A stretch of DNA of 64,000 nucleotides from an uncultured Pseudomonadales bacterium (GTDB lineage: Bacteria; Patescibacteriota; Microgenomatia; UBA1400; PJMF01), in the NCBI GenBank assembly GCA_964607285.1, contig CAZSJW010000001.1, positions 2,514 through 66,513 of the forward strand. The letters are read 5' to 3'. The position numbers and the translations under genes were made by a program. Each line of letters opens with the position of its first letter. Within the stretch, counting starts at the first letter, position 1. The notes under the pieces were generated by a model. That model had not been told where the DNA came from. It saw only the letters and a list, made by a program, of their open reading frames with translations, and ran no database searches. Shown here one piece after another: positions 1 through 64,000 of the stretch.

Positions 1-639
1 TCTGAAGTCAAAGAGTTTGAAGAGAAAGTTATCCAGATCTCCCGCGTTTCTAAAAAAACCAAGGGTGGAAACAAAGTTGGGTTTTCAGTTCTCATGGTTG
101 TTGGTGACAAAAAAGGCAATGTAGGCGTTGGCCTTGGAAAAGCACAAGATGTACTTTCAGCAATCAAAAAAGGCATTAAGAAAGCCAAAAAGAAGCTAAT
201 TGCAGTGCCGCTAGATGGTACCACCATTCCTTTCAGAGTAGATGTCAAAAAAGGTGCTGGCCGAGTACTTCTGATGCCTGCTCCAAAAGGTTCAGGTGTT
301 ATTGCGGGTGGACCTGTCAGAGCAGTCGTTGAGGCGGCTGGAGTGCGAGATATTTCGAGTAAAATTCTTGGTTCTTCCAATCAAGCATCTAGCGTGTATG
401 CCACATTTGAAGCGCTGAAACAAATTCGCACTATTGTGGAGATGAAAGGTCTAAAACTCAAATCTATTGCCGAAATTGAGGCTGAAGAAGCCAAGGTTGT
501 GCAAGAATTGCAAGAAAAAGCAAAAATGAAGTCTGAAGTGAAACAGGTTGAAGCAGTGAAGAGTGCAGCGGTTGCAAAACCAGCACCTAAAAAATCACTC
601 AACAAAAAAGGAGCTGTTCCAAAAGCAGCTGCTAAGTAA
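1..639 (+). CDS. rpsE: 30S ribosomal protein S5, 5' end off-window; carries a ~55-aa Lys/Ala/Glu-rich C-terminal tail
   Basis: Frame 1 is open from base 1 (SEVKEFEEKVIQISRVSKKTKGGN...), upstream of tracked ORF 94..639. S5 hallmarks GVGLGKAQDV..AIKKG and GSGVIAGGPVRAVVEAAGVRDI. Lies directly upstream of rplO-secY. Confidence 0.95.
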   Translation, partial: SEVKEFEEKVIQISRVSKKTKGGNKVGFSVLMVVGDKKGNVGVGLGKAQDVLSAIKKGIKKAKKKLIAVPLDGTTIPFRVDVKKGAGRVLLMPAPKGSGVIAGGPVRAVVEAAGVRDISSKILGSSNQASSVYATFEALKQIRTIVEMKGLKLKSIAEIEAEEAKVVQELQEKAKMKSEVKQVEAVKSAAVAKPAPKKSLNKKGAVPKAAAK

Positions 640-650
640 GGATACAACTC

Positions 651-1091
651 ATGTCAATTTTATCTAAACTATTTTCTACCACAACCAGAACTATGAAACG
701 ACGTGGTCGCGGAATTGGTTCAGGCAAAGGTGGACATACATCTGGCAGAGGTCAAAAAGGACAAAAATCCCGACAAGGTGCAAATGTGCCACTGTGGTTC
801 GAGGGTGGACAGTTGCCATTGATCAAACGCCTCCCTATGCTTCGTGGTAAGGGATTATTGAAACCACTAAACAAAACAGTGGAAGTTACACTATCTGAGT
901 TGAATGCACTCAATCTAGAAGAAGTTACCGTGGATAGTCTAAAACTCGCGCGGGTTATCGACAAACGTGCAAAAAACGCTAAAATCATTGCTACTGGTTC
1001 TTTGACAAGAGCAGTGAAAGTTACTGGCCTTCGTTCATCTGCTAAAGCAAAAGCAGCGATAGAACAAGCAGGTGGCTCTATACAAGACTGA
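651..1091 (+). CDS. rplO: 50S ribosomal protein L15
   Basis: Gly/Arg/Lys-rich N-terminus RRGRGIGSGKGGHTSGRGQKGQKSR typical of L15. Position between S5 and SecY. Ends in TGA. Confidence 0.95.
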   Translation: MSILSKLFSTTTRTMKRRGRGIGSGKGGHTSGRGQKGQKSRQGANVPLWFEGGQLPLIKRLPMLRGKGLLKPLNKTVEVTLSELNALNLEEVTVDSLKLARVIDKRAKNAKIIATGSLTRAVKVTGLRSSAKAKAAIEQAGGSIQD

Positions 1092-1127
1092 TAGTACAAA
1101 GCTCAAGGCACTACCTAAGGCTACAGA

Positions 1128-2411
1128 GTGAACAGAATTACAAACCTGTTTAAAACAGTGTTGAAGACGCGCGAACTGCGAAATAAACTGCTATTTACAG
1201 CGGCCATTTTTTTCATATTCCGATTATTTGCACATATCCCAGTCCCGTCTGTAGATGTTCTGCAACTGAGATCATTTCTCCAAGGTAGTCAGTTTTTAAG
1301 TCTACTCAATGTATTTTCAGGTGGTACGCTTCAAAACTTTTCAATTGTAGCTGTGGGGATAAACCCATACATTACCGCCACTATCGTTATGCAGCTTGCG
1401 GCGATGGTCATCCCAAGTCTCAAAGAGATGCAGAAAGATGGTGAAGCTGGCCGAGAGCGTGTCAATCAGTTCTCAAGACTTCTGTCTGTTCCACTGGCTG
1501 TTGGGCAGAGTATTTCTGTGTTAGTGTTGCTACGTTCTCAAGGTTTACTCCTAACCAGTGATCCACTATCAATTGTTGCAATGATATTTAGTTTAGTAGC
1601 GGGAGCTATGATACTCACTTGGCTTGGAGAGCTAGTTTCTCAATATGGTTTGGGAAATGGTATCTCAATGATTTTGCTAGGTGGTATTTTGAGCCAGATC
1701 CCTCAAGCATTTGCACAGATAGCACTAGTTTCCAGCAGTGATCAATTTTTAGTTCTGGCCACGTTTGCCATACTCTTTTTGCTTATCATCGCTATGGTTG
1801 TTTTTATGAACGAGGCTATTAGAAAAGTGACAATACAGTATGCACAGCGGCAGCGTGGGAGTCAGGTCTATGGTGGTCAGCAGACTCACTTGCCTATTAA
1901 GGTAAACGTAGCAGGCGTGATGCCAATAATTTTTGCTGTGTCTATTATGCTAGTACCGTCCTTTATAGCTCGGCTGTTAGTTGCGTCTGGTCAGGATTCT
2001 ATGATCAAGTTTGGTCAGGAATTGACTGTAGCCTTTTCGCAAACTTCTTTGTTATACATCGCAACCTATTTTGTCATTGTTTTTGGCTTCACCTTTTTCT
2101 CAGCACTACTGTTTTTCAATGCAGAAGATATCTCTAAAGAACTCAAGAAGTCGGGTGCGTTCTTGCCAGGGATTCGCCCCGGTGGTGCAACTAAGAAATT
2201 TCTTGAATACATAGTGACACGAGTCACTGTGGCAGGTGCATTGTTTCTGGGTGTGATAGCTGTTATGCCATCACTAGCACAACGATTTACAGACATTGGT
2301 TCATTAGCCGTAAGCGGTACAAGCGTATTAATTGTTGTTTCGGTCATTCTTGAAACCGCCAAGCAGATCGAAAGTATGTTGGTCGAACAAAATTACGATA
2401 AATATCTCTAG
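1128..2411 (+). CDS. secY: Preprotein translocase subunit SecY
   Basis: GTG start, 427 aa, about 10 hydrophobic segments. SecY-like stretches GINPYITATIVMQL and GLGNGISMIL. Canonical position after rplO. Confidence 0.95.
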   Translation: MNRITNLFKTVLKTRELRNKLLFTAAIFFIFRLFAHIPVPSVDVLQLRSFLQGSQFLSLLNVFSGGTLQNFSIVAVGINPYITATIVMQLAAMVIPSLKEMQKDGEAGRERVNQFSRLLSVPLAVGQSISVLVLLRSQGLLLTSDPLSIVAMIFSLVAGAMILTWLGELVSQYGLGNGISMILLGGILSQIPQAFAQIALVSSSDQFLVLATFAILFLLIIAMVVFMNEAIRKVTIQYAQRQRGSQVYGGQQTHLPIKVNVAGVMPIIFAVSIMLVPSFIARLLVASGQDSMIKFGQELTVAFSQTSLLYIATYFVIVFGFTFFSALLFFNAEDISKELKKSGAFLPGIRPGGATKKFLEYIVTRVTVAGALFLGVIAVMPSLAQRFTDIGSLAVSGTSVLIVVSVILETAKQIESMLVEQNYDKYL

Positions 2412-2453
2412 TGGCAGTCATAGAGCGGCGAGAGTCGCTACTCAAGGAGTTAT

Positions 2454-2990
2454 ATGAAACTCGTTCTTATCGGTATTCAGGGTGCAGGCAAGTCAACTCA
2501 AGGTAGCCTGCTTTCCGAAAAATACAACATTCCCTATCTTTCATCTGGTCACATCTTTCGTGAGATGGCAAAGGAGAAAACAAAGTTAGGTCGTTGGCTC
2601 AAAGAAACACTAAATTCAGGTGCACTAGTACCTGATGACACCACGTTAGAAGTTGTGCTTACCTATTTGGAGAAGCCTGAGTACGCAGGAGGCTATATTT
2701 TGGATGGTTTTCCTAGGACTGTCCCCCAAGCAGAGGCATTTAATGGTAGCATTGAAAAAGTTGTACTTATTGATGTCTCAGACAAAGAGGCCCTTTGGCG
2801 AATAGCGGGAAGAATTAGTGATCGTGAAGACGAAACACTACAGGCTATCCGAAATAGAATTGAGCTATTTCATGAAATGACTGAGCCAGTCGTCAAGTAC
2901 TACGAAAAAATTGGCAAACTTGCACGCATCAATGGTGAGCAAGAAGTAGATGGTGTGTTTGCTGATATCTGCAAATCTCTAGAAAAATAG
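2454..2990 (+). CDS. adk: Adenylate kinase (short-LID form, no Cys4 zinc knuckle)
   Basis: SD AAGGAG upstream. P-loop GIQGAGKST, SSGHIFR, ILDGFPRT motifs. Canonical secY-adk-map order. Confidence 0.9.
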   Translation: MKLVLIGIQGAGKSTQGSLLSEKYNIPYLSSGHIFREMAKEKTKLGRWLKETLNSGALVPDDTTLEVVLTYLEKPEYAGGYILDGFPRTVPQAEAFNGSIEKVVLIDVSDKEALWRIAGRISDREDETLQAIRNRIELFHEMTEPVVKYYEKIGKLARINGEQEVDGVFADICKSLEK

Positions 2991-3003
2991 GTCCAACAGA
3001 AGT

Positions 3004-3747
3004 ATGACTGACTCTGACACACAAAGAATTGCAGCCATGCGTGAAGGTGGTAAGCGTCTCGGTGTGGTCAAACATAGTCTAGAAGAGTTTACCCAGATTG
3101 GCATGTCTTTTGAGGAAATCGAGGCCGAAGCGCAGCGACTCATAGCTGAGGCTGGAGCTGTTCCAAACTTTTCACTTGTCCCTGGGTACCACTGGGCGAC
3201 ATGTATCATGCGAAATGATGAGCTTTGCCATGGAATACCAAAGGGCAAAACTGTGCGCGATAGTGACGTAGTCACTATCGATGTTGGTCTTTTGCATGAG
3301 GGATTCAATCTTGACACAACCACCACATTTATCGTGGGAAGTGCTGACAAAACTACTGCATCATTTGTAGCTAGAGGCAGAGAGATACTGGACGCAGCAA
3401 TTTTTCAGGCTGTGCTTGGGAACTCTGTCTATGATATTAGCAAGGAGATGGAGCGAGGACTGAATCGGTATGACTATGGAGTGGTATACCAACTCACAGG
3501 TCATGGCATTGGCACTCAGTTGCACATGGAGCCTAGCGTCCCTGTTTTTGCAGATTCATCTAGCAAAAAGCACAAACTTTTCCTAGGTCAGACACTAGCT
3601 ATAGAGGTAATGTACACTGCAGGTTCGCCAGAGTTGGTTGAGGATTCAGACGGTTGGACATATAGAACAAAAGATGGCTCACTTAGCGGCATGTTTGAGG
3701 AGACTGTGCTGGTCACAAAGGATGGGCCAGAAGTTTTGACAAAATAG
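3004..3747 (+). CDS. map: Methionine aminopeptidase type I
   Basis: 247 aa. MetAP-like blocks VVTIDVG, TGHGIGTQLHMEP, LAIEVMYT, FEETVLVT. Follows adk. Confidence 0.9.
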   Translation: MTDSDTQRIAAMREGGKRLGVVKHSLEEFTQIGMSFEEIEAEAQRLIAEAGAVPNFSLVPGYHWATCIMRNDELCHGIPKGKTVRDSDVVTIDVGLLHEGFNLDTTTTFIVGSADKTTASFVARGREILDAAIFQAVLGNSVYDISKEMERGLNRYDYGVVYQLTGHGIGTQLHMEPSVPVFADSSSKKHKLFLGQTLAIEVMYTAGSPELVEDSDGWTYRTKDGSLSGMFEETVLVTKDGPEVLTK

Positions 3748-3758
3748 GGTATACTACC

Positions 3759-4139
3759 TTGCAATTCACACATGAAGAGAATATGAATATGAACACGGAA
3801 CGCCTAGCTCGTTTTGAATTACCACAACCCCCAAGAGACGAGTGGGTTGCTAGACAGTATGTTAAGTACGGTCTTGGTGTTGATCCGTCACTTGAGAGAA
3901 TTGAGCCAGTTGCTACTGAGCTTCTAGCAAATCTAAGTACAGTATTGATTGGTGCAGAACTTGTACTTGGCAGACGAGTGGATGGTGACGTAAAGAAAGA
4001 GCCTGAGGTGTTGCCTTTACTTTTTGCTCGTGGACTTACTGGAAGAGAACGGTTTGGTTTGCTTTTGATGCTAAGAAGTATTGAAGAAGCAATTGCAGCA
4101 AAGCCTGAGACACAAGTTGACAATGGTACTGAAGAATAA
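3759..4139 (+). CDS. Hypothetical acidic protein inserted between map and infA
   Basis: 126-aa ORF with ordinary composition. The overlapping antisense ORF 3713..4192 is Ser-rich and looks like a shadow frame. No recognisable motif. The start could instead be one of the internal ATGs (MNMNTERL...). Confidence 0.5.
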   Translation: MQFTHEENMNMNTERLARFELPQPPRDEWVARQYVKYGLGVDPSLERIEPVATELLANLSTVLIGAELVLGRRVDGDVKKEPEVLPLLFARGLTGRERFGLLLMLRSIEEAIAAKPETQVDNGTEE

Positions 4140-4229
4140 GTTGTTTTTTTTTGATCAAGCTTCATTTTCGGAATAGAACCTACGCTTCTCACTTTTTCAG
4201 TTCATTTGCTAGCAGTAGTATGCAAAATA

Positions 4230-4238
4230 TGGTATAAT
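4230..4238 (+). promoter_or_regulatory. Extended -10 promoter element TGGTATAAT upstream of infA
   Basis: TG-n-TATAAT at 4230..4238, 9 nt before the infA ATG at 4248. Preceded by a T-rich run after the previous ORF. Confidence 0.4.
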
Positions 4239-4247
4239 ATAGGGTCT

Positions 4248-4577
4248 ATGGGTAAAGTCCAAGACCACAAGCGCTCGGCAAAAGCTAAGCGTCAAGTGGA
4301 CAACACCAGCCAGAAATCAGACCGCGATGATCGCTTCGAGGTCGAAGGTGTGGTGGAGGAGTGTTTGCCCAACACCATGTTCCGAGTCAAGATCACCGAC
4401 TCGACAGTCGAGCAAATGAAAGATCGTGTGCTCCTGGGTACATTAGTAGGCAAGATGCGGTTGTTTCGCATCCGAGTCATGCCTGGTGATCAAGTCAGAG
4501 GTTATGTATCTAAATATGACCTCAATAAGTGTAAAATTACCTTTAGATCAACGAAAAGTGGCTCGCAGTCAATTTAG
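4248..4577 (+). CDS. infA: Translation initiation factor IF-1 with ~25-aa basic N-terminal extension
   Basis: S1-like core LPNTMFRV...GKMR..RIRV.PGD.V...YDL.K..I.FR. ATG at 4248 is preferred over the tracked TTG at 4206, which would place the TATAAT box inside the CDS. Confidence 0.85.
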   Translation: MGKVQDHKRSAKAKRQVDNTSQKSDRDDRFEVEGVVEECLPNTMFRVKITDSTVEQMKDRVLLGTLVGKMRLFRIRVMPGDQVRGYVSKYDLNKCKITFRSTKSGSQSI

Positions 4578-4652
4578 TACTTTGCAATTTACCAGATCTG
4601 AGGTATATTTCACTTCTGTCCAAATCCCGCACGGAGCGGAAAGAAAACAATC

Positions 4653-4766
4653 ATGAAAGTAAGATCGTCAGTCAAAAAAATGTGCATTCACTGCAAAATG
4701 ATTAAACGCAGAGGTGTCTTGCGCGTTATTTGCCAAGACCCTAAGCATAAGCAACGTCAAGGATAA
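4653..4766 (+). CDS. rpmJ: 50S ribosomal protein L36 (too short to appear in the supplied ORF track)
   Basis: Hand translation gives [37 protein letters not shown], then TAA. CxxC...C...H zinc-ribbon pattern. Canonical slot between infA and rpsM. Confidence 0.9.
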
Positions 4767-4769
4767 CCT

Positions 4770-5180
4770 ATGCCTCGTATAGTTGGTGTCGACATTCCAG
4801 AACAAAAAAAAGTGTTTTACGCACTGCAGTCTATATTTGGTGTTGGTCCAAAGATTGCAGCAGATATCATTCGTGAGACTCAGATCAATGGTGATAAGCG
4901 CGCTCGTGAGTTGACGACAGATGAAGTAAACCGTATTCAAAGAGTGATTGAGAAGTTTTTAGTTGAAGGTGATCTTCGCCGTGATATTAATGATACTATT
5001 GATCGTTTGAAACGCATTCGCTCATACCGAGGTATGCGCCATGTAGCGCACTTACCAGCTCGTGGACAGAGAACTCGTTCTAACGGACGCACTGCCCGAG
5101 GTGGTGGCCGCCGCAGAACAGTTGGAGCTATGACAAAGGAAATGGCAGCAAAGCTTGACGCAGCCAAGACTACTAAGTAA
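4770..5180 (+). CDS. rpsM: 30S ribosomal protein S13
   Basis: MPRIVGVDIP..K.V..AL..I.GVG start and Arg-rich C-terminus GQRTRSNGRTARGG. Confidence 0.95.
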   Translation: MPRIVGVDIPEQKKVFYALQSIFGVGPKIAADIIRETQINGDKRARELTTDEVNRIQRVIEKFLVEGDLRRDINDTIDRLKRIRSYRGMRHVAHLPARGQRTRSNGRTARGGGRRRTVGAMTKEMAAKLDAAKTTK

Positions 5181-5190
5181 GAAACATCGT

Positions 5191-5589
5191 ATGGCACAAC
5201 AACGCAATAACACCGCACCACAGAAAAAGAATACTCGACTTGTATCTCGAGGCAGATTGTACGTTACCGCTACATTCAACAGTACACTTGCTAGTGTCAC
5301 CGATGAGCAGGGAAATGTACTTTGCTGGTCAACTGCAGGTGAGTCAGGATTTTCTGGTTCTAGAAAATCTACTCCGTATGCAGCAACAATCACTGTGGAG
5401 AACGCAATCAACAAAGCAAAAGCGTATGGTATGAGTCAGATGGACGTGTTCATTAAAGGTCCAGGTCCTGGACGTGATGTTACTCTACGAGTACTTCGCG
5501 CTCAAGGCATGAGAGTGACTATGATCGCAGACATGACTCCAAACCCACACAATGGTACACGGCCACGCAAGGCAAAGCATAACAAGTAA
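5191..5589 (+). CDS. rpsK: 30S ribosomal protein S11
   Basis: ATG at 5191 lies just after the rpsM stop; the tracked TTG at 5155 overlaps rpsM. S11 blocks GRLYVTATFNSTLASVTDEQGN and FSGSRKSTPYAA. Confidence 0.93.
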   Translation: MAQQRNNTAPQKKNTRLVSRGRLYVTATFNSTLASVTDEQGNVLCWSTAGESGFSGSRKSTPYAATITVENAINKAKAYGMSQMDVFIKGPGPGRDVTLRVLRAQGMRVTMIADMTPNPHNGTRPRKAKHNK

Positions 5590-5603
5590 GTAAGTGAGAA
5601 TAT

Positions 5604-6209
5604 ATGGCACGTTATACAGGACCAAAAAATAGATTAGCTCGCAAAGTGGGTGAAGACTTAGGACTTAAGTCAAACGCGCTTAAAGTTACGCGTCGTCTTA
5701 CTGTCGGCCCTGGTCAACATGGAGCAGCGAATCGCCGCAAGGTTTCTGACTACGGTGTGCAGCTTAAAGAAAAGCAAAAACTAAAGTACTTATATGGAAT
5801 CTTGGAGAAACAGCTTCGTCGTTTGTACGACAAGGCTACAAGTAATCCTACTGCAACTGGTGCAGCTCTCTTGAGTTTGCTTGAGAGAAGACTAGATAAT
5901 GTAGTGTATCGTCTTGGTTGGGCACCAACTCGTGCCTCTGCTAGACAGCTTGTCAACCACGGTCATGTGTTGGTAAATGGCAAGAAACTCGACATTTCTT
6001 CGTATCGAGTGCAGGTCAATGATGTCGTTTCACTCAAAGACTCTGGTTCAAAGATACCAGCAGTAGCAGACAGAATTAAAGATGAGTCTGCCTTACCAGG
6101 TTGGTTGGAGCGAAAGCACACGGTTGGAAAGATAAGTCGTTTACCTGAGAGAACTGACGTAACTGAAGTAATAACAGAACAATTAGTAGTAGAGTATTAC
6201 AGTCGATAG
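5604..6209 (+). CDS. rpsD: 30S ribosomal protein S4
   Basis: MARYTGPKNRLARKVG start, S4 domain RLDNVVYRLGWAPTRASARQLVNHGHVLVNG. Confidence 0.95.
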   Translation: MARYTGPKNRLARKVGEDLGLKSNALKVTRRLTVGPGQHGAANRRKVSDYGVQLKEKQKLKYLYGILEKQLRRLYDKATSNPTATGAALLSLLERRLDNVVYRLGWAPTRASARQLVNHGHVLVNGKKLDISSYRVQVNDVVSLKDSGSKIPAVADRIKDESALPGWLERKHTVGKISRLPERTDVTEVITEQLVVEYYSR

Positions 6210-6268
6210 ACTGAATCTGGAAACGGATTTTCCCGCCACCATGGGAAGAGATGAAACAAGGAGAATAT

Positions 6269-7216
6269 ATGGCACTAAATCTAGCACAATACCCAGGAAT
6301 GAACCCTTCATTCCAAATTACCAGTTCCTCTGCAACAGCCAGTAAGGCAAGCATTGCTTTAGAGCCGTTGGAGCAGGGATATGGTCATACGCTCGGCAAC
6401 GCTCTTCGACGGGTGATGTTAAGTTCATTACCAGGAAGTGCTCTTACTGTAGCTAGAATTGCAGGCGCAGATCATCAATTCTCAACAATTGCGGGAATGA
6501 CTGAAGACATATTGGAGCTTACCCTCAACTTAAAGCTAGTTCGCATCAAAGCAACCTCAGCAGCTGAGACGGGCACAATGCGTCTTACCGTAAAAGGACC
6601 CGCAACAGTTACAGCAGCTGACATTGAACCAACAGCTGGTTTCGAAGTAGTAAACGGTGAACAACACATAGCAACCTTGGCAAAAGGAGCTACTTTGGAC
6701 ATAGAGTTAGCAATTGAGTCTGGTGTCGGGTACTCAACAGCAAATGAGCGAGAGTCCGCAGGAATTGGAGAAATAGTACTAGATGCACTGTACTCACCAG
6801 TAGTAAAAGTTTCTTACCAAGTTGAAGCAACTCGTGTGGGCCGAAGAACTGACTACGATAAGCTAGTTCTTGATGTCCAGACTGACGGAAGCATTACTCC
6901 TCTTGAAGCAGTTCAGCAAGCAGCAATGATACTAGTTCGCCAGTTCGACCAAGTAGTTGAACCTGCACTAGTTGAAGAGCCAAAAATGGAAGTTGCACTC
7001 TCCCCAGAGGAAGCTGAAGTGCTTCGTCTGACTGTAGAGGAACTTGACTTACCAACTCGTATTGCAAACGCATTGCGAAAAGGTGGCTTCAAGACTGTTG
7101 GTGACTTAGTTGGTGTTCCTAGAAACACAGTCGCTAAAGTAAAAAACCTCGGTGGCAAAAGTGTAGTTGTGATTGAAGAAGCACTTGCTAAGAAAGGTGT
7201 TGAGCTAGGTAGTTAA
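6269..7216 (+). CDS. rpoA: DNA-directed RNA polymerase subunit alpha
   Basis: SD AAGGAG precedes the ATG at 6269. N-terminal domain LEPLEQGYGHTLGNALRRVMLSSLPG. C-terminal-domain helix-hairpin-helix LDLPTRIANALRKGGFKTVGDL. Confidence 0.93.
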   Translation: MALNLAQYPGMNPSFQITSSSATASKASIALEPLEQGYGHTLGNALRRVMLSSLPGSALTVARIAGADHQFSTIAGMTEDILELTLNLKLVRIKATSAAETGTMRLTVKGPATVTAADIEPTAGFEVVNGEQHIATLAKGATLDIELAIESGVGYSTANERESAGIGEIVLDALYSPVVKVSYQVEATRVGRRTDYDKLVLDVQTDGSITPLEAVQQAAMILVRQFDQVVEPALVEEPKMEVALSPEEAEVLRLTVEELDLPTRIANALRKGGFKTVGDLVGVPRNTVAKVKNLGGKSVVVIEEALAKKGVELGS

Positions 7217-7249
7217 GCTACAGCCAACCATTAGGAAAGAAAAAATTGT

Positions 7250-7702
7250 ATGAGACACAGAGTTAAAGTAAACAAGTTTAACCGTGACACCAAGCACAGA
7301 GAGTCTCTTTTCAAGAATCTCGTACGCTCTTTGGTGGAGCATGGTTCGATTACAACCACTGAACCAAAAGCAAAAGAAGTTAAACGTTTGGCTGATCGTT
7401 TGATAGGTAAAGCCAAAACAGATTCAGTACATATGCGTAGACAACTGCACGAGATATTCGGCAAGCGTGATGTGGTAAACACACTAGTGGACAGAATTGC
7501 TCCATTGTTTACGGATAGAGTGTCTGGTTTCACTACTTTGACTGCCGCAGGCACTCGCAGAGGTGATAATACACGAATGGTAGAGATTTCGCTGGTACTC
7601 AAACCCGAAGTTGCAGGGTTGAAAAATCCTTCACCATCGGTGGCAGCAGAAGTCAAGAAAGTGACTGCGAAACCAGCAGCGAAGTCAGTCAAGAAAGCCT
7701 AA
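7250..7702 (+). CDS. rplQ: 50S ribosomal protein L17 with Lys/Ala/Pro-rich C-terminal tail
   Basis: MRHRVKVNKFNRDTKHRESLFKNLVRSLVEHGSITTT is a canonical L17 N-terminus. Follows rpoA. Confidence 0.93.
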   Translation: MRHRVKVNKFNRDTKHRESLFKNLVRSLVEHGSITTTEPKAKEVKRLADRLIGKAKTDSVHMRRQLHEIFGKRDVVNTLVDRIAPLFTDRVSGFTTLTAAGTRRGDNTRMVEISLVLKPEVAGLKNPSPSVAAEVKKVTAKPAAKSVKKA

Positions 7703-7705
7703 ATA

Positions 7706-8149
7706 ATGCAAAAAACATACATGCAAAAAACAGCTGATGTGACCCGAGGATGGCACTTAGTTGATGCCGAGGATAAAATCCTAGGTGTGGTGGCTACAGA
7801 GATTGCTGTCAAGCTGATGGGTAAAGACAAAAAAGAGTACACACCACATATTGAGAGTGGTGACTATGTAGTTGTGATCAATGCTGCCAAAGTAGCAGTA
7901 ACAGGCAAAAAACGTGATCATAAAATGTATTACCGTCACTCTAACTACCCTGGTGGTTTGCGAGAAAAGACATTTGCTCAGCTCATAGAAACAAAGCCCG
8001 AGGACATTATCACCTTGGCAGTAAAAAATATGTTACCAAAAAACCGACTTCGTGATCCTCGTTTAGCTCGACTCAAAGTCTATGCTGACGACTCACACAA
8101 GCATCAAAGTCAACTCGGTGGTACTACCGAAGCAAGTACAAGCAAGTAA
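7706..8149 (+). CDS. rplM: 50S ribosomal protein L13
   Basis: W.LVDAEDKILG..AT.IA..L.GK.K..YTPH block. The start could be the second ATG at 7721. Confidence 0.93.
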   Translation: MQKTYMQKTADVTRGWHLVDAEDKILGVVATEIAVKLMGKDKKEYTPHIESGDYVVVINAAKVAVTGKKRDHKMYYRHSNYPGGLREKTFAQLIETKPEDIITLAVKNMLPKNRLRDPRLARLKVYADDSHKHQSQLGGTTEASTSK

Positions 8150-8169
8150 GTTACGCGAAACGAGATAGT

Positions 8170-8685
8170 ATGGCACTCAAGCTTAGTAAGAAAAACACTA
8201 AAGTTCAAAAAGTTGTAAAAAAAGCTACACCAGTAGCGCAAAAATCAACTCGTAGTTCTGGCGCAGTTCGCTCGCAGGTCACGCTCCCAACTGGCCAATA
8301 TACTGAGGGTGTAGGTCGCCGAAAGGTAGCAACTGCTCGTGTTCGTATTTACGAGGGTATGGGTGATTTTGTAGTCAATGGCCGTGTGGTGGGTGAGTAC
8401 TTTGCAACTGTTCCTTCTGCTACTCTTCGATATCTCCAAGCATTTGAAGTAACTGGTACCAAAGGCAAGTTTGCAGTTAGTGCAAAAGTGTCAGGCTCAG
8501 GTCCCTCAGCTCAATTGGATGCAGTCGTACATGGCTTATCTCGTGCGTTAGTAAAGTTCAATGGTGAATACCGTGGTTTGCTTAAAACAGCAGGCCTTCT
8601 GACTCGTGATGACCGCATGAAAGAGACTCGAAAAATCGGTATGGGTGGTAAAGCTCGCCGAAAACGACAGTCACCAAAGCGATAA
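8170..8685 (+). CDS. rpsI: 30S ribosomal protein S9 with ~40-aa basic N-terminal extension
   Basis: GVGRRKVATARVRI core and C-terminal RKIGMGGKARRKRQSPKR. Classical rplM-rpsI pair. Confidence 0.93.
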   Translation: MALKLSKKNTKVQKVVKKATPVAQKSTRSSGAVRSQVTLPTGQYTEGVGRRKVATARVRIYEGMGDFVVNGRVVGEYFATVPSATLRYLQAFEVTGTKGKFAVSAKVSGSGPSAQLDAVVHGLSRALVKFNGEYRGLLKTAGLLTRDDRMKETRKIGMGGKARRKRQSPKR

Positions 8686-8726
8686 GCTGAATTTATTTTT
8701 ACTTCGATTTTTTTCTTTGGGTCTTG

Positions 8727-9101
8727 CTAACTATTTTTTGTGGGGCTATTTGCATTTTTATAATAATTTGCCAGAAGCGTGAGTGTTGTTATGGTCGCTG
8801 ATGAAAGTGATAAAACAATACTATCTACAGACATCTGCGCTTCCATCAGCCCAGCCGTATGTAGTAAAAAAGTGATGAGCACAATAGCTAATTCTGGAGC
8901 AGTTGCTAACAGTATATTCAGTATCTCTTTGAGTATAGGTAATGGGTCGGTTGTTTTTTCAGAGGCATCCAGCAATTCCTGAACTAGAACTCCTTTTAAT
9001 AAACCAACAAGCATTGCAACAGAAATGGGAAGTTCAGTTAGGGCGGAAGTAGTTTGTTCTGAGGATTGAGTAAGTACTTCTGCAAGTAATGTAGACTGCA
9101 T
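8727..9101 (-). CDS. Hypothetical protein (weakly supported)
   Basis: 124-aa ORF downstream of the ABC array. No obvious SD and no recognised motif. Confidence 0.35.
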   Translation of the reverse strand: MQSTLLAEVLTQSSEQTTSALTELPISVAMLVGLLKGVLVQELLDASEKTTDPLPILKEILNILLATAPELAIVLITFLLHTAGLMEAQMSVDSIVLSLSSATITTLTLLANYYKNANSPTKNS

Positions 9102-9135
9102 GTTTGTTCGTCAATGAGCTATTTTCCAGAGTATA

Positions 9136-9936
9136 TCATCCCCCTGCCCCACTGTATTGTCTCAGAGCAAGTTTCCAAATAATCAAACTAAGACCTAGAA
9201 GTCCAATTCCCGCTAGTACGGTGCCAGCTATTGTGTATACATGGATTGAACCAAGTAGCACAGTTGTTGGAATAGTCACCATAAGTCCCACAGGCATAAC
9301 AAAGTACAGTATAGACCTGAGTGGCTCTTGATACACTGTGACTGGAAACTGTCCAAGCCTGATCAAGTCTCTGTATAACCAAATAACACCATCCACATCA
9401 ACAATAATGATGCCTGCTGCCATAACAAGAATATGCATTCCCAGCGCGATTAGATAGCCATTTGCCAAAAGTAACAGATACCACAAGATGCCGGAGAGTG
9501 ACAGGACAATGTCTAGCTTACTTACGATCCAGAGCGAAACTCCAACAACTGGTAGTAAGAAAAGTGCATCGTTAATATCAGGATGACCCATGAGTGCTCG
9601 AAACAAAGGGCTGATGGGTTTGCTCAGGTAGCTATCAAACCGTCCATCTCGGATTAGCGGGGAAAACATGTAGACACCACGAAATAACACCGCTGTGCTC
9701 ACATCTAAAAATTGATACGTGAGGAAGAATACTACAACTTGATCTGGGCTGTATCCTGCCATGCCTGCTTCTGATTTCCTCAGTACAAATAAAAACACTA
9801 GCATCATACAGAAGCGAACCGTTTTGCCAAAGAAAAATAAAGCGTTCGTCCAAGGAGATATAAATGTTTGTTGGAGTGCGTTGGAAGCAGTTGTGAACCA
9901 AATAAGCCAGTAGGTTTTTAGTCTCCGTAAAGTCAT
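9136..9936 (-). CDS. ABC-2-type transporter permease, type-B paralog 3
   Basis: About 6 TM segments. Mid-protein motif RDGRFDSYLSKPISP is shared with 11801..12592 and 13393..14193. C-terminal tail RQYSGAGG. ATG at 9936, 1 nt after the upstream stop, aligns best with the paralog N-termini; the tracked start is 9957. Confidence 0.8.
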   Translation of the reverse strand: MTLRRLKTYWLIWFTTASNALQQTFISPWTNALFFFGKTVRFCMMLVFLFVLRKSEAGMAGYSPDQVVVFFLTYQFLDVSTAVLFRGVYMFSPLIRDGRFDSYLSKPISPLFRALMGHPDINDALFLLPVVGVSLWIVSKLDIVLSLSGILWYLLLLANGYLIALGMHILVMAAGIIIVDVDGVIWLYRDLIRLGQFPVTVYQEPLRSILYFVMPVGLMVTIPTTVLLGSIHVYTIAGTVLAGIGLLGLSLIIWKLALRQYSGAGG

Positions 9937-9937
9937 G

Positions 9938-10729
9938 TTATTGTCCTGCAGCCGCATACTGCTTCATACCACGTCGCCATACGGTACGGATGACTATGGT
10001 GCCTATACAGAGCCAAGCTACAAAAATCACTGTATGTTGGAGCAGTGTGCTTGTGTCTAATTTTCCTAAGAAAAGCTGAGTTTGCACGAATGACAGGTAG
10101 GGCAAAGGAGTGAGAAACAGAATTGTTTGAATAGCTTCAGGTAAAATATCTAGAGGAAATAACTTCCCTGCGGTAAAATCAAGCATAATAAAGAATAGGA
10201 ATCGTGGTGCCCACGTTTCTGGACTCCAAAAGCCAATTGAGCCGAGAAGGGAAAGGATAATACCGTTTAAGTACACCGCACCTAGTGTCCAGAAACCAAA
10301 CAAGAGCAGTGTACTGCCCGAAGGTAGATGCAACGATGGAGTGAACATTGACCATAATAGTACAGACTCAGCAACTAAAAATAAGAAATTTTTAAGTTTG
10401 TCTGCAACCTCTTGGATAAAAAAATACCCAAATATACTCATAGGGCGAATTAGAATAATACTTAACCCTCCAGAATAGATAAACTCTGACATACCATGCA
10501 AACTGCTACTGAGTACAACACTTTGCAGGAGAGAGATAAGAAAAATGTATGTTATGGCACTCTCTTGTGTGTATCCTGCCACAGTAGTATCATTTCCAAG
10601 CAACAATGACCACACCGTGAGTGCCATGAATGTAGCCATGAAATTGCGAAATCGCCATAAGAGAACACTGGTGCGATACACAAAACCATTTTGCCAAGTA
10701 GTTGAGAAAAGTTGCAGGTACTTTTTCAT
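9938..10729 (-). CDS. ABC-2-type transporter permease, type-A paralog 3
   Basis: Multi-TM. Motifs GYTQESAITY and SGGLSIILIRPMS are shared with 12595..13377 and 14197..15036. Tail KQYAAAGQ. Confidence 0.8.
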   Translation of the reverse strand: MKKYLQLFSTTWQNGFVYRTSVLLWRFRNFMATFMALTVWSLLLGNDTTVAGYTQESAITYIFLISLLQSVVLSSSLHGMSEFIYSGGLSIILIRPMSIFGYFFIQEVADKLKNFLFLVAESVLLWSMFTPSLHLPSGSTLLLFGFWTLGAVYLNGIILSLLGSIGFWSPETWAPRFLFFIMLDFTAGKLFPLDILPEAIQTILFLTPLPYLSFVQTQLFLGKLDTSTLLQHTVIFVAWLCIGTIVIRTVWRRGMKQYAAAGQ

Positions 10730-10736
10730 TGGCTAC

Positions 10737-11759
10737 TTAGTTTGATTTTGGTTTTTTCGTGCTTTGTTTTTCAAACACCTCACGAATGATTGCTTCAATT
10801 GGTGGTTCCTCAATGTTCACGTCTTGCACTGGTAATTTATTGAGAATTTGCGCAGCAACTTTGGTGGCAGTTGCTCGGGGAACTAGAATGGTTGCCGTAT
10901 ATGCAGATCCATCTTCACTATGTTCTTTGACTTCACCAAACTGTTTGAGAGCAGAGCGAGTTACGGGTTCTGAAAAAGTAAACGACAAAATCTTATTCCG
11001 TGCAAAAGTATCGATGATTTTTTGCAGCTCACCATCAAATATTTTCTGACCACGGTCAATAATGATAGCGCGTTTGCACAGTTCTTTGACGTCTCCCATG
11101 TAGTGGCTGGTCAGGATAATTGTTGATCCAAACTCTTTGTTATACTGTTTTATAAAGTCTCGTAAGGTTTTTTGCATTACCACATCAAGTCCAATGGTTG
11201 GTTCATCCAAAAATAATACTTGTGGGTTATGGAGTAGTGCAGCTATAAGTTCACATTTCATACGTTGGCCTAAAGACAGTTTCCTCACTTGCACATCTAG
11301 AATTTCTGAAACATCTAGAAGGTCAACTAACGTACTCAGTGTTTTTTTGAACTGAGCCTCTGGTATCTCATAAATTGCTTTGTTGAGCAAAAATGTCTCC
11401 ATGGCGGGCAAGTCCCACCATAGTTGATTTTTTTGACCCATCACTAGTGCAAATTGTTTTTGAAATTCTGGTTTGCGATCCCAGGGGTTGTAGCCGAGTA
11501 CATTGACTGAACCTTCAGTCGGATACAGCAAGCCCGAAAGCATTTTGAGTGTTGTAGTTTTTCCCGCACCATTTTGGCCAATGAAACCAACAACTTCACC
11601 AGGTTGAATAGTGAAACTAACATCATCTACCGCTTTGACTTCGTGATACTCTCTATGCCAGAGCGACTTGAATGAACCAAGCAAGCCTGCTTCTTTATGA
11701 TAAACCTTGAAATATTTTTTGAGGTTTTGGATGGAGATGATGGGCGGTGTGTCTGACAT
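10737..11759 (-). CDS. ABC transporter ATP-binding protein (the only NBD in the cluster)
   Basis: Walker A GQNGAGKTT, signature LSLGQRMK, Walker B VLFLDEPTIGLD, H-loop TSHYM. About 100-aa C-terminal extra domain. Confidence 0.92.
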   Translation of the reverse strand: MSDTPPIISIQNLKKYFKVYHKEAGLLGSFKSLWHREYHEVKAVDDVSFTIQPGEVVGFIGQNGAGKTTTLKMLSGLLYPTEGSVNVLGYNPWDRKPEFQKQFALVMGQKNQLWWDLPAMETFLLNKAIYEIPEAQFKKTLSTLVDLLDVSEILDVQVRKLSLGQRMKCELIAALLHNPQVLFLDEPTIGLDVVMQKTLRDFIKQYNKEFGSTIILTSHYMGDVKELCKRAIIIDRGQKIFDGELQKIIDTFARNKILSFTFSEPVTRSALKQFGEVKEHSEDGSAYTATILVPRATATKVAAQILNKLPVQDVNIEEPPIEAIIREVFEKQSTKKPKSN

Positions 11760-11800
11760 ATGAGCTTCCTTGGATATATTGTACAGGATGTGCTAGTGTA

Positions 11801-12592
11801 TTAGGAGCTTACAGATGTATACGCTCTCAGCGCATACTTCCAGGCATATCGATGTAAGACATAAAAAATACAAAGTAAGACACACTCATAGAATACTAGC
11901 TGCCATGGTCTGTGTCCTAGCAGGAACAAGGTGGGGACATAGCCTAAGAATGCTACTGGGACGATAGCAATCAGCACGAACTGGAGTGATCCAGGAAAAA
12001 TGGAAATGGGATACTGTCCTGAGTCACTTGTTTTATCAAACAGTTCTAAAATCTGCTCAGCTCGAGTCATAACAAAGCCGAGTGTGGCGTACGTTGTCAA
12101 TGCAAAGTAGTGTACGAGCAAGCCTAACGAGACGACACAAAGTGCCAGCAGACTATTGGTGAGGCTGAGTTGCTCATGGACTTGTGATGCTTGATGTAGA
12201 AACAGTGCAATACAGAGGCCAAGCAGAGGAAGTTGGGTAAGGTCAGGTTTGCCCCAGGCTATGAAAAAAATAGGAGAAATTGGTTTGGTAAGATACTGGT
12301 CAACAACACCATGTCTGATTCCATCCCACAAGAATGATCGTAGGGCAACTATGTAGAGAATAAAGGCTATTGTGTACATGATGAAACACACACTGAGCAG
12401 CAGGGTGGACTCAGTCCGATTCCAGCTACCAAGTTCAGGTGCACGTTGGTACGCAAGTTGTTGCACCATGAATAACACGCCCATGTAGGCGGGCCCGTGT
12501 AGGAAGTGCACAAATGTATTCAGACGAAACGCAAGCAACACTTGCAGTCTTGTGAGAAATAACAGGTAATAAATATTGAGGTATCTCATCAT
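11801..12592 (-). CDS. ABC-2-type transporter permease, type-B paralog 2
   Basis: Multi-TM. Motif HGVVDQYLTKPISP. Tail RAYTSVSS. Confidence 0.8.
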   Translation of the reverse strand: MMRYLNIYYLLFLTRLQVLLAFRLNTFVHFLHGPAYMGVLFMVQQLAYQRAPELGSWNRTESTLLLSVCFIMYTIAFILYIVALRSFLWDGIRHGVVDQYLTKPISPIFFIAWGKPDLTQLPLLGLCIALFLHQASQVHEQLSLTNSLLALCVVSLGLLVHYFALTTYATLGFVMTRAEQILELFDKTSDSGQYPISIFPGSLQFVLIAIVPVAFLGYVPTLFLLGHRPWQLVFYECVLLCIFYVLHRYAWKYALRAYTSVSS

Positions 12593-12594
12593 AT

Positions 12595-13377
12595 CTAGAT
12601 TCCAGTTCCCTCATATTCCTGTATGCCCATACGCCAAAGCCATTGATTTCCAATATGCAGTACCACACCCCAGAGTGCTAGGGTACACAGACCGATAAGA
12701 CTTTCCTGTACAGTCAGTGCTCCTTGCAGGAGCCGTATTGGTGTTGAGGCTAAATGGGGGAAGGGTGTGAGAATAAGTATAGATTGTGCCCATTCAGGGA
12801 AGTAGTCAAAGGGTAGTAATAGCCCAGATAAAAAACGAAACAACACCGTCAAACCCCAGCGGACTGCAAAAATTTCAGTAAACCAAAATGCGCACACACT
12901 GATACTGCTGAGCAGTAAAAATGATACATAAAAAATAAGTGGAATATAGAGACTAAATAGTGCAAGTTGCAGTGACTCGGCATGAAATGAAAAACCAAAC
13001 ATATAAGCAAGGGGAACAAATGAAACAGCCTTCAACAGTGTGGCCAGCCCTGACTCGGCACCGATTTTGACCACATAAAACCAGTGTGGTGAAATTGGTT
13101 TAACTAAAAAACGAGATAAACCACCCTGCTTGATGTCTACTTCAATTTCATACGGGTGAAAGTTGCTGAGTGTGTAGAGAATTGCTGCACCAACAAAGTA
13201 GGTGATTGTTTCTGCTCTTGTGTAGCTGGCTGCAGGATTTGACTGCTCTACCGCCAACCATACCAGTGCAGTGAAGACAATCATGAGACTGTACTTTATC
13301 GTACTTAGCAGAAAATTAACCCGATACTCTAATGTATCTTGGATGGCAATTTTGGTAATCAAACCGTACACAGACAT
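12595..13377 (-). CDS. ABC-2-type transporter permease, type-A paralog 2
   Basis: Multi-TM. Motifs SYTRAETITY and QGGLSRFLVKPISP. Tail QEYEGTGI. Confidence 0.8.
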   Translation of the reverse strand: MSVYGLITKIAIQDTLEYRVNFLLSTIKYSLMIVFTALVWLAVEQSNPAASYTRAETITYFVGAAILYTLSNFHPYEIEVDIKQGGLSRFLVKPISPHWFYVVKIGAESGLATLLKAVSFVPLAYMFGFSFHAESLQLALFSLYIPLIFYVSFLLLSSISVCAFWFTEIFAVRWGLTVLFRFLSGLLLPFDYFPEWAQSILILTPFPHLASTPIRLLQGALTVQESLIGLCTLALWGVVLHIGNQWLWRMGIQEYEGTGI

Positions 13378-13392
13378 ACCAGGTATTGTAAA

Positions 13393-14193
13393 CTAACTCC
13401 CAGCACCCGCGTAGCGCAAGACGGAGTAGTGAAAAAATGTTCGTGCAGCAACAGTACTTACAATAGCAAAGGCCATAAAGTAGAGTAGCCAGTTGAGTTC
13501 CCATCTCCCAAGCAAGACTTCTGCGGGTATAGAACTCAGTAATCCAAATGGGAGTATTACAGTGAAGAGAAGTGCGCCCATTCCTTGATAGATACCACGA
13601 GGAACTTGAAACACTCTGCGTAGTCCTGGAATAATGTCGTTTATATTGTTGAGTCGCTCTACATAAAATGCCATTGTGGAAATTGCAAACCAAGTGTTGT
13701 AAATAATCAGCAGGCTGCATCCTAGTAGTGCAGTGTATGCTGCAATCGTTAGAAGACTTATAGGTACTCCAACTTTTTGTACACTCCACCACAAAATGCC
13801 CGCACCAATAATGAGTCGTGAGATCTGGGAATAGTTATTATCATGAATAGCCAGTAATAGTTGTGGATCCACAGGACGCAGTAAGAAGAGGTCAAAACTG
13901 CCATCAAATATGGATTGCGTGTACACACGCATTATTCTGTTAAAGAACGACCAGGTGAAGGAGTCTAGAATTGTGAATGTTGCTAACAGCACATATAACT
14001 CTGCGGTGTTCCACCCTGCAATAGTACCGTTGACTCGTAGCAGCAAGGCAAAAAAGAAAAAGTTGAACAGTGTCCATAGTATTGAAATAAAGGACCAAAA
14101 ATAAAAATTTGCTCTGTACTCAAACAGCAGCATCAGCCTGAGAGCGCGGAACTTCCAGAACAAATACCAGTAATAACTTACTCGGTTTTGCAT
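13393..14193 (-). CDS. ABC-2-type transporter permease, type-B paralog 1
   Basis: Multi-TM. Motif FDGSFDLFLLRPVDP. Tail LRYAGAGS. Confidence 0.8.
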   Translation of the reverse strand: MQNRVSYYWYLFWKFRALRLMLLFEYRANFYFWSFISILWTLFNFFFFALLLRVNGTIAGWNTAELYVLLATFTILDSFTWSFFNRIMRVYTQSIFDGSFDLFLLRPVDPQLLLAIHDNNYSQISRLIIGAGILWWSVQKVGVPISLLTIAAYTALLGCSLLIIYNTWFAISTMAFYVERLNNINDIIPGLRRVFQVPRGIYQGMGALLFTVILPFGLLSSIPAEVLLGRWELNWLLYFMAFAIVSTVAARTFFHYSVLRYAGAGS

Positions 14194-14196
14194 GGG

Positions 14197-15036
14197 TTAT
14201 CCTCCAGATGAAGCGTACTTGCGTACCCCGCTGCGCCAAAGTGCATCCACAGCAACCCCGAGTACCACCATTGTTGCTGCCAACATGAAAAGATCGCTAG
14301 ATTCAAGCACATATCTTCCTTGCAAGACACCTATGGGCACTGCATATAAAAACTTAAACGGGAGGAGGTTCGTGATTGTTCGCAGCCAATCAGGGAGAAA
14401 CTCCAAAGGCATGAGGGTGCCGCTGAGTATGGTGATACCTAGGAGTTTGAAGTGTTCCAGGCCTTGCGCCCCTTCAAACCAAAACGTTAGAAACGTGATC
14501 AGAATGCCAATGGCAAGTTGCATGAGGTATGCCACAAAAACAAGTGCTAGGAAACGGGCGAGAGTAATTAGTGAGATGGGTGGCAATGTAGTTCCTACTA
14601 CTTCTGCTGACCAATATATGAAAATAGAAAAAACTGGCAGAAACATACTGGCGTATAAAAGCTTACCGACTGTCTCACCCAAAACAATATCAGTCAGGTA
14701 GTAGTATGGCTTGGTGAAAAATCGATCAATTTGTCCCAAGCGAATTTCATCAGACCGCCAACCTTCAAAATGCACCTCAGTGAGGTTTGAGAGCAAGGCA
14801 CTGACTAGATAGTACGTGGTGATATCCGCTAACGTGTATCCATTAATGCTATTTTGGTCAGCATACAATTCCTGCCAGATGAGAAACAGGATAGCAAATG
14901 GCAAAAAACTCATGACAATCCAAATGGCCATTTCAGTGCGAAAAACCAAGACACGAGATATTTTGAAACGGACAATATGCAGATATCGCCAGATAGAGGC
15001 TAGAAAGCTGTGCTGAAGCGTACCAATGGCATGCAT
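14197..15036 (-). CDS. ABC-2-type transporter permease, type-A paralog 1
   Basis: Multi-TM. Motifs GYTLADITTY and LGQIDRFFTKPYY. Tail RKYASSGG. First gene of the seven-gene co-directional array. Confidence 0.8.
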   Translation of the reverse strand: MHAIGTLQHSFLASIWRYLHIVRFKISRVLVFRTEMAIWIVMSFLPFAILFLIWQELYADQNSINGYTLADITTYYLVSALLSNLTEVHFEGWRSDEIRLGQIDRFFTKPYYYLTDIVLGETVGKLLYASMFLPVFSIFIYWSAEVVGTTLPPISLITLARFLALVFVAYLMQLAIGILITFLTFWFEGAQGLEHFKLLGITILSGTLMPLEFLPDWLRTITNLLPFKFLYAVPIGVLQGRYVLESSDLFMLAATMVVLGVAVDALWRSGVRKYASSGG

Positions 15037-15040
15037 GGAG

Positions 15041-15316
15041 TTACCATACAGCTTTGCGAAGAGGTTTACCAGCTTTGAAGTTGACTACACGATGAGCTTT
15101 GATAACTTGGCGTTTCTTTTCATCACCAAATGGGACAACTTCTTTGTCATCGACTTCACCAACATACAGAGTGCCAAAGCCTGAGAGCACTACTTTCTCT
15201 CCTTTTTTGAGGGTTCTAGTCATTTCTTCGATTAAGGCATCTATTGCCTCTTCTGCAGCTCGCTTAGTGAGATGAGCTTTTTTTGCGACGATAGCGACCA
15301 ATTGTGATCTTGTCAT
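15041..15316 (-). CDS. hup: HU/IHF-family DNA-binding protein
   Basis: 91 aa. MTRSQLVAIVAKKAHLTKRAAEEAIDALIEEM..L..GEKV.L.GFG and a C-terminal beta-arm ...V.FKAGK.L. Contains a small insertion in the arm region. Confidence 0.85.
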   Translation of the reverse strand: MTRSQLVAIVAKKAHLTKRAAEEAIDALIEEMTRTLKKGEKVVLSGFGTLYVGEVDDKEVVPFGDEKKRQVIKAHRVVNFKAGKPLRKAVW

Positions 15317-15416
15317 AGGTGTCCTTTCAGATGCAGTACTAGTTTGAACTATTTGTTAGGTAGAGTACACAGTCTAATATATTAGCCTGCTAAGTCAAGT
15401 AGAAGATGTAGTGCTA

Positions 15417-15800
15417 CTAGAGATACTTGTATCGCCACAATAAAGCGAGGCTGGCACCGAGTGTGTCGTAGCATATGTCACGGGCTGTGGCTGTCCTGCC
15501 AGGTACAAGTGATTGATGGTACTCATCTGAGACAGCGTATACCATGGTCAGTAAAAATGGAATGAGCCATGCAGCGTGTGTTGTAGCATTTGGGTTTGTG
15601 AGGCGATGTGCTCTATGCAGCAAAAGGTATAAGACAGCATACACACCTACATGAGCCATTTTCTTAAAGAAAAACTCATAATTGGATGCTTGAAATGACG
15701 GTAAGGCTTGCTGGGAGGAGAGGAAAAAAATCAATCCTGCCCAACAAACAGGAGGTGCGTAGGCGATAGCCCATTGAAATGTTTGTTGTGCTAGTTTCAT
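15417..15800 (-). CDS. VanZ-like membrane protein
   Basis: 127 aa, 4 TM segments. Motifs K..H...Y and SDEYHQSLVPGRTATARDICYDTLGA are typical of the VanZ family. Confidence 0.7.
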   Translation of the reverse strand: MKLAQQTFQWAIAYAPPVCWAGLIFFLSSQQALPSFQASNYEFFFKKMAHVGVYAVLYLLLHRAHRLTNPNATTHAAWLIPFLLTMVYAVSDEYHQSLVPGRTATARDICYDTLGASLALLWRYKYL

Positions 15801-16969
15801 GTCGGGTACTTTGGAGGCTGTGTATATAGTACAGTTGCACCACCCATCAGCAAAAATCCACTACCCAGTATAGCACCCAGAACTGCACCTTGTGGGATAT
15901 TCCTTTGTCTATATTCTAGAGTTCGCATAGGTTCTGTATGTGCAGAGGTGGTACTTTCTGTGTACTGTTTGAAAAGTATGGGTAGTGCAAGTGGAGGCTT
16001 TTTTTTCTTTGCAGGGGAAAGTAAGGTTCCAGGTGTTGCGGTTGGTGAAGCTTCTATCGTATGAGTGGAAAGTGAGGGGCTGGGGGAGGGAACTGTTGGG
16101 CTTGCAGCTAGAATTGTAGTTTCTGTCTGCCATTCACCTTCGATCAGTAGCAATGGTTCTCCAATGGTGCATGACGTGTACTTCGCTGAGGCAAGCACGA
16201 CGCCTGAACTAGACAGCACGAATACAGTGTCTCCAGTATTATTGAGCATATCTGCAGTCCACTTGATTGAGCTTTCGGCAAGTGGTGGAAGTGACCCTGT
16301 AGTTTGTCTTTGGTTTTGTTGTTCATCTGTGATACGTATTGTGCTGAGATCAAGTATGGTTGTTCCTGTGTTGGTGATGGTGACGTACTCATCTGTATCT
16401 GTTGCAGGGCAAGGGAAAAGCTCGGATATAGAGATTTTTGCTGGTGACGCCGTAGGTGACGGTGTGGGTAGTAGTATAGGACTTGCACTGGGACTTGATG
16501 TCGGTTGCGGTGTTGGTTCACTCAGCATACTTAGGTATGTGCCAGGACTTGGTTCGCTGATTTGCCAAGTGTTTACTGTTCTGGCCCAACTTTTGGCTTG
16601 TTCACTTGCTGAGTAGCTAAATGAATCTGTGATGTCTATTGCAGGTGTGCGCAAGGTGACCCCATCTGCTGCGTTATTCAATTTTGGGTTTTCAAAGGTG
16701 AATACTTTTGTTTCTCCAGGGTTGAGTGTTATATGCAAGGTGAGTAGCAAACTGGGCGAGCTCAGTTCATCCCAGAGTTCCCAATTGGTTAGGTCTATTG
16801 CTTCTGCATCGGGGTTATGGAGCTCGATCCATTCAGGCTCACCACTTGCTGGGTTTGGATGTAGTTCAGTAATGAGGACAGAGGAAAAAACGGGTTTCGC
16901 TCCTGCTACCAAAGCCCAAGTGTAGAACAGGCAAGTCAACATGAAAAACCGAGATACAAACATCTTCAT
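15797..16969 (-). CDS. Surface protein with two lamin-tail-domain (LTD) repeats, Pro/Ser/Thr linkers and a C-terminal TM anchor
   Basis: Signal peptide. LTD1 begins VLITELHPNPASGEPEWIELHNP, LTD2 begins ISISELFPCPATDTDEYVTITNTG. PTPQPTSSPSASP linkers. C-terminal hydrophobic segment GAVLGAILGSGFLLMGGATVLY. Confidence 0.75.
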   Translation of the reverse strand: MKMFVSRFFMLTCLFYTWALVAGAKPVFSSVLITELHPNPASGEPEWIELHNPDAEAIDLTNWELWDELSSPSLLLTLHITLNPGETKVFTFENPKLNNAADGVTLRTPAIDITDSFSYSASEQAKSWARTVNTWQISEPSPGTYLSMLSEPTPQPTSSPSASPILLPTPSPTASPAKISISELFPCPATDTDEYVTITNTGTTILDLSTIRITDEQQNQRQTTGSLPPLAESSIKWTADMLNNTGDTVFVLSSSGVVLASAKYTSCTIGEPLLLIEGEWQTETTILAASPTVPSPSPSLSTHTIEASPTATPGTLLSPAKKKKPPLALPILFKQYTESTTSAHTEPMRTLEYRQRNIPQGAVLGAILGSGFLLMGGATVLYTQPPKYPT

Positions 16970-17021
16970 GTTGTATCACTTGAAACCTACATAACCCGTA
17001 GCTTTTTATGAGCAGAGTGAA

Positions 17022-20000
17022 CTAGGTTGCAGGTGAATTACTCTTAGGTGTTTTTTGTCTTTGTAGTAGCCCTGTGGCAACTAAAAAACTGCAGACTAAC
17101 AGTATCCAGATACCAATAAAGAGTAGTATTTGTGCATCGTGAATAACTATAATTGTAGTTACCCCCTCAGGTATGAACCATCCCTGTGCCCAATTATTGA
17201 CTGTAACTTCTGCTTTGATCTGCTGATGCTTGAGTACGCTTTGGAGAGCACTCCATACAGAAGTACCATCCCAGACATAGGCTCGCCAGCCAGGGTTCCT
17301 TGACTCATTGAGTGACATCACTCCATTTTCACCGTTCAGTTCAACCCAGTATGTACCAGTTCCCCAGCGTTTTATGGTGTTTACTGCCAGATTAGTGCTA
17401 TATAGCTGAGTATTTTTTGGGATAAGGGCAACTTGTGATAACCATTCAAACGAGGCAGGCATGGGTTGTATGGAGATCGCGTTCAACTCGTTTTGTGCTA
17501 GTTCTGTTCCGTACGATCTATTTTCAAAGTGCAGACTGTATTGAGAGATAGCCTGGTTTTTCCAATCAGGCACAGTTACCCACATATCAAACTCTTTGGA
17601 AGTCATAACGTGCTCAAAATCAACGCGGTTAGTGGCTAAGTTCTCCAAGTAGGCACGAATGTTTCGACCTGCATGATTTTTACCTGTAATGCGCAGCAGT
17701 GCAGGCGTTTGATTATTTGCGTGTGGAATGATGAAGCTATCACAGCCCGTTGCGCCACCACTGTTTTCATACAGCACAGAGTTGGCAGTCATAGTTTTAT
17801 TGCGAGAACCCCTATCAAACTCTGTACATGATGCAAACTTTGTTATGTGCAGTGAATCTAGTAAGTTACTGCTAGCAATGGTTGTAAGCACTAAAGTGGG
17901 TTGGTCTTGATCAAGGCGAACACTGGTGGTGGGGAGTTGTAGTTCATTCCAGATTGCAGAAGGTATAGTGGCAGTGTGTAAGTCACTGGACTCAATCAGG
18001 ATATGGGTAGCAGAGGGAGTTGCGATAGCTGTATCGAAGTAGTTGATGGTGATTTCCTCACCGTAGCGCAGCCCAGTTAGCGACACCGCTTGCTCTGAGT
18101 TTGCTTTAAGTTCTATCACTTGCCCGTTTAATTCAATAGTAAGTGCCTCAGGTGAAACAGCAAGTGGAACAGCTACGGATGGGAGTGTCGGGAACTCGAT
18201 ACTGGTATCTCCAGCTAAGACGCGCAGTGGTGTACTGAATGCTATCTTGAGCTCGGCATCTGAGTAAGCCAGTTTTGCAGTTTGGCTAAGATATTGGCCT
18301 TGAGTCAGCGGTGGGAAAGTGAGTTCGTACTGGCCTGAAAGCGTTTCGTGTGCCACAAACGAAGGCCCATTGGATGTGTTTGTGATAGGAATACTCTCTT
18401 GCTGCAAGTTAGCAAAAGGGTAGATGGTGTGTGGGATAGTCTCATCTGCCGTAATGGTATCAGTAGTGAGGAGAGTGCTGGGATCAAATCTAGAGTACAG
18501 AGAGTTTGCAGTGGTGTACGTAGCAGATTGCACCGCACTGACGGGTGCCACGGCAACAGATTTGTTTTGGTACAGGGAAATGCTTCCCAGCGTTCCCACT
18601 TTTTCAACACCAGGTAGCATAGCCAACATGGCTTGCAGTTCTGCCACAAAGAACACCTCTTTATTCGTGTTTGGCAAATATACTGAATCGTCCAGTAGTA
18701 CATGTGCAATGTTGTATTTCTGTAGCAATCTATCTAACTGATCTACATCCTGGTTGTACACCGCTCGCTGCATTTCCAATCGGTAGGTTTCATTAAAGGG
18801 ACTCCAGACGTCAAACGAACGCCCGAGAATAGGCTGATGCATGCCGTACCAGAGAAACCCAGAGCCTGTGTACCCTCTGTGTTCCATCCAACTGTGCATA
18901 TCCCAGCCTGTATAGGTGTAGATGGGAAACACAGCAACTCTCCCATATCTGGGCCGCTTGGCAAAGTACTCCATGACCTCTGTATACTCCTCAGGCAACT
19001 TGACTCGTGCTCCTTGATACAGGAAGTGGCCCTGCATACTTGGCCAGGATAACCAAAGTACGCAGAGTACGCACACTATGCCCGTTGTGTTGCGAGCTCG
19101 CGCTATTGTCTGTTGGGTAAGTCGCCTGGAGAAAAGTTCAAACAGCCCCGATATGCCTACCGCTGCCCAGAGTGATAGAAAAAGACTAGCAGACATAGAA
19201 AGCTTAGAGTAGGGAATTCTAAAGGCTTGATTAAGAATGGGTACAAAGCGAATGGCATCTGAAACATAGGTGAGAGGCCAAGTATCTGTGAGAAGTAGCA
19301 CGAAGGTACAAACAGCCGCGATTGCCAGCCCTGTGGCGGTGGCACTTCTCTTGCTGAGTCGAACTGCTCCCCACCCAACTCCCCATAGGCTGAGCAGGGC
19401 TATACTGTACCCAATCATGCGCACTACGGGTGACTCGAGGTGCTGCTTCCATGGAGTTAAAATTAATTCAAGAGGGCTGCCACTGTCAAATCTAGCTTGG
19501 TCATATGAGTCAAATAAGAACCCTTCAAGCAGAGACACCTCGGCTAAGTTGCCAGTAGCTCTTGTGGTGTAAATAAACTCTGTGGTGGTAATTTGATTAA
19601 GCTTTGCAAACAAGTAGTGATCACCTTGGGTGGCGGTGAAATAGGCAACGGGAGCCAGCCAGTAGGCGTTAGTGGCAAGTACTATCAATACCGCTAAAAG
19701 GCTGGTACGTACGGTCTCCCATCGTTTGGGGTGTATGAAGAACGCTGTACTGGCAGCACAACCTAAAAATAGCCCGTACGTGATAAAGAGTGGCGGAATA
19801 AAGCCAATAATGGAAAGGTAAAGATTGAGTAGGAAGAACACCACGAGTTTCCTGGTGGTTCGGTTTTCCAGTAATCCTACGAAACTCCAGAGTACCCATG
19901 GGAGCACTCCGTACATGACCGCAAAGGGCTCGAGTGCCACGTAAAATGTTTGAACAGTGCCTGGATGAAGTAAGTACAGCAGCGCGCCGATTGTCGCGGC

Positions 20001-20408
20001 CCAGGATTTAGTGTTCTGTTTGAGATTCAGCTGTTCTAGTGTTTGCGCAGTGAGGACGTATGCTCCAAGCACTCCGACTAGCAGCATGAGGTACATAAAT
20101 GCGTAGCGCAGGTACTGCAAAGGTATAAATAAACCAAGCACAGCTTGTGTTACAGCATGAAATAGTTGCGCAGAGTACCCATGCCCGCCAAGTAGTCCCA
20201 GTCCTTGGAAGCTTTGCCAGGCACCAGTTATTGAACGCTCAATGTTGAGTGCAGGGTTAAACTCACTGGCCATAGTATCCCAGCTGAGAAACCAGGTACC
20301 AAGTTCAGTATTAGTTAGGACAATTGCCAACCAGGCAACAAACACTACAACCACGCCCAAGTGTTTACTGAGCAAAGACTGGAATGAGCTTTTTAAGCCG
20401 TGCCACAT
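17022..20408 (-). CDS. 1128-aa polytopic membrane protein with a large extracytoplasmic region and C-terminal TM; GT-C-like glycosyltransferase candidate
   Basis: About 12 or more hydrophobic segments in the first ~480 aa, a long soluble region, and a final TM LLFIGIWILLVCSFLVATGLL. The architecture resembles large GT-C / DUF3367-type enzymes. Family assignment is not verified. Confidence 0.6.
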   Translation of the reverse strand: MWHGLKSSFQSLLSKHLGVVVVFVAWLAIVLTNTELGTWFLSWDTMASEFNPALNIERSITGAWQSFQGLGLLGGHGYSAQLFHAVTQAVLGLFIPLQYLRYAFMYLMLLVGVLGAYVLTAQTLEQLNLKQNTKSWAATIGALLYLLHPGTVQTFYVALEPFAVMYGVLPWVLWSFVGLLENRTTRKLVVFFLLNLYLSIIGFIPPLFITYGLFLGCAASTAFFIHPKRWETVRTSLLAVLIVLATNAYWLAPVAYFTATQGDHYLFAKLNQITTTEFIYTTRATGNLAEVSLLEGFLFDSYDQARFDSGSPLELILTPWKQHLESPVVRMIGYSIALLSLWGVGWGAVRLSKRSATATGLAIAAVCTFVLLLTDTWPLTYVSDAIRFVPILNQAFRIPYSKLSMSASLFLSLWAAVGISGLFELFSRRLTQQTIARARNTTGIVCVLCVLWLSWPSMQGHFLYQGARVKLPEEYTEVMEYFAKRPRYGRVAVFPIYTYTGWDMHSWMEHRGYTGSGFLWYGMHQPILGRSFDVWSPFNETYRLEMQRAVYNQDVDQLDRLLQKYNIAHVLLDDSVYLPNTNKEVFFVAELQAMLAMLPGVEKVGTLGSISLYQNKSVAVAPVSAVQSATYTTANSLYSRFDPSTLLTTDTITADETIPHTIYPFANLQQESIPITNTSNGPSFVAHETLSGQYELTFPPLTQGQYLSQTAKLAYSDAELKIAFSTPLRVLAGDTSIEFPTLPSVAVPLAVSPEALTIELNGQVIELKANSEQAVSLTGLRYGEEITINYFDTAIATPSATHILIESSDLHTATIPSAIWNELQLPTTSVRLDQDQPTLVLTTIASSNLLDSLHITKFASCTEFDRGSRNKTMTANSVLYENSGGATGCDSFIIPHANNQTPALLRITGKNHAGRNIRAYLENLATNRVDFEHVMTSKEFDMWVTVPDWKNQAISQYSLHFENRSYGTELAQNELNAISIQPMPASFEWLSQVALIPKNTQLYSTNLAVNTIKRWGTGTYWVELNGENGVMSLNESRNPGWRAYVWDGTSVWSALQSVLKHQQIKAEVTVNNWAQGWFIPEGVTTIIVIHDAQILLFIGIWILLVCSFLVATGLLQRQKTPKSNSPAT

Positions 20409-21720
20409 ACTGCCATTCTAGAGTGTTTCTGAGCGGGTTGGAAGTGTAGATGGTAGTGAGCTCTTCTTGCAGGCGCACTTCTGGTGATCGTTGCACAGCG
20501 AGGTCTTTAGCAAGGGCAGCAATTTTTCTGCGTACAGAAACTTTACCCAGTAGTCTGAGGTGCTCTACGAACGAGCGTTTGTTTCGCTTAAAGACCAACT
20601 TGTCTGTAGAGATTGCGTGTTTGGCTAGCAGCTCTTGGATATCACCACTCTGTAAATATGCACCTAAGTCTTTGGAAAGTATGAAGGGTACGCCGTAGGC
20701 AATACCTTCACCCCAGGATGCAGATGCACCAAGGATGCCACGGTATGGTAGTACTGCCATATCTGCAACAGCAAAGTAACGGCTGAGCTCTGCATCAGGA
20801 ATGAAGCCAGTCAGACGAATGTTTTTAGAGTGCACTGCAGCCTGACTGAGTGAGCGGTAGAACTGCTCATAGTGGGTTTTTCCCGTTTGGGATGGGGCTT
20901 TTCCCCCTGCCAAAATAAGATGCAGTTCTGCATCCCCCAACTGATCTGCAGCAATATCTCGAACTGCATTCACCAGCCAATCAACACCTTTGTATCGAGT
21001 CATGAAGCCGAAACAGACTAAGACTAAATCATTTGGTTTGAAACCCATTCTGGCTCTCCAGTAGCGGCGGCCCTTTAGATTTTTTGGGTACACCCAGAGA
21101 GGTGATACAACTAATTTTTGTTGTGCTACATATGGGGAGAGACGTTGGCGCATGCTGTCATCTAGACAAATAATTTGATCAAGACACATACCGAGTACTC
21201 GGTAGTACCAAGGCAAAAGTTTGGTTAGTGCCTGCATAGTTTTGCCAGTCTGCGAACGACCCAAGTGGCGAGCTAGAAAGCCAAAATTTGTGATCACATT
21301 ATGTGCAAAGTAACTGAGGAAGTATCCTGCACTTCTCAGAGCAAGATAAAAAGGAAGGGCAGCGGCCATCTGCAGCATGTTTCCACTGGTGTAAAACTCA
21401 GAGTGGATATGTAAATGTTTTGCTTTATTGAATAGTCTCAATGCTTGGGAGATCTGAAGGTACATTTTAGGAGACGCTGAAAAAACTGGCAGCACTAAGA
21501 CTCTGCCTCGCTCCAGAAGCTGTGGTTTGCGGTCATATTCCTGCTGAACTAAAACCACAAATCGCTGTTTTGTGCTGCGAGCGACAGTGCCAACAGTTTG
21601 CTGGGTGTACTTTGCTACACCATGATATGAGTGGGCAATGTTCTGGTAGGGGTACTTGGAAAGCACCAAGATCGTATCTGGCGAGTTGAATCGCGAAATG
21701 ATCTGTTTTGATAGTTTCAT
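20365..21720 (-). CDS. GT-B fold glycosyltransferase (family 1/4-like)
   Basis: C-terminal nucleotide-sugar-binding style block GFIPDAELSRYFAVADMAVLPYRGILGASASWGEGIAYGVPFILS. 44-nt overlap with the downstream membrane-protein gene. Confidence 0.7.
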   Translation of the reverse strand: MKLSKQIISRFNSPDTILVLSKYPYQNIAHSYHGVAKYTQQTVGTVARSTKQRFVVLVQQEYDRKPQLLERGRVLVLPVFSASPKMYLQISQALRLFNKAKHLHIHSEFYTSGNMLQMAAALPFYLALRSAGYFLSYFAHNVITNFGFLARHLGRSQTGKTMQALTKLLPWYYRVLGMCLDQIICLDDSMRQRLSPYVAQQKLVVSPLWVYPKNLKGRRYWRARMGFKPNDLVLVCFGFMTRYKGVDWLVNAVRDIAADQLGDAELHLILAGGKAPSQTGKTHYEQFYRSLSQAAVHSKNIRLTGFIPDAELSRYFAVADMAVLPYRGILGASASWGEGIAYGVPFILSKDLGAYLQSGDIQELLAKHAISTDKLVFKRNKRSFVEHLRLLGKVSVRRKIAALAKDLAVQRSPEVRLQEELTTIYTSNPLRNTLEWQYVARLKKLIPVFAQ

Positions 21721-21782
21721 GAAGACCTATAATATAACAAAATGGGGGAAAAGTCAAGGAAATTGGCTTGAAATGACTAGCT

Positions 21783-23432
21783 TCAGTCGTCTAACGAATA
21801 TGCTGCGAAAACATCTGTATAGACTGGTGATAGGTTGCCTTTAGGGTCGACAATCCAGAAGCCTCTACATTGATTTGCCTCTGGTTCAGGAACGGAGCAT
21901 TCGTTATCGAGGAGCTGCCAGTAGAAAACAAATGCCGCATGTGCTGCAAGAGCAGCAGCTGTGGCCTCTCTAACTAACTTTTTTGCGTCCTCGGGTGTGT
22001 AAGAACCTGGTCCATGAGGGACGCCTAGTTCACTGATAAACACCTTGGAGTGAGGAAAAGTTACTTGCAAGTACTCGAATGCACGGCTGAAGGCAGTTAA
22101 TCCCGCCTCAAGAATGGTGTCATAAGCAGAGTATCCGATATAGTCTGGTGTAAAGTCGAGTTGTGGAATAACTGCAGTGGCTGCTCTAACCTTCTCATAC
22201 CGAGCATCTTGCACACGGTTCACCTCAACTGAATGAGTAAGTTGTAACTGGGTGTTTGGATTCTGTGACTTGGCATCAGCGATAGCACGATGAATTGTGT
22301 TGAGATACTTGATGGCATTAGCGACTGCAAGCTCTGAAGCATCAAGCTCTCTTGCTGCCCAACCACCCTGAGCCTCAAGCATGTGCCAATCAAGTTCGTT
22401 AGGCGTCTGGATAATTATTTCTTTATCTAGATGACCATAGTTTCTTAGTAAATGTGAGACGAAGTCAAAAAACTCATTGTATGTGGACTGTAATTGCTGT
22501 TCAGTCAGGGGCTGATGAGAAATATTCCAAGCTGTGGCTGATTCTGGTAGTCCTGCTTCGGTAGTCACTACTAGGTGTTTTAGTTGGGGATGTTGGAATA
22601 CCCAGCCGAACTCAGAGGACTGAGCTACATCGAGAATAGTAACGCGCTCTGGGTCACTTGGACAAAAGCCAGTGAATTGATACACCCCATGTGGGTAGCG
22701 CGTCTTGTCAGGATGAGTGCCACAAATTACTCTGGGAGAAATTTCAACCTCTAGGGAAGAAAAGCCAAGCTGTGTAGCCATTTCTACCCCATCTGCGAGA
22801 AACTCTCTGCCAGTTTGTGGGTAAAGACCTGCAATGTGTGATACACCGATGCGCTCGTCTAGGTGCACAAGCTGTGGCTGAACTTCGCGAGTAAACTCGG
22901 CATCTGGTGAGTTGGTAGTTGGTGTTGCTTCGGGATCATGTGCGGTTGCAGGAGTGACTTGAGGTATGGGGGCACCTTCCTTCTTGCGCAGGCAAGCACT
23001 CAGTCCTAATAGCAGCATGCTAACGGTACAGGCAGATGTTTGTGTCAGGAAACGGCGTCTGGAGCGAGCCAGGAGCTTTTTGCGTTCTAAGATTTTTTGT
23101 TGCAGGGTAAGGCGATGTTGAATGGTGAGCAACATACTCCGTTCTACGGGTGTGTACTTTTTGGTTGCTTGGTTTGCAGAGTAAAGCTGCTCTTGAAGGT
23201 AAGATTGCAACAGTTCAAGTACCGAATAGTATTGATCTTTGTTAGCACTCGCGAGCCCGTCGGGAGTGATTGGCAAAAGTTGCTTGGCGCAGTTTATGAC
23301 ATCGGGAAATGAGAGCTTGCCGCTGGAAAGTTTTTGTAAGCTTTGGGGTAAGGTGTTGTTTTTAGCCGTTTCGGGGTGAGGCAGCTCTCGAGGCTGTTGG
23401 ACTGATTGTTCGGTATTTGTATAAAGAACCAT
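21783..23432 (-). CDS. Clan GH-A (GH5-like) glycoside hydrolase candidate with internal Tat-like/lipobox segment
   Basis: Beta-strand + NE (IIIQTPNELDW) and beta-strand + E (KVFISELGVPHG) about 125 aa apart, as for the acid/base and nucleophile of (beta/alpha)8 GH-A enzymes. SRRRFL followed by LLLGLSAC at residues 124-147. Alternative start ATG at 23135. Confidence 0.55.
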   Translation of the reverse strand: MVLYTNTEQSVQQPRELPHPETAKNNTLPQSLQKLSSGKLSFPDVINCAKQLLPITPDGLASANKDQYYSVLELLQSYLQEQLYSANQATKKYTPVERSMLLTIQHRLTLQQKILERKKLLARSRRRFLTQTSACTVSMLLLGLSACLRKKEGAPIPQVTPATAHDPEATPTTNSPDAEFTREVQPQLVHLDERIGVSHIAGLYPQTGREFLADGVEMATQLGFSSLEVEISPRVICGTHPDKTRYPHGVYQFTGFCPSDPERVTILDVAQSSEFGWVFQHPQLKHLVVTTEAGLPESATAWNISHQPLTEQQLQSTYNEFFDFVSHLLRNYGHLDKEIIIQTPNELDWHMLEAQGGWAARELDASELAVANAIKYLNTIHRAIADAKSQNPNTQLQLTHSVEVNRVQDARYEKVRAATAVIPQLDFTPDYIGYSAYDTILEAGLTAFSRAFEYLQVTFPHSKVFISELGVPHGPGSYTPEDAKKLVREATAAALAAHAAFVFYWQLLDNECSVPEPEANQCRGFWIVDPKGNLSPVYTDVFAAYSLDD

Positions 23433-23508
23433 GGTGTGGCTGATTATACGGTAAGGTAGTGGGTGTTTGCTGGGTTAGTTTGGTGCATGGAAGAGACTGA
23501 CTTGATAC

Positions 23509-23538
23509 AAAAAGCCCCTCTTGGGGGAGGGGCTTTTC
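23509..23538 (-). terminator. Intrinsic terminator downstream of 23563..24132
   Basis: Stem AGCCCCTC/GAGGGGCT flanked by an A-run on + (a U-run on the - strand). Confidence 0.7.
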
Positions 23539-23562
23539 GATGATTGTTGGTTTTGGGTGGGG

Positions 23563-24132
23563 TTAGGAGGACGGCTCGAACCAGAAGGTGGCACCTGTGT
23601 CCCACCCTCTCGCATAGTAGTCGTTGTAAGCCAGTTGCCAGCTAGGGTGAGTGTTTAGCTCACCTCCAACATCCACAACATGGTTTCCGCTGACATTCGG
23701 ACACGGATTTTCGTTCGGAATTTCTGAGTGAGGAGGCACTGGCCAAGCCACGCCACCTGTGCAGTATCCCGCGGGGGGTTGCATGGGGCCTGAAAACAGT
23801 ATCGGGAGAAAAATCACATTTGTGCCTCCCTGCATAGGCTCGAACCAGAAGGTGGCACCTGTGTCCCACCCTCTCGCATAGTAGTCGTTGTAAGCCAGTT
23901 GCCAGCTAGGGTGAGTGTTTAGCTCACCTCCAACATCCACAACATGGTTTCCGCTGACATTCGGACACGGATTTTCGTTCGGAATTTCTGAGTGAGGAGG
24001 CACTGGCCAAGCCACGCCACCTGTGCAGTATCCCGCGGGGGGGGTCACTGTTCCGCCCTGCCCATGCACAACAAGGGCAGTCAGCAGTGAAAAGAAAAAA
24101 ACAAGCATAGTCATTGTCAACTTGCGTTCCAT
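23563..24132 (-). CDS. Secreted protein consisting of a perfectly duplicated ~69-aa module
   Basis: Signal peptide MTMLVFFFSLLTALVVHG. The module PPAGYCTGGVAWPVPPHSEIPNENPCPNVSGNHVVDVGGELNTHPSWQLAYNDYYARGWDTGATFWFEP occurs twice. SD GGAGG upstream. Looks GC-richer than its surroundings. Confidence 0.85.
   Translation of the reverse strand: MERKLTMTMLVFFFSLLTALVVHGQGGTVTPPAGYCTGGVAWPVPPHSEIPNENPCPNVSGNHVVDVGGELNTHPSWQLAYNDYYARGWDTGATFWFEPMQGGTNVIFLPILFSGPMQPPAGYCTGGVAWPVPPHSEIPNENPCPNVSGNHVVDVGGELNTHPSWQLAYNDYYARGWDTGATFWFEPSS
23573..24042. repeat. Tandem direct repeat, period 264 bp, with 206 bp identical in both copies
   Basis: 23573..23778 is identical base for base to 23837..24042 (compared by eye). 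The copies end in G6 (23773..23778) and G8 (24037..24044) runs. Confidence 0.9.
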
Positions 24133-24417
24133 TCGTATCTACCTCCACTTACACCAGCCATCCCAATCCCCGAAGTGGGGCGGGTAGGCGTGGCGATCGA
24201 GCACTTTTCCAGAGAAAAGAACCCCATCACCACGCCCGAGGCGTGCGTTTGCGGGAGGTGCAACCATAGGAACGAGCCATAGGCAGCACAACTAATTCGA
24301 GTCGCAATATACCACTTGTTAACGAACAATCATCGAGAACTGGAGCGGAATGGTTCAGCAGGCAGCAATTGCCTGGAAACAGTCACGCGCCAGGGTGCCA
24401 ATCACTTGGCAGCGTGT

Positions 24418-24446
24418 ATTATACCCCTATAGACTTATAACGTCAA
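24418..24446 (-). promoter_or_regulatory. Sigma70-type promoter TTGACG-17-TATAAT driving the 23563..24132 gene through a ~280-nt leader
   Basis: On the - strand: TTGACG (24446..24441), 17-nt spacer, TATAAT (24423..24418). Confidence 0.6.
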
Positions 24447-24469
24447 TATTATAGGTTCATACATGCAGT

Positions 24470-24498
24470 TTGACTCCAGGCTAAATATGATGTAAAAT
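24470..24498 (+). promoter_or_regulatory. Sigma70-type promoter TTGACT-17-TAAAAT for 24528..24791
   Basis: TTGACT at 24470..24475, 17-nt spacer, TAAAAT at 24493..24498. SD GGAG about 7 nt before the ATG. Confidence 0.5.
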
Positions 24499-24527
24499 AA
24501 CCAAATAAGTATTGAAATGGAGATTAT

Positions 24528-24791
24528 ATGAAAATTGAAACTATGTCCACACCACTCGCTGCTTTATTTGTAGCTGTAGCTATCGCTGCAACCGCAGGTT
24601 TAGCTTACACTGCTGCTCAACAGCAGATGCGAAACCAAGCTGTGGAGAGTTGTTTCCGCGCTGGTATGGTGGAGTCTGTCCGCGAAGGCGAAGGAGAGAC
24701 TAAAGAGCTAAAAATCACTGAGCCAGTTCGTGAAATCTACACATACTGCTTGCAAGACAAGGGGTATACCTCTGTCATTCAGGGTAAGTAG
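24528..24791 (+). CDS. Small membrane-anchored/secreted protein
   Basis: 87 aa. N-terminal hydrophobic segment PLAALFVAVAIAATAGLAY, two Cys, own promoter and SD. Confidence 0.65.
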   Translation: MKIETMSTPLAALFVAVAIAATAGLAYTAAQQQMRNQAVESCFRAGMVESVREGEGETKELKITEPVREIYTYCLQDKGYTSVIQGK

Positions 24792-25708
24792 GTATCCCTG
24801 GGATCTAAAGTCGGATCAGTTTTTTCTAACACCACACTGAAGGGTGATGTCCCGCTGTAGTGTTTTGCGTCCATCATGGCGTATGCTTCTAGTTCGTACC
24901 CAGTAGTTAGATCCATAATTTGCTCGTACAGGGTATTAAATTTGCCTCGGAGGTATCTTAGTGGTAAAGCTAGAACCAAACTGATTGAGATTGCCCCTAA
25001 AGCCGAGGGGTTTGTAAGTGCTTGCTCAGCGATGGCAAAACCTGAGATAAATGCAGCTCCCGTGAAAGCCGCAAAGGTTTTGAGACGAAACTCTAAAATT
25101 CTACGATGAGCCTGTTTCATTTCTTTTGTTGGCCCTTTGACCCTTTGTATTAGATGTTGCCGTTCATGTCTCCACATTGCATCGAGAAGTTGTCGGAAAT
25201 ATTGGGGTTTATATTCCTCTGGTAAGTTTCTAGGAAAAAATAGTCGGTGTGTATGAGGCGTCCCTTTGGTAAACAGTGAATACAGAGATAGAATGTCAAA
25301 CTGCATTTTTGGTTCTGTTAGTAGCAACCGGTGATTCAATTTATCAACTTGATCTGCTGCAGACATTAGTATTGGTACGTCCAACTTTAGAATCTGGTTT
25401 GCGTGTTCAGTATCATTGGACATCACACCAGCTTTAATGCTGCGCACTAGCTCGGATTGATTTGTTTGGCTGCTAATGATCGGTACAAAGGTGTCCGAAA
25501 TCCGTTCCGCTTCAGCCTCTGATAGACCTTGTCGAATTGCTTCTGCTTTGAGGTCTGCTCTCATGCGTGCAGTATCGATTCTGATAATTGCATGTGCTTC
25601 GGAAATCTGTATACCAATCTCGTATACTCGATCCTTCAGGAGCTCAGTCACTTGCTTTTCAGAGATGTGTCGTTGTGTTGAGCCCTCACTTGGATTTTTT
25701 TCTGACAT
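24779..25708 (-). CDS. HExxH-motif membrane protein (intact paralog)
   Basis: 309 aa. Soluble N-domain, conserved LDAMWRHERQHL (HExxH), two hydrophobic segments, then ELEAYAMMDAKHY. Paralogous over its full length to 25748..26724. Confidence 0.8.
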   Translation of the reverse strand: MSEKNPSEGSTQRHISEKQVTELLKDRVYEIGIQISEAHAIIRIDTARMRADLKAEAIRQGLSEAEAERISDTFVPIISSQTNQSELVRSIKAGVMSNDTEHANQILKLDVPILMSAADQVDKLNHRLLLTEPKMQFDILSLYSLFTKGTPHTHRLFFPRNLPEEYKPQYFRQLLDAMWRHERQHLIQRVKGPTKEMKQAHRRILEFRLKTFAAFTGAAFISGFAIAEQALTNPSALGAISISLVLALPLRYLRGKFNTLYEQIMDLTTGYELEAYAMMDAKHYSGTSPFSVVLEKTDPTLDPRDTYLP

Positions 25709-25747
25709 ACTACAATGAGTATACAGGAAACCGTGGTAGTTAGAACT

Positions 25748-26724
25748 TTAACTAAAGTATTTTTTGTGAGGATCCATGTTCGGATCAGCTTTTTCAAGCC
25801 GAACAGTGAATGGTGAGTTGGCTCTGTGGTGTTCTGCAGTCATCATGGCGTAGGCCTCAATTTCTTCGTTACTTAGCAAGTTTAGCGCTCTGTCACTAAT
25901 CATACTCACAAGTATGCTAACTGGCATAGCTAGTCCAATTGAGACGTTTACACTTGGAGGTAGCTGAAGATTCAGCAAAGACAATCCAGTAGAAGCCCAA
26001 GAAAGAAACAAAGCACCTTTAAAGACGGAGCGCATTAGGTTAGCAATTTTACGATGTCTAATATGTGAATCTGTGATTCCCTTATCCTTCTCTGGCTTTA
26101 AGTATTGCACTAAATGCTCACGCTCGTGTCGCCACATCGCATCCAGTGCTTGCTTGATGTACTGAGTTTTCATTTCTGGAGGCAGCGTATCTTTGGGAAA
26201 AACCACACGAACAGAACTTAGTGCATGTTTGCTAAATAAGGAGTGTATGCTGATGATATCAGGACTTACTTTAGCCGAGCGTAGTTGAAATCGATGATTG
26301 AAACGAGTCTCTTTTCAAATGTTTCGAGTATCCCTTCCCAGTCAAATCCGAGCATTGAGCCAAGCTCAGCAACTTTTCTTACGAATGTCCCTTGGTCTTG
26401 CTCATTTTTTCCAGGTCTTCGTCTTTGATTAAAAAGTACAATATTGTCTCTACCAATTATTGGGAAAAAAAGTTTTGCTGCTAGTTCTGCCCTGGGCTCA
26501 GAAACCCCTTGCTGTATAGCATACTCGTAGAGATCCTGGCGCATCTTACCTGTATCTACTGAAATAGTTGCGATGTCATCATCAAAGGGTTGGATAAGCT
26601 CATACACTTGATCTTCACCCAGTTCCAGTAGTTCCTCATCTGTGATTTCCTGAGGTCTGACAGGAGCGATATCTAAAGTATTTGGATGTAAAGTATCTGT
26701 AGAATGTGTCTCATCGTAGTTCAT
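25748..26724 (-). pseudogene. Frameshifted paralog of 24779..25708 (tracked as two ORFs, 26266..26724 and 25748..26206)
   Basis: The N-ORF aligns to the N-half of the intact paralog and the C-ORF to the C-half (LDAMWRHEREHL, EIEAYAMMTAEHH). C-frame homology continues upstream of its ATG (NHRFQLRSAKVSPDIISIHSLF vs NHRLLLTEPKMQFDILSLYSLF). The frames switch near GAAAAG (26311..26316). Confidence 0.7.
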
Positions 26725-26841
26725 AGTTGTTTATCCCTATTGTTTGGGAACTATCCAGATACCAGCGTAGCATACGCAACAGAGCTTGAGAAGCCAACAC
26801 TGACTTGCGGAAACGGTGATAAATCAGCATACTGTGAGCAG

Positions 26842-28986
26842 ATGCCCAAATCAGTTCCACAGTTGCTCAGGAAATCACTTAGTTCCCTATTGTTTCACTT
26901 GCCTGTGATTGTGTTGGGCATGTTTTTAGCAGCGTGGTTTACATTCCCTGCTATCACCCAACTGCGAACACACTTCATCGGTGATGGTGGAGATAACTAC
27001 CAGTACGCAGGTTTTCAGTACCTAGTAGCTACTAACATCGATTCTGGCAAGTGGCCGTATGCTGCTTTGCAGAGTTGGTACTATCCAAATGGTTTTGAGT
27101 TTGCTCGTGGGTATGACAGTGTTTTGTCTACACTGGGTGGTGGGTTGTTGGTTTTGTTGACTAGGGATTTAGCCTATAGCTATAACTTAAGCATCCTCTT
27201 CTCCTTCCTTTTCAATTTTTTAGCAGCATACGCGCTGTATTGGAATCTGAGCCGCTCTCGGATGTGGGCAAGTGTGGGTGCGGTGCTGTTTGGTTTCTCG
27301 TTTTATGCACTCGCACGGGCGGGGGGGCATGCGAACTTGTTGCTGATTGGTGGGTTTCCCTTATTCCTTTTGAGTCTGCTGCAGTTGCTACGTAAACAAG
27401 AGTGGCGAGCGGTGCTTCTGTTGGGTTTGGCTAGTATTTTGCTAGTGTTTAGTTCTTTACAGTACGCGCTAATGGCAGTGGCAAGTTTATTGATCGGTAT
27501 ACCACTGGTTGCATTAGTGTATCCAGAAGCAATGGGGGCAGTGCTGTTCAAAAAAATACCAGCTGCGTTTTTGCAGTTAGCGGTCGTAGGATTGTTTGTG
27601 TGTGTGGTGGCTGCACCATTTGTTTGGCCATTTATCCATGCATATCAGGCACAGGATTTTTATCAGCGAGGCGAGTTCGACTTTAGTCCTCGTATGGTGG
27701 ATTTATTGCTGCCAAACCCATATTTTCCTGTTCCCTTGAGTTCGCTATTACCAGTTGTTCCTGGTACGGTGGGGATTGAACAGACGATTGCGCTTGGACC
27801 TGTATTTTTTGTGTTGATTGTTTTTTTGCTGTGGAGGTTTCGCAGGCAGCATGTAGTGGGCTTAGCGGGTTTGGTGCTCACGGTATTTGGCATTTTGGCA
27901 CTAGGCACGCGTAACCCTGAGACAGGCATCATCTTGCCTTACCACTTGCTGAGTTCGGTCTTCCCATTTTCGGCAATTCCTGAGGCTGGTCGGTTTGTGG
28001 TGGTTATGAATGTTGTAGGTGGGGCATTGATTGCATCATATGGCAAGAAGATTTTTCGAGGGCGGGCAGCTCGTGTGTCACTTGGGATGTTTGTCTTAGT
28101 TTTGCTCATTCTTGAACGGTCAAGTTGGGGCAAGTTCTTTCAGCTGCCAGTACCGAGTTTGGGGTTAGCGCAAGCAGTGCAGGCACAACCAGGTGCTGCA
28201 GTCTTGGAGCTGCCACTGTTTGAGCAGCGACAAAGTGTCTCACCTGTGTACTTCCACAAAGCTACCCTCACTGGAGAACCGCACTGGCTGGCGCATACTC
28301 CCCAGGCTATGGCTTTTTTGCAGGGTAATCCTGCGCTGGCGGGGTTGACGTGTTTTGATCGCACGCATTTGACAGGGACGGTGCCAGGGCAAGGTTTGAG
28401 CATTAGCACAGAGGAGCGCGCAGCCTTTTTCAAGTACCTCAAAACTGCAGGTGTTCAAACTGTGGTGATCCGCAGGGATGGAACGCTGTACTGGGATATG
28501 TGTCGTGAAACACTTGCACGGATTGATCAACTTTTCCCACAGTATCTTACTGCTGAAATCACTGCGCAGGGAGCACAGTCAGAGACGCAGATGTTTTGGA
28601 GTGGAGAGGCGTTCACTGGTGGGCTGTACTTCCCAAGTAGTGGAGCTTTAACTATTCATGGCTTTTCCTATATGCCCTATGATGAGCAACCAGAATTGAG
28701 GATTGATGGTCAACAGGTGTCTGCTGAGCAGTGGAGCTATGAAGTTTCAACGCATGAGAGCGGGGAGCGAATGGTCTTTGTTCGTACAGGCGCAGCTGGT
28801 GAGCGACACCAGGTATCTGCTGGAGCTACGCTGGAAACGACTATTGCTAAAACGCCGCAACACCGGGGGGTGCTGACACTTTGGTACACGTATGAGCCAG
28901 TGGGTGCTGAAGAGCTACAGCTACAGGATGGAGTAGTTACAAAAGTGTATGAGGAGTCGGCTGTGGAGGTGTGGCGGATTGAGTGA
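26842..28986 (+). CDS. 714-aa polytopic membrane protein, GT-C/YfhO-like candidate
   Basis: ATG at 26842 preferred, because the tracked start 26704 overlaps the divergent gene. At least 12 hydrophobic segments followed by a ~230-aa soluble C-terminal region. Family not verified. Confidence 0.7.
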   Translation: MPKSVPQLLRKSLSSLLFHLPVIVLGMFLAAWFTFPAITQLRTHFIGDGGDNYQYAGFQYLVATNIDSGKWPYAALQSWYYPNGFEFARGYDSVLSTLGGGLLVLLTRDLAYSYNLSILFSFLFNFLAAYALYWNLSRSRMWASVGAVLFGFSFYALARAGGHANLLLIGGFPLFLLSLLQLLRKQEWRAVLLLGLASILLVFSSLQYALMAVASLLIGIPLVALVYPEAMGAVLFKKIPAAFLQLAVVGLFVCVVAAPFVWPFIHAYQAQDFYQRGEFDFSPRMVDLLLPNPYFPVPLSSLLPVVPGTVGIEQTIALGPVFFVLIVFLLWRFRRQHVVGLAGLVLTVFGILALGTRNPETGIILPYHLLSSVFPFSAIPEAGRFVVVMNVVGGALIASYGKKIFRGRAARVSLGMFVLVLLILERSSWGKFFQLPVPSLGLAQAVQAQPGAAVLELPLFEQRQSVSPVYFHKATLTGEPHWLAHTPQAMAFLQGNPALAGLTCFDRTHLTGTVPGQGLSISTEERAAFFKYLKTAGVQTVVIRRDGTLYWDMCRETLARIDQLFPQYLTAEITAQGAQSETQMFWSGEAFTGGLYFPSSGALTIHGFSYMPYDEQPELRIDGQQVSAEQWSYEVSTHESGERMVFVRTGAAGERHQVSAGATLETTIAKTPQHRGVLTLWYTYEPVGAEELQLQDGVVTKVYEESAVEVWRIE

Positions 28987-29033
28987 GTGTGGTAGTATGT
29001 GATGAGTATAGTGTTTTGTGTAAAGGAGCAGAT

Positions 29034-29261
29034 ATGAACCAGTATAAGGAAATGTATTCAGCAACAATGCAGCGGCATGCTAATATGGTACTCAATGACT
29101 GGCTGATGAACCCAGAAACTCCGTTGGAGAAAATTCAAGAAGAAGAAGGTCAAATTAAATTAGCAATAGCCCGTGTTGAAAGAGGGGAAGTGACTTCTGA
29201 GCACAAAGTTGAGGAGTTGAAGCAGCGGTATACTGCTGTTTTGGGGGTGAATTGGAGTTAG
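29034..29261 (+). CDS. Small hypothetical protein
   Basis: 75 aa from the ATG at 29034, with SD AAAGGAG. The tracked upstream GTG extension overlaps the previous gene. Confidence 0.5.
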   Translation: MNQYKEMYSATMQRHANMVLNDWLMNPETPLEKIQEEEGQIKLAIARVERGEVTSEHKVEELKQRYTAVLGVNWS

Positions 29262-29314
29262 CTTTATTGTGTAGACTTGTGTGGCTTTAGCACTCATAGA
29301 TCAGAAATCGTAAC

Positions 29315-29397
29315 AAAAAACCCCCTCATCATTGCTGATGAGGGGGGCTAAACTACGGCTTCTACTGGTGTAGCGAGTGAGCCAGAACTACGAACTT
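29315..29397 (-). ncRNA. Candidate ~83-nt small RNA with its own promoter and intrinsic terminator
   Basis: On the - strand: TTGTCA (29431..29426), 16-nt spacer, TATAAT (29409..29404). About 50 nt of unique sequence follows, then an 11-bp GC-rich hairpin (29347..29321) and U6 (29320..29315). No ORF. Family unknown. Confidence 0.45.
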
Positions 29398-29525
29398 CTT
29401 AAAATTATACTAAATTTCTATTGCCTGACAATTAGTGAATTCCAGGCTCTAGTCAGTTGTGGAGGCGACCCCGCCATGGCGGGGCAAGCCAGAGTTCGTA
29501 GTTCTGGCTCTACACCGGTAGCGCC
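29357..29525. repeat. Long imperfect inverted repeat (arms ~39 and ~32 nt, 98-nt spacer)
   Basis: Left arm 29357..29395 (GGCTTCTACTGGTGTAGCGAGTGAGCCAGAACTACGAAC) pairs with right arm 29494..29525 (GTTCGTAGTTCTGGCTCTACACCGGTAGCGCC). The core of 17 bp is perfect. Confidence 0.85.
29404..29431 (-). promoter_or_regulatory. Sigma70-type promoter TTGTCA-16-TATAAT inside the loop of the 29357..29525 inverted repeat
   Basis: Read directly from the reverse complement of 29404..29431. Confidence 0.5.
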
Positions 29526-29904
29526 CCCACAGCTGACAGGTGTAGTGTATTTTCTGATCTTTACGCAAACTGTAGCGTTCTTGTTGCAGCAAGTGCTTTT
29601 GTGGCATGCACTGGTGTTTGATCTGTTGCAAACTTTTGGGTTTTCAACTTGGTGGTGATGTTATTACGCGGTTGTAGCAGAGCAGTTTAGCTTACTGGAA
29701 ATTGAAGGGTTGGTTGATAAAACAGTTTAACTAGCGTATGAGCGTTGTAGTTCATTTCAGCTATGATGGACATTTTGTGGTGTGGTGAGAATGTTGAGGA
29801 TTGGGATAAGATTAATAGTGGGTGTATTGGCAAAAAGGGGATTGTGGTGGAGGAAGTAAAGAAAAAGTTGAGATTGTAGAGGTTTTTGAGCATGATGAGG
29901 CAAT

Positions 29905-29934
29905 AAAAAGCCCGTCTTGGGGACGGGCTTTTCA
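29905..29934 (-). terminator. Intrinsic terminator downstream of 29951..30604
   Basis: Stem AGCCCGTC/GACGGGCT with a U-run on the - strand. Near-identical in design and sequence to the terminator at 23509..23538. Confidence 0.7.
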
Positions 29935-29950
29935 GTGAGTGTTATGGGGG

Positions 29951-30604
29951 CTACGGTGAGGAAAACAAAGCAATCTTGGTCACGAATTCCTGAAACCAGG
30001 TAGCACAAAGTACATTTCGCGACAAAGCTTGTTCAGCGTATGTCACACAATAACTTGTGCGTTGCTCTGATGTCAGGAGTTGCTCGGCTCGCTGGAATGC
30101 CCATGCGAGGTGTTCTGGCGTGATATAGGACTGGTGCGGGTTCAATCCCGCAGTAGCCAATCCATTCACACTTTCACACTGCACAACGAGGGGGTGACCC
30201 AGGGCCACGTTCCCCTCGTCTAATTTCCAAACGCTTCCGTTGACCCATCCCGTTCGGTCGGCCATAGCATCAACTTCTGCGCGTCCGTTGGCTTGGCACG
30301 CGCTGTGTGCATTTGCTGGGTTGGTCGAGCCGCCCCAGGGGCCGATAACCAGGACAGTGGCGTTTTCCAGGCATTGCCAATTGTCCTTGGTAGATGTGGT
30401 TACACCCGCTCCAGACTCGTTTGTACCCTGGTAAACCAGGGCGTCTTGACCTGTACAAACGCGTTCGGTAAACACCCCAGGTGTTCCTGGGGCGGGGTCA
30501 GGAGACCCCGATTGCGCCTGTGCGGCTGGCGCGACCGGTCCAAGCAGGACAACGGCTAAAATGGCACCCAAAATGAGGCCAAGGACGATTTGATAGCGCT
30601 TCAT
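29951..30604 (-). CDS. Secreted Cys-containing protein (217 aa)
   Basis: ATG at 30604 is preceded by AAGGAG. Signal peptide MKRYQIVLGLILGAILAVVLLGPVAPAAQA. Multiple Cys. Looks GC-richer than neighbours. The tracked 270-aa ORF has an unlikely N-extension. Confidence 0.8.
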   Translation of the reverse strand: MKRYQIVLGLILGAILAVVLLGPVAPAAQAQSGSPDPAPGTPGVFTERVCTGQDALVYQGTNESGAGVTTSTKDNWQCLENATVLVIGPWGGSTNPANAHSACQANGRAEVDAMADRTGWVNGSVWKLDEGNVALGHPLVVQCESVNGLATAGLNPHQSYITPEHLAWAFQRAEQLLTSEQRTSYCVTYAEQALSRNVLCATWFQEFVTKIALFSSP

Positions 30605-31289
30605 CGTTTTAAACTCCTTACTAGCGCAAACGTTAAATGACCTTTTCGTAGTCATCACGCCTATGCCTCTTTGCCATTTCTGGCAAGTCTGACATAGGAC
30701 CCTGCGCCCAAAGCACCTCGCTCGCTGCAACAAACTTGCAGACGGAACAAAGCCTTTAGCCACACGATCCTATGCCAAACATAGAGACAGTACGCTTTGA
30801 GGAGCACTGTATTTGGTAGCCGATGTGGTTTCCCACATCTTATTCCCACTTTTTAAAGAACAATCACTGGGCAAGGGTTGATGGTAGTCGAACGGCACAC
30901 GAGGTGACGCTCGAGCAGCTATCTAGCTTGCTCTTATCAGCAGTTATGCGAACAATCATTTGGCAGCAATTGCCAATGGTTTTTCGCGGTGAACCACTGG
31001 TATCAAGAAGAAACTTCTTGACACGTGTTTCAGTCCAAACTGGGGGGAGAGAAAGAAAGGGTGGACGGAAACAACTGTCAATAAGTCTGAGAGTCATGTC
31101 GTGCGTGGCCGCAACGTAAGTGCCATCAGGGGTGAAATTGATTCGAGCGATGGCAGAGCTCGAAGCTACATAAGGCATACGTATTACTAGATAGTACTAT
31201 AGCACAATTGGGCAGTGGTGTCAATGTTATGGGACTTTATCTTGTAGAGAATTTTTGTTAGAAAGAGAGTACTTTCTTCGGACACATAC

Positions 31290-32951
31290 ATGCAGTATCA
31301 TAGCTTTATGACAAACTTTGAATGGGAACCTGAGTGGGAAGATGAGGTGGAGCCAACACCTCCTGTTGTAATGACAAAACGACAGTTTTTACTGGATGCA
31401 GTCAGAACTGCAGCAGCAGTGGGTCTAGGTGCTGCTTTTGGTTACCCACTTGGCAGGTATGGGACTACTTCTCAAACGGAGCATCCAGACGCATCGGTAC
31501 CCCCTGTGGCTCAGGTTGATGCTCGTTTACAATCCTCATATCCTGAAACATATAGTTCGTACAAAGAGTATAGCTTTACCCCTCCAGAGAATATGCGGGC
31601 AGTGGCTGGCAATGGCAATTACGCACAGGAGGTGCAGCGCCGAGATCAGACGAACACGAGTGACAAGGGTATGTTTGACTCTGAACTGTTGAATACCCCA
31701 GATGGAGTGCCACATCAGCGCATTTTTTGCGAAGCCAAAAATAGAAAGACGGGGGAAGTAGAACGAGTACTTGTGTTGGATACTGATTGGTTCAGGGGTT
31801 TTCCTATCAGCATACAAAGAGCAAAGGTCTCACCAGACGGACGACTCATGCTGTTTTGGGGGACGCGGACCCTTGCAAGTATTGGTGGTGTGGATACAGT
31901 ACTACCAATACTAGAACCTAGTTCAAGTGATGATACACAGACACAAATCTGTATTGCCATGAAAATTTCTGATGCCCCTGCGCATACTCCTAAATTTACA
32001 ATACTAGGCAGTGATGCTACATATGCGTTTGACTCTCAGGGAGTGATTCATTCGCTAGAGACGACTCAATCATACACCATTGGTTTCTTTGGTGTACCAG
32101 AGCATAGAAATGAAGTAATACCAGCATTTTGTAAGCGGACAGCGCGAGATACTGTTTCTGGGTATTACGATCTTCAGTCTGAAGCGGGGACTACTTTTAC
32201 ATCAAAAGTTCAATTTGCTGAATCATTACTGCAGTCTACTCTGGGAGTTAGCAGTGAGTACAAGTTTGTTGGAGTGAGTACCCAGGTACCCCCAAGGCGA
32301 TTTTATGATCAACGGTTTGCAGTTTCGCCTGATGGGCTCGTTCTTGCAGTGAACACGAGGTCAGTCTTTTTCTTCGACCAGCAAACAGCAAGTTCAAAGT
32401 CGTCAGTGTCTTGTATTAGAAATTTGGGGTCAACTGGGAGCAATTCTGACTTTACCGTTGTGACAGCTTTCGATTACCCTGAAATTTTTGATCTTCGGGG
32501 AGCTGTCCAAGCGCAGGATGTTGAGTTGGTTGGAGTCCTTCCTGATGGAAAGTTTGTAGTTGCGTATGCGGTACAGAGACCGCTAGATGCTATGTACATG
32601 GGCACTGAAGTTCGCGCTTTAGGTGTTGTTACGCCTGTCCCTGTATGGGAACATCCCAATGGGTATACATTATCCTTAATTGTAATAGAAGGTGAAGTAG
32701 ATGCTGTGGTGCAGAAGGCTGGACATTTTGCTTTGACGCTTCGCAGTGGTGAAGTGGCACAGTTTCCAGAGAGTGCACTACAATCAGCACTAAAACCTGG
32801 ATCAATGTATTCGTTACACCCAGAAAAGGGTCCTAGTGCTCTGAAAAAAATTGGATACTTAGGTCTGGTCTTGCCCAGTTCTCCCAGTGAGGAAATGGCT
32901 CCCCCTGTTCCTAGACCTGCACCCAGGCGTTACTGGGAATCAGTAACATAG
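31290..32951 (+). CDS. Exported protein with PD40/beta-propeller-like SPDG repeats
   Basis: MTKRQFLLDAVRTAAAVGLGAAFG (Tat-like KR variant; alternative start 31371). Repeats VSPDGRLMLF, VSPDGLVLAV, LPDGKFVVAY. Confidence 0.75.
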   Translation: MQYHSFMTNFEWEPEWEDEVEPTPPVVMTKRQFLLDAVRTAAAVGLGAAFGYPLGRYGTTSQTEHPDASVPPVAQVDARLQSSYPETYSSYKEYSFTPPENMRAVAGNGNYAQEVQRRDQTNTSDKGMFDSELLNTPDGVPHQRIFCEAKNRKTGEVERVLVLDTDWFRGFPISIQRAKVSPDGRLMLFWGTRTLASIGGVDTVLPILEPSSSDDTQTQICIAMKISDAPAHTPKFTILGSDATYAFDSQGVIHSLETTQSYTIGFFGVPEHRNEVIPAFCKRTARDTVSGYYDLQSEAGTTFTSKVQFAESLLQSTLGVSSEYKFVGVSTQVPPRRFYDQRFAVSPDGLVLAVNTRSVFFFDQQTASSKSSVSCIRNLGSTGSNSDFTVVTAFDYPEIFDLRGAVQAQDVELVGVLPDGKFVVAYAVQRPLDAMYMGTEVRALGVVTPVPVWEHPNGYTLSLIVIEGEVDAVVQKAGHFALTLRSGEVAQFPESALQSALKPGSMYSLHPEKGPSALKKIGYLGLVLPSSPSEEMAPPVPRPAPRRYWESVT

Positions 32952-32954
32952 CAG

Positions 32955-34391
32955 TTACTCTCTGGTTTCACTTGGTTTGATTAACACACTGCCACCAGCG
33001 GGCATGCCGCCTTGGGCGAGTCGGCAAAGTTTGAGAAACTCTTCTGGAGTTTTGGCATTTCGCAACTCAGATGTATGCTGTGATATGTAGGTAAGTTCTA
33101 GTGCTCGCTGATTTCGGTCAATGTTGTTGAGTGGATGAGAAGGAATTGTGAGCCCAAGTGCTTGCACGATTAATTTGAGTTCTTGAGGAGCGGTACGAAA
33201 ATCGTCCGAGAGTTCCTCATATTCTTGCCATCCAGCGTTCAGCTTGTTGGACAACAGTACTGTCTGCATAGCTTCATCTGCGGTCATGTAGAGTAATTTT
33301 CCTACAATTTTAGGATTATGAGAGTGTTCCACTATCTCTAGGCGAAGAAGTGTCCCATGCGGTTGCAGGGCGTTGTTGTCATGCAACAAGCTGACCGCAA
33401 ATGTGCACTGAGGTTGGGATACGTCATCGGCATCTACTTTGGGTAGTTGTACCACTAGTTCAAGATGGGGCGCATCCACAGGTGTAGCTAAGCTCTCATC
33501 CGCACTTTCTCGTACCAAAAGTTTTTGAGTGAGAAGTTCGCAAAAATGGGCAATAGCACTGAGTCGGTGATGTTCTGCCACCAGATCGTACCCCTTATGC
33601 CAAACTTCATAAATGTTTTGCTGCACTTGATCTAGATCTTTGAGCAGGTTGTGTTGCACGAGGTGGACATACAAGGCTAGAAAGTTTTGTAGAAGCTGGG
33701 GTTCGCCCAGTACAATATTGCTTAATCGGGCATTTGCCTCTTTGTTTGTAACCACAATACAGTCACTTTCCTCAATGCCTTCACCTACACGGATGGAGTA
33801 TCCATAGCCACCTGGTAATGGTTCAAGGTAGGGTTGCTGGAGTTTTGCGTGTTCTAGTTTGGTTGGATCAAGCAAGTACTCTGAGGGGTCCATAAACGGT
33901 GAGTTTCTGTCCCAATCTAACTGGGCAGCCTGCATGAGCTGTGTGTTGAATCGGCGGAGCAGCTTTGCGGGCGAGTACTCGCTAGGTACGTTGCCATATT
34001 GGTTGAGTGCGTGTTTTCTGATTTTTTGCTCATCGCTTTGTGTGAGCAAGTGCGCCAAGATTGTCTGCAACTGATCGGGTTTGCCAGTTCTATACAGATC
34101 AGTTGCTGTCACAAGGTCAACATACATCGTGTAGACCCAAGGGTTTTCTGGAACGGTGACTTCAGATACGAGAGCGATGAGTGCCTGAGGCATAATGGAA
34201 TCAGATAGTTGCAGCACCTCTGTGACCAAGGCTGTGTAGACCTCAGATAGTGGGTAGTTTCTCCAGCGAACGTTTGGGTACAAGATACGCAGTGGTACAG
34301 GTATGACTTGTCGTAGTTCAGTAATGAGTCTCTTGCTCTCTGCTTCGGCTATGCGGTGGAAGAGTCCTTCTGGATTGGTGGATGGGTGCAT
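32955..34391 (-). CDS. Hypothetical cytoplasmic protein (478 aa)
   Basis: Long uninterrupted ORF with ordinary composition and no recognised motif. Convergent with 31290..32951, with a 3-nt gap. Confidence 0.75.
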   Translation of the reverse strand: MHPSTNPEGLFHRIAEAESKRLITELRQVIPVPLRILYPNVRWRNYPLSEVYTALVTEVLQLSDSIMPQALIALVSEVTVPENPWVYTMYVDLVTATDLYRTGKPDQLQTILAHLLTQSDEQKIRKHALNQYGNVPSEYSPAKLLRRFNTQLMQAAQLDWDRNSPFMDPSEYLLDPTKLEHAKLQQPYLEPLPGGYGYSIRVGEGIEESDCIVVTNKEANARLSNIVLGEPQLLQNFLALYVHLVQHNLLKDLDQVQQNIYEVWHKGYDLVAEHHRLSAIAHFCELLTQKLLVRESADESLATPVDAPHLELVVQLPKVDADDVSQPQCTFAVSLLHDNNALQPHGTLLRLEIVEHSHNPKIVGKLLYMTADEAMQTVLLSNKLNAGWQEYEELSDDFRTAPQELKLIVQALGLTIPSHPLNNIDRNQRALELTYISQHTSELRNAKTPEEFLKLCRLAQGGMPAGGSVLIKPSETRE

Positions 34392-34411
34392 GTGTAAGAT
34401 TTGTTAAAACT

Positions 34412-34439
34412 AAACAACCTCCAAGAATGGAGGTTGTTT
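34412..34439 (-). terminator. Intrinsic terminator after 34460..34807
   Basis: Hairpin AAACAACCTCC/GGAGGTTGTTT with a 6-nt loop (AAGAAT), followed by a U-rich run on the - strand. Confidence 0.6.
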
Positions 34440-34459
34440 CATGTTCGTATCAGTAGTAC

Positions 34460-34807
34460 TTAACTCAGTGAGCGTTTTAGTAAAAACGCACCTGCACCAG
34501 AGCCGATGCTGAATACAGCAGCAGCTGAGGTTTGGAAATCGAGAGCTGTGTCCACAGGAGTGTGCTTTTTACCGAGGACTTGGCCTTGGCGGAAAGTAAC
34601 TTTCTGTTTCTGCTCTGCTGATTGCTCACCTTTTGCTTTACATTCGGTTGTCTGACCGTATGCGCCAACCTTACATTCGAGTTCGATAGTTTGGTTTAGC
34701 TTCTGCTCTTGCTCTACAGTGTTGTTTGTAGCCTGGGCTTGGGTGGCAAATCCAGACATCACTAGTGCAGCAGTTGCGATTGCAAATGAGAGTTTTAGTA
34801 TGTTCAT
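34460..34807 (-). CDS. Small secreted protein with C-terminal hydrophobic anchor-like tail
   Basis: ATG at 34807. Signal peptide MNILKLSFAIATAALVMSGFATQAQA. C-terminus AAAVFSIGSGAGAFLLKRSLS (hydrophobic segment plus basic residues). Confidence 0.7.
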   Translation of the reverse strand: MNILKLSFAIATAALVMSGFATQAQATNNTVEQEQKLNQTIELECKVGAYGQTTECKAKGEQSAEQKQKVTFRQGQVLGKKHTPVDTALDFQTSAAAVFSIGSGAGAFLLKRSLS

Positions 34808-34920
34808 AAACGATCCTTTTAGATCTACTTGTATCGAGTAGATGGGATTGTACCGCAAGAATGTCTTATTGTCAATAGTTATAGGGTGTTTTGTGCGGAA
34901 GCGTTACAGATGAGCGTTTA

Positions 34921-36153
34921 TTAGTAATTGACGTGCAAGTAGAAGGTGCTGATGTCTGAGTCTTTGTGCTTTACCTTGACGTATCTGAGTTGGCCTCCTC
35001 CACAAGAAATGCTACCGCGGAATAGCTCACCGTCCTTGACTGCCTTCACCGTGTAGTCTTGAGATTTGCTGGCCATGTCAATGCCCGTATGTGGAGCACC
35101 ACCATAAGCTCGGCGAACACGAGCATAGTACGTCATCCCGTACCCCTGGTTTATTTTTGCAGGATCACTGAGCGGCCACTCCCAGTCTCCGCCGAAACCG
35201 AACGCACCATCTGGGTCATTGTTCCAAGCCGCTGAAATTGGTTTTAGGTATCCTGCAGGGTTATAGTTTACGCCGCCGCGAACAACTTCAAAATGCAAAT
35301 GGGTGCCATTTGAACAAGTTGATGCTCCTACAATAATAGAAGCAATTTTATCTCCTTGGGAGACATTTCCTACTTTAGACTCACTTCCTTTTCCAGCAAT
35401 GATAGATTGGATAGCGTTTAACTCAGCTAAGGTTTTCTCAAGCTCTGCCTGGTACTTTGCTTCGTTGTTGCGGGTTTCGGTAAGAAGAAACTGCTGCTCT
35501 TGTTTTTGTTTCCCTAAGGCTCCGCGCTCCACTTCGAGTTTAGTTTGTTTAGTTTGTACTTCAGTTTGTTTCTTTTCTTTTAAGGCTTTTTGATCGTCAT
35601 ACTCTATGCGTTGGCTTTCAGCTTTACCCATGGCAAGTGCTGTTTGTTGACCCGCTTCTGTGACATACTTATACTGTGAGACTAGATGATTAAATGAACC
35701 TGAGGATGCTAATAAGACTAATGGGGTGGTTTGGGCAGTTTTGTACTGACTGCGAATGCGATCAATCAGCACAGTGCTTAGGCGGTCCAGCGAAACGTTG
35801 AGACCACTGATGCGAGTAGTGAGTTCACGAATTTCTCTCTCCAGTTGCTCAATTTCAGTTTCCAGCTGGTTGATTTCCAGTTGCTGGATAGTGATTTTAC
35901 CGTTGATGATACTAATGGTATTAGTGAGGGTAACCTTTTGTGTTCCTATTTCTTGCAGTTTTGATTGCAAGCAGCTTTTTTTATCATCAATACACCGTAA
36001 GTATTCATCTTCGACCTGCAGGTTTTTATCACAAGCTATGGTGCCACAATCGTCTGCAGCGTACAGGGGGGTAGTACGAATTTGGAAAATAATACCAGCG
36101 CAAACGCCAATAGCGACTATGGCTGTAAAAAATTTGAGAAAAGTAGTGTGCAT
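34921..36153 (-). CDS. Coiled-coil M23 (LytM-type) metallopeptidase with permuted motif order; EnvC/PcsB-like partner of FtsEX
   Basis: N-terminal TM/signal, ~200-aa heptad-rich region, then GTHLHFEV (HxH) about 70 aa before PHTGID (HxxxD), ending in FYLHVNY. ATG at 36153 preferred over the TTG at 36201. Confidence 0.85.
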   Translation of the reverse strand: MHTTFLKFFTAIVAIGVCAGIIFQIRTTPLYAADDCGTIACDKNLQVEDEYLRCIDDKKSCLQSKLQEIGTQKVTLTNTISIINGKITIQQLEINQLETEIEQLEREIRELTTRISGLNVSLDRLSTVLIDRIRSQYKTAQTTPLVLLASSGSFNHLVSQYKYVTEAGQQTALAMGKAESQRIEYDDQKALKEKKQTEVQTKQTKLEVERGALGKQKQEQQFLLTETRNNEAKYQAELEKTLAELNAIQSIIAGKGSESKVGNVSQGDKIASIIVGASTCSNGTHLHFEVVRGGVNYNPAGYLKPISAAWNNDPDGAFGFGGDWEWPLSDPAKINQGYGMTYYARVRRAYGGAPHTGIDMASKSQDYTVKAVKDGELFRGSISCGGGQLRYVKVKHKDSDISTFYLHVNY

Positions 36154-36216
36154 GCGACAAGCATTACAGTACCAGAAATATGCTGTTTTGTCAGTCCACA
36201 ACTTGAGGAAGTGTCG

Positions 36217-37083
36217 CTATCTGAGATATCTGCGTACTGCTACTAAGCCTGCAATGCCACCTAGTATCATGCCCGCCCCATTGCCAATGCCGATTTGTGT
36301 AGCCAGAAACAAGGGAGGAACAGGGAGTACTGTAATTTCACCCAAAAATTCTTGTATCCATGGTGAGGCATAGAGAAGCATGGTGTACATGAGAGTCCAC
36401 CCCACAAGAGAACCTAGTATGCCGTATAGCATCCCTTCCCACACGAATGGGCTTTGGACATATCCTTTGGTTGCACCAATAATTCTCATGATGGTGATGG
36501 CCCTTCGTTGATTGGCTGCTTTGATTGCAATCAATACCATGACTGTGAGAAAAGAAATAACAGCTAGCACGCCAACAATGGCGAGTCCAATCGCCCGTAT
36601 AGATGAGGTCCAGCGATTGAGTGCGTCCACTATGTCTTGTTGGTACACAACATCTTCAACACCAGGTGTTTTTTCTAGGTCAGCTTTTATTTGAGGCAGA
36701 TCGGCGATTTTCACGGCTGAAACTTCGATGCTGGCGGGCAAAATGTCTGCAGTTACCAGCTCAAGGAGCAGAGGATCGTCTTTATTTTCTGCTTTGTACA
36801 ACTCAAGTGCTTCTTCTTGAGTTACCACTGTTGTGTCCTTCACGTAAGGCTTTTCTTGCATGGATGTGGCAAGTGTTGTGATATCAGTATCAGGTGTTTT
36901 TAGTTCAAAAAAAGCAATGATTTGTGGTCTAGCTTCAAAATACTGCAAGACTACATGTCCCCCCGTTACTACCAGCGAAAAAATATAGGCCACAAAAAAA
37001 GTCAGTGAAACCATCATGATTGAAACTAATGCCTGGTACGGCGTACGACGCATTGTGGTCAGTGCAGTAGACAGTGATTTCAT
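36217..37083 (-). CDS. ftsX: Cell division permease-like protein FtsX
   Basis: 288 aa. TM1, large extracellular loop, three C-terminal TMs with RIIGATKGYVQSPFVWEG. ATGA overlap with ftsE. Confidence 0.9.
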   Translation of the reverse strand: MKSLSTALTTMRRTPYQALVSIMMVSLTFFVAYIFSLVVTGGHVVLQYFEARPQIIAFFELKTPDTDITTLATSMQEKPYVKDTTVVTQEEALELYKAENKDDPLLLELVTADILPASIEVSAVKIADLPQIKADLEKTPGVEDVVYQQDIVDALNRWTSSIRAIGLAIVGVLAVISFLTVMVLIAIKAANQRRAITIMRIIGATKGYVQSPFVWEGMLYGILGSLVGWTLMYTMLLYASPWIQEFLGEITVLPVPPLFLATQIGIGNGAGMILGGIAGLVAVRRYLR

Positions 37084-38066
37084 GCCAGCTCCTCGTCATC
37101 TAAGCTCTCTACTTTCACTGTAACAAGAGTACTTTTTTTATCGGGATTTTTATCAGTTGTCTGTTGTTTTTTGTTACTGGATTTTTCTTTTTCTTCGCCT
37201 GACTTTGATTCTTCTTCATGCTCTGCAGACTTCGTGATTTTTTCTTTGGAGTCTGTTGATTCGGATTTTTTGCTACCAAACCAACGTGCAAAGAAGCTAG
37301 GTTTTTTTTCTTTGCTTTCGATCACTTTGCTAGTATCAATCTCTTTTTTCTCTTCAGCCTGAATTAGTTTTTTATTATTGGGAGATTTTGGGGGTTCAGA
37401 TGTATGTGTATCTAGAGTAATTTTACCATCTTCCAGATTGATTCGCCGTTTGTCTGCAAACAATGAAATGATATGCGGGTCGTGTGTAGCAAAAAGAATG
37501 GTAGTACCAAGTTTATTTATGGTGTGTAATAAATGAGCGATGTTGGTGGCGGTATCTCTATCAAGATTGCCTGTTGGTTCATCGGCGCAAATAACAGTAG
37601 GTGCTATTGCCAACGCTCGGGCAATACTAATTCGCTGTGCTTCACCACCAGATAATTGGCGAGGGAACACTTCTGATTTTCCAGTGAGTTGCACCAGTTT
37701 AAGCAAATCTGTCACCCGTTCTTCTATCTCACTTTGTGGCTTACCTATGATGTAGAGGGGAAGCGCAATGTTTTCCCAAACATTGAGTTCAGGTAATAGT
37801 CGGTAGTCTTGAAAGACCACGCCAATTTTACGACGATGGTGGTGAATTTCACGCTCGCGAATATCGGAGAGTGCTTTACCCTGGAACTCGATAGCCCCAC
37901 TTGTGGGTTCATACTCCCTGGTGAGCAGTCTCATGAGTGTAGTTTTGCCACTACCTGAAGGGCCAGTTATGAACACCATTTCACCTGGTTCTATAGAAAA
38001 GGAAACGTCAAAAACACCAGTAGAGTCGGGCAAAAAGGCTTTTGTGACTGAGCTAAACGTTATCAT
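37080..38066 (-). CDS. ftsE: Cell division ATP-binding protein FtsE with ~100-aa Lys/Glu/Ser-rich C-terminal extension
   Basis: Walker [10 protein letters not shown], signature LSGGEAQR, Walker [13 protein letters not shown], then the low-complexity tail [15 protein letters not shown]...[12 protein letters not shown]. Confidence 0.9.
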
Positions 38067-38108
38067 ACGAGCAGGTGTTGATTTCGTTTATCGCTGAGGA
38101 TAAACAGT

Positions 38109-38702
38109 TTACTCTTCGGTTGGTGCTGTACCAGATGGGTTGACCACTTCTACCTTGCCCACATCCATGAGCCAGCCAACTTTTTGGCCTTTGAAAGTTT
38201 CTCCCCATACTTTTACATCCATGCCGACAAGCTTATCCAAGTCTGTTACTGATGAAGTAAGGTACACCGTTTGTGAGTCTCCACCTGGGCGTAAGAGTTT
38301 GTGTGAGCCTTCTCCCGACAATCCACCCGCTTCGAGGTATCCTTCAGCACTGTCTTTAAAGACTTCAGCAGTACTGCCAAACACATCACCAGCTTTGACA
38401 CTATCACCAGCTACTTTTTGCATGGGTGAAGGACCTGTATCTGTGTCTCCCCCACCTGAGCGTGAAGCCGAGAGCTTGTTAGCCCCGAAACCAGTGGCAA
38501 CTCCTGCCACAATGGCTAGGACAGTGAGAACAACTAGTGGTGCTTTGGAGGGTTTTGGCATATGTGCTTCTCTAAATGCAGGGTCAGAAGATTGTTTTGT
38601 AAGGTCATTAGTATCTGACATGTGGGCAAGTGAGTCAACCTGTGAATGTGTGCCTGCTGTGGCAGTATCTACTGGTGTGTTAGTGAGGGATAGTTTGTGC
38701 AT
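38109..38702 (-). CDS. Single-pass membrane protein, hypothetical
   Basis: ATG at 38702; the tracked start 38774 abuts the prfB stop. One TM PLVVLTVLAIVAGVATGFGA. Gly/Asp-rich ectodomain. Confidence 0.7.
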   Translation of the reverse strand: MHKLSLTNTPVDTATAGTHSQVDSLAHMSDTNDLTKQSSDPAFREAHMPKPSKAPLVVLTVLAIVAGVATGFGANKLSASRSGGGDTDTGPSPMQKVAGDSVKAGDVFGSTAEVFKDSAEGYLEAGGLSGEGSHKLLRPGGDSQTVYLTSSVTDLDKLVGMDVKVWGETFKGQKVGWLMDVGKVEVVNPSGTAPTEE

Positions 38703-38774
38703 AGCTAGTCTCCGATACTCAGCATCCAGTATAGCATGATGCTGTGTGAACTGTGAGGTCGCAAAATTACACAA

Positions 38775-39875
38775 TTATGGGATATGTTGTAGTTCAGCTT
38801 GAATAAAACCATCCAGATCTCCATCAAGTACAGCATCTGTGTCGGAGCTCTCATGTTCAGTGCGTGTGTCTTTTACCAAATGGTATGGATGGAGTACGTA
38901 GTTTCTGATTTGTGTGCCCCAGCTCGCGTTGGTGTGTTGTCCTTTTTCTTTGCTGAGCTCTGCCTGAACTCTTTGTTCTTCTAACTGGGCTAGTTTTGCT
39001 TTTAGTTTTTTTAGTGCTCGTTCTTTGTTTTGTACTTGGCTACGCTCTTCACGGCAGCGCACTGAAATACCTGTCGGAATGTGGGTGAGTTCTACGGCTG
39101 TATTAACTTTATTTACATTTTGCCCTCCAGCTCCACCTGCACGTGAGAACTGCCAAGACAGGTCACTTTCTTTTAGGTCCACATCGGGTATGTCATCTTC
39201 AACAAGAGGAAGTATTTCTACTAGTGCAAATGAAGTTTGGCGCAGACTATCTGCATTAAAAGGACTCAGTCGTACTAGCCTGTGCGTTCCCGTTTCTCTT
39301 CGCAGGTAGCCGTAGGCATACGGGACAGTAACTTCATACTCTGCGGCTTTTATGCCAGCTTCCTCGCCGCGAGACTCGGAGACAAATGTATATTTCCATC
39401 CTTTACGTTCGAAGTAGCGAACATACATACGCCTCAGCATGTCAGCCCAATCCATGGCCTCAGTACCACCTTGACCCGAGTGAATGGAGACTATGGCTCC
39501 GAAACTGTCAAACTTGCCCGATAAATATTGCTGCAGTTCTAAGCTTGCCAATCGTTTCTCTAGTCGTTTTAGTGCTATTTCAAGCTCTGTTTGCAATTCA
39601 GGTTGTTCATCACTGAGTTCTGCCTGTAGCTCAACAAATGCTTGTACATCAGCAATTAGTTTTTGTGCTTCGCGGTACTGGTTGAGCAGTTCTGTGTCTA
39701 CAGACAACTTGCGCATGTGTGCTTGTGCGTCGGGATTAGACCAAAAATCAGGGAGTAGGGTAGCTTGCTCTTGAGCTGCAATTGATTCTTCCAACGGTTT
39801 GACTAACTCTGGTGTGACTAGTCTTTCAAACTGATCTGTAAGTTTGGCAATTGTGTCGCGAACATCAGGACTCAT
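38775..39875 (-). CDS. prfB: Peptide chain release factor 2, uninterrupted ORF
   Basis: SPF tripeptide (RLSPFNADS) and GGQ ([10 protein letters not shown]). ATG at 39875 ([12 protein letters not shown]) is the likely start. No in-frame UGA frameshift site. Confidence 0.9.
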
Positions 39876-39986
39876 GGAAGCGATTGTAGCACGAGATGTA
39901 GGTAAAGACTGAGATTCAATTTGCTTATTTGTGTGTGTAAAGCTACAATCCACACCTGGAACAAATACATCATACTGCGAATAAAT

Positions 39987-40367
39987 ATGTCAAGTAATTT
40001 AATTGAATTAGGGAGCAACAAGACCGAACGGTTGTTTTACCGAGTTGTACATGAGACGGGTTTGGATGTACGTCTTTCAACTTCCATTCGTTCACCAATA
40101 CCAGTAGAAGATAAACATGGGGAAATTAAAAAAACTGTCACCACTCCCGATTTTATTGTCGAGGATACAGTATCGCAAAAATGGATGTATGTTGAAGTCA
40201 CACAGGGCAGCGGGTCGTGGAGCTCAAAAGCCGCGCAAGAAAGAGTTGTGCAAGCTGCAGGAGTAGAGAATTATATTCAATTGACAGGTAGGCAGATAGA
40301 GCAACTGGTGGCGGAAGAAAAGGCAGAGCTAAGAAAACTTCTAATTATCGCTTTTTTTAATTGGTGA
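39987..40367 (+). CDS. Small hypothetical protein (possible PD-(D/E)XK-like core, weak)
   Basis: 126 aa from the ATG at 39987. TPDFIVED...MYVEVTQG vaguely resembles a restriction-endonuclease-fold motif, but the Lys is replaced. Confidence 0.55.
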
Positions 40368-41991
40368 TTGTGATGGATGTATTGCTAGGTGAGGTTCCCG
40401 ACTGTGGGGTGAAGATAACTGGATACCTGGCAAGCTCGGTATTTTCTGTGTGCACCAAAAATCTAACAGTAGTACTAGTTTGTTCAGGTACTTGGACCAA
40501 CATTCCATATTCTGTGAGCTCAGTTCCCGCATAAGTGGTAACTGTACGGGTAGATTGTGGAGTGGTTGTTGTCCCATCTATCGATACGCTATCGAGTTCC
40601 CAACCTGGTAGCACAAACAGCCGTTGAAAATTGCTGTACACACTGTCTCTAACAGAACTCCCTGTTTGAAGTTGCACATCACTTGGAGTGTTATTGTTTT
40701 GGATTGTCAAATCTACTGTAATTTGTTGAGTATGTTTGGAGATGGTAATGGCTCTACTGATTTCTCTATTAGCTTTATTAATTCCAACATTCGATTCGAT
40801 TAAAAATATTGGATTAGTTTGTGGCACGGTAGTAAGTTCTCCAGTCATCTGTAGCTGCTGTAATGATTCTTGCAGCTGCGAATTACTTGCAAACACTTGA
40901 ATTTCACGCAGCACTACTGCAGATCGAAACACCTGTGCCAACTCTAGCAACTGTTGGTTTGATAACGAGGCAGCACGCAGTTGCACTTGGACGAGCAATT
41001 GTTCGAGCAGATGTTTTTTTTGTATGCTGCCCGCAAAGAACTCTGCTCTTTCTGAACGCAGTGCAGTTCCGATGTTGTCTGCACTTATTTCAGTGGCATA
41101 GTCTGGAAGTTTGATTGGTCCAAGTATGGACATACTGCGTTCTGCAAGTGTGAGGTTTATTGTGGCAACGGTGTGAATATTCAATCGATTTCCCAGAGCA
41201 AAAAACTGTAAAATGTGCTGTGCACTGGTTGGAAAGTCTGGATCCCAGTTGGCATCGGGTAGGCGCAATCCTCGATTGTCACTGAGGTACTCTTTGACTC
41301 CAGGTGGGGCTTCCAGGTATCCAGTAAACTGACCATCCGCATCGTAAATGTCTTCTACAACCCACTCAGACACCTGTGCATCTTTTAGCGTGATCAGTAC
41401 ATACGAACCCATAAAGCCACCAGTTGCTCTTAGCTCGTCAGTGTTTTGTAAGAGGAGAAGTACGTGTCCGTCTGTATCGATAAGTTGATTTATGGCAGCA
41501 AGCGTAGTGGAAACACTCTTCGCAGAGGTTGCTGCATCTGGATAAATGCGTTCAAGTGCCTGAAGTGTACGTGGGTTTTTTTCTAAATTATTGGTCAATG
41601 CTGTTGTGTGCTCTTCCAATTTTTTTAGTTGGTCTTTGACTGGTCTGAAATCTATAGTACCTGTTGTTTGTTGAGCAAATAGTGAAGGTAACTGAGTAGC
41701 AATTTGTGTTGAGTAAATGGCTATTTCTGGTATGAGTCTGAGTGGAGCAAGGACGAAGTTGTCGCCAAGAGCTTTAGGTGCAATCAATCTAGCAAATGGC
41801 AACAGATTTTGAGTAGCTGTATGGATTTTCGAAATGTTTCTCTCATCCACAGCTTGCTGTAGCTGCCAAAGTTGCAAGGTAATATACAGAAAAGCAACTA
41901 GTATGCATGCTAGTAAAACATGTGCGCCATGCTTTACAATTCGGCGCACATGTTGAGCATTATTTGAGTGTAATTGTTGTGATTGTGTCAC
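40357..41991 (-). CDS. DUF4012-like membrane-anchored protein
   Basis: N-terminal TM. Block NTDELRATGGFMGSYVLITLKDAQV matches my recollection of the DUF4012 signature (E.R.TGG..G.Y). Not verified by search. Confidence 0.6.
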   Translation of the reverse strand: MTQSQQLHSNNAQHVRRIVKHGAHVLLACILVAFLYITLQLWQLQQAVDERNISKIHTATQNLLPFARLIAPKALGDNFVLAPLRLIPEIAIYSTQIATQLPSLFAQQTTGTIDFRPVKDQLKKLEEHTTALTNNLEKNPRTLQALERIYPDAATSAKSVSTTLAAINQLIDTDGHVLLLLQNTDELRATGGFMGSYVLITLKDAQVSEWVVEDIYDADGQFTGYLEAPPGVKEYLSDNRGLRLPDANWDPDFPTSAQHILQFFALGNRLNIHTVATINLTLAERSMSILGPIKLPDYATEISADNIGTALRSERAEFFAGSIQKKHLLEQLLVQVQLRAASLSNQQLLELAQVFRSAVVLREIQVFASNSQLQESLQQLQMTGELTTVPQTNPIFLIESNVGINKANREISRAITISKHTQQITVDLTIQNNNTPSDVQLQTGSSVRDSVYSNFQRLFVLPGWELDSVSIDGTTTTPQSTRTVTTYAGTELTEYGMLVQVPEQTSTTVRFLVHTENTELARYPVIFTPQSGTSPSNTSITITN

Positions 41992-42622
41992 CGACAGTAA
42001 TGTTCTCTAACACGTCCATACCAGAAAGTACTTTACCAAATACCGCATGTTTGCCATCTAGCCACGGGGTTGCCTCGTACGTTATGAAAAACTGACTGCC
42101 ACCAGTGTTAGCACCTGCATTTGCCATAGATAGAATACCTGGACCATTGTGGGTAAGGGTAGGGTCAAACTCATCAGCAATTGTGTATCCTGGTCCGCCA
42201 CTGCCCCACATGCCTTGTTTTGTAGCATCTTTTGTCAGCGGATCGCCAACTTGGGCCATAAAATCTGGTATTACTCGGTGGAAAACAATGCCATTGTAGT
42301 ATTTTTCAGATACTAAATTAACAAAGTTGGCTGTGGTGAGGGGTGCTTTATCTCGATACAGCTCTACAGTGATGCTACCTTTGCTTGTTTCGATTACTGC
42401 TTCGGTAGCTGCTATCTCTTTAAAATCTGCAAGTGTTTTCTGTGTCGGCATAGTTGGTTCCTCTTGATTTGCTACTGGATTTGTACTGATTGTATTAGAT
42501 TTTTGAGTACCAAGATCCACGTCATCAGTCGTGGTTTGTGTGGGGAGACACGCACTGAGTACGAGTGAAGCTGTGATCAAGCTGATACCTACTACTAAGG
42601 AGGTTTGGGATCTACTGAGCAT
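41960..42622 (-). CDS. Cyclophilin-type peptidyl-prolyl isomerase, lipoprotein
   Basis: Lipobox LVLSAC. Cyclophilin blocks YNGIVFHRVIPDFMAQVGDP and GILSMANAGANTGGSQFFIT. Confidence 0.88.
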   Translation of the reverse strand: MLSRSQTSLVVGISLITASLVLSACLPTQTTTDDVDLGTQKSNTISTNPVANQEEPTMPTQKTLADFKEIAATEAVIETSKGSITVELYRDKAPLTTANFVNLVSEKYYNGIVFHRVIPDFMAQVGDPLTKDATKQGMWGSGGPGYTIADEFDPTLTHNGPGILSMANAGANTGGSQFFITYEATPWLDGKHAVFGKVLSGMDVLENITVGDTITTITLK

Positions 42623-42658
42623 AGGTCACCATGCTACAATAGATCGGAGGATTTCGCA

Positions 42659-43387
42659 ATGAGTTTGACGATCACTTTGTTACACGGTTGGGCGGTAAGT
42701 CCCGAGAATCAGTCCAAGTGGGTACAGTTTCGGGCATGTTTGAAGAGAAAAGGCTTTGATACGCGATTTTTACCAATACCTGGACTTTCTTCACCACTAG
42801 ATACAGCATGGGGTTTACAAGAATATGTACTCTGGTTGCATGCGCAACTTAAACACGGTAAAAAAACCATTTTGTTAGGCCATTCTTTCGGTGGACAAAT
42901 CGTATCACGCTTTGCAGCTTTGTATCCAGAAAAAGTATCCGCAGTTATTTTAATTGATAGCGCTGGAATTCGTGATAGATCTATTGCTGTGGTGATAAAG
43001 AGGAGCGTATTCAAATGTATAGCAACTCTAGGAAAGAAATTGACAAACTCGCCACAACTTCGACACATCATCTACAAATTAGCCCGAGAAAAAGATTACT
43101 TTGAAGCGTCACCAGTGTTGCGTAGGACCATGGCAGCGGTGCTTGCAGATGAAGTTACCTCAGATTTGCCAAAGATTTCGGCACCTACCTGTATCATATG
43201 GGGGGAACACGATCGAGTCACCCCTCCCAAATTGGCTTATCAATTCAACGCCCTCATCCCCAACTCGCAACTACACATCATAACAGGTGCTCGGCACTCT
43301 CCTCAGTTTTCACATCCTACAACTGTTGCTGAGTATATTGTTGCTTTCTTACAAGCTGAGTTTCTTGTGCCTGGAGGCAAATCATGA
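42659..43387 (+). CDS. Alpha/beta-fold hydrolase
   Basis: SD GGAGGA before the ATG at 42659. HG oxyanion LLHGW, nucleophile elbow GHSFGG, C-terminal GARHSP His. Confidence 0.8.
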   Translation: MSLTITLLHGWAVSPENQSKWVQFRACLKRKGFDTRFLPIPGLSSPLDTAWGLQEYVLWLHAQLKHGKKTILLGHSFGGQIVSRFAALYPEKVSAVILIDSAGIRDRSIAVVIKRSVFKCIATLGKKLTNSPQLRHIIYKLAREKDYFEASPVLRRTMAAVLADEVTSDLPKISAPTCIIWGEHDRVTPPKLAYQFNALIPNSQLHIITGARHSPQFSHPTTVAEYIVAFLQAEFLVPGGKS

Positions 43388-44886
43388 ACTGGTTTGTCAT
43401 ATGTATCGCTACTATCTATGGTATTTCGGCTCTAGTCCGTTTGGTGCGGTGGGTGGCAATTTTACAGCAAAAGGAGTATAGATTTGATAGAGTTCGAGTT
43501 TTTTTATTGTCATCTGAAGGCAATGCAGAATTTCTACGCTTGCTTCCCTCAACTTCAGACTTTTCCAGGACAGGATTCAAGCGTCCAAAGTTGACGCAAA
43601 GAGCCATAGTCTCTGCCTTGCTCAGCTTTGGAGAGTTATTGACTCTAATTTTCACTCCAATTATTTGGTACCTCAGACTGGAGTACGTCGATTCAGTTGG
43701 TGCAATTTTGTTGCTAAGTATCTGGTTACTATTTATTTTAGTGAGTATTCCTTTGCTAGTATTATTGACTGCAGTGCCGACAAGTTTGGTTGCTCAGTAT
43801 CAGACTATGGTCATGTGCCGTTCAGCTGCCAAGCTACTGGACTTTCATACACCTTTAGTGATCGGAATAACAGGGAGTTATGGCAAATCGTCGACAAAAC
43901 AGCTACTAGCTCATGTGTTGAGCAAAAAGTACCGTGTTTTTGCCACACCTCGCTCATTTAATACTCGCTACTCTGTAGCACAAAGTATTGTCATAGGCTA
44001 TAGGGGTGAGGAAATTGTCATTCTAGAGTATGGAGCGTATGGTCCAGGTGAAATTCGCAAACTGGTATCTGACTTACCAGCAAACTGGGCAGTTATTACT
44101 GGCTTTGCACCACAACATTTGGGACTGTTTGGATCAGAGGATGCAATCCTGAGGGCGAAAGCCGAACTACTTGAAGCGTTACCGCCCGATGGTAAGGCAT
44201 TTGTAAATGGTGATGATAGTGGTGTGCAGAGAATTGTTTCTGTAGCTACTATTGAGCCATCTGTGCCTGTTTTGGAGTTTTCGGTTTATTCTGTTCCTGC
44301 TCTCAAGAAGACAAAGCTTTCAAGTAATGGTTCACTGGAGATTCCATATACAGGAAAGCTTATTACAACGAACTTAGTAGGTAAGCATTATGTACAAACT
44401 ATTGCAGGTGTTTGGGCTATTGCTGCTGAGCTAGGTATGAGTGAAAAAAGCATACTTTCTCAACTCAAAAGTTTTGTTCCCACCGATACATTTATGCAAA
44501 GGTATGTGACAAGAAATGCAGTAACAATTCTCGATGATGGTGGTACTAGTAATCCTAGAGGGTTTGCTGCAGCACTAGAAGTTCTGGAGCAACTGGAGTT
44601 CGCTCAAAAAATTCTCATAACTCCAGGCATTGTGGATTTAGGGAATCAGTCCAATTCCATTCATCTAGAACTTGCTAAGCAGGCATGGAGTGTGGGGGTG
44701 AGTGAGGTCTTGTATGTTGGTGAGAATGGCAAAGGCGAGTTTAGTACTGTTTTTAGTCCAAACAGAGTTTTATCTGAACGCTCAGCTGTGCAAACTGCAC
44801 TGACTACAATGCCATCGGGGTCGGTACTGTTGATTGAAGGTAGATTACCTGGCTGGTGTGAGGATATACTCAAACAGCTACTATGA
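43384..44886 (+). CDS. Mur-ligase-family (MurF-like) protein with ~145-aa N-terminal membrane domain
   Basis: 3-4 hydrophobic segments, then ATP site GITGSYGKSSTKQLLAHVL, EYGAYGPGEI, AVITGFAPQHLGLFGSEDAILRAKAELLEALPPDGKAFVNGDD. ATGA overlap with the upstream gene. Confidence 0.8.
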   Translation: MNWFVICIATIYGISALVRLVRWVAILQQKEYRFDRVRVFLLSSEGNAEFLRLLPSTSDFSRTGFKRPKLTQRAIVSALLSFGELLTLIFTPIIWYLRLEYVDSVGAILLLSIWLLFILVSIPLLVLLTAVPTSLVAQYQTMVMCRSAAKLLDFHTPLVIGITGSYGKSSTKQLLAHVLSKKYRVFATPRSFNTRYSVAQSIVIGYRGEEIVILEYGAYGPGEIRKLVSDLPANWAVITGFAPQHLGLFGSEDAILRAKAELLEALPPDGKAFVNGDDSGVQRIVSVATIEPSVPVLEFSVYSVPALKKTKLSSNGSLEIPYTGKLITTNLVGKHYVQTIAGVWAIAAELGMSEKSILSQLKSFVPTDTFMQRYVTRNAVTILDDGGTSNPRGFAAALEVLEQLEFAQKILITPGIVDLGNQSNSIHLELAKQAWSVGVSEVLYVGENGKGEFSTVFSPNRVLSERSAVQTALTTMPSGSVLLIEGRLPGWCEDILKQLL

Positions 44887-46157
44887 AACCGATATTCCTA
44901 AGTTTGGGTTCAAACTATTCACTTTCATATGCGTACACTGCGTTACTGCAACTAGTTCGCCCTAACCTGGCAGCACTCGCGCAAGCTGGTCGTGAAATCG
45001 AACAGCTCTTTGGTGGTCGCCCAGTATTTTACTACAAGGGCCGTGATGCTATTGAGCAGGCACTTCTAGCAATTCAACGAAAGCACACTCAAAAACTTAC
45101 AGTCTTTACTCAGGCAGCTAGTTGTTATGCAATTGAGGAAGCGATTACAAGAGCAGGAGCGCAACCAGTCTATGTGGATGTTGGCAAGCACAAGTTGAAC
45201 ATGACAGTAAAAACTTTGGAAGCCACCTATGTGCAGAGTGGTAGACCAAGGAATGCAGTCGTCATAGTGCAACACTTGTTGGGTTATCCTGCAGATATGG
45301 TTAGGCTACAAGAGTGGTGTCAGCAAAACTCTGTGCTTTTAATCGAAGATGTAGCGCAATCGTTTGGTGCACTGTCTAGTGAAAGTGCAATGGTTGGAAC
45401 ATATGGAGATGTTGTTGTTGGTTCATTTGGCCGTGATAAAGTGCTTGATTGTGTCAATGGAGGATTTACATTAGTGCGCAATCAAAAGTGTTCACCTCAA
45501 AGTAAAGAGCTTAAGAACCTTGTGAGTTCACGTCAGTTGTTTCTTAATTTACTGTATCCCGTTGTAACAGTATTAATCAGGAATTTGTATGGTTTTTTTG
45601 GCCTTGGAAGAGTGATCTTTTATATTGCTAAGCAAGTAGGTGTGCTTCGCTCTCCTATTCCATCACCGTTGCCAGTGAGCAGTGCCTTACCTGCGGAGTT
45701 TGGTCAGTTACTGAAAAATCAGATGAGTGATTTGTCCGCACAACTTGCACATCGCAGACAGATTGCACAAATGTACTTCTCACAACTGTCAGCATGGATT
45801 TCGGTACTGCATATTTCGGAGCGCATGTTGACAAAAGCAGCTTGTTTACGGGTCCCAGTGTTTGTTCCAGATGTTCACGCATTCATTCTTTTTTTGAGAT
45901 CCCACAATATTCATGGTAGTGATAGATGGTATAGGTCTGCTGTAGATATGGGCACATTTTCATTTCCCACTGTGTATCAGGCAGGAAGTTGTCCAAATGC
46001 TGAGTTTCTGACTAAGCATCTTTGTAATTTGCCAACACACAGAGCGATCAGTGTGGCTCAGGCTGAGGAATTGGCGCGTCTCACGAGATCATTCTTAAGC
46101 AGACCAGAAGTGCTTCTTTGGTATAAAGAAGCGTTGCAACAGGATATAGCACTATGA
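44883..46157 (+). CDS. DegT/DnrJ/EryC1/StrS-like PLP-dependent enzyme
   Basis: LIEDVAQSFGA and GSFGRDKVL (putative PLP Lys) blocks. Overlaps both neighbours by 4 nt. Confidence 0.65.
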   Translation: MKPIFLSLGSNYSLSYAYTALLQLVRPNLAALAQAGREIEQLFGGRPVFYYKGRDAIEQALLAIQRKHTQKLTVFTQAASCYAIEEAITRAGAQPVYVDVGKHKLNMTVKTLEATYVQSGRPRNAVVIVQHLLGYPADMVRLQEWCQQNSVLLIEDVAQSFGALSSESAMVGTYGDVVVGSFGRDKVLDCVNGGFTLVRNQKCSPQSKELKNLVSSRQLFLNLLYPVVTVLIRNLYGFFGLGRVIFYIAKQVGVLRSPIPSPLPVSSALPAEFGQLLKNQMSDLSAQLAHRRQIAQMYFSQLSAWISVLHISERMLTKAACLRVPVFVPDVHAFILFLRSHNIHGSDRWYRSAVDMGTFSFPTVYQAGSCPNAEFLTKHLCNLPTHRAISVAQAEELARLTRSFLSRPEVLLWYKEALQQDIAL

Positions 46158-47188
46158 CACCCACTGGACTAATTGTTGCCTTAGAAACTTCTCAAGATGT
46201 ATGGGAACAAGCAGTATCTCTCTTTCCAGAGGCAAATTTTTTGCAATCTTGGAACTGGGGTGTATTTGAAGAACGCTTAGGCAAACAAGTGTTTCGATTG
46301 AAAGTCACCCACGATGGTGTCTTTGTTGGATTATGCCAAGCGGTATATGAGCCTGCTCGACGTGGCTCGTATTTGGCGGTTGCAGGTGGACCACTTTGTG
46401 ATTGGGTACAATCCCCCCAAGTACTTGCAGAAATGATTTCAGAGTTGAAGCGGATAGGTAGGGAGTTGGGATGCGTTTTCATCAGACTACGTCCACAACA
46501 AATTAACTCGCCAGCAATTGTAGCTGTCGCAGAGCGTTTAGGTTTACACAAAGCACCTATGCATCTTACGGCTGATCTGACACTGCAGCTGGATTTGACT
46601 CAGACTCTCGAAGAAATACTGAGTGCAATGCGTAAAAATACTCGCGCAGCTATTAGAAAAGCAGAGAGTATGGGAATAACTGTAAACCAAACTATGGACC
46701 CTGCTGCAATTCATAATTTTTACACTGAGCAAGTACAAGTAGCTCGCCGACACAGGTTTGTACCCTTTACAGAAAAATTTCTCACAGAACAGTTCTCAGC
46801 GTTTGCACAAGATCATCAGGTAGCATTATTTCAGTCATATAGCGGTGCAGATCAGCTAGCTGCCGCGTTTGTTATATTTTACAACGGGGAAGCGGTGTAT
46901 CACTACGGTGTTTCAACCGAAGCAAATGCTAAGTTGCCTGGGAGTTATGCCTGCCAATGGGCGGCAATCCAAGAAGCAAAGCTGCGTGGATGTACGCGCT
47001 ATAACTTTTGGGGAATTGCTCCTGAAGAAGAAAGACAACATCGATTTGCAGGTGTTTCATTATTTAAGCGGGGTTTTGGCGGCCAGGAAGTAGCTTACTT
47101 ACCAGCAAGGGACATAGCACTGTCGTGGAAATACCAGGGTACGTATTGGTTTGAGAGAGTTCGCAGCAAGCTGAGGAAACTTGACTAA
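46154..47188 (+). CDS. FemAB/MurM-family peptidoglycan aminoacyltransferase-like protein
   Basis: FLQSWNWGVFEERLG, MRKNTRAAIRKAE, YHYGVSTE, QWAAIQEAKLRGCTRYNFWGI resemble FemX/MurM family blocks. Confidence 0.75.
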   Translation: MTPTGLIVALETSQDVWEQAVSLFPEANFLQSWNWGVFEERLGKQVFRLKVTHDGVFVGLCQAVYEPARRGSYLAVAGGPLCDWVQSPQVLAEMISELKRIGRELGCVFIRLRPQQINSPAIVAVAERLGLHKAPMHLTADLTLQLDLTQTLEEILSAMRKNTRAAIRKAESMGITVNQTMDPAAIHNFYTEQVQVARRHRFVPFTEKFLTEQFSAFAQDHQVALFQSYSGADQLAAAFVIFYNGEAVYHYGVSTEANAKLPGSYACQWAAIQEAKLRGCTRYNFWGIAPEEERQHRFAGVSLFKRGFGGQEVAYLPARDIALSWKYQGTYWFERVRSKLRKLD

Positions 47189-48592
47189 TTACATTCTCTC
47201 TATAGCATAGGTTTCTAAATACTTCATGAAAATTGCTGGTGAGTCTTCCAGGAAAAACTGTTGGAATTCTTGATATGTTTCAGTCCGTTCTTGTTGATTG
47301 AAGCTCTGCCTACCTTTTTCTAACAGATTGTCTATACGAATGTTTTTATAGCCCGTAAAATTTGTGCTCTGTTCAGAATGCCACAGAGCGTATTGATCTG
47401 GATCAGAAGGTGATTCTTGGCCAACAAGCAAGACCTCAAATGAGCTAACGTCAGGAAAACTCGCAATTCGCACTTGAACGGCTATGTCCAAATTGCCGCA
47501 ATCCGCCTTATTTTCTACTTTTGAGTCAGATTGACACGTAGTGACTGCCTTATCTCCGATTGCTTCCCACTGTGTTTTTATAGCCTCTGCCTGGGCTGCG
47601 AAGAGGGTCGTGGTAGTGAGTTCAAATTGCAATGGTTTTCCTGGAATTGGGTCCATCAGACGTTCAACTGCCCGATCAGGATCTTTGTCATAAGATTTTA
47701 TACTTTCTAAGTACGCCCAGGAGTCCACACTGATTGGTCCCAATGCTCGAACATCACTAGCGGGCTTATCCAGCGCATAGGCTAATCCTTGTCTAATATT
47801 TTTTTGAAATTGTGAGTTTCTAATGTTGAAAAAAACTGCTAGATATCGGTCTGTGTGGAGGGTTGGGGTAACAGAAACAGTAGGCCACTGAAAGATATCA
47901 TGTTTTCTCTGTAAGTCAGGAATTGCATCAATCTCTCCCATTTTAAATGCGGTAACAGCATCTTCTTCTGTCAGGTAAAAGCGGTATATGTGTCTTGTGT
48001 CAGGACCGTCTATTGTGATTTGTTTTAATTTTGTGCCTTGCGTACTGTAGTTGGTAATTTTATTTTCGCCTAAGCCAACTTTATTTTGCCTGGTGAAAAA
48101 CCAAAATCGTGGTTCTGAAACTGTGCGAAACACTGGCTGAGACACCAAAGTTGGAAATGGTGCGTATGCGTCTGGTAGTTTGAAAACAATGTCATTCGGA
48201 GTGAGAATTGTTTCAACGTCCTTGAAAGCGTACTGTAAATCAGAGGGTTCCAGTGGTTTTCCATCATTCCAAAACAGGTTCTGTTTGAGCACAAAGCGAT
48301 ATGTTTTTCCATCATTTTCTACTGTCCACCGCTCTGCAAGTGCAGGAACTGTGGAGCCATCAGGTTCAATAGTAGTTAGCCCAACACTGAGTCGATTTGT
48401 AATGACACTTGGCAATGTGTCCAAGGTATATTCACCAACTATGCCGATATACTTGCGCTGACCTTTTTCTAGATTTGAAACAAATGCGGGCAGGAATAAT
48501 GAAAAAAGAACAATTGCGCTAACAAGCGATAGAGTAAAAACTAAACCATGTTTTTTTATGTAAGCAGTAAGATACCAATAAAATTTACGCAT
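47189..48592 (-). CDS. ABC transporter substrate-binding protein, family 5 (peptide/nickel type), TM-anchored
   Basis: 467 aa, N-terminal TM. SBP_bac_5-like blocks ALAERWTVENDGKTYRFVLK and FTGYKNIRIDNLLEKGR. No cognate permease or ATPase nearby. Confidence 0.75.
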   Translation of the reverse strand: MRKFYWYLTAYIKKHGLVFTLSLVSAIVLFSLFLPAFVSNLEKGQRKYIGIVGEYTLDTLPSVITNRLSVGLTTIEPDGSTVPALAERWTVENDGKTYRFVLKQNLFWNDGKPLEPSDLQYAFKDVETILTPNDIVFKLPDAYAPFPTLVSQPVFRTVSEPRFWFFTRQNKVGLGENKITNYSTQGTKLKQITIDGPDTRHIYRFYLTEEDAVTAFKMGEIDAIPDLQRKHDIFQWPTVSVTPTLHTDRYLAVFFNIRNSQFQKNIRQGLAYALDKPASDVRALGPISVDSWAYLESIKSYDKDPDRAVERLMDPIPGKPLQFELTTTTLFAAQAEAIKTQWEAIGDKAVTTCQSDSKVENKADCGNLDIAVQVRIASFPDVSSFEVLLVGQESPSDPDQYALWHSEQSTNFTGYKNIRIDNLLEKGRQSFNQQERTETYQEFQQFFLEDSPAIFMKYLETYAIERM

Positions 48593-48624
48593 GATTACTC
48601 ACAAGTATAGTGCCAGCAATATGC

Positions 48625-48840
48625 TTAAAGCACTAATAAGCCAACTGAAGTCAAAGTAAACAAAAACACGCTTGCTATAGTTAGGTAGAACACAATTTTC
48701 TCTAATCCTCTTCGGGTGTGATAGGTTTCTCCACCACCGCCCGCACCAACTCCAAATCCACCGCCTTGAGACTGCAATAGAATAGTTGTGATGATAGAGA
48801 CTGCTAGTACAATGTGAACGATTAGTAATGCTGTATGCAT
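48625..48840 (-). CDS. secG: Preprotein translocase subunit SecG
   Basis: 71 aa, two TMs. LLQSQGGGFG Gly-rich loop typical of SecG. Confidence 0.85.
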   Translation of the reverse strand: MHTALLIVHIVLAVSIITTILLQSQGGGFGVGAGGGGETYHTRRGLEKIVFYLTIASVFLFTLTSVGLLVL

Positions 48841-48877
48841 AGTGTCATTTTATCATGAGCTGCGCCAGGTGAGCTAC

Positions 48878-50503
48878 CTAGTTTGCTACCTCTTGATTTC
48901 TAGTCTCACGAATGACTGTTACCGTAACTGTGCCTGGATAAGTCATTTTTTCCTTGATTTCATCACGGATTTTCAAGCTTAGTACTTTGACGTCATCATC
49001 TTTGGATTTTTCAGCTTCCAGAAGTACACGGACCTCTCTTCCTGCTTGGATTGCATATGCTTGTTTCACACTCTCGTACTTTGTAGCAATTTCTTCTAAC
49101 TGTTGCAGGCGTTTTACGTACTCATCATAGTTTTCATATCTTGCACCTGGCCTGGCACCTGAAATTGCGTCTGCAATGTATACAACCATTTGTTCTGGTC
49201 CAGTAAATGGCTCGTCTTCATGGTGCTGAGCGATACAGTCAATAACGGGCTGTGGAATATTGAAACGTTTGGCAATTTTTACCCCAAGTTCAACGTGACT
49301 ACCTTCTGCCTCATCTGACACCTTACCAATGTCATGGAGCAAGCAGCCAAGTTTGACGGTATTGACGTTTAGTTTAAGCTCACTAGCAAGTTTCATACCG
49401 ATCTTAGTTTCTTCTAGGGTATGTGCAATTAAATTTTGACCGTATGAAAAACGATATTTAAACTTACCGAGCATGCGCATGAGATCGACAGGTAGGTTGT
49501 AGACACCAACTTCATGACACAGTTTTTTGCCTTCCTCCATCATGACTTTACCAAGCTCCGATTCGACTTTTGCAACCACTTCTTCTATACGTGTAGGTTG
49601 AATTCGACCGTCTTTGACTAATCTCTCGAGTGAAATACGAGCAATTTCTCTGCGAACGGGATCAAAACATGAGAGACGGACCTCTGTGGGAGACATATCC
49701 AGATCAACATCTACACCCGTGCGATGTTCAAAAGCATTGATATTTCGACCAGATTTACCAATAATCTTACCTTTAGTATCCTCGGATGGCAGTGTGACCA
49801 CAGATACGGTGTACTCAGGGACATAGTCATTAGCACCATGTTTCATTGCATCTACAATTATGTCTTGGACTTTTTCAGCAGCTTCGGCTTTAGCTTCTTC
49901 TTCCTTTTGGCGAATGAACTGCGCCATCTCTTTGCTTAAGTTTTGCTCTAGGTTATCAAGGAGTAGCTGTTTGGCTTCATCCTTTGTGAATCCTGACACT
50001 TCCTCAAGTTTGTCGAGTGACTTTTGTTTAATTTCTTCAAGTTGTGCGCGGAGATCCCGAGCTTTTTCTCTTTCGGCATCTAGTGCTCTCTCTCGCTCAT
50101 CCATTTGGTTGAGGCGCTGATCAATCTTGTCGATTTTTGTCTCTAGGGAATTCTGTTGTGTTTCAAGTTGTCTGGTGAGCTCTCTTGTTTCACGCTCAGC
50201 TTTGCTGCGAATTGCCAATGCCTCAGCTTTAGCCTCTACAACAATTTCACGAGCTTTTGCTTGTGCTTCTTGTTCTTGTTTTTCTAACTTCTCTTGAGCG
50301 ATTTTTAGTTGCTGAAGTTGTTGTTGTGTGCGTCTTTTGTCTTTTTCAGGTCTGTGCTTACCTGCGTGTTTGGTTGGTTGTGCAGGTATTGGGGTAGCAC
50401 CAGGCTGTTTGGGGCGAACTACTCCTTGTACAACGGGTTTGGCACTGGTTCTTTTTGCAGGCTGCTGGCCAAATAAGTTTGATAAGTTGCTAAATAATGA
50501 CAT
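48878..50503 (-). CDS. rny: Ribonuclease Y (KH + HD domains) lacking an N-terminal TM helix
   Basis: ATG at 50503 with SD AGGAG. Coiled coil, KH GKIIGKSGRNI, HD LLHDIGK...HH, C-terminus GTVTVTVIRETR. Confidence 0.9.
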   Translation of the reverse strand: MSLFSNLSNLFGQQPAKRTSAKPVVQGVVRPKQPGATPIPAQPTKHAGKHRPEKDKRRTQQQLQQLKIAQEKLEKQEQEAQAKAREIVVEAKAEALAIRSKAERETRELTRQLETQQNSLETKIDKIDQRLNQMDERERALDAEREKARDLRAQLEEIKQKSLDKLEEVSGFTKDEAKQLLLDNLEQNLSKEMAQFIRQKEEEAKAEAAEKVQDIIVDAMKHGANDYVPEYTVSVVTLPSEDTKGKIIGKSGRNINAFEHRTGVDVDLDMSPTEVRLSCFDPVRREIARISLERLVKDGRIQPTRIEEVVAKVESELGKVMMEEGKKLCHEVGVYNLPVDLMRMLGKFKYRFSYGQNLIAHTLEETKIGMKLASELKLNVNTVKLGCLLHDIGKVSDEAEGSHVELGVKIAKRFNIPQPVIDCIAQHHEDEPFTGPEQMVVYIADAISGARPGARYENYDEYVKRLQQLEEIATKYESVKQAYAIQAGREVRVLLEAEKSKDDDVKVLSLKIRDEIKEKMTYPGTVTVTVIRETRNQEVAN

Positions 50504-50808
50504 GGTTCTCCTAACAGTGCTAACTTTGTATATACGAACACAAAGTAAAAACACAGCATTGACTATAAGCTGTCCAATTGGTACGAGAGGAGAAGTGTGC
50601 GCGGTATGCTACGTTTTCGGTAGTTCTCGCACATGGAGACTAACGAATTACGTGCGTAGCAAAAAATGAATAATATGTGTGCTACTGGTACGAGTCATAG
50701 TTTTTATATACTTGTATGTACGCTTGTTCGTTTTGTCTGGCCCTCCTCAAGAAAGCCATTCAGACATTGTCCACATTGTACTCGCTAAAGCTAGAAACGT
50801 CAATGTGA

Positions 50809-51879
50809 TTACACTTTGATTTGGTTTGTAGCTTTTACTGCGTCCCAGATCTGTTTTTGGATTTTCTTCAGAACATCTGTGTGTTCAGTTAGATATGCTT
50901 TTGTTGCTTCTCTACCTTGAGCCATGACTTCACCTTCGTACTTGTAGAAACTGCCACTTTTTTGGATGATGTTGTGCTGGCTACCGATATCTACAATGTC
51001 TCCAGTGAGTGAGATGCCATTGTCATCCATGTCAAACTCGGCCTCTTGGAATGGTGGTGCAACTTTGTTTTTCTTGACTTTGACTTTATGGCGACTACCT
51101 ACAATTTTGTCACCTTCCTGGATGTTGCCAATTTTTCTGACATCTAGGCGTTGTGAGGCATAAAACTTGAGAGCGTTACCCCCTGTGGTGGTTTCGGGAT
51201 TGCCAAACATAACACCAATTTTGTGGCGAATTTGGTTGGTGAAGATGACCAAAGTTTTTGTTCGGTTGATGGCGGCTGTAAGTTTTCGCATAGCCTGGGA
51301 CATAAGTCTAGCTTGGACACCCATTTGTGCATCGCCCATGTCACCTTCAATTTCTGATTTTGGCACTAGGGCTGCGACTGAGTCTATAACTACGATATCC
51401 ACTCCACCTGACCTTATGAGGGTTTCAGCTATTTCTAGCGCCTGTTCGCCGTAGTCAGGTTGAGAGATGAGGAGTTCCTCTAGTTTGACACCAATTTTGT
51501 GCGCGCGTTGTGGATCCAGTGCGTGTTCTACATCTACAAACGCTGCCACACCACCTTCTTTTTGGACATTTGCAATAGCGTGTAAGCAGAGTGTGGTTTT
51601 GCCTGATGCCTCTGGGCCATAAATCTCAATAATACGACCTTTTGGATAACCACCAACTCCTAGTGCAAGATCGATCGCAAGCGATCCACTTTGAATGACA
51701 GGCATAGATGCCATGTTTTTGAGTGACTCACCCATGCGCATGATTGAGCCTTTGCCGAAATCTTTTTCAATTTGCTGCATAGCAATATTCACTGCTTGTA
51801 GTCGGGCTGATTTCTCTGAATTTGGAGCACTGGCCTCTGGTGCAGTTGTTTTTTGATTTGGCTTTGCGGTTGCTATCAT
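50809..51879 (-). CDS. recA: Recombinase RecA
   Basis: ATG at 51879 with [21 protein letters not shown], Walker [49 protein letters not shown]. Confidence 0.95.
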
Positions 51880-52096
51880 ATGATGACCTCTTGCACTAAT
51901 TTGTACGAATATGTGACCATGTCTGGCTGTACAATACAGGATCGAACCAGCATCTGACAAGTGTCAGGTTTTGGGTTTTCTTCTCACTCTGTATTGCCAG
52001 AGTCTGCTGTGTACCTTGCGTATCACTGAGGGTATAATAGGGCTCGTTCCTGACAAAAACTGTAGAGTTTTCGAGGCAGTTTAGTGAGAAACAAAT

Positions 52097-52170
52097 CGGG
52101 GAGTAGTTCAGATGGCTAGAATGCTCGCATGGGGTGCGAGTGGTCGCAGGTTCGAGTCCTGTCTCCCCGA
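52097..52170 (+). tRNA. tRNA-Pro (anticodon GGG)
   Basis: Hand-folded cloverleaf. Acceptor CGGGGAG/CTCCCCG, D-arm with GG, anticodon stem CTCGC/GCGAG, loop AT-GGG-GT, 5-nt variable loop, T-arm GCAGG-TTCGAGT-CCTGT, discriminator A. CCA not encoded. Confidence 0.9.
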
Positions 52171-53831
52171 CATTCAAGGACAGAGGGTAGTTTTGCAATG
52201 GTTTCGAACTTAGGATTCCATTGGTGAGTCAATACTTTTTTGTCCTTTATAGTGAAGTTCAAAAAGACCATTCGAATGATACTGTCTGTTGCTAGGTGAT
52301 TATCGCTTGTTTTCAGAGTAGAAACGATGTTTTTGATAAAGTTCGAAAAGTCTGTGTAAGACATCACTTTTTCTTTGAGTAAAGATTGAGCATCAACTCG
52401 CTGGCTCTTTACCTGTGCCAGTTTAGCTTCTAATTGCTCGATTTCATCCCTGGCTTGGAGTATTTTTTCTCTTGCTACCTTGATTGACTTGTCATCACCC
52501 TCAAGTCTCACCACGATAAGCTGTTGGTCTGAAATAATTGTTTCCAGGTCGTTTATTTGTTTGGAAATAGAGCGTTGGTCGCTTTCCAACTCTTTGGCAG
52601 AGCTAACTAATTGGCGTTTGGCATCTGCCACGTACTGGTTGTAGGCTTTTTCGTCTATACCGATGCCACCTGCTAATACCTCATAAACATACTCAAAAAT
52701 AACTTTTGCCCTGATTTCTCGTAAACCCTTCACCTTGTGAGAATAACAACCGCCAGTGGAACACTTTATTCGTAGATAAGTGATAAGTGACTCTGGTTTA
52801 TTTTTATTGAGATATGTTGTCATCAGGTTACCGCAGTACCCACACACCACCATCTGGTCTAGCAGTGGAGTTGCTTTGTCCTGAGCCTTCTTATAGCCCC
52901 TTTTACCGTCCAGAATGTTTCGCAAGCGTAAGTAGTCCAGATATGACATCGCAGGTGTAAATAAGTGGTCGAACTTAGTCAGGTCAACCATATTTTTTCC
53001 ATACACGTAGTAGCCAGTATAGGAGGGGTCGAGAAACATTGCTGAGACGAGTTGTTTCGTCATCCTGGTTTTTTCGCCATTTTGACTGTAGTTGTTTTCA
53101 TTGAGGTACGATGCAATCACATCTTGTGATTTGCCTTCGATACCCATCTGAAACGCTTGCTGGATGAGTTCAAAGTTTTTCCCATCTTTACGTTGGCGTT
53201 TATTGATTACTTTGTAACCTCGCAGAGCCTTGTTGCCGATGGCTTTGCCTTCACCGATAATGTTTTCATTGCCTCTTGAAACGTTTATGGAGAGGTTATC
53301 ACTGTAGGCTTTGGCGAGTAGAAACTGTAAGCCAAGGGTCATCAGTCCATTCGGGTCACGCTGAAAAGAAAACTGTGGAAACTTGAGGTCTTTGATAATA
53401 CCTCGGTCGATTAGGTCAATAATCTCACCTGCATCCTTCATATTTCTCCCAAGGCGGTCTGGATGCCAGCAGATGATAGCGTTATACGATTTCTTAGACT
53501 TGATTTCGTCCATCATTTCTTCAAATACCTCACGGTTAGCCGATTTTCGGGCTGATTTTTCTTCCTTGAGAACATCTACCACCTTCAAACCCTCACGCTT
53601 GGCTAGAGCTTTACTGTCTTTGATTTGGTCTGGAATGGAGCGTTCTTGACGTTCTACTTGCTTGCCATCTTGGTTTTTCTTTTTACCCTTAGTAGATTTA
53701 CGAGCGTAAATGACATACACAGGTGGCTTGTCATCAGGGAGTGGTTTTCCCGCCTTTTCTAAGCGGTCAAAAACGATGCTTTGAGCTATTTCAAAGACTT
53801 GCTGTTTATATTCTGCATTGGTGTCTGGCAT
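52116..53831 (-). CDS. Large serine recombinase (phage-integrase type)
   Basis: N-terminal resolvase domain VIYARKSTKG...SIPDQ...DRLGRN. Recombinase domain. Zn-ribbon CGYCGN...KCSTGGC. Coiled coil. The last ~18 codons run antisense through the 3' part of tRNA-Pro. Confidence 0.88.
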   Translation of the reverse strand: MPDTNAEYKQQVFEIAQSIVFDRLEKAGKPLPDDKPPVYVIYARKSTKGKKKNQDGKQVERQERSIPDQIKDSKALAKREGLKVVDVLKEEKSARKSANREVFEEMMDEIKSKKSYNAIICWHPDRLGRNMKDAGEIIDLIDRGIIKDLKFPQFSFQRDPNGLMTLGLQFLLAKAYSDNLSINVSRGNENIIGEGKAIGNKALRGYKVINKRQRKDGKNFELIQQAFQMGIEGKSQDVIASYLNENNYSQNGEKTRMTKQLVSAMFLDPSYTGYYVYGKNMVDLTKFDHLFTPAMSYLDYLRLRNILDGKRGYKKAQDKATPLLDQMVVCGYCGNLMTTYLNKNKPESLITYLRIKCSTGGCYSHKVKGLREIRAKVIFEYVYEVLAGGIGIDEKAYNQYVADAKRQLVSSAKELESDQRSISKQINDLETIISDQQLIVVRLEGDDKSIKVAREKILQARDEIEQLEAKLAQVKSQRVDAQSLLKEKVMSYTDFSNFIKNIVSTLKTSDNHLATDSIIRMVFLNFTIKDKKVLTHQWNPKFETIAKLPSVLECRGDRTRTCDHSHPMRAF

Positions 53832-53881
53832 TATTTTTATCTCTTGAGTTATCTACCAGTATTATAGCTTTAGATACAAAA

Positions 53882-53904
53882 AGAGCCGAGGGTGAGTCGG
53901 CTCT
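53882..53904. terminator. Hairpin AGAGCCGA-N7-TCGGCTCT just upstream of the recombinase gene
   Basis: 8-bp perfect stem flanked by an A-run on the left and a T-rich run on the right. Could terminate in either direction. Confidence 0.4.
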
Positions 53905-54269
53905 TTACTTTGCTGTGTTCTAGCCTTTAGGATTTACTTGTCATTGACAGCAACCTTTTGTTTGACGCCTGGCTAAGCTTCATCTCTAAATCTGCATTTT
54001 GTTGCCAGTTTGTGCGGTCTTCAAAATTGATTGGCGCTAAAAGCTTATCAGAATATGCCTTAGCTTCTGGAGTTCTAACACCATCAACCACTGGCTCTTG
54101 ACCTGTTTCTTCAAAATATAATTGGTCTGCTCCAGAGGAAGGTTTTGATGACTTTGATCAAGCGGCTGCTCATTATCATTCTGTTGGGAACTTTATTGTT
54201 GTATTTGTTAATAGTTTCGATGACACGGATGTAGACTCATATGTTGCTTGCACAAGACTTCGACACGAA

Positions 54270-54863
54270 ATGAACCATGCGGGAAGCGTAGTTAAGCATC
54301 GAGCATATCCTAACGACCAGGGAGGGAAAGACTATAAACAGTATAGGGTTGGAGCGAGAATTGACCCAAAAGAACAGGGTGGTGCAGTACTTGGTCTGGT
54401 CTTTGATGAAGGACACCATTCGGTTGAGGATAAGCTTGACTCATTCTCATTTTCTAAATACAGAGGAATGGATCAATTTCTATCTGGCTTACCTGATTTG
54501 AATGAGGTCTTTCCAGGAGCTGATACTAAACTGAGAGGATTATTTTTAGATGCACTTATACGGAGCGAGGTAAGCCCTGATCAGATGCTCATAAGCTATC
54601 GCACAGTACACAGAGATGGTACTGCTTTTCATTTGCTAGATTATGCTGAAAGGTACACCGATTACGAAAAACTAATGGTGAAACTGTATACTAGCAATCC
54701 CAAACTGTACCAGTTAGCCGTGGACTGTATATATGGAGACAATATGATTGCTTTTGCCAAGGAGATCGATACAACATTTGGATCAGGTTATTTTCGAAGA
54801 TTAATGGAAGCAAAGGACAGACAAGCCGCCATCAAATTGTATGAAGAATTGGACACACTATGA
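54270..54863 (+). CDS. Hypothetical protein; annotated ATG sits inside an HEMNH (HExxH) motif
   Basis: 197-aa ORF. The same frame is open back to 54102 (..SYVACTRLRHEMNHAG..) without any ATG/GTG/TTG. Confidence 0.55.
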   Translation: MNHAGSVVKHRAYPNDQGGKDYKQYRVGARIDPKEQGGAVLGLVFDEGHHSVEDKLDSFSFSKYRGMDQFLSGLPDLNEVFPGADTKLRGLFLDALIRSEVSPDQMLISYRTVHRDGTAFHLLDYAERYTDYEKLMVKLYTSNPKLYQLAVDCIYGDNMIAFAKEIDTTFGSGYFRRLMEAKDRQAAIKLYEELDTL

Positions 54864-54972
54864 ACAAAAGTGAAGTACTAGCAATCAGCACAAGTTCCAA
54901 AATGGGTAATCAGATGGGTTCTATCGTGCTAAAATTAAACAGCAAAGATGCTAAATGCAGATCAGGTGATGT

Positions 54973-56376
54973 ATGGAAATTGCACAATTTCTTTTAGGTC
55001 ATGAGCAGGGTGGGAATGAAGAGATCTTCTTAAACAAGGTTGCAGCCATAACTGGCATTAAGCCTTTGAAACTCTCAGACAACCCTGCCTGGCTCGCCGA
55101 TACGTTTAAACAGTACTCCGATCGACTTAAGTGGAGAAAAAATAGAAATACTGATCACCAGTATATTCATGATGAAGGAATGCATCCTTGTGCATTTAGT
55201 CCTGTTTTGCCTAATAGTTTGTTGCGATCACATACTTTTGCAATTACGGAGCAAATGATAGCGTTTGTGGAAGTGTTTGAGGCGTATGTGCAAAGAGTAC
55301 CAACTATCACTGAACTAGAAATCATTGGACTGCTTAGCACTAAGGATACTGTTCAGTCAAAATTTTCCAACACAGCAATAAATGCCATAAATGCTTTGTA
55401 CTATTCGCTCCCCGATTCTTTTTCTGAAGAGAGTGGTTTGGCTTCAATGTTTACTAACAATCGAATCATTAATCGGGCAATAGGATCCTTTATTGATACG
55501 CATGTATCGGGTAATGCACTCAGCATTGGTGAGATTTGCTCTGGTCGAAGAGCTGCCAAGTGGACCGAGATTGCAAGTAAACTGCCCAATAAATCAGTCA
55601 GTATTCATCTTTCAGATTTTGTTGCACCAACACTTCCTGACCTTACGCAGGAATCTAATGTCACAGCAGTTACCTCTGAGCAGTATTCGCTTTTGGATGA
55701 ACTACCATTTTTACCTGACAGTGAAAAAAGAGATGTGCATTTAGCTACATATGGGTTTGATAGTGTTTGGTCAGAGCATGACGCTCGTTATCATAAACAG
55801 AATGGCAAATGGTATCGTGAATTTAGTAGAGTTAAGGTACTTGATACGCACCCGCGAAAAGACCAAATGATAGCAGCTCTGAGGACTGGTACTGCATTTC
55901 CTGGAATGCAACTATCTGATTTTGGCAGTGTGTTTGTTGAATCTGGCATAGAAGAGGTGGACATGAGTATGGAAGCTAATGGGTCGATAATTGCTGATGA
56001 ACTAGAAGACAGCTCACGAATTGAGCTAAGCTACCCTGGTGGTATGATCCATCACATACAGGCAGCATTTCAGCGGCAGCTTAAACAAGATGGTATCTTT
56101 ATCATTGGTGACACTGCAGCTATCAGCAATGGTGAGAGGTTTTCGACTAAACAAAGCTATGTGAGTGGCGTTGCAGCACGGTATAAAAGGGAAGACTATC
56201 TATTGGCAAAAAGAATCCTCGATGAATTTGGGTTCACTGCTGATATATATCCCCTCAATGATTTTGTGACTGGGGTGCTCGGTGAGGGCTGGAAATCAGA
56301 GGCAACTACAAATGAACATGATCTAATTACAGAATCACTCACTAGTGTAATAATGGTAGTGAAAAAAAAGAGTTAG
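54973..56376 (+). CDS. Hypothetical 467-aa protein (weak resemblance to class I SAM-methyltransferase fold)
   Basis: Long ORF. LSIGEICSGRRAAKW and IFIIGDTA loosely resemble methyltransferase motif I and post-I strands. Not verified. Confidence 0.6.
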   Translation: MEIAQFLLGHEQGGNEEIFLNKVAAITGIKPLKLSDNPAWLADTFKQYSDRLKWRKNRNTDHQYIHDEGMHPCAFSPVLPNSLLRSHTFAITEQMIAFVEVFEAYVQRVPTITELEIIGLLSTKDTVQSKFSNTAINAINALYYSLPDSFSEESGLASMFTNNRIINRAIGSFIDTHVSGNALSIGEICSGRRAAKWTEIASKLPNKSVSIHLSDFVAPTLPDLTQESNVTAVTSEQYSLLDELPFLPDSEKRDVHLATYGFDSVWSEHDARYHKQNGKWYREFSRVKVLDTHPRKDQMIAALRTGTAFPGMQLSDFGSVFVESGIEEVDMSMEANGSIIADELEDSSRIELSYPGGMIHHIQAAFQRQLKQDGIFIIGDTAAISNGERFSTKQSYVSGVAARYKREDYLLAKRILDEFGFTADIYPLNDFVTGVLGEGWKSEATTNEHDLITESLTSVIMVVKKKS

Positions 56377-56380
56377 CTAG

Positions 56381-56653
56381 TTAGTCTCGGAGCTCAAAAA
56401 AAAGGCCGTTGATAGTGAGACCGTTGGGATGCACTTGCAGAGTCCCTTTGTTGCCAGATCCAATCTGTTTTGTTCCGACAGATCCATTCTTTTCACCTCC
56501 ACAAAAAATGCTGCCCCCATACGGTAAGTGTTTCTTCAACTCTTTATCTATAATCTTTTGCTCTTCGTACTGCTTTTTATCTTCATTCCAGACGAATACC
56601 TTACTGCGTCCTCCAAACACTATCTCAGCAATTCTGGAACCAAGTTCTCCCAT
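56381..56653 (-). CDS. Hypothetical 90-aa protein
   Basis: ORF preceded by AAGGA and TATAGT/TATACT-like boxes. Convergent with 54973..56376, with a 4-nt gap. Confidence 0.5.
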   Translation of the reverse strand: MGELGSRIAEIVFGGRSKVFVWNEDKKQYEEQKIIDKELKKHLPYGGSIFCGGEKNGSVGTKQIGSGNKGTLQVHPNGLTINGLFFELRD

Positions 56654-56834
56654 ATGTATCCTTTAGTATACTATACTACTTACCACTCTTGCAGCACAAT
56701 AATTTCACAAGCAAAAAGTGGTGATTGTATACTCACATGAAATGGACAACTACCACTGCTCATTATGATTAAAGAAATACTTTTTGACATGTATGGGGTG
56801 ATTATTGATATCAGAAACTGATACAATCAAGACA

Positions 56835-57407
56835 ATGCAAGTAAGTAAGCTCAAGCCATGGCAAGTAGTTAGCACGAAGGTAGTCCACACAACTCCTTGG
56901 ATTGAAGTCGTTGAAGATCTTTGTAAAATTGATGCTACTTCTCTGACCTATACATATACTCGCAGAGTAGATGAAGGACCTTTGATTATTGCTGAGGCTG
57001 AGGATAACAAGATTTGGTTGGTTCGGCAGTATAGGCATGCTATCAAAAAAATTATATGGCAGTTTCCTGTAGAAGGAAAACTAGTTGCGGAATCCTGGGA
57101 AGCGGCTGCACAGCGAGGACTTGAGGAAGAACTTGGTTTACACGCTGACAGATTGGTAGAGTTGGGGACATTTTACCCAGACCCTGGTGGTTTGGAGCAA
57201 AAGTATAAGGCCTTTGTTGCTACAGGCCTGCATCCATCAACTGCTCAACACAGCGACCCTAACTTAGACGAAGTTGAACAGCTAGAGGCAGGTTGCTTTT
57301 CTTTGCAAGAAGTTGAGCAGCTGATAACTGAGGGAGAAATCTGTGATAACTGGACACTGTCGGGATTATTTTTGTATCGGCGATACCGTCATTCGCTAGG
57401 ATTGTGA
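56835..57407 (+). CDS. NUDIX hydrolase (ADP-ribose pyrophosphatase-like)
   Basis: Nudix box GKLVAESWEAAAQRGLEEELGL (G-x5-E-x7-REuxEExGu). ATG at 56835, or the tracked TTG at 56805. Confidence 0.85.
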   Translation: MQVSKLKPWQVVSTKVVHTTPWIEVVEDLCKIDATSLTYTYTRRVDEGPLIIAEAEDNKIWLVRQYRHAIKKIIWQFPVEGKLVAESWEAAAQRGLEEELGLHADRLVELGTFYPDPGGLEQKYKAFVATGLHPSTAQHSDPNLDEVEQLEAGCFSLQEVEQLITEGEICDNWTLSGLFLYRRYRHSLGL

Positions 57408-57413
57408 GTCACT

Positions 57414-57686
57414 ATGAAACCAATCGTTACAAGACCTGGTAGTTTTGGATCGAGAAAAGCTTCAGTGCCACGCCCGTCTTTCGGCCAAGCTCGTGCCGAC
57501 CAGATGCAGCAAAGAATGGACAAAGCATTCAAGGAACGAAGAACTTTGGCAGCAGCACAAATAGGCGCGCAGCAGACTAACAACGAGCCTTTACAACAAG
57601 CACTCGCTGTAAAGGAACGAATGACAGAGCATAAAATTGATCGACTGGTTGCAGAAATGCCAATATCGGGCAAATCAGAAGACTAA
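57414..57686 (+). CDS. Hypothetical 90-aa protein
   Basis: ORF starts 6 nt after the NUDIX stop. Gln/Ala-rich, no motif recognised. Confidence 0.5.
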   Translation: MKPIVTRPGSFGSRKASVPRPSFGQARADQMQQRMDKAFKERRTLAAAQIGAQQTNNEPLQQALAVKERMTEHKIDRLVAEMPISGKSED

Positions 57687-57742
57687 CATACCCTGTTTTC
57701 TCCAAATGTGCATCGTCACACCAATGGTATACTGGTGAACGT

Positions 57743-58909
57743 ATGTCAGATCAAACTATAAATTGTCCAAAATGTTCGACCGCAATCCCCCTGTCTCAAG
57801 CACTCACGGCACAGCTGGAGTCTCAGTTTGCAAAGCGGTTTGATGAGCAGTTAGTTACTGAAAAACGCAAGCTGTGGGCTCAAGCTATGCAGGCTGCTGA
57901 AAAAAAAGAACTAACGAGCAGAAAGGAGTTGGAAGAGCAACTTAAAGAAAAAGCTCAAAAATTGGAAGCAGCAGAAAAAGCTGAGCTGGAACTCAGAAAA
58001 AAATCGCGTGATATTGAGGAGCGAGAGCGAACATTTGATCTGGAACTGCAGCGAAAGCTTGATGCGGAGCGGACGCAATTGATCTCTAAAGCAAAACAAG
58101 AGGAAGCTACAGAGTTTACCAAAAAACTGATGGAGAAAGATACACAACTTGATAGCATGAAGAAGACAATCGAGGACCTCAAACGTAAGAGTGAGCAGGG
58201 ATCAATGCAAGTGCAGGGTGAGTCACTCGAACAGACATTGAAAGACCTTCTTAAAAATACCTTTCCTGCTGATGAAGTGTCTGATGTACCCACTGGAATA
58301 ACTGGTGCAGATTTAGTGCAACAGGTGCAAGGTAGGGTGGGTGCAAAAGTGGGCACAATTCTTTGGGAGTCCAAAAACACTAAAGCATTTAGTGAAGGTT
58401 GGTTGACAAAGCTAAAACAGGATCAGGGCAAAGTGAATGCTGAGATTGCAGTATTAGTTACGCAAGTCCTGCCGCCAGAAATTGCACCGTTTGGTGTAAA
58501 AAATGGAGTGTGGATAGTGGATGTGCAACATGCTGTACCAGTGGCAAGTATTTTGCGTATGCAGCTGATTGAGTTATTTAAGTTGGCTCGTTCCGTTGAA
58601 GGTCAAGATGAAAAGATGACTCAGTTGTACGGGTACTTAACTGGTCCACAGTTTAAAAATCGTGTTGAGAACATGGTAATTGCCTTCATGTCTATGCAAC
58701 AAGATTTAGCTGCAGAAAAGCGTGCATACCAGAAGCTTTGGGGAAAACGGGAAAAAGAACTGGAAAAATTGCTTGCACACACAGTGGGCATGTATGGTGA
58801 TTTTCAAGGAATTGTCGGTGGCTCACTGCCCACCATTCAGCAACTTGAACTTGCTTCTACTGATATGGACAGTGATCAACCGAGTTTACTTGGTAACGGA
58901 GAACTATAG
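57743..58909 (+). CDS. DUF2130-like protein: Zn-ribbon + coiled coil + PD-(D/E)XK-type nuclease core
   Basis: N-terminal INCPKCST. ~150-aa Lys/Glu coiled coil. C-terminal GADLVQQV...GTILWESKNTKAFSEGWLTKLKQDQ (D...ExK). Confidence 0.75.
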   Translation: MSDQTINCPKCSTAIPLSQALTAQLESQFAKRFDEQLVTEKRKLWAQAMQAAEKKELTSRKELEEQLKEKAQKLEAAEKAELELRKKSRDIEERERTFDLELQRKLDAERTQLISKAKQEEATEFTKKLMEKDTQLDSMKKTIEDLKRKSEQGSMQVQGESLEQTLKDLLKNTFPADEVSDVPTGITGADLVQQVQGRVGAKVGTILWESKNTKAFSEGWLTKLKQDQGKVNAEIAVLVTQVLPPEIAPFGVKNGVWIVDVQHAVPVASILRMQLIELFKLARSVEGQDEKMTQLYGYLTGPQFKNRVENMVIAFMSMQQDLAAEKRAYQKLWGKREKELEKLLAHTVGMYGDFQGIVGGSLPTIQQLELASTDMDSDQPSLLGNGEL

Positions 58910-58912
58910 CTG

Positions 58913-61900
58913 ATGTCAAGTAACTTTGCAGCAGAGTATGCCCGTCTCAATGCACAACAGCGGAAAGCTGTGGACACCTTAGAAGGTCCAGTCATGGTGA
59001 TAGCTGGCCCAGGTACTGGAAAGACCCAAGTACTGGCAATGCGAATTGGTCAGTTACTCAAGAAAACTGACATAGAGCCGCGAAACATTTTAGCTTTAAC
59101 GTTCACCGATGCTGCAGCTACGACAATGCGACATCGTTTAGCAACACACATTGGTTCAGCAGCATACAGCGTGCAGATTGCCACGTTCCACTCTTTTTGT
59201 AGCCAGGTGATCGCTGATCACCCCGAGTCATTTCCCTTTGAGCGAGACAGCTTACCACTAACAGAGCTTGAGAGATATGAACTGATAGGTGAGATTTTGA
59301 CAACTGAGCCACTGGAAGAGCTTCGTCCATTGAATAGACCATTGTTCTACAGTAAAGACTGTTTGCGGGCAATTTCTCAATTAAAACGTGAGTATGTATC
59401 TCCTGATGCACTTCGTTCAATGGTTGTTGCCGATCTTGATTTACTAGAACAAGGAATTCCAAAAGCAACAGTTGCACAGCGGCGAATTATTGAAAAACGA
59501 CTAAAAAAGCAGGAAGAACTTGCTCATGTATTTTCAAAGTATGAGGAGCGATTGCGGTCTGCACATAAAATTGATTTTGATGACATGATTAGCTTTGTTG
59601 TCACTGGATTTAAAAATGACCCAATGTTACTGCAGGAGTATCAGGAGCTGATTCACTATATTCTCGTTGATGAGTACCAAGACACAAATTCAGCACAGAA
59701 CGAGATAGTATCTTTGCTTGGTTCATATTGGGGTGAGCAGGCTAATGTATTTGTGGTTGGTGATCCTCATCAGTCAATCTTTCGGTTTCAGGGCGCGTCA
59801 ATGGAAAATATGTTTAGGTTTGCGGTCCAGTACCCAACTGCTGCAGTCGTGACACTGACTGACGGGTACCGTTGTGGGCAGCATATGTATAGTGCTGCAC
59901 ATGCGTTGGTTGCAGCTCAGGATTTACCAATGCCTTTTGAGCTTCAGCCGGGAGTCGCACAGGTACTTACTGATTCACTCTCAACACAGTTGCGCTCACA
60001 GGCAGCAAATCCAGGTATGGTTCGTTCTGTGCAGTTACCGACAAGCACAGCAGAGCAACTCTACATAGGGGAACAAATACAGCAACTTCACTCTGATGGT
60101 GTTCCACTATCACAGATAGCTGTTCTATACAGAACCAATGCAGAAGGCTTAGAGTTAGAGAACGTTCTTGGATCACTTGGTGTTCGCTATCAAATTGAGC
60201 GTGGCTCAAATGCTCTAGAAGTTCCGTTGATTACCCAGATTCTCAGCCTAATTTCTATGCTTTTTCATTTGCGCTCTGCACAAGATAGTGAGGCTTTTAC
60301 TGTGATGTGTTTTGACTGGATTGCAGTAGATAGATTGGCTGTGTATAAACTCACCCGTCAAGCTGCGATTGCTGGCAGATCACTTGTTTCTTTAGCGGAA
60401 CTTTCATGGGATGAGTTTCAATTACAACAAGCACAAGTGGATGTGGCTGAGCACCTTTCTGAAGCAGAGCATAGTTCGGTACACAGTTTAGTTGAGCAGT
60501 GGATTAGGTGGATCACAACTGAGCCAAGCATCCCATTTTCTCATTGGTTTAGTTTGGTACTTGAGCAAACGTCATTGATAGATTGGATTGTTGCCAGACC
60601 ACAGTCGCAAGAACTATTGAACGCTGTGCAAGGCATTTTTTCGCTCATACAAGATTCGGTAGCAAACGATCATTCGTTCAATTTAGGTGACTTCATTGCT
60701 ATGATTGACACTATGCAGGAGCACGGCATCGCAGTTCGTCAGGAAGATGTGCGTACGACAGCAGAAGCTGTGACTCTAAGCACTGCGCATAGTGCCAAGG
60801 GTAAACAGTGGCAGCATGTTTTTATATACAACTGTATTGACTCACATTGGGGAGGATCGAGAAGTGTAGATAAGTTGCCCCTACCAGAGCACATACTCAA
60901 ATATAGCGCTGTTGCAGACAAGTTAGCACAAGCCGAGGCAGATGATAGACGGTTGTTGTATGTTGCTATGACTCGTGCACGTAAGACATTGACCATCACT
61001 TATCCTGCGTTTGTCGTTTCACAAGGCAAACAGAAACCACAGTTGCCAAGTCGTTTTCTATCCCCTTTAGAAGACTATATTCAGTGTGTTTCAAACAAAG
61101 ATGTTACAGAATTTGGTGAAGCTGCTGAAGCAACAATACCTAAATTGCTTTTACCAAATCCAGCTATGTCCACTGCAGAGTCTATAGAAGCTGAACGCAG
61201 CTTTTTCTCGTATCTGGTCAGTACGTTCTCACTGTCTGTTTCAGCACTTAACCATTACTTAGCAGATCCCAAGCAGTTTAGGGATCAGGATTTGCTGCGC
61301 GTGCCTAGCATAAAAGATGCCTATTTTTCGTATGGTTCGGCTATGCACAAAGCCCTAGAACTTTGGCAGCGGCCGAAACTTTCAGGTGGTTTGCCAGCCT
61401 CCTTGCCAGTGGTCATGCAAGAATTTGATCGGGCTTTGGCAAAGGAAGTACTAACTGCTGATGAGTTTACTCGCAGACAAAAAAAGGGTCATCAAGTTTT
61501 GAGTGAATACCTTTCCCATGAAGAGGGTGCCCTTAGCCATGTGTTTAGTATTGAGCGGCGGTTTGGCTCGTTGCGTTCACCCGTATACCTGGATGATATA
61601 CCACTGAAAGGTCGAATTGATCGGATGGACTGGATTGACCAGCAAGCAAGTTTAGTAAGGGTTGTAGATTACAAAACGGGCAAACCAAAAACTGTTGGTC
61701 AAATCATGGCAACTGTAGAGTCGGTAGAACTATCTGAACGAGAGCGGTCATTGCCAGAAACAATTAGAGGCCCGATGATCCGTCAGTTGGTTTTCTATAA
61801 GTTACTTGCAAATTTGGATCCTAGTTTTCAGGGGACAGTCACCCATGGAAGGTTTATTTTTGTTGAACCAAACAAAAGCACTAGGACGCCATTCGTGGTT

Positions 61901-62005
61901 CGTGAGTTTGAGATCACAGACCAAGCTGTTGCCGATCTTAGCGCATTGATAAAAACTATCATGACTGAAGTGAGACAACTAGTTTTTTTAGACAAGGCAT
62001 CCTGA
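58913..62005 (+). CDS. UvrD/PcrA-type SF1 helicase fused to a C-terminal RecB-family PD-(D/E)XK nuclease
   Basis: Walker A AGPGTGKTQVL, ILVDEYQDTN, VGDPHQSIFRFQGA, TAHSAKGKQWQHVF, YVAMTRARKTL. C-terminal GRIDRMDW...VRVVDYKTGKP. Confidence 0.9.
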   Translation: MSSNFAAEYARLNAQQRKAVDTLEGPVMVIAGPGTGKTQVLAMRIGQLLKKTDIEPRNILALTFTDAAATTMRHRLATHIGSAAYSVQIATFHSFCSQVIADHPESFPFERDSLPLTELERYELIGEILTTEPLEELRPLNRPLFYSKDCLRAISQLKREYVSPDALRSMVVADLDLLEQGIPKATVAQRRIIEKRLKKQEELAHVFSKYEERLRSAHKIDFDDMISFVVTGFKNDPMLLQEYQELIHYILVDEYQDTNSAQNEIVSLLGSYWGEQANVFVVGDPHQSIFRFQGASMENMFRFAVQYPTAAVVTLTDGYRCGQHMYSAAHALVAAQDLPMPFELQPGVAQVLTDSLSTQLRSQAANPGMVRSVQLPTSTAEQLYIGEQIQQLHSDGVPLSQIAVLYRTNAEGLELENVLGSLGVRYQIERGSNALEVPLITQILSLISMLFHLRSAQDSEAFTVMCFDWIAVDRLAVYKLTRQAAIAGRSLVSLAELSWDEFQLQQAQVDVAEHLSEAEHSSVHSLVEQWIRWITTEPSIPFSHWFSLVLEQTSLIDWIVARPQSQELLNAVQGIFSLIQDSVANDHSFNLGDFIAMIDTMQEHGIAVRQEDVRTTAEAVTLSTAHSAKGKQWQHVFIYNCIDSHWGGSRSVDKLPLPEHILKYSAVADKLAQAEADDRRLLYVAMTRARKTLTITYPAFVVSQGKQKPQLPSRFLSPLEDYIQCVSNKDVTEFGEAAEATIPKLLLPNPAMSTAESIEAERSFFSYLVSTFSLSVSALNHYLADPKQFRDQDLLRVPSIKDAYFSYGSAMHKALELWQRPKLSGGLPASLPVVMQEFDRALAKEVLTADEFTRRQKKGHQVLSEYLSHEEGALSHVFSIERRFGSLRSPVYLDDIPLKGRIDRMDWIDQQASLVRVVDYKTGKPKTVGQIMATVESVELSERERSLPETIRGPMIRQLVFYKLLANLDPSFQGTVTHGRFIFVEPNKSTRTPFVVREFEITDQAVADLSALIKTIMTEVRQLVFLDKAS

Positions 62006-62006
62006 C

Positions 62007-63290
62007 ATGCTAGAACTAGACAAACTGCCTCTCAGAGATAAAAAAGTGCTTCGAGACACTATGGAGTTTTTTTTTGTTGAAAACACGGATGTTGTTGCAG
62101 CTATTTTACATGAGTTTTCACTTGCGGATGATGGGTTGGCTGAGTTTAGTGCTAAAGTGGAAGCTTTAGCTCGAAAATTGGTGTTGCTGTTAGGTTCTGA
62201 GCCGCAAGCAATCAAAACAGTTGAGTTTTTGCTTGCGCGAGACCTGAACCTTAGTGATTCAAGGCGAATTATTCTGTACTCCTTTCTGCTATTTTTTACA
62301 GGTGACGTACAGGAGGAAGACTTACCAAGTAGTACTGAAAATATCAACCAGGAATTTGATAAGAAACTATGGTTGTCAGGTTTTTTATCACAGAACAGTC
62401 AATTATCAGTGGCTGAGGTGCGAGTGGTGGAAGCATTTATTGAACATAGAGTAACTGTGAAGGTAATTAATGGAGTCAATGTATTACTGGTTACTGATGA
62501 TCATTCAAACTATGAGACTACGCAAAGAAATGAAAGTGCTTCTCAAGCAGTTGAAATTATACTTGGATCCCAAAACACAAGTGGGGTGCTTGTTGAATAT
62601 TTTCCTCAGGAGTTGAAAGAGAATGCAAGTAAGAATGTGCTTGTAAGAAATGCACTTAAAGGAATGCGTTCAGGTACCTTTGGGGCATTTTTAAAGAAAT
62701 ACCATGATTCTAGGTTTGAGAGTGCTGTTCCATATTTGGACCATGCTAATGCTGTAGGTAAACCAGTGTGGGTCGCTGACACAGCGAATAAAATTACTCA
62801 TGAATTGGCTGAAGTCCCTCTTTTGTACTCGTGGTGGGTTAGTGTTGCAGTGGTCGCATTAGCAGGGTGTCTATCACTGGCTCCATCGTCTCAGGAAATG
62901 CTAGAGGTTGAGAAGCTGCTTGAATTGCTTTCTGTGGCAAGTTCCGCAGCTGGGTATCTAGAACTTTTTTTTAAACCACTGTTTTTCAAATTGGATGACA
63001 TGATGCCCTGGTTTGAAGCTGTTTTTCTACAAGCAGATGATGCGCGACGCATTAGAGTAGCAAGAGCTATTGGTGTCTTGACAGCAGATCAGCAAGTTGG
63101 CTCTACGCTACTTGTGGTGTACCCCGATGCGCATTTGCGGCGAATACGTCACTATCTAGAGCATCCTGAGTTTGCTGCTTGGAAGGACAAAATATACAAA
63201 ACAGTTCTTTTCTGGTTAGATTATGAACTACGCACTTACAGATTCGATGCTCAACAAAACTTGTGGAACAAGAACACTCAAAAATTTTGA
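62007..63290 (+). CDS. Hypothetical 427-aa protein translationally coupled to the helicase-nuclease
   Basis: ATG 1 nt after the helicase stop. No recognised motif. One central hydrophobic stretch WWVSVAVVALAGCLSLA. Confidence 0.7.
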   Translation: MLELDKLPLRDKKVLRDTMEFFFVENTDVVAAILHEFSLADDGLAEFSAKVEALARKLVLLLGSEPQAIKTVEFLLARDLNLSDSRRIILYSFLLFFTGDVQEEDLPSSTENINQEFDKKLWLSGFLSQNSQLSVAEVRVVEAFIEHRVTVKVINGVNVLLVTDDHSNYETTQRNESASQAVEIILGSQNTSGVLVEYFPQELKENASKNVLVRNALKGMRSGTFGAFLKKYHDSRFESAVPYLDHANAVGKPVWVADTANKITHELAEVPLLYSWWVSVAVVALAGCLSLAPSSQEMLEVEKLLELLSVASSAAGYLELFFKPLFFKLDDMMPWFEAVFLQADDARRIRVARAIGVLTADQQVGSTLLVVYPDAHLRRIRHYLEHPEFAAWKDKIYKTVLFWLDYELRTYRFDAQQNLWNKNTQKF

Positions 63291-63302
63291 TAAGTAGCTT
63301 TA

Positions 63303-64000
63303 TTATTTCCATCGCTCTGTAGCAAAGTACACAGTGTCTTTGAACTCAGTCGAAACAGGGATACCTGTCCAGTGCGGATACCAGACTGCAAACGTGATTA
63401 AGATCAGAAGTACTAGTGCAACAGAAAGTTTACGCAGCTCAGGGTGTTTAAGCAAAACCCAACTCAAAATAATTGCCATGAGTGGTACAGCAGGGGCGTA
63501 GTGGTAGAAAAACATGATCCGAGGAGAGAGTTGCCAAGGTAGCCAGACGGCAAAGTAACTAGCAATCATCAGACCCATTGGTTGTATTGCTGAGTCCCGT
63601 ATGGCTCGTACTAATCGGGAAGCAGTGATTTGTTTTTTTTGCAACTTCTTTGTTACTTGTTTGAGAAGAGCTAGTGATGAAATTACCACTGCTGCTGCAC
63701 CTGCCCAAAATAGCATCGGATTGCCAAATGCATATATGTCTCCTCGCTTGCCATCTGCATACTGGACATGATACCAAGCTGGCCTCATGTTTGTTACCCA
63801 CTGCCATGGTCTTGACTGATACGGGTGTTCTGCTTTTAAATTTGTTTGGTACCAGTAGATTTGCTTGTGCATGTCAAAAAAATGCTGCAAATCTTTACCC
63901 TGCATGAACATGTGGCTGTAACTAAGTAGATACATTGTGAGAGGAATTATGGCCAAACAGAGAACTCTTGTGAGTATCCACTGCAGCCAGTATCCTGTTT
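63303..64000 (-). CDS. GT39/PMT-like phospholipid-carrier-dependent glycosyltransferase, C-terminal part (5' end off-window)
   Basis: The frame is open to the window edge. The EHPYQSRPWQWVTNMRPAWYH block is typical of PMT-family enzymes. C-terminal TMs. Confidence 0.75.
   Translation of the reverse strand, partial: TGYWLQWILTRVLCLAIIPLTMYLLSYSHMFMQGKDLQHFFDMHKQIYWYQTNLKAEHPYQSRPWQWVTNMRPAWYHVQYADGKRGDIYAFGNPMLFWAGAAAVVISSLALLKQVTKKLQKKQITASRLVRAIRDSAIQPMGLMIASYFAVWLPWQLSPRIMFFYHYAPAVPLMAIILSWVLLKHPELRKLSVALVLLILITFAVWYPHWTGIPVSTEFKDTVYFATERWK

Follow-up and report, generated by a model that had tools for sequence, protein, structure and literature searches.

The stretch of DNA analysed here (the window, 64,000 nucleotides) contains an array of seven minus-strand open reading frames between positions 9136 and 15036, in the order A1-B1-A2-B2-NBD-A3-B3, where A and B are two classes of permease and NBD is an ABC ATPase. 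The array begins with A1 (14197–15036, 279 residues) and its cognate partner B1 (13393–14193, 266 residues), followed by A2 (12595–13377, 260 residues) with its partner B2 (11801–12592, 263 residues). After these two accessory pairs comes the ATPase (10737–11759, 340 residues), and the core pair A3 (9938–10729, 263 residues) and B3 (9136–9936, 266 residues) closes the array. The longest reading frame for B3 begins at 9957; the start at 9936, which the earlier reading used, yields a product of 266 residues that matches a database protein (P0121) exactly and leaves no overlap with A3. The measured gaps along the array are 3, 15, 2, 41, 7, and 1 nt, of which 3, 2, and 1 nt fall within the pairs A1-B1, A2-B2, and A3-B3, respectively. 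An earlier note on this DNA had described seven co-directional genes with gaps of 42 nt or less, and this holds. With no gap above 41 nt, the seven genes are probably co-transcribed. A gene for an HU-like DNA-binding protein (15041–15316, minus strand; PF00216, 74 bits) lies 4 nt upstream of A1 in the same direction.

All six permeases match PF06182 (ABC2_membrane_6), which we take to be DUF990, with scores of 46–150 bits against a gathering cut-off of 22 (A1, 70; B1, 150; A2, 46; B2, 109; A3, 55; B3, 112 bits). A2 also matches PF01061 with 37 bits. All-versus-all BLASTP and HMMs both resolve the A class from the B class. The E values range from 1e-14 to 1e-21 between A proteins and from 1e-9 to 1e-15 between B proteins, and are 3e-6 or weaker between the classes; the best matches of A1 are A2 and A3. 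The division into one ATPase and six permeases of alternating classes, first read from the letters alone, is thereby confirmed. The class motifs quoted at that time are present, although A1 departs from GGLS and reads G-Q-I-D there, and the quoted C-terminal tails match letter for letter. Likewise, the pairs are as strongly diverged as had been claimed, with paralog types that are only 20–30% identical to one another. When rooting was attempted, the distances between types were as large as those to the outgroup homologs from Clostridium and Bradyrhizobium, which is compatible with duplication inside the lineage as well as with acquisition.

The comparison covered 80 related Patescibacteria loci, which together encode 144 A and 143 B proteins. 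The columns conserved across all permease types lie mainly in the loop between TM2 and TM3, the C-terminal tail, and the N terminus. The loop carries a motif common to all types, G-x2-(D/S)-x2-L-x-(K/R)-P, in which the Gly and the Pro are 100% conserved in 287 permease sequences. A Tyr at position -6 from the C terminus is found in 131 of the 144 A proteins and 137 of the 143 B proteins, which puts the tail beyond chance. The same tail is present on the permeases of the non-CPR members examined (Clostridium and Bradyrhizobium). These cytoplasmic elements may be conserved as plain family features, found in systems with one pair as well, and not through sharing of the NBD.

The ATPase (PF00005, 98 bits; drrA-like) has intact motifs: Walker A GQNGAGKT, signature LSLGQ, Walker B VLFLDEP, and H-loop TSH. 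Across the 80 loci, conservation of the Q-loop stretch is 95% or more. Identity of the NBD among the Patescibacteria relatives is 58–93%, and its upper value contrasts with the 65–75% of the cognate permeases. Against the NBDs that accompany PF06182 pairs in C. perfringens and Bradyrhizobium, it shows 39 and 50% identity, respectively. Like those proteins, it carries an N-terminal insertion ahead of strand β2 and ends in a domain of about 90 residues, and it also has their C-terminal motif D-I-N-I-x-E-P-P. Both the insertion and this motif are missing from FtsE. The reading frame at 37080–38066, which contains Walker A and LSGG motifs, was considered as a second NBD and proved to be FtsE, accompanied by FtsX and an M23 peptidase. 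A match at 2472 was rejected as an ABC protein; it lies inside a 178-residue reading frame of the ribosomal cluster. FtsE is therefore the only other ABC NBD in the window, as expected from the earlier claim of a single NBD, and no second EvrA-like NBD was found within the 64 kb.

By its PF06182 profile and by gene make-up, the array is assigned to the family named Ethyl Viologen Exporter EVE (DUF990), TCDB 3.A.1.141 (PMC5417439), which corresponds to COG4586, COG4587, and COG3694. EvrABC from Synechocystis sp. PCC 6803 is the tested member and exports viologens (Prosecka 2009, as cited in PMC5417439 and PMC10469934), so that the class is not wholly uncharacterised, in contrast to its description in the earlier note. 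The viologen phenotype concerns a xenobiotic and may not reflect physiology. KEGG-based annotation already labels Microgenomatia homologs as evrABC (PMC10469934). Judged by family profile and gene make-up, the array is like EvrABC in having PF06182 permeases and one ATPase with two different permease subunits, A-like and B-like. With the EvrABC-type family it also shares the N-terminal insertion and C-terminal domain of the NBD and the Tyr tail of the permeases, the last seen in the non-CPR members examined.

The three-gene operons reported for this family encode one ATPase and one permease pair (PMC6003355). Outside CPR, in C. perfringens and on Bradyrhizobium plasmids, we likewise found one NBD with one A-then-B pair, and the view that this ratio is normal thus holds outside CPR. 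The array differs from such canonical systems in having three pairs per ATPase, with one to four in its relatives. It differs also in its location, a core-genome site next to HU and ribosomal-protein genes rather than a resistance or biosynthetic cluster. The PF06182 systems outside CPR are embedded in NRPS or acyl-adenylate clusters, a setting that fits export of amphiphilic products.

The predicted folds of the permeases are those of type V exporters, nearest to KpsM, Wzm, and TarG. They have six TM helices, with an interface helix at the N terminus and re-entrant helices in the TM5–TM6 linker, and can be superimposed on the solved members. At the sequence level no match to PDB chains was found at E ≤ 10, and identity to KpsM, Wzm, and TarG is only 8–14%. 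In KpsMT, Wzm-Wzt, and TarGH the TMDs are homodimeric and encoded by one gene in a glycopolymer biosynthesis locus. The array, in contrast, has two TMD genes per module, which would form obligate A/B heterodimers, and no dedicated polymer-synthesis operon; its NBD lacks the carbohydrate-binding domain of the Wzt type.

Across the 80 loci, the same type of NBD is found with one, two, three, or four A/B pairs. The order is invariably A then B, with a single NBD of the EvrA-like type. Gene order was counted in the 60 loci with complete flanks, the window among them, and was ABNAB in 24 (N being the NBD), NAB in 15, ABABNAB in 10 with two more slightly disrupted, ABABN in three, and ABN in three. 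Four pairs are present at locus L045. About two thirds of the complete loci have at least two pairs, and about one fifth have three. Multi-pair arrays are thus common across the lineage, and the window is a typical member rather than a singular oddity. The earlier note had asked how often such arrays occur in relatives and whether they were already characterised; a literature search returned no paper that describes multi-pair arrays of the EVE/DUF990 family. Most loci sit between an HU gene and a ribosomal-protein cluster. In 63 of the 80 the HU gene is directly 5' of the first permease or the NBD, regardless of the number of pairs, and it is the conserved left border of the array.

The pair directly downstream of the NBD is of the A3/B3 type in nearly all loci and is a near-universal core. 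Where there are two pairs, the upstream one is of the A1B1 type in 21–23 loci and of the A2B2 type in seven. Orthologs of A1 (n = 34) occupy position -2 in three-pair loci and -1 in two-pair loci, and those of A2 (n = 19) occupy -1 without exception. The B1 cluster (n = 39) forms 33 adjacent pairs with the A1 cluster, and the B2 cluster (n = 19) forms 18 with the A2 cluster. The A1/B1 and A2/B2 types are separate orthologous groups, each present or absent independently. All seven genes are under purifying selection. Values of dN are 0.05 in the NBD and 0.17–0.28 in the permeases (0.28 for A1 against locus L002); the comparison is limited to dN, as dS has reached saturation with even the closest relative.

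The conservation of each type bears on whether the pairs are simply redundant isoforms for the same class of substrate, kept as condition-specific variants or for dosage, so that robustness rather than substrate diversity would be the benefit. All pairs do keep the family-wide motifs, and there is little to indicate separate regulation: no Rfam match at E ≤ 1 was obtained in 8000–21000, where a ppGpp riboswitch like that of the Firmicutes operons is also absent, and promoters and terminators inside the array are not enriched over shuffled sequences. We nevertheless regard redundancy as unlikely, since the types are as distant mutually as from the Clostridium and Bradyrhizobium homologs, and each is an orthologous group maintained by purifying selection across many genomes. 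Pair types that are divergent yet conserved form a pattern typical of sub- or neo-functionalised paralogs.

Membership of the A and B clusters pairs almost 1:1 (65, 33, 18, and 7 pairs), and the A and B of one pair are always gained or lost as a unit. This indicates that they are cognate co-evolving partners and makes it quite improbable that any A combines with any B, which would allow up to nine TMD combinations per NBD dimer. Such mixing would agree with the docking-type motifs common to all A and B proteins and with the probable co-transcription, but the gaps of 1–3 nt confine translational coupling to the interior of the pairs. The independent presence and absence of pairs, together with the A/B co-variation, favours interchangeable modules over a larger assembly, the two options that the earlier note had put forward. 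A single obligate super-complex of six TMD subunits and several NBDs would suit one tightly spaced operon, yet we consider it extremely unlikely: relatives function with one, two, three, or four pairs and with either accessory type alone, and in all solved structures of the type V fold a TMD dimer sits on a dimer of NBDs.

It is very doubtful that the accessory pairs work without this NBD, either with another ATPase encoded elsewhere or in a role that needs no ATPase. The view of this genome is a 64-kb window, and the evr genes of Synechocystis are reportedly unlinked, which would leave room for a distant partner. However, within 10 kb on either side of the array no second EvrA-like NBD occurs at any of the 80 loci, where other ABC matches score at most 112 bits compared with 427–698 bits for the main NBD. 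The accessory pairs also invariably belong to the operon of the NBD, where they immediately precede it, and they retain the invariant motif of the coupling loop.

We therefore favour, as the probable arrangement, a modular EVE/DUF990 exporter set in which one EvrA-like NBD homodimer energises three alternative heterodimeric type V modules. The physical A/B heterodimers and the sharing of the NBD are suggested by the genomic data, the latter by the single NBD gene per array in 80 loci. The three modules would be A1B1, A2B2, and A3B3. A3B3 would be the ancestral core module, given that NBD-A-B is the canonical operon of the family, and A1B1 and A2B2 would be accessory modules of ancient origin whose insertion separated the HU gene from the NBD. 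All six membrane subunits could dock to the same groove of the NBD through elements conserved in all of them, namely the loop motif, the interface helix at the N terminus, and the Y-x-x-x-G/S-x tail with its fixed length. Outside these elements the permease sequences are deeply diverged, which suggests that the substrates differ by module; most plausibly these would be amphiphiles or molecules with a lipid anchor, carried from the cytoplasmic leaflet outward. Export is indicated but not proven by the fold, as type V includes a few inward-directed transporters (ABCA4).

An ATPase shared among membrane modules is also known from group II ECF modules and MsiK. In M. tuberculosis, MceG is the one ATPase for four heterodimeric YrbEA/YrbEB permease pairs (PMC9947336), and MsmK (PMC4519317) and FhuC (PMC10147376) are further precedents. 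Judged by gene content, the array would resemble all of these in having one ATPase that serves several membrane modules. The precedents are importers with other TMD folds and extra substrate-capture components, whereas the array has a type V exporter fold and no binding protein; no SBP, Mce, or S-component gene is present in the operon. Their modules are encoded at loci apart from the ATPase, whereas here all surround the ATPase gene in one operon. To our knowledge, the literature records neither ATPase sharing among type V (ABC-2) exporters nor sharing in the form of an in-operon array.

In CPR organisms, with genomes of about 1 Mb, hardly any of the envelope or exchange machinery has been characterised. 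That the arrangement is conserved throughout a CPR class at a core-genome site, together with an unusually conserved ATPase, suggests a transport platform that is economical and probably important. The multi-module architecture of this platform is hidden by the automatic label "viologen exporter evrABC." The array also provides natural material for asking how six TMD subunits that differ from one another could be recognised by a single NBD; the fixed Tyr tail and the invariant G...L-x-K/R-P loop are candidate recognition elements. More speculatively, Microgenomatia and some neighbouring CPR lineages may have turned the EVE/DUF990 family into a core-genome plug-in exporter platform, with one highly conserved ATPase, a universal core, and a variable set of four or more accessory heterodimeric modules of ancient origin. 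Such a platform would be the first type V system in which an NBD is shared in modular fashion. Its modules might each handle different lipids or glycoconjugates of the envelope, or amphiphiles directed at a host, and be central to an episymbiotic lifestyle; we offer this wider proposal only tentatively.

The only glycan-related gene near the array is a GT4-like reading frame 5 kb upstream, and a large membrane protein is encoded a few kb upstream. Shine-Dalgarno-like motifs are found before the NBD, B1, and HU genes, a signal too weak to bear on stoichiometry. A weak promoter-like site (15398–15371) precedes the HU gene, with which the transcription unit possibly begins.

Seven co-directional genes on the minus strand form the array, all of them found in the ORF listing where the earlier note had placed them. 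The first permease pair, A1 (14197-15036, 279 aa) and B1 (13393-14193, 266 aa), is followed by A2 (12595-13377, 260 aa) and B2 (11801-12592, 263 aa), then by the gene for the ABC ATPase, NBD (10737-11759, 340 aa), and finally by A3 (9938-10729, 263 aa) and B3 (9136-9936, 266 aa). The intergenic gaps along this order are 3, 15, 2, 41, 7, and 1 nt, a range of 1-41 nt that agrees with the upper limit of 42 nt claimed before. B3 has an alternative, longer ATG at 9957, and the identical protein-database entry is the 266-aa form.

All six permeases match PF06182 (ABC2_membrane_6) in a Pfam profile search, where the B proteins (109-150 bits) score systematically above the A proteins (46-70 bits). Searches against NCBIfam give sub-threshold DrrB/DrrC-like matches only. 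An all-vs-all BLASTP comparison splits A from B, which bears out the two alternating families: A-A comparisons give E values of 1e-14 to 1e-21 (25-30% identity), B-B comparisons 1e-9 to 1e-15 (20-27% identity), and A-B comparisons 3e-6 or weaker. The internal motifs and C-terminal tails previously described are also found in the permeases. The array is real and the earlier reading of it essentially right, but the class had been called uncharacterised, and the family has both a name, EVE/DUF990 (TCDB 3.A.1.141), and one characterised member, Synechocystis EvrABC, which combines a single ATPase with two distinct permeases (Prosecka et al. 2009, as cited in PMC5417439 and PMC10469934). In Firmicutes, the same triad of natA-like ATPase, COG3694, and COG4587 forms a three-gene operon under ppGpp riboswitches, its function unknown (PMC6003355). 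Within Patescibacteria, evrABC homologs have been reported from class Microgenomatia bins only (PMC10469934).

A scan of species-representative genomes yielded 287 relatives, from which the best 80 loci, each with a flank of ±10 kb, were taken; they derive from MAGs of the Microgenomates group and other Patescibacteria. Many of these patescibacterial contigs are labelled "uncultured Pseudomonadales/Gammaproteobacteria," "Vitreimonas sp.," or "Bathyarchaeia archaeon" in their record titles, and the taxonomy labels of those public MAG records are unreliable.

The NBD is a DrrA/ABCA-like ABC ATPase that retains intact versions of Walker A, the signature motif (LSLGQ), Walker B, and the H-loop. 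Every locus keeps the Q-loop stretch VMGQKNQLWWDLPA, conserved at 95% or more, and the protein as a whole is exceptionally conserved, at 75-89% identity across hundreds of Patescibacteria proteins. Apart from it, the 64-kb window encodes a single ABC NBD, FtsE, which adjoins FtsX and an M23 peptidase; with a prfB-like release factor these make up an ordinary division cluster (34921-39953, minus strand). No second NBD of the same type was found in any of the 80 loci with their flanks, where other ABC matches reach at most 112 bits versus 427-698 bits for the main NBD.

A and B HMMs were built and run over all ORFs of the loci, and architectures were counted in the 60 loci with complete flanks, the window included. 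With N denoting the NBD, A-B-N-A-B occurs in 24 loci, N-A-B in 15, A-B-A-B-N-A-B in 10 (plus 2 slightly disrupted), and A-B-A-B-N and A-B-N in 3 each. Four A/B pairs accompany one NBD in Amesbacteria GW2011_GWC1_47_15 (locus L045, 5121-12278). Within pairs A always precedes B, on a single strand. In this lineage, arrays with several pairs are the norm and not the exception. The earlier note had allowed that such arrays might be common and already characterised; common they are, but a literature search found no mention of multi-pair arrays, and the arrangement appears undescribed so far.

By best hits, almost every locus has a pair of A3/B3 type directly downstream of its NBD (31-76% identity), which makes A3/B3 the core module. 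In three-pair loci the A1/B1 type occupies the second pair position upstream of the NBD and the A2/B2 type the first, and in two-pair loci the upstream pair is A1B1 (21-23 loci) or A2B2 (7 loci). That pairs are present or absent independently of one another counts against an obligate single assembly of all six TMDs, and supports the interchangeable membrane modules that had been weighed against a larger assembly. Average-linkage clustering gives three large A/B clusters and a fourth, in which the A- and B-cluster membership of adjacent genes corresponds almost 1:1 (65, 33, 18, and 7 pairs). Such strict co-variation speaks against free mixing of A and B subunits. In the modular system that we propose, one NBD homodimer would serve alternative cognate A/B heterodimers, with A3B3 as the universal core and A1B1, A2B2, and others in relatives as putative ancient accessory modules. 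The deep divergence and conservation of each pair type point to distinct substrates. The four pairs of L045 are one sign of turnover among the accessory pairs, and their occasional loss is suggested by A genes split into two ORFs (L001, 6513-7513; L058, 6778-7514), an orphan A (L055, 2566-3366), and an A gene 7 kb away from its B (L028, 1166-1960). Compared with the closest relatives, each permease has a dN of 0.17-0.28 and the NBD one of 0.05, with dS saturated, indicating purifying selection on all seven genes.

AF2 models of B3 and A3 are confident (pLDDT 94.5 and 86.5, respectively), and the predicted permease fold is that of a type V exporter; no PDB chain matching a permease at the sequence level was found. 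No more than 12 columns reach 70% conservation across the 287 A and B sequences. Conservation peaks in the TM2-TM3 loop G-x2-D/S-x2-L-x-K/R-P, where G and P are 100% conserved, in the C-terminal tail, with Tyr at position -6 in 94% of sequences, and in the extreme N terminus. By the established topology of the fold, all three would face the cytoplasm and the NBD.

With tblastn against plasmids, 68 records were recovered, each carrying in essence a single B-type gene. Two annotated plasmid contexts outside CPR, ordered A-B-NBD in C. perfringens and NBD-A-B in Bradyrhizobium, each have one NBD and one pair, in contrast to the three pairs in the window, and show the ratio that had been taken as normal. 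Their NBDs are 39-50% identical to that of the window and have the N-terminal insertion and C-terminal domain in common with it. Both systems place the A-type permease before the B-type, and the Tyr(-6) tail is present in 4/4, so the A/B split and the Tyr tail are ancestral family traits. The three pair types lie as far from one another as from their Clostridium and Bradyrhizobium counterparts. Genes for a BtrH-like protein, an adenylate-forming enzyme, and an ACP lie beside the C. perfringens transporter (locus L081, 4151-9513), and the Bradyrhizobium transporter lies within an NRPS cluster with MbtH and PPTase (L082, 1158-10750). Such embedding in small-molecule biosynthetic clusters suggests that acylated or peptidic products are exported. 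From the fold, these biosynthetic contexts, and the EvrABC phenotype, the most likely activity would be export of amphiphilic or lipid-anchored molecules.

An HU-like gene (15041-15316, minus strand) ends 4 nt before A1, and an HU gene is immediately upstream and co-directional in 63 of the 80 loci regardless of pair count. The array may therefore be co-transcribed with HU, a highly expressed nucleoid protein. An rpsM...rpsI/rpoA cluster converges downstream of the array in ~43 loci, and genes for VanZ and an LTD-domain protein are syntenic upstream in 26-29. With neighbours this constant, the array belongs to a conserved core neighbourhood, in which pairs were added between HU and the NBD. 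Searches at the array gave no Rfam element, and neither promoter nor terminator sites were in excess. A 124-aa ORF between B3 and rpsI (8727-9101, minus strand) matches no family, lacks homologs in all 80 loci, and is probably a non-gene or an orphan. In the window, the LTD protein (15797-16969, minus strand) has two Lamin-Tail domains, Pro/Ser/Thr-rich linkers, and a C-terminal hydrophobic anchor, and is followed by the VanZ-family gene (15417-15800, minus strand). A 1128-aa polytopic membrane protein (17022-20408, minus strand), possibly an uncharacterised enzyme of envelope glycosylation, lacks a Pfam or NCBIfam match and has homologs near the array in 14 of 80 loci; its gene is overlapped by 44 nt by the end of a GT4-like glycosyltransferase gene (20365-21720, minus strand).

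Follow-up and report, generated by a model that had tools for sequence, protein, structure and literature searches.

Two genes for predicted secreted proteins are enclosed by a boxA leader and a complementary trailer resembling those of rRNA operons

Analysis of a 64-kb stretch of DNA (the window) revealed two minus-strand genes, gene 1 (23563..24132) and gene 2 (29951..30604), each of which probably forms a stand-alone transcription unit organized like the 16S portion of an rRNA operon. Both units are laid out as a promoter, a leader with a hairpin and then boxA, a GC-rich and fast-evolving gene for a secreted protein, a trailer, and a terminator directly after it. The core of the shared leader block is a boxA sequence, which also occurs in rRNA leaders of related bacteria and is invariant across loci, and leader and trailer are complementary to each other through locus-specific arms. 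We infer, with a probability of about 0.7, that the long leaders are transcribed by polymerase loaded with Nus factors and that the two mRNAs pair their ends in an rRNA-like manner.

Two unrelated genes in a conserved neighborhood

An initial annotation had described the two genes as encoding unrelated secreted proteins, as being richer in GC than their surroundings, and as sharing flanking motifs. All of the strings quoted there were found at their positions, and the motifs common to the two genes lie far above chance level. The proteins are unrelated (BLASTP of gene 1 against gene 2, E value of 0.38), and both carry signal-peptide-like N termini. Gene 1 encodes a predicted secreted protein of 189 aa with no assigned fold, consisting of two exact copies of a two-cysteine domain of ~75 aa; it has no match in Pfam, and homologues are present in L006 and L041 (E value of 5e-15 for the latter). 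(Homologous loci in other organisms carry L numbers.) Gene 2 encodes a predicted secreted, cysteine-containing protein of 217 aa without a known domain, belonging to a small family with 22 representatives among 1.84 billion proteins. The AlphaFold models of both proteins were unusable (pLDDT of 41.5 for gene 1 and 42.5 for gene 2). With coding GC contents of 54.2% and 55.5%, compared to a mean of 44.4 ± 2.9%, genes 1 and 2 rank first and second among the 54 ORFs of the window; their GC3 is 55%, compared to 38.8 ± 5.6% for the window ORFs.

The shared flanks around different cargo had been interpreted as a cassette or transfer module, possibly acquired horizontally, in which the flanks would be ends or recombination sites. 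Such a cassette would fit the excess of ~10 GC points of both units over the backbone, the inverted repeat that brackets each unit, and the restriction of AAAAGCCC to two sites in 64 kb, the two terminators. The evidence from the neighborhood did not bear it out. Neither a recombinase or transposase nor mobile-element ends were found beside either locus, and the nearest recombinase is a serine recombinase at 52116..53831. About nine homologous loci, from a poorly sampled lineage, were available for comparison. Related organisms share a conserved gene order: M23 peptidase, 132-aa gene, gene 2, 87-aa gene, gene 1, glycosyltransferase, and 1128-aa gene. Synteny around both genes is kept in L004, L038, and L040/L041; in L040/L041 the gene-1 type and the gene-2 type adjoin directly. 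All homologues that were examined show the GC excess, even at 36% protein identity (36 to 58% for the homologues considered here), and because it is common to all of them, it is not a mark of recent transfer. Moreover, the repeat arms are entirely different from one locus to the next and the boxA loop is invariant; a recombinase site would have the opposite pattern. These results make a mobile cassette improbable; the conserved gene order indicates an old, vertically inherited expression module, in which the leaders are better conserved than the coding regions (91% versus 62% nucleotide identity).

Promoters, leaders, and the boxA core

All features described below lie on the minus strand unless stated otherwise. 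The promoters are predicted to be strong sigma-70-type promoters with a conserved upstream block. At locus 1 the promoter (24418..24455; promoter scan score of 11/12) consists of the block CCTATAATATTGAC at 24455..24442, followed by a -35 element, TTGACG, a 17-nt spacer, and a -10 element, TATAAT (24446..24418), which would place the transcription start near 24411. At locus 2 (31196..31233) the block CCCATAACATTGAC at 31233..31220 precedes TTGACA, a 17-nt spacer, and the TG-extended -10 element TATAGT, and the predicted start is near 31189. Exact matches to the block CCYATARYATTGAC occur in 64 kb at these two promoters only. The block is also exact in L002, L004, and L006 and, by eye, in L040, with close variants in L038 and L041.

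The 5' leader of locus 1 (24133..24412) is an untranslated, structured region of ~280 nt containing conserved blocks and hairpins; its nucleotide identity to L006 is 71%, compared to 46% for the coding region. The leader of locus 2 (30605..31190) is ~586 nt long and contains a C-rich, G-poor stretch 5' of boxA (37% C and 15% G in one 78-nt window). Comparison with L002 gave 79% identity for the whole leader, 91.5% for a 250-nt core, and 61.6% for the coding region. An ORF of 104 aa inside this leader has its frame broken in L002 by a 4-nt indel.

Two short motifs had been noted upstream of both genes. Exact copies of CGAACAATCAT occur in the 64-kb window at 24323 and 30949 only, and exact copies of GGCAGCAATTGCC at 24361 and 30962 only. 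When one mismatch was allowed, CGAACAATCAT gave six matches where 1.08 were expected, a number reached by none of 100 shuffles. The pairing of the 5' motifs is real, but its locus 2 partner has to be corrected: the better counterpart of 24312..24334 is 30846..30867, with which it shares a 22-mer with 1 and 2 mismatches (shuffle controls expect 0), and not 30949..30959, a copy poorly conserved among orthologues. The degenerate boxA-like sequence around that copy, UGAUUGUUCGCAUAAC (30943..30958), had been paired with locus 1; it is probably not a functional site, judging by its poor conservation in L002 and L004. Chance likeness could be considered for blocks as short as 11 to 13 nt and for terminators with GC stems, which converge; given the shuffle controls for the 22-mer and the recurrence of these elements, in unchanged order, at every homologous locus, its probability is negligible.

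The conserved core of the shared 5' block, GTGATTGTTC(G/T)TTAA(C/A)AAGTGG, fits the published boxA consensus GYTCTTTAANA (PMC5725501). At locus 1, boxA with its flanks, UCGAUGAUUGUUCGUUAACAAGUGG, lies at 24312..24336, with the core GUUCGUUAACA at 24327..24317; the boxA GTTCGTTAACA matches the consensus in 10 of 11 positions, with G in place of T at position 5, as in the leaders of L002, L004, and L006. At locus 2 the corresponding segment, CAGUGAUUGUUCUUUAAAAAGUGGG, lies at 30845..30869, with the core GUUCUUUAAAA at 30861..30851, and the boxA GTTCTTTAAAA matches the consensus perfectly. The core is identical in the close homologues L002, L004, and L006, and its flanks are variable. A boxA was found in the leader in all seven other organisms with homologous loci. 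Each of the four distant gene-2 relatives that were examined (L038, with the boxA TGCTCTTTAACAA, L039, L040/L041, and L042) has a strict match 157 to 311 nt 5' of the start codon, for which the chance probability is ~0.003 or less per locus, and the gene-1 relative in L041 also has a strict match ahead of it. In every locus with an available promoter region, boxA is on the coding strand, 90 to 360 nt 3' of a predicted consensus promoter. No element other than the boxA core is invariant in both gene families and at every distant locus.

A scan of the genome collection gave 30 matches, approximately the number calculated for chance. Two of them, in the Patescibacteria-type contigs L015 and L024, place the identical 20-mer of the shared 5' block in a 16S rRNA leader in a near-identical context (~160 nt 5' of the 16S rRNA gene in L015). 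The rRNA leader of the window organism falls beyond the window, as do its nusB, nusE, rho, and rnc genes, so that the connection to the rrn boxA of this organism is drawn through these related contigs. A Pfam scan of ~40 window ORFs revealed no nus or rho gene.

Upstream of boxA, comparison of five leaders revealed a boxB-like hairpin, CAGGCA-AUUGC-UGCCUG at locus 1 (24359..24375) and UUGGCA-AUUGC-UGCCAA at locus 2 (30960..30976). It is present in all five, three of its six pairs have changed on both sides, and its covariation score was reached by 3 of 500 shuffles. The element order is promoter, hairpin, and boxA. The leaders also contain long hairpins, and this amount of conserved structure besides boxA (the 250-nt core with 91.5% identity included) could indicate a cis-regulatory RNA or protein site without a Nus link, such as a riboswitch, an attenuator, or a lineage-specific operator, with CCYATARYATTGAC as a regulator site and a coincidental or convergent likeness to boxA. 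Rfam covariance models, however, matched no family (the hits were sub-threshold and fell on the terminators only), and the sole invariant element is the boxA core, which occurs as the same extended sequence in rRNA leaders. We consider regulation without Nus factors unlikely, though less so than the cassette; the additional leader structure and the promoter block may provide further regulation in addition to boxA.

Trailers, terminators, and the leader-trailer helix

The locus 1 trailer, CCAC...AAC.AACAAUCAUCGA (23537..23560), lies between the stop codon and the terminator and complements both boxA flanks, as does the locus 2 trailer, CCCCCAUAACACUCACUG (29933..29950). The similar sequences at 23539..23551 and 29933..29947 (plus strand), beside the terminators, had been regarded as a separate shared flank; they are the reverse complement of the boxA flanks and the inverted-repeat partner of the leader block. 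The intrinsic terminators follow, each a GC-rich hairpin with a U-tract behind it, shortly past the stop codon. That of locus 1 (23509..23538) is bidirectional in form, with an A-tract, a GC stem, and a T-tract; that of locus 2 lies at 29905..29933. Their reported near-identity holds, with 27 of 30 aligned positions and a compensatory C/G swap (E value of 0.006). In L002 the stem of the orthologous terminator differs, and the changes in it are compensatory. The common regulatory module that the annotation had also proposed is supported, in the form of one conserved expression shell of promoter block, hairpin, boxA, trailer, and terminator.

Trailer and leader of locus 1 share a perfect run of 12 bp (P < 0.0005 compared to random 60-nt windows), and their cofold has a z score of -6.9; the z score for locus 2 is -5.8. 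In all eight loci tested the leader-trailer cofold was more stable than with shuffled trailers (z of -3.0 to -6.9). In full-length folds the boxA flanks of locus 1 (24312..24336), which form the leader arms, pair with 23537..23560, and the boxA region of locus 2 (30845..30869) pairs with 29933..29948. Unconstrained folding of the predicted 908-nt transcript of locus 1 gave 19 bp spanning ~770 nt, with a summed pairing probability of 17.9; for the predicted 1291-nt transcript of locus 2, 15 bp spanning ~900 nt were obtained, with a summed probability of 14.7. The boxA core is unpaired in these folds, as it is in the cofolds. The helix consists of 8 to 12 bp plus 4 to 10 bp around an internal loop and is shorter than classical RNase III substrates.

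Leader-trailer pairing was found in five of the six other organisms with a testable 3' end, each with its own arm sequences; in L042 no trailer was found within 60 nt of the stop codon. The inverted repeat around each coding region changes together with the boxA flanks, as expected of an RNA helix, through the locus-specific arm pairs CGAUGAUUGUU/AACAAUCAUCG, CAGUGAUUGUU/AACACUCACUG, CCGAUGGUG/CACCAUCGG, CCUGGCGG/CCGCCAGG, and UGACGACU/AGUCGUCA. As DNA, the repeats could instead serve site-specific inversion in phase variation, whereby a flip would cut the leader-plus-coding segment off its promoter. The coding region of locus 1 does lie between perfect 12-bp inverted repeats with the promoter outside, and the cargo is secreted and fast-evolving. 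Against this, all nine loci, from independent assemblies, face the same way with respect to the promoter, the arms lack conservation from one locus to the next and contain a mismatch in locus 2, and the second helix 3' of boxA and the invariant boxA loop would have no role. Inversion is thus a still poorer explanation than a mobile cassette.

Relation to rRNA operons and proposed mechanism

In Escherichia coli, the rrn leader combines boxB-boxA-boxC with the rrn antitermination complex (rrnTAC) and a 16S leader-trailer helix (PMC10250234, PMC6614797, PMC4807359). The loci described here have the same order of promoter, hairpin, and boxA (PMC10250234), a similar boxA (UGUUCUUUA, compared to UGCUCUUUA in E. 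coli rrn [PMC6614797]), and a complementary leader and trailer that bracket the product, with the leader arm adjoining boxA. The geometry also fits the looping model for rrn operons, in which polymerase-anchored boxA presents the leader to the emerging trailer. The differences are that the product is the mRNA of a secreted protein and not rRNA, that the helices are short (15 to 19 bp in total) and flank boxA directly in an internal loop and not through boxC, that a clear boxC is absent (with GAUGUGGG of locus 2 as a weak resemblance), and that an intrinsic terminator follows immediately after the trailer. Because it brackets a protein-coding region, the helix is an analogue and not a member of the rrn-type helices.

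BoxA sites in leaders of protein-coding genes have shown that the action of Nus factors is not limited to rRNA; such sites were looked for no farther than 50 nt from the start codon, and at suhB they repress expression (PMC5725501). Here boxA lies 157 to 311 nt upstream, has a trailer partner, and occurs in a distant Patescibacteria-like lineage. This distance is too great for occlusion of the ribosome-binding site as at suhB and is nearer to the rrn and CRISPR arrangements. BoxA upstream of CRISPR arrays has been suggested to prevent termination by Rho (Stringer et al. 2020, PMC7665894). As in the present loci, it is located near the start of a long untranslated or poorly translated RNA, although the product here is a coding mRNA. 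To our knowledge, CRISPR arrays have not been described as having a leader-trailer helix. The phage lambda nut sites (boxA and boxB with N protein) likewise join boxA with a hairpin, but in the reverse order, boxA then boxB, and an N-like protein is not evident here.

In the proposed mechanism, NusB and NusE (S10), together with NusA and NusG, would bind boxA of the nascent RNA and remain on RNA polymerase. The complex would shield the leader, which is long and untranslated, and possibly the coding region as well, from Rho-dependent termination. As has been suggested for rrn operons, the leader would stay at the RNA exit channel, so that the trailer could pair with it upon emerging. The resulting helix would join the 5' part of the mRNA to its 3' part beside the terminator hairpin and could stabilize the mRNA or form an RNase III-type processing site. 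More tentatively, and at somewhat less than even odds, a Patescibacteria-like lineage may have reused the complete transcription and processing shell of the rRNA operon, from promoter, boxB, and boxA to leader-trailer helix and terminator, for fast-evolving secreted proteins. Tethering by Nus factors would then loop the nascent mRNA, which the helix would close, giving end-paired (functionally circularized) or RNase III-processed mRNA. We know of no description of such an architecture for bacterial protein-coding genes.

BoxA and Nus factors have long been seen as dedicated to rRNA, with few other established targets, suhB and CRISPR arrays among them. In the present loci, boxA and a covarying leader-trailer helix surround ordinary protein-coding genes in a poorly known, largely uncultivated lineage, and the combination of boxA with a complementary trailer just before the terminator is a signature that can be searched for in other genomes. 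If the proposed reading is true, the polymerase-tethered RNA looping model would reach from ribosome biogenesis to mRNA, and these loci would offer a natural test case for the Nus complex promoting long-range RNA pairing. They would also represent an unrecognized stabilizing or processing route for the mRNAs of secreted proteins, whose site of action may be the cell surface.

The two genes, their relatives and their setting

The stretch is bacterial chromosome with a GC content of about 44%. A Pfam scan revealed secY, rpoA and recA, genes for RNase Y, a Mur ligase and FemAB, ftsEX-like genes, a peptide chain release factor (PCRF and RF-1 domains) and numerous ORFs without a Pfam match. This gene content, together with the rRNA-leader matches described below, suggests a Patescibacteria-like bacterium. 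Six ABC-2 type membrane protein genes and one ABC ATPase gene lie in a row at 9136-15036 (minus strand). A large serine recombinase gene with Resolvase and Recombinase domains (52116-53831) abuts and overlaps tRNA-Pro(GGG) (52097-52171), the usual layout for an element integrated at a tRNA gene. A 95-nt direct repeat (73% identity, 24801-24895 and 25770-25864) is common to the 3' ends of a 309-aa and a 152-aa ORF, which are therefore probably paralogues.

Every string quoted in the initial annotation was found at its position, and its view of gene 1 (23563..24132, minus strand) and gene 2 (29951..30604, minus strand) as GC-rich genes for dissimilar secreted proteins was borne out. Their proteins are unrelated (E 0.38), and both have signal-peptide-like N-termini. 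At 54.2% and 55.5% GC, the two coding regions are the highest among 54 window ORFs (44.4 ± 2.9%), and their GC3 is 55% compared to 38.8 ± 5.6%. The coding regions of distant relatives (contigs L038, L039, L040/41 and L042/43 from other organisms) have 50 to 60% GC compared to 37 to 42% in their flanks. The GC excess of both gene types is ancient and common to the homologues; selection, amino-acid composition or another cause may lie behind it.

Pfam gave no match for either protein, their immediate neighbours or most of the distant relatives, and the AlphaFold models of the two proteins were unusable (pLDDT 41.5 for gene 1 and 42.5 for gene 2). A first genome-collection scan with the strict pattern returned no match. 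The metagenome scan yielded one true orthologue of locus 1, on contig L006, and one chance match (L005); a word-indexed protein search with gene 1 and its 87-aa neighbour returned self-matches plus the L006 copy and nothing else. Close homologues of gene 2 (55 to 58% protein identity) are found on contigs L002/L003 and L004. A profile search expanded the gene 2 family to 22 representatives, and the four distant members named above were fetched, three of them measured at 36 to 39% identity to gene 2.

Within gene 1, a stretch of 206 bp is repeated exactly and in direct orientation (23573-23778 and 23837-24042, period 264 bp), so that one domain is doubled. Its distant homologue on L041 carries an exact 202-bp repeat with a period of 219 (3410-3611 and 3629-3830). 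L040 has a single copy (3293-3661), though its alignment to L041 on either side of the repeat shows 100% identity, and Logan contig L037 ends exactly at the repeat edge. This pattern points to a domain that has been duplicated repeatedly or varies in copy number, or alternatively to collapse of the repeat during assembly.

Predicted promoters, leaders and a probable boxA core

A promoter scan identified near-consensus promoters upstream of both genes on the minus strand, TTGACG-17-TATAAT at locus 1 (24446..24418) and TTGACA-17-TATAGT at locus 2 (31224..31196), predicting leaders of about 280 nt and 586 nt. The block CCYATARYATTGAC at the upstream side of both promoters (24442-24455 and 31220-31233, minus strand) occurs exactly only at these two sites in the 64 kb; it is exact in L002, L004, L006 and L040, with close variants in L038 and L041, and may function as an UP-like element or as the binding site of a regulator. 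Conservation is higher in the leaders than in the coding regions that follow: locus 2 and L002 share 79% identity over the leader and 91.5% over a 250-nt core, compared to 61.6% in the coding region, and the corresponding values for locus 1 and L006 are 71% and 46%. A 104-aa ORF in leader 2 (30864..31178), WD40-like by eye, was rejected because a 4-nt indel in L002 destroys its frame. C-rich, G-poor stretches with potential for Rho loading were clear in locus-2-type leaders only and were therefore left out of the core evidence.

The motifs CGAACAATCAT and GGCAGCAATTGCC, previously proposed as common to both upstream regions, have two exact copies each in the 64 kb, all within these regions. 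The copy at 30949..30959, which the initial annotation matched to the locus 1 site, decays in the orthologues. Realignment of the leaders revealed as the better counterpart a 22-mer core, ATGATTGTTCGTTAACAAGTGG at 24333..24312 and GTGATTGTTCTTTAAAAAGTGG at 30867..30846, for which the chance expectation is 0 matches. The conserved pattern is GTGATTGTTC(G/T)TTAACAAGTG. A hairpin, GGCA-AUUGC-UGCC, precedes the core, and its stem covaries: across five leaders, both sides changed in three of six pairs. Promoter block, hairpin and core follow in the same order in L002/L003, L004 and L006.

Comparison with the published boxA consensus GYTCTTTAANA (PMC5725501) revealed a perfect match of the locus 2 core and 10 of 11 positions at locus 1; the core also matches the Escherichia coli rrn boxA, UGCUCUUUA (PMC6614797). 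In rrn leaders the order is boxB, boxA, boxC (PMC10250234), so that hairpin-then-boxA is common to them and to the loci studied here. A strict sense-strand boxA match was present in all four distant gene 2 members, 157 to 311 nt upstream of the start codon (TGCTCTTTAACAA in L038), with a chance of about 0.003 or less per locus. In L040/41 a gene 1 homologue (E 5e-15) follows immediately downstream, preceded by a second boxA leader. A relaxed core scan over 185,579 species genomes returned 30 matches against about 35 calculated by chance, and 28 were judged to be chance matches. The remaining two, on contigs L015 and L024, have near-identical context, and each precedes a 16S rRNA gene, within its leader. 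In L015, about 190 nt separate the site from a promoter upstream of it, and about 160 nt from the 5' end of the 16S gene downstream. L024 comes from a MAG with the label Patescibacteria; at 300-900 (minus strand), its 16S gene is split near the 5' end by an insertion encoding a small protein, and the 16S 5' start is duplicated.

Terminators and predicted leader-trailer pairing

The near-identical terminators with a compensatory swap described earlier were recovered: 27 of 30 aligned positions are identical, and the window contains only two AAAAGCCC words. Both are ordinary intrinsic terminators, and Rfam at gathering and permissive thresholds gave sub-threshold terminator matches only. Compared with each other, the two show slightly more similarity than either does to its own orthologue; the regulatory shell may have a common origin, the terminators may have been homogenised within the genome, or the resemblance may be due to chance. 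A possible small RNA unit lies at 29321-29431 (minus strand), with a promoter-like TTGTCA-16-TATAAT, a strong terminator (CCCCCTCATCAGCAATGATGAGGGGG) and a T-run. Its last ~48 nt are identical in L002 (4140-4250), where the unit is on the opposite flank of the gene 2 orthologue; it has no Rfam match, and a perfect 18-bp inverted repeat is close by (29379-29396 and 29493-29510).

The similarity noted past the terminators is present. It is not a separate flank: at both loci, the boxA flanks recur in reverse complement between stop codon and terminator. At locus 1 (minus strand), UCGAUGAUUGUU (24336..24325) pairs with AACAAUCAUCGA (23548..23537), and GUGG (24315..24312) pairs with CCAC (23560..23557). 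At locus 2 (minus strand), CAGUGAUUGUU pairs with AACACUCACUG, and GUGGG pairs with the CCC run opening the trailer. A GA/AG difference between the two leader arms is mirrored by UC/CU in the trailers. The arms at other loci are quite unlike these, each complementary to its own trailer (CCGAUGGUG/CACCAUCGG; CCUGGCGG/CCGCCAGG; UGACGACU/AGUCGUCA plus ACUUCAGAUG/CAUCUGAAGU at one locus; CACUUGGUU/AACCAAGUG), and the boxA core is unpaired in every case. In L042, where the next gene follows directly, no trailer appeared in the first 60 nt past the stop codon. A second boxA-flank complement, TGATTGTTCG (23403-23412, plus strand), lies downstream of terminator 1, some 20 nt into the gene that follows (21783..23432). 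It may serve as a pairing partner when transcription reads through, or be a chance occurrence (~0.8 copies of this 9-mer are expected per window).

Perfect complementary runs exceeded those of random 60-nt windows in most loci (P<0.0005 to 0.04), and cofolding beat shuffled trailers in eight of eight (z -3.0 to -6.9). When the two complete predicted transcripts (908 and 1291 nt) were folded without constraints, the minimum-free-energy structures contained the long-range helix, with 19 bp and 15 bp and summed pairing probabilities of 17.9 and 14.7, respectively.

A probable regulatory unit around protein-coding genes

Shared flanks around unrelated cargo had been taken to suggest a cassette or a regulatory or transfer module, possibly horizontally acquired. 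The gene order around both genes (M23 peptidase, 132-aa gene, gene 2, 87-aa gene, gene 1, glycosyltransferase, 1128-aa gene) recurs in L004, L038 and L040/41, which argues against a mobile cassette, as does the Pfam scan of window ORFs, which found no recombinase adjoining either locus. The inverted-repeat arms vary around a fixed loop, as expected of an RNA helix flanking a protein-binding site and unlike recombinase ends. The common regulatory module proposed in the initial annotation appears to be the right reading; judged by sequence, it is a boxA and leader-trailer unit in the style of rRNA operons, placed around protein-coding genes.

By analogy with rrn operons, NusB-S10 would bind boxA and modify RNA polymerase, and the modified polymerase would protect the long untranslated leader from Rho. 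As in the published looping model, boxA held at the exit channel would keep the leader there, and the trailer would pair with it on emerging. The resulting helix beside the terminator hairpin may stabilise the mRNA or provide a processing site. More speculatively, trailer pairing might strip boxA from the complex just ahead of the terminator. In the literature searched, no paper dealt with both boxA and Patescibacteria, or with both a leader-trailer helix and protein-coding genes. Each of the two elements, boxA and the leader-trailer helix, is of a known kind; their combination around an mRNA, as these loci suggest, would be an arrangement without description in that literature.

Follow-up and report, generated by a model that had tools for sequence, protein, structure and literature searches.

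A gene on the minus strand of the window (the whole 64-kb stretch of DNA analyzed here) encodes a putatively secreted protein in which the same 206-nt segment is present twice without a single difference. The repeat is real as it had been described in an earlier reading of the letters and their open reading frames (ORFs) alone (the sequence-only reading), and it is best read as a recent homogenization of two modules that were already present in the ancestor of this fast-evolving secreted protein. Recent intragenic gene conversion between two old modules is the probable explanation for the zero divergence between the copies.

Geometry of the repeat and its recovery in assemblies

The two copies (Table 1) matched at 206 of 206 nucleotides, a perfect match that cannot have arisen by chance, and the flanking bases differed from the first position on either side of both copies. 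The start-to-start offset was 264 nt, or 88 codons, and both copies therefore share the reading frame of the minus-strand ORF. Only 206 nt of the 264-nt period is repeated, and neither the 58-nt spacer nor either outer flank has a second copy. Across the whole 64-kb window, the pair was the sole direct or inverted repeat of at least 40 nt, and no other module copy able to act as an outside donor was found there. Tandem Repeats Finder did not report the 206-nt pair; the array is shorter than two full periods and contains a nonrepeated spacer.

The sequence-only reading had claimed two identical stretches of 206 bp with a period of 264 bp, encoding the same 69-aa cysteine-containing module twice in a 189-aa protein, and these figures were reproduced exactly. 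The residues encoded by the two copies (Table 1) comprise 69 identical residues, with Cys36 and Cys56 in module 1 and Cys124 and Cys144 in module 2. The runs of six and eight G's that had been listed also agreed in length and position. The G6 run on the plus strand (23773 to 23778) corresponds to the C6 run with which the module 2 copy opens. The repeat contributes 6 of the 8 bases of the G8 run and the codon ACC the remaining 2, such that the coding strand reads ACC CCC CCC. The placement of this run just after a signal-peptide-like start held as well, with T30-P31-P32 adjoining the N-terminal hydrophobic segment. The signal peptide and its cleavage site were assigned by eye from the translation. 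The hydrophobic stretch after MERK is 18 residues long, a comparable charged-plus-hydrophobic N terminus was found across all family proteins (13/13), and the protein ends in FWFEPSS. The terminator-like hairpin just past the stop codon has a counterpart in the ortholog described below, with another stem sequence and a T-run likewise behind it.

Table 1. Features of the module gene and its flanks (positions in the window)
Feature	Position	Strand	Basis
CDS of the 189-aa secreted protein: signal peptide, module, linker, module	23563..24132	-	ORF translation
Predicted Sec signal peptide, M1-G24	24061..24132	-	translation; MERK, hydrophobic stretch, cleavage between VHG and QGG
C8 homopolymer (G8 on the plus strand), codons T30-P31-P32	24037..24044	-	sequence
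5'-proximal repeat copy = module 1, residues 31-99	23837..24042	-	
Unique 58-nt spacer, linker MQGGTNVIFLPILFSGPMQ with hydrophobic [FYW]-[LF]-P motif	23779..23836	-	
3'-proximal repeat copy = module 2, residues 119-187	23573..23778	-	
Intrinsic-terminator-like hairpin and T-run, just past the stop codon	23509..23541	-	terminator scan
Strong promoter-like site TTGACG-17-TATAAT	24446..24418	-	promoter scan
Promoter-like site and conserved structured 5' leader of ~280 nt	24133..24446	-	

Identical copies could in principle be produced by assembly, if one module, or two clearly different ones, had been mis-resolved as a loop or written twice as a consensus. The source assembly is of the metagenome type, with the locus on a single NCBI contig and in singleton protein clusters, and an exact repeat of 206 nt exceeds the usual k-mers, such that read pairs decide how it is resolved. 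De Bruijn assemblers pop bubbles between near-identical sequences, and popping could have wiped out a few true differences. Against an artifact, the 58-nt spacer is unique and in frame and carries the family-conserved linker motif, none of which misassembly would invent, and the 64 kb contains no other long repeat. An independent k=31 assembly stops at the repeat as well: a Logan contig (L001, SRR12762285_972795) was 100% identical to window positions 24013 to 26276 and overlapped the repeat copy ending at 24042 by exactly 30 nt (k-1) at its start. All 31-mers in Logan unitigs and contigs are distinct (PMC12424806), so a break 30 nt into the repeat implies that the reads continue in two ways from the last 30-mer of that repeat. 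These continuations are presumably the right flank and the spacer. No repeat was found at the other end of this contig (26276), which thus offers no positive control for reading the break as a repeat boundary. Given that the independent assembly branches exactly at the repeat edge, the assembly artifact that the sequence-only reading had listed as an option is quite unlikely.

The same features of short-read assembly bear on finer properties of the repeat. The perfect identity of the copies could be slightly overstated by bubble popping. The true module copy number could be above two, since a graph loop sets a minimum only, and single-module deletion variants, which would add no new k-mers, may coexist with the assembled form. 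The ongoing variation in copy number that the sequence-only reading had also listed is possible in principle. A practical lesson is that neither the number nor the perfect identity of such repeats can be taken as certain from short-read assemblies.

The module family, its closest member, and its gene neighborhood

No significant match to Pfam or NCBIfam was found for the 189-aa protein. A word-indexed search of 5.8 billion proteins retrieved only the query itself, on an NCBI assembly contig of 317,779 bp, and the same type of search with the module alignment (A1) gave no match. When 1.84 billion cluster representatives were scanned in full with HMMER, 13 hits were obtained, 12 of which were true relatives; the other (P0019; 1,758 aa) was rejected as a false hit built of PKD and delta-60 repeats. 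All of the true relatives (12/12) were signal-peptide proteins with 2 to 7 copies of a module of ~70 residues. The module consensus in alignment A1 was xxAPxGFCxGxxxW...P..C..G...VDV.G........A...L..G..GT.WFEP, in which Pro, two Cys, Gly, and Trp were invariant or nearly so. Scans of nine other family members likewise found no Pfam or NCBIfam domain (0/9). Of the 13 family proteins, 12 contained exactly one hydrophobic linker, [FYW]-[LF]-P-x-[ILVM], which was always located ahead of the last or second-to-last module; its Pro was invariant and its Leu nearly so in a 12-sequence alignment (A2). At 13 clusters among 1.84 billion representatives, apparently in Patescibacteria-type gene contexts, this is a rare, unannotated, and undescribed family of two-cysteine alpha/beta domains of ~70 residues.

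Structure prediction, proposed in the sequence-only reading, gave a confident model: AlphaFold2 folded the module alone as a small alpha/beta domain with a pLDDT of 97.2, and no known structural relative of this model was matched. In the model of the full mature protein (pTM, 0.52), two confident modules were joined by a linker of low confidence (~52), and the predicted full-length arrangement is beads-on-a-string. The cell envelope of candidate phyla radiation (CPR) bacteria is poorly known, and a rare domain family with a confident, unmatched fold and a once-per-protein hydrophobic linker could guide work on it.

The closest family member was a protein of 189 aa (P0009; Logan contig L003) that was 39% identical to the window protein (P0001) and is its positional ortholog. 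No relative closer than 39% was found in protein and contig searches. A single-protein scan of genome contigs found no relative, and a metagenome scan returned only a further copy of the P0009 locus. Across 183 aa, one gap interrupted the otherwise collinear alignment of the two proteins, and their linkers aligned (FLPILFS in the window protein and FLPLMLS in the ortholog). The two modules of the ortholog were 60% identical in protein, with the best 53 nt 74% identical in DNA, and their period was 261 nt versus 264 nt in the window.

Gene order was common to the two loci and consisted of an 86- or 87-aa protein, the module gene, a GT1 glycosyltransferase, a protein of ~1,120 aa, a lamin-tail-domain (LTD) protein, a VanZ-like protein, and ABC-2 genes. 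The 86-aa gene of the ortholog locus is divergently transcribed and flanks the module gene, and the window differed from this order in an extra inserted gene encoding a 549-aa protein. Between the loci, identity was 78.5% for the GT1 glycosyltransferase, 77% for the VanZ-like protein, 72% for the 87-aa protein, 60 to 66% for the ABC-2 permeases, and 56% for the 1,128-aa protein (~1,118 aa in L003), compared to 40% for the LTD protein and 39% for the module protein. By these amino acid identities, the module protein is among the fastest-evolving genes of the locus.

The module gene was located beside the GT1 glycosyltransferase, the membrane protein of ~1,100 aa, or both in the window and in L003, L008, L010, and L092, and the statement on neighborhood rests on these five informative loci. 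The membrane protein of L010 belonged to DUF6541, and the neighbor of the module gene in a further contig (L009) was a partial GT1 homolog. The conserved neighborhood of a GT1 glycosyltransferase and a membrane protein of ~1,100 aa suggests, from gene context only, a cell-envelope or glycan-related role for the module protein. The window comes from a CPR bacterium: its ribosomal protein S11 was 93% and 87% identical to those of metagenome-assembled genomes (MAGs) CAZBMX01 and CAZBTU01, respectively, and 75 to 87% identical to those of many “Candidatus Pacebacteria”/Paceibacterota and “Patescibacteria group” MAGs.

Origin of the identity between the copies

The units of the window protein recur in identical order in the syntenic ortholog, which has the same linker and the same length of 189 aa, and the module-linker-module layout is therefore, as judged from the aligned proteins, ancestral and older than the split of the two species. 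Modules within each protein were nonetheless more similar to each other than to their counterparts in the other species: within-protein identity was 100% in the window protein and 60% in the ortholog, compared to 41 to 44% between orthologs. Such an excess of within-protein over between-ortholog identity is a classical signature of concerted evolution. In a neighbor-joining tree of 49 modules, those of the window protein and those of P0009 grouped by protein. Grouping by position was found in three clades (P0018/P0020, P0011/P0012, and P0010/P0013/P0014/P0015), which indicates that the modules there diverged independently.

From these observations, we infer a conversion mechanism that acted recently. 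In such an event, one module-coding segment would overwrite the other by homologous, nonreciprocal recombination. The converted tract would span the whole homology between the modules (206 nt), and the nonhomologous signal-peptide end, linker, and C terminus would stay untouched. The identity tract runs from PPAGYC to FWFEP, which are the module limits in alignment A1, and coincidence with the exact limits of homology is expected if a homology-dependent conversion took in the entire unit. At 41 to 44% identity to both modules of the ortholog, the window module favors neither copy as the donor and neither direction of conversion.

The sequence-only reading had put forward a very recent duplication. 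The recency of the event stands, but the event was most likely not a new duplication, given that the spacer is unique and the modules of the ortholog have already diverged from each other. A simple tandem duplication was rejected, with only 206 of 264 nt repeated and a spacer that is unique and conserved in relatives. A genuinely new duplication of a single-module ancestor, with a merely convergent likeness in layout to the ortholog, would account for the zero divergence between the copies and for the clustering by protein, not position, of the modules of both proteins. Duplication of a 264-nt tandem unit would, however, leave 2 × 264 nt of identity, which is at odds with the unique spacer and outer flanks. 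The spacer is also homologous to the linker of the ortholog and of 10 further family members, and the two orthologs are equal in length (189 aa) and near-equal in period (261 versus 264 nt). A new duplication is thus very unlikely, and independent reduplication plus loss in each lineage is less parsimonious than conversion between the two inherited modules.

As a phenomenon, DNA-identical domain repeats whose identity is maintained by recombination in a secreted protein are already well known and ordinary. The closest analogue in behavior is the Alp/Rib family (alpha C protein) of streptococci, in which DNA-identical repeats of a surface protein evolve in concert and their number can change. 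These proteins carry a signal peptide and DNA-identical, in-frame repeats of ~80 residues in a beads-on-a-string arrangement, and their repeat number cannot be fixed by short reads (PMC13106166). The window protein resembles them as a predicted secreted protein with in-frame, DNA-identical domain repeats and a beads-on-a-string model (pTM, 0.52). It is not homologous to them, since no Rib or other Pfam or NCBIfam match was found above threshold, and several properties differ. The modelled alpha/beta module contrasts with the all-beta sandwich of Alp/Rib, and the window protein has two copies with a unique hydrophobic linker between them, whereas Alp/Rib repeats are directly tandem. No variation in module number was seen for the window protein. 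The window protein is without the LPXTG cell-wall anchor of Alp/Rib, and its host is a Patescibacteria bacterium rather than a Gram-positive pathogen.

Diversity-generating retroelements (DGRs) are common in CPR genomes, and two near-identical direct repeats of ~100 to 200 nt, of which one occupies the 3' end of a secreted-protein gene, are reminiscent of these elements. Unlike in DGRs, both copies here are coding, share one reading frame, and are 100% identical, with no adenine-specific mismatches. No reverse transcriptase domain was found among the 14 neighboring ORFs scanned. A DGR template/variable pair was rejected on the grounds that the copies are identical and both coding.

Homopolymer run, leader, and base composition

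The sequence-only reading had described the C8/G8 run as a classical substrate for phase variation. In this reading, the gene would be a contingency locus in which slippage of C8 acts as an on/off switch and the repeats, offset by a whole number of codons (264 nt = 88 codons), allow modules to be lost or gained without a frameshift, a scenario that is compatible with gene conversion between the modules. The run lies two codons into the Pro-rich, conserved beginning of module 1. In silico change of the run at codons 30 to 32 to C7 or C9 gave truncated products of 70 or 69 aa, respectively, and slippage by one base in either direction would thus abolish the protein. Inactivation of genes by 5'-proximal homopolymers is a well-known mechanism (PMC2831843, PMC8355987), and the locus is similar to the homopolymer phase-variation systems of Neisseria, Campylobacter, Haemophilus, and Listeria (inlA) in that an exported-protein gene carries a G/C run of 8 toward its 5' end, where a shift of ±1 truncates the product. 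The module protein also diverges faster (39% identity) than most of its syntenic neighbors (56 to 78%), with the LTD protein equal at 40%, and faster divergence fits an exposed protein under diversifying pressure.

Several observations count against a dedicated switch. In synonymous-codon redraws under local codon usage, a G/C run of at least 8 arose in 3 to 4% of trials, which makes the run mildly unusual, not striking. Across the 64 kb, one G/C run of at least 8 was observed versus 0.68 expected, which is the chance level, and two runs of at least 7 were observed versus 2.9 expected. The run was also not conserved among relatives. In the ortholog, the equivalent site is only C5, and runs of C6, C7, and C6 lie at other codons; no G/C run of at least 6 was found in the five other family genes examined. 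The protein of the ortholog was identical in five independent SRA assemblies, and its C7 run is therefore stable at the consensus level. The G8 run of the window was likewise unchanged at the consensus level in the single independent assembly of this locus (L001, from SRR12762285). Patescibacteria were not mentioned in the top matches of a literature search on phase-variation terms.

Unlike the tracts of homopolymer contingency loci, then, the tract of the window is neither overrepresented nor conserved in relatives, and it is explained as an incidental result of the Pro-Pro motif conserved where the module starts, combined with the choice of CCC codons. The C8 run could slip, but no sign of its use as a switch was found. 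A contingency locus is accordingly unlikely, and the description of the run as a classical phase-variation substrate was reduced to a formal possibility, with the run at the chance level, unconserved, and unchanged in one assembly.

The ~395 nt that separate the module gene from the divergently transcribed 87-aa gene were 68% identical between the two species, compared to 48% for the coding sequence, and contained perfect blocks of 12 to 33 nt. Alignment of the promoter-like site and leader to ortholog loci L003 and L091 likewise showed such blocks, up to 33 nt long. The leader gave a folding z score of −3.9, and its consensus structure contained a long hairpin at about 24187 to 24237 in the window with a few compensatory changes. 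No match for the leader was found in Rfam. A small ORF in the leader was rejected, as conservation carries on across a 2-nt indel and the accompanying change of frame. As a conserved and structured RNA ahead of the gene, the leader could likewise guide studies of the CPR envelope.

A block in the leader (24321 to 24339) was complementary at 17 of 19 positions, with a perfect core of 12 bp, to a segment of the 3' untranslated region (UTR) (23534 to 23552) that sits just before the terminator. The ortholog locus has the same complementary pair (positions 767 to 782 and 1541 to 1556 of L003), and the pairing was thus seen in two species, with no covariation among these two. The complementarity could reflect 5'-3' UTR pairing or recombination sites. 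Taken together, the C8 run, the 206-nt repeats, the leader of ~280 nt, and the gene-flanking inverted repeats might act as stacked control of a variable surface-protein cassette, a reading that is highly improbable. If true, the cassette would represent a regulatory or invertible unit of a new kind, serving a fast-evolving and previously undescribed domain family tied to an envelope glycosylation locus of a CPR bacterium.

GC-biased conversion as the cause of the high third-position GC content (GC3) of the module gene was not supported: GC3 enrichment was gene-wide and equally high outside the modules, and it therefore adds no support for biased conversion. In all five loci, the family genes were islands rich in GC and GC3. 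The module gene of the window had a GC content of 0.54 and a GC3 of 0.55, compared to 0.44 for the window and a GC3 of ~0.38 for typical genes. The corresponding values were 0.65 and 0.72 for the module gene of L003 and 0.57 and 0.62 for that of L010, the neighbors of which ranged from 0.33 to 0.40 in GC and from 0.30 to 0.39 in GC3.

Leader and flanking blocks of the module gene

The module gene, which encodes the secreted two-module protein, was preceded by a promoter-like site and a 5′ leader that were both conserved in L003, the contig carrying its syntenic ortholog. Between these two species, nucleotide identity was greater in the leader than in the downstream coding sequence (68% versus 48%), and the leader alignment contained mismatch-free blocks, the longest being 33 nt. 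The leader was predicted to fold (z = −3.9) into a structure that included a long hairpin. The leader had no match in Rfam, and a small ORF was rejected as the identity of this region.

One conserved leader block was complementary to a 3′ UTR block directly ahead of the terminator (17 of 19 positions, with a 12-bp perfect core), and a counterpart pair was found in L003; inverted repeats therefore bracket the entire gene in both species. These paired blocks could mediate 5′-3′ UTR pairing or serve as recombination sites.

Features of the window and related loci (window coordinates unless a locus is named)
Feature	Location	Strand	Remarks
Promoter-like site (TTGACG-17-TATAAT), then ~280-nt 5′ leader	24133-24446; L003:580-953	minus (window)	conserved in both
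Predicted leader hairpin	~24187-24237		
Leader block	24321-24339; L003:767-782		
3′ UTR block	23534-23552; L003:1541-1556		
Linker residues VIFLPILF	23794-23817		in module gene; one example of [FYW]-[LF]-P-x-[ILVM]
Loci compared for GC and GC3	23563-24132; L003:954-1523; L010:10001-11689; L008:203-2302; L009:458-1384		
Conserved surroundings of module gene	17022-21720; 24528-24791		also L003, L008, L009, L010, L092
Three tandem family genes	L008:440-2302		178 aa, two modules; 132 aa, one module; 302 aa, three modules
309-aa gene	24779-25708		no Pfam match
152-aa gene	25748-26206		no Pfam match
Further 152-aa gene	26266-26724		no Pfam match; adjoins the preceding pair
Cys-rich protein gene	29951-30763	minus	another compositional outlier; GC 0.54, GC3 0.55

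Composition and linker of the family

At all five loci compared, family genes stood out from their neighbors as islands of high GC and GC3, and the enrichment spanned the whole gene. GC3 was 0.55 in the module gene versus about 0.38 in typical genes of the window, and 0.62 in the family gene of L010 versus 0.30 to 0.39 in its neighbors. Ordinary expression-linked bias was rejected as the source, because the ribosomal-protein genes of the window were not GC3 rich. The product of the Cys-rich outlier gene contained an internal signal-peptide-like start (MKRYQIVLGLILG...) and had no match in Pfam.

The hydrophobic linker, predicted to be unstructured, occurred exactly once per protein in 12 of the 13 family members, independent of module number (2 to 7), and was always located ahead of the last or second-to-last module.

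Gene neighborhood and related loci

Conserved neighbors of the family genes included a GT1 glycosyltransferase and a membrane protein of ~1,100 aa (DUF6541 in L010). A protein of 72 to 87 aa that has a single hydrophobic segment and a pair of cysteines (...C...Y.(I/Y)C..D.GY...) was present at four loci (window, L003, L009, and L010), and a TrwB/VirD4-like ATPase was found downstream in L010 and L092. The tandem family genes of L008, which belongs to another organism, indicate that whole-gene duplication is also a route of expansion; the family can thus expand both in this way and by adding modules.

Products of the 309-aa gene and the 152-aa gene at 25748-26206 shared a C-terminal region with an HExxH-like motif (WRHERQH and WRHEREH), and the two genes had a 95-nt stretch in common (73% identity). 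No repeat was visible at 26276, where the Logan contig identical to the window from 24013 onward (SRR12762285) stops.

Among the loci matched by ribosomal protein S11 (L011 to L090), many of the closest relatives were MAG records titled “uncultured Pseudomonadales bacterium.” These titles look like taxonomic mislabels, since the S11 sequences of these records clustered with Pacebacteria and Patescibacteria records.

Follow-up and report, generated by a model that had tools for sequence, protein, structure and literature searches.

A structured 5′ leader with a predicted masked Shine-Dalgarno sequence and a putative 5′-3′ UTR helix upstream of a bacterial secreted-protein gene

Results

A long leader precedes a gene for a secreted repeat protein

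The window, the whole 64,000-nucleotide stretch of DNA analysed here, carries on its minus strand a coding sequence (23563..24132) for a 189-aa secreted protein, which has a signal peptide and in which a Cys-containing domain of ~88 aa occurs twice. The divergent intergenic region next to this coding sequence (24133..24527, 395 nt) is one of the window's roughly eight gaps of more than 250 nt and contains a promoter (24418..24455, minus strand) made up of the upstream context CCTATAATATTGAC (24455..24442), a -35 hexamer TTGACG (24446..24441), a 17-nt spacer and a -10 hexamer TATAAT (24423..24418). This conserved sigma-70-type site, already recognised as a consensus promoter in the original prediction, is the top promoter-like site in 22500..26500 (11 of 12 matches), and the minus strand between it and the ATG holds no further promoter-like site and no terminator-like site. 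Transcription is predicted to start near 24413..24410. Beyond the coding sequence, a 3′ UTR site, AACCAACAAUCAUCGAAAA (23534..23552, minus strand), is abutted with no spacer by an intrinsic terminator, AAAAGCCCCUC-CCCCAA-GAGGGGCUUUUU (23505..23537, minus strand), in whose U-run, at about 23505, the transcript is predicted to end. On balance, we read 24133..24446 (minus strand) as the ~280-nt 5′ untranslated leader of a predicted monocistronic mRNA that also contains the gene of the 189-aa secreted repeat protein and the intrinsic terminator.

The 70-aa ORF inside this region (24117..24329) had been suspected to be non-coding; it has no Pfam match, and in the orthologous leader indels of 16 nt and 2 nt disrupt its reading frame, which bears out the suspicion. 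A phmmer search with the 189-aa protein found 13 distant homologues, all of them multi-repeat proteins, and a word-indexed search with the same protein found only itself. Orthologue searches of the latter type through the 189-aa and 549-aa neighbours returned self-matches or distant matches without synteny.

Related cassettes in the window and in uncultured relatives

Homologous leaders were recovered in two other uncultured relatives, L028/L030 (cassette E, the window cassette being A) and L023 (cassette C). The window and L028 share 77.6% DNA identity in the leader and 54.7% in the coding sequence (34% amino acid identity for the 189-aa protein). The L028-type leader is invariant bar one position in five contigs (four Logan runs and one metagenome record), and L029 is an identical copy of the window locus that adds no new information.

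A paralogous cassette, L2, lies 6.8 kb from the leader (29901..31233, minus strand), and its orthologue is present in L023. All on the minus strand, it comprises a promoter CCCATAACATTGACA-17-TATAGT (31233..31196), a ~590-nt leader with one copy of the element M1 (30974..30962) and two of the element M2 (30968..30938 and 30877..30846), both elements being described below, an AAGGAG Shine-Dalgarno (SD) sequence (30619..30614), a coding sequence (29951..30604) for a 217-aa secreted protein with a signal peptide, a 3′ UTR site AACACUCACUG (29943..29933) and a terminator (29937..29901). The 217-aa and 189-aa proteins show no homology to each other, and no Pfam domain was found in either. Across cassettes A, B, C, D and E and the leaders of L025-L027, the -35 and -10 hexamers and their 17-nt spacing are kept while the spacer sequence is free; the context CCYATARYATTGAC and the -35/17 nt/-10 layout are common to the five cassettes. 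From comparisons that rest on five to six independent sequences, all of uncultured organisms, we lean towards the view that promoter, leader and terminator form a shell whose homologues make up a small family in a bacterial lineage with sparse sampling, and that these shells carry unrelated, fast-evolving secreted-protein genes.

Rfam 15 contains no counterpart of the leader family: at gathering thresholds the window yielded one tRNA only, and a scan of 23900..24700 at E<=10 gave a single spurious lncRNA match (12.6 bits, E 2.6). Two pattern scans were also rejected. In genome contigs, a collection outside which the window's genome lies, GGCAATTGCTGCCN{1,30}TGATTGTT gave 19 matches in unrelated taxa, in which BLAST found the pattern alone to match; in viral contigs, the 49 matches to TGAYTGTTCGTTAACA were confined to the pattern ±2 nt and were therefore attributed to chance. 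M2 (24343..24311) with its 3′ UTR complementarity, the paralogous cassette (29903..31233) and the family membership are features beyond those of the original prediction.

Structure of the leader and predicted masking of the SD sequence

The evidence for leader structure and pairing is computational throughout. RNAfold assigned the leader (293 nt) a folding energy of -119.5 kcal/mol (z = -4.3), which none of 200 dinucleotide shuffles equalled. When the whole minus strand was tiled in 290-nt segments (20 shuffles; background mean z -0.31, sd 1.38), the segment 24123..24412 ranked first of 220 in structure with z = -5.9. The leaders of E and L2 gave z values of -4.15 and -7.2, respectively. The structured cis-acting leader that had been proposed is borne out by these scores and by its conservation in relatives, in which covariation is present as well, and reading the minus strand directly placed all the listed sequence elements at the coordinates originally given.

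From 5′ to 3′, the leader consists of a GNRA hairpin, a stem-loop formed by Pa and M1, the block M2, and a three-way junction of M3, a small GC hairpin and P1. The 5′-terminal hairpin GCCAA-GUGA-UUGGC (24397..24410, minus strand; sequence and fold) is replaced at the same place in the orthologue by GCUUA-GAAA-UAGGC, in which the GNRA loop is kept, one stem pair shows a compensated change from A-U to U-A and another is converted to a wobble (alignment by eye). In the following 5′ stem-loop (24340..24393, minus strand; RNAalifold on A, E and C), Pa (CUGG 24393..24390 with CCAG 24343..24340) encloses M1, GGCA-AUUGC-UGCC (24373..24361, minus strand), which contains the palindrome GCAAUUGC and belongs to the previously proposed hairpin CAGGCA-AUUGC-UGCCUG, present around 24373..24361. 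The M1 13-mer is identical in the window leader (L1) and L2, and covariation is seen at the outer pairs of its stem (CA/UG, UU/AA). For Pa, A and E both have CUGG/CCAG, and C has the compensated AUGG/CCAU. This covariation supports the predicted 5′ stem-loop.

In the 3′ domain, the anti-SD CACCUCCC (24253..24260, minus strand) forms the 5′ strand of the closing helix P1 and is predicted to pair the SD at P ~1. The P1 3′ strand GGCUGGUG (24159..24152), the SD GGAGGU (24146..24141), an 8-nt spacer and the ATG (24132..24130) make up the end of the leader and the start codon (24130..24159, minus strand). P1 encloses the long hairpin M3, GGGCGUGGUGAU...AUCGCCACGCCU (24186..24237, minus strand; 23 bp), and, as third junction arm, the small GC hairpin CCCGCCCC-ACUUC-GGGGAUUGGG (24162..24184, minus strand). 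M3 has 23 aligned pairs with 96.7% of cells paired and 11 pairs with compensatory change; A and E share the same G/U-rich 5′ strand but differ in the 3′ strand, with pairing retained. The small GC hairpin reads CCCACCCU-AGUUC-AGGGAUUGGG in E, so that its loop-closing pair changes from C-G to U-A (by eye). Over the 3′-domain consensus, 93.9% of cells are paired, compared with ~47% when partners are slid, 14 pairs are compensated, and the covariation score was reached in 0 of 500 shuffles. Covariation thus supports the predicted M3 hairpin and the putative three-way junction closed by the SD/anti-SD helix. A covariance model of this domain scored 116-140 bits on the minus strand versus 17-21 bits on the reverse strand; it recovered A, C, D, E and their identical copies and nothing more, with no match to L2 or to the long leaders of L025-L027.

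The SD is predicted to pair with ACCUCC at P ~1 (mean P(unpaired) 0.003), and none of 100 controls with shuffled upstream sequence was as low. P(SD unpaired) is 0.003-0.03 in A, C and D; in E it is 0.27 and 36% of controls are as low, so SD masking is not significant there. At the equivalent position, the anti-SD tract is ACCUCC in E, CUUCCU in C and CUCC in D. In all four leaders with a 3′ domain (A, E, C and D), the predicted layout is a pyrimidine tract just 5′ of the long hairpin and paired to the SD, in agreement with the masking by an anti-SD that had been postulated.

The original prediction had further invoked a three-way competition in which GGCGUGGUGAU (24236..24226) pairs either with CACGCC (24245..24240) or with AUCGCCACGCC (24197..24187). 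The three segments are present, but covariation does not support the 6-bp CACGCC/GGCGUG hairpin, whose score is reached by 85 of 500 shuffles. With 87.5% of cells paired, this hairpin is possible in most sequences and broken in C and D, and its rival is M3, with 23 bp and 11 compensated pairs. A conserved structured leader with predicted SD masking is thus supported, whereas the competition, and the riboswitch considered below, are not.

A conserved leader block is complementary to the 3′ UTR

M2, CCAGUUCUCGAUGAUUGUUCGUUAACAAGUGGU (24311..24343, minus strand), is the most conserved leader block, with 33 nt identical between the window and L028/L030 and a core, GAYUGUUCKUUAAMA, found in five of five cassettes. 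In the leader-only fold of A it forms just a short local hairpin, and inspection by eye for a tac/ucb-like second M2 partner within the leader found nothing conserved. Of 19 positions in the 5′ half of M2 (24339..24321), 17 are complementary to the 3′ UTR site, including a 12-bp perfect core, and this pair (24321-24339 / 23534-23552) is the top inverted repeat in 23400..24500. Complementarity amounts to 15/16 in E/L030 and 10/11 in B, compared with 17/19 in A; D has 8 contiguous bp, or 13 bp allowing one bulge. In each of A, B and D, the leader's best complement to the 3′ UTR is M2 by an ungapped complementarity score, which was used instead of an RNAduplex ranking of the 31-nt M2 against the whole window, uninformative because of G-U-rich noise. 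A variable dinucleotide of M2 (GA/AG/GG) is mirrored by UC/CU/CC in the 3′ UTR, and the 12-nt core of the site and the following A's are kept in L030 despite the divergence of the coding sequence. The site adjoins the terminator stem in four of four cassettes (A, B, D and E).

Folding of the whole 910-nt transcript of A gave an M2-3′ UTR pairing probability of 0.65-1.0, and that of L2 is 0.94-0.99; in whole-transcript folds, the 5′-3′ helix has P = 0.9-1.0 in A, B, D, E and L036. L036, a distant homologue from the same protein family, has an unrelated 15/15 perfect pair in the same layout with a hairpin directly after it; in the homologous genes L034 and L035, a long leader is missing and a search at seed 8 gave no such repeat. 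Two of 12 shuffled-3′ UTR controls still paired strongly with the leader in RNAfold, so that folding prediction is weak evidence on its own. Covariation across four cassettes supports the putative 5′-3′ UTR closing helix, which presumably forms in cis in vivo. M2 of leader C (L023:118-486) is GAUGACUGUU, and we predict that the 3′ UTR of this leader, beyond its contig, should carry AACAGUCAUC adjoining a terminator.

The complementarity to the 3′ UTR also bears on the idea of a ligand-sensing riboswitch, in which the 5′ domain or M2 would be the aptamer and its occupancy would decide whether P1 masks the SD. Such a switch would fit a long conserved structured leader with SD masking, the 33-nt invariant block as a binding core, and a C-rich tract before M3 with two possible G-rich partners. 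However, the conserved block is explained at least partly by 3′ UTR pairing, the alternative hairpin lacks covariation support, and Rfam gave no match to a known riboswitch at E<=10; the original prediction had likewise matched the leader to no known riboswitch consensus. A three-way junction is present. In the sequences available, too few for defining a pocket, no conserved unpaired junction like a ligand pocket was seen, and invariant nucleotides are concentrated in M2, which pairs the 3′ UTR. The genes controlled are unrelated secreted proteins with no metabolic link, and the paralogue L2 keeps M1 and M2 with a different 3′ domain. We hold a riboswitch to be very unlikely, and the leader is probably not a metabolite riboswitch.

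The same repeats could act as DNA, since the 5′-3′ complementarity fits a DNA inverted repeat equally well and one G-U pair only, in the extended helix of D (by eye), speaks for RNA. Inverted repeats flanking the 3′ leader domain and the coding sequence might serve a site-specific invertase, with phase variation by flipping the gene off its promoter, or might allow shells to exchange cassettes or a dimeric protein to bind. The segment that they enclose is exactly the one in which the cassettes differ, inverted repeats would be expected to covary in this case too, and M1 (GCAATTGC) and M2 (GTTAAC; TTTAAA in L2) contain palindromes, the latter changing symmetrically from GTTAAC to TTTAAA. In L036 the 5′ arm comes directly after TTGACA and might therefore sit in the promoter spacer, untranscribed. 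Against this, no recombinase domain occurs in the ORFs scanned within ~25 kb on each side (9-50 kb), 12 of 12 assembled contigs with cassettes A, D and E have one orientation, and M2 conservation extends well past the repeat. Moreover, the 3′ arm always abuts a terminator hairpin, a placement that makes sense for RNA but for which DNA offers no obvious reason, and the extended helix of D requires a bulge as well as the G-U pair. A role at the DNA level thus appears quite unlikely.

M2 could also be a translated mini-ORF whose translation as a leader peptide remodels the leader. Five of five copies have an ATG or GTG start, three sense codons and an in-frame TAA (AUG AUU GUU CGU UAA in A and E, AUG ACU GUU CGU UAA in C, GUG AUU GUU CGU UAA in D and GUG AUU GUU CUU UAA in B), and the upstream M2 copy of L2 begins an ORF of 31 codons with a TGA that overlaps the following GTG (by eye). 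However, no copy has an SD-like sequence upstream, the codon changes are non-synonymous, nucleotide identity runs past the ORF by 10 nt on its 5′ side and 8 nt on its 3′ side, and the candidate ATG of L026 is ATA in L025. The A/G of the first codon covaries with its 3′ UTR partner, so that 3′ UTR pairing explains the start-codon variation. We regard the mini-ORF as extremely improbable.

The pairing might act in trans, with the 3′ UTR released as an sRNA targeting M2 of its own or paralogous leaders, or with the leader acting through M2 on other mRNAs. The 3′ site and terminator have a seed-plus-terminator sRNA layout, M2 cores are alike enough for cross-pairing between cassettes, and a second M2 complement (12/13) is found at codons 7-10 of the next gene. 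Yet no processing site or separate promoter is evident, and the L030 genome is without the 549-aa gene that bears the second site. The covarying positions are cassette-specific, which favours pairing in cis, and a trans-acting RNA is accordingly given a low probability.

Reversing or truncating the 3′ site left the predicted P(SD unpaired) unchanged in A, B, D and E in equilibrium modelling, so the 5′-3′ helix and SD masking look uncoupled. A hok-like switch in which the 3′ site releases the SD is thus not supported by equilibrium folding. The unaltered SD access would suit a passive stabiliser, in which end hairpins shield the mRNA of a highly expressed secreted protein from exonucleases and RNase Y without switching. 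So would the consensus promoter and strong SD, the 5′-terminal hairpin no more than a few nt away from the predicted start, a 3′ end that would stack on the leader, and the presence of an RNase Y gene within the window. However, a fully masked SD is hard to square with simple high expression, and the 3′ half of M2 (CGUUAACAAGUGG), conserved yet unpaired with the 3′ UTR, is left unexplained. Purely passive stabilisation is rather unlikely.

Discussion

The reading we prefer, with a probability of about 0.55, is that an SD-masking leader and a 5′-3′ UTR closing helix together serve post-transcriptional control or stabilisation. The 5′ half of M2 would pair with the 3′ UTR immediately before the terminator hairpin, by which the finished mRNA would be closed into a loop with its 3′ end stacked beside the leader. 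In the default state, such an mRNA would be compact and poor in translation initiation, with both ends buried in helices, and its expression would be set post-transcriptionally, not by a small-molecule ligand. It could be opened if the long M3 duplex, of a kind on which dsRNA nucleases typically act, were processed, if the 3′ end were trimmed, or if a factor bound the conserved 3′ half of M2. We infer both the formation of the helices in vivo in cis and what opens them. More tentatively, and with considerable doubt, the shells may be reusable: each transcript would close only once complete and form a stable, translationally silent store opened by processing, a hok-like fold-back for ordinary secreted-protein genes in an uncultured small-genome lineage.

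Conservation of the shell above that of the coding sequence (78% versus 55% DNA identity) points to strong selection on the expression of secreted or surface proteins. The cassette set provides defined sequences for testing the effects of closure on stability, translation timing and nuclease processing, and further members can be sought in complete genomes with the 3′-domain model (R1) and the M2 motif.

Several known systems share parts of this design. SD-sequestering leaders (translational riboswitch platforms, RNA thermometers and RNase III-activated leaders) likewise have an anti-SD/SD helix closing a structured domain upstream of the start codon, but here there is no recognisable aptamer and no Rfam thermometer or riboswitch match, and the P1 clamp encloses a 23-bp hairpin, which makes simple melting unlikely. 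The ompA and S-layer mRNAs have long stabilising 5′ UTRs and encode abundant surface or secreted proteins, and the present locus resembles them in its strong promoter, long structured leader, 5′-terminal hairpin and exported product. To our knowledge, the SD is not masked in these leaders and no 3′-UTR partner has been described for them. We know of very few bacterial mRNAs with documented intramolecular 5′-3′ UTR pairing, namely icaR and members of the hok family. With another family added, mRNA closure would emerge as a design that recurs among bacteria and not as a curiosity, and the window cassette family would offer a covarying helix set against the terminator, alongside a masked ribosome-binding site.

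The hok fold-back helix is, we assume, likewise supported by covariation. According to the account in PMC9841398, which cites Thisted 1995 and Franch 1997, hok mRNA of the type I toxin-antitoxin system has a tac/fbi fold-back of the 5′ UTR with the 3′ UTR. As far as that account goes, the likeness lies in a long-distance helix between the 5′ UTR and the far end of the 3′ UTR within one mRNA, in an SD sequestered by an upstream complementary box, and in a compact, highly structured mRNA. The present cassettes differ from hok in that their ORFs encode secreted proteins of 189-217 aa and not ~50-aa membrane toxins, and in that there is no antisense gene (no antisense promoter/terminator pair was found in the leader), no overlapping mok-type ORF, no coupling of the 5′-3′ helix to SD masking in equilibrium folding, and no sequence or Rfam similarity. 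Another parallel is icaR of Staphylococcus aureus, also a monocistronic bacterial mRNA whose 3′ UTR pairs with its own 5′ UTR; it has been called a 'singular example' (PMC3868564), which makes further cases noteworthy. In icaR, the SD itself is the partner of the 3′ UTR, and an RNase III site results from the pairing (PMC3868564). Here the 3′ UTR, with its site directly against the terminator, would pair with a distinct conserved block that lies 130-250 nt upstream of the SD, for which a local anti-SD is available.

The leader and its gene

On the minus strand, TTGACG (24446..24441), a 17-nt spacer and TATAAT (24423..24418) can be read upstream of GGAGGU (24146..24141), which is followed after 8 nt by the ATG at 24132. 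The promoter and the leader of about 280 nt between TATAAT and GGAGGU were thus present as predicted, the promoter being the top promoter-like site within 22500..26500, and the minus strand of the leader interior (24133-24446) contained no further promoter-like and no terminator-like site. The hairpins and complementary blocks of the original prediction were likewise all found at their positions. Folding of the 293-nt leader RNA gave -119.5 kcal/mol (z = -4.3, 200 dinucleotide shuffles), and tiling of the whole minus strand in 290-nt segments (20 shuffles each; background mean -0.31, sd 1.38) ranked 24123..24412 first of 220 (z = -5.9). Rfam returned no family at the leader, E<=10 included. 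The second most structured minus-strand segment (29343..29632, z = -5.7) lies at a long non-coding stretch with a perfect 18-bp inverted repeat (29379-29396 / 29493-29510, 96-nt loop), also without an Rfam match.

The gene behind the leader (23563..24132, minus) specifies a 189-aa product that carries a signal peptide and a Cys-containing domain in two copies, and is closed by an intrinsic terminator, AAAAGCCCCUC-CCCCAA-GAGGGGCUUUUU, which makes the unit monocistronic. The two domains are identical owing to a perfect 206-nt direct duplication (23573-23778 and 23837-24042, spacing 264 nt), which is either very recent or an artefact of assembly; L029, an independent contig, stops inside it. The neighbouring genes lack Pfam domains except for one GT4 glycosyltransferase, and elsewhere the window carries a ribosomal-protein/SecY/RpoA cluster, FtsEX, a DUF4012 protein, a FemAB-family protein, a Mur ligase and RNase Y, a gene content suggestive of an organism with a small genome that is Gram-positive-like or belongs to the candidate phyla. 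Sampling of the lineage is sparse; for the adjacent 760-aa protein, the closest orthologue shares 49% identity. Divergent from the cassette, an 87-aa membrane-anchored protein (24528-24791, plus) with its own promoter-like site (TTGACT-17-TAAAAT, 24470..24498) adjoins it in three genomes (window, L028/L030 and L023). The orphan minus-strand ORF 24779-25708 (309 aa) resembles two 152-aa ORFs joined, its N-terminal half 26266-26724 and its C-terminal half 25748-26206; this duplicated, split or fused gene set is an insertion relative to L023. The next gene downstream (549 aa) has TATAAT 10 nt upstream of its ATG and no SD (23432-23447, minus), so that its mRNA looks leaderless from sequence; the CLIPPER-domain gene of contig L026, with TATAAT-aagcaatc-ATG, gives the same impression.

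Related cassettes

A second cassette in the window (L2, 29901..31233, minus) combines a consensus promoter (TTGACA-17-TATAGT, 31196..31233), a leader of ~590 nt (30605..31195, z = -7.2) ending in AAGGAG before the ATG at 30604, a gene whose 217-aa secreted product has no relationship to the 189-aa protein, and a terminator of the same type. It shares with the flagged cassette (L1), in conserved order, GGCAATTGCTGCC, TGCCMARTGATTG (three copies) and also TGATTGTTC (three copies); the 5′ hairpin M1, the block M2 and the promoter context are common to both, but L2 has a different 3′ domain, a ~40-bp irregular hairpin. Contig L023 (Logan), located through the 760-aa anchor protein, holds a gene orthologous to the 217-aa one (53% aa identity) behind its own long leader (D), as well as an L1-type leader (C) whose gene is cut off by the contig end. 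Scanning metagenomes for the conserved core gave one match only, L028, a true L1 orthologue (E), the complete cassette of which was found as L030-L033. Between the window and L028 the leaders are 77.6% identical, with identical blocks of 33, 23 and 24 nt, against 54.7% over the opening 258 nt of the CDS and 34% for the proteins; the 70-aa ORF in the leader loses its frame to indels of 16 and 2 nt, bearing out its dismissal as non-coding. The promoter context CCYATARYATTGAC with a 17-nt spacer of free sequence is common to 5/5 cassettes.

More distant relatives (L025:9380-9966, L026:9341-9966 and L027:7111-7736, minus) carry ~590-nt leaders before a homologue of the 549-aa gene. The promoter context recurs there (CCTATAGTATTGACA-17-TATACT), and the leaders have conserved blocks containing GTTCTTTAACA; a long terminal hairpin is kept in L025 and L026 though its sequence differs completely. 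Homology of these leaders to L1 was undetectable by BLAST (none at E<1) or the 3′-domain covariance model.

The 3′ domain and predicted masking of the SD

Leaders A (flagged), E, C and D were compared by RNAalifold and pair counting. The long hairpin M3 comprises 23 pairs with 96.7% of cells paired and both-sided changes in 11 pairs; A and E agree fully in its G/U-rich 5′ strand and differ in its 3′ strand without loss of pairing. The consensus of the whole domain is 93.9% paired, versus ~47% with partners slid 1-3 columns, and its covariation score was reached by 0/500 shuffles. The covariance model scores the opposite strand far lower (17-21 versus 116-140 bits); M3 is an RNA helix of the minus strand. 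Together with a small GC hairpin, whose closing pair changes from C-G in A to U-A in E, and the enclosing helix P1, it forms a three-way junction. The competing hairpin CACGCC/GGCGUG of the original prediction fared less well, being formable in A and E, broken in C and D, and devoid of covariation support.

The proposed anti-SD was recovered: in the minimum-energy folds of all four leaders the partner of the SD is a pyrimidine tract lying immediately 5′ of M3 (ACCUCC in A, ACCUC in E, CUUCCU in C and CUCC in D), with mean probabilities of an unpaired SD of 0.003, 0.27, 0.033 and 0.014, respectively. Against 100 controls with shuffled upstream sequence, accessibility in A was below all of them and in C and D each below 94% of them, and masking in E was not significant.

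In the 5′ domain, the terminal hairpin keeps its GNRA loop with one stem pair compensated, and helix Pa, which encloses M1, reads CUGG/CCAG in A and E and AUGG/CCAU in C. The palindromes GCAATTGC in M1 (24361-24373) and GTTAAC in M2 (24318-24323), the latter TTTAAA in L2 (30850-30855) by a symmetric double change, may be dimerisation or protein-binding signals.

Predicted pairing of M2 with the 3′ UTR

The most conserved block of the leader, M2 (24343..24311), is complementary through its 5′ half to the stretch directly before the terminator (24321-24339 with 23534-23552; 17/19, 12-bp perfect core), which ranks first among the inverted repeats of the locus. M2 and 3′ UTR read UCGAUGAUUGUU and AACAAUCAUCGA in A and E, CAGUGAUUGUU and AACACUCACUG in L2 (B), and CCGGUGAU(U)GUUCG and CGGACAUCACCGG in D; the M2 dinucleotide GA, AG or GG is matched by UC, CU or CC, the equivalent of two independent compensatory changes. 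Every complete cassette has its 3′ site directly against the terminator stem, and in A, B and D no other part of the leader (280-591 nt) complements the 3′ UTR as well as M2 does. Unconstrained folds of whole predicted transcripts (893-1293 nt) gave the helix a probability of 0.9-1.0; because RNAfold still paired the UTR strongly with the leader in 2/12 shuffled-3′-UTR controls, the real evidence is the sequence-level covariation rather than folding. A second M2 complement, UACCGAACAAUCA (12/13, 23403-23415), falls in codons 7-10 of the 549-aa gene and may represent a target in trans or by read-through, or else a chance match (~1%, estimated).

The same layout recurs with unrelated sequence in L036, a metagenome contig from another lineage, where a perfect 15-bp pair (408-422 / 1277-1291) flanks a distantly homologous repeat-protein gene, with a hairpin directly after and a 13-bp hairpin just upstream of the SD. 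Its 5′ arm lies directly 3′ of TTGACA and may thus sit inside a promoter spacer. The further protein homologues L034 and L035 lack a long leader.

Complementarity by itself fits an RNA helix and a DNA inverted repeat alike. DNA inversion is a live rival; against it, no recombinase domain was found in ORFs scanned within ~25 kb, and all recovered contigs, as assembled, show a single orientation. A mini-ORF in M2 (MIVR-stop) is intriguing, but no SD precedes it, and the 3′-UTR pairing explains the ATG/GTG variation of its start codon.

Proposed working and known systems

Reversing or removing the 3′ site left predicted SD accessibility unchanged; the SD clamp and the 5′-3′ helix therefore appear in these models to be separate modules, and equilibrium folding does not support a hok-like relay. 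In the picture we favour, the mRNA is compact, initiates translation poorly and has both its ends buried, and its expression would be set after transcription. It might be opened by a dsRNA nuclease cutting the 19-24-bp M3 duplex, with P1 then reduced to a weak bimolecular helix, by 3′ trimming, or by a factor recognising the 3′ half of M2 (CGUUAACAAGUGG), conserved although the 5′-3′ helix takes in only part of it. The simplest alternative is that the structures are purely protective; an RNase Y gene is present in the window. A small-molecule riboswitch is unlikely, nothing positive pointing to it; the original cis-regulatory reading is partly right, without support for its riboswitch label. 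The RNA element is real and conserved on evidence that is all computational, from five to six independent sequences, and its 5′-3′ UTR pairing is the part deserving follow-up.

In mechanism, the hok tac/fbi fold-back (PMC9841398) comes nearest, together with the icaR 5′-3′ UTR interaction, termed a singular example (PMC3868564). The leader family resembles both in combining a closing helix with SD masking, but is outside the hok family, icaR and all Rfam families; it serves a different type of gene, the partner of its 3′ UTR is a dedicated conserved block rather than the SD, its 5′-3′ helix is set against the terminator, and it belongs to a shell reused for unrelated genes.
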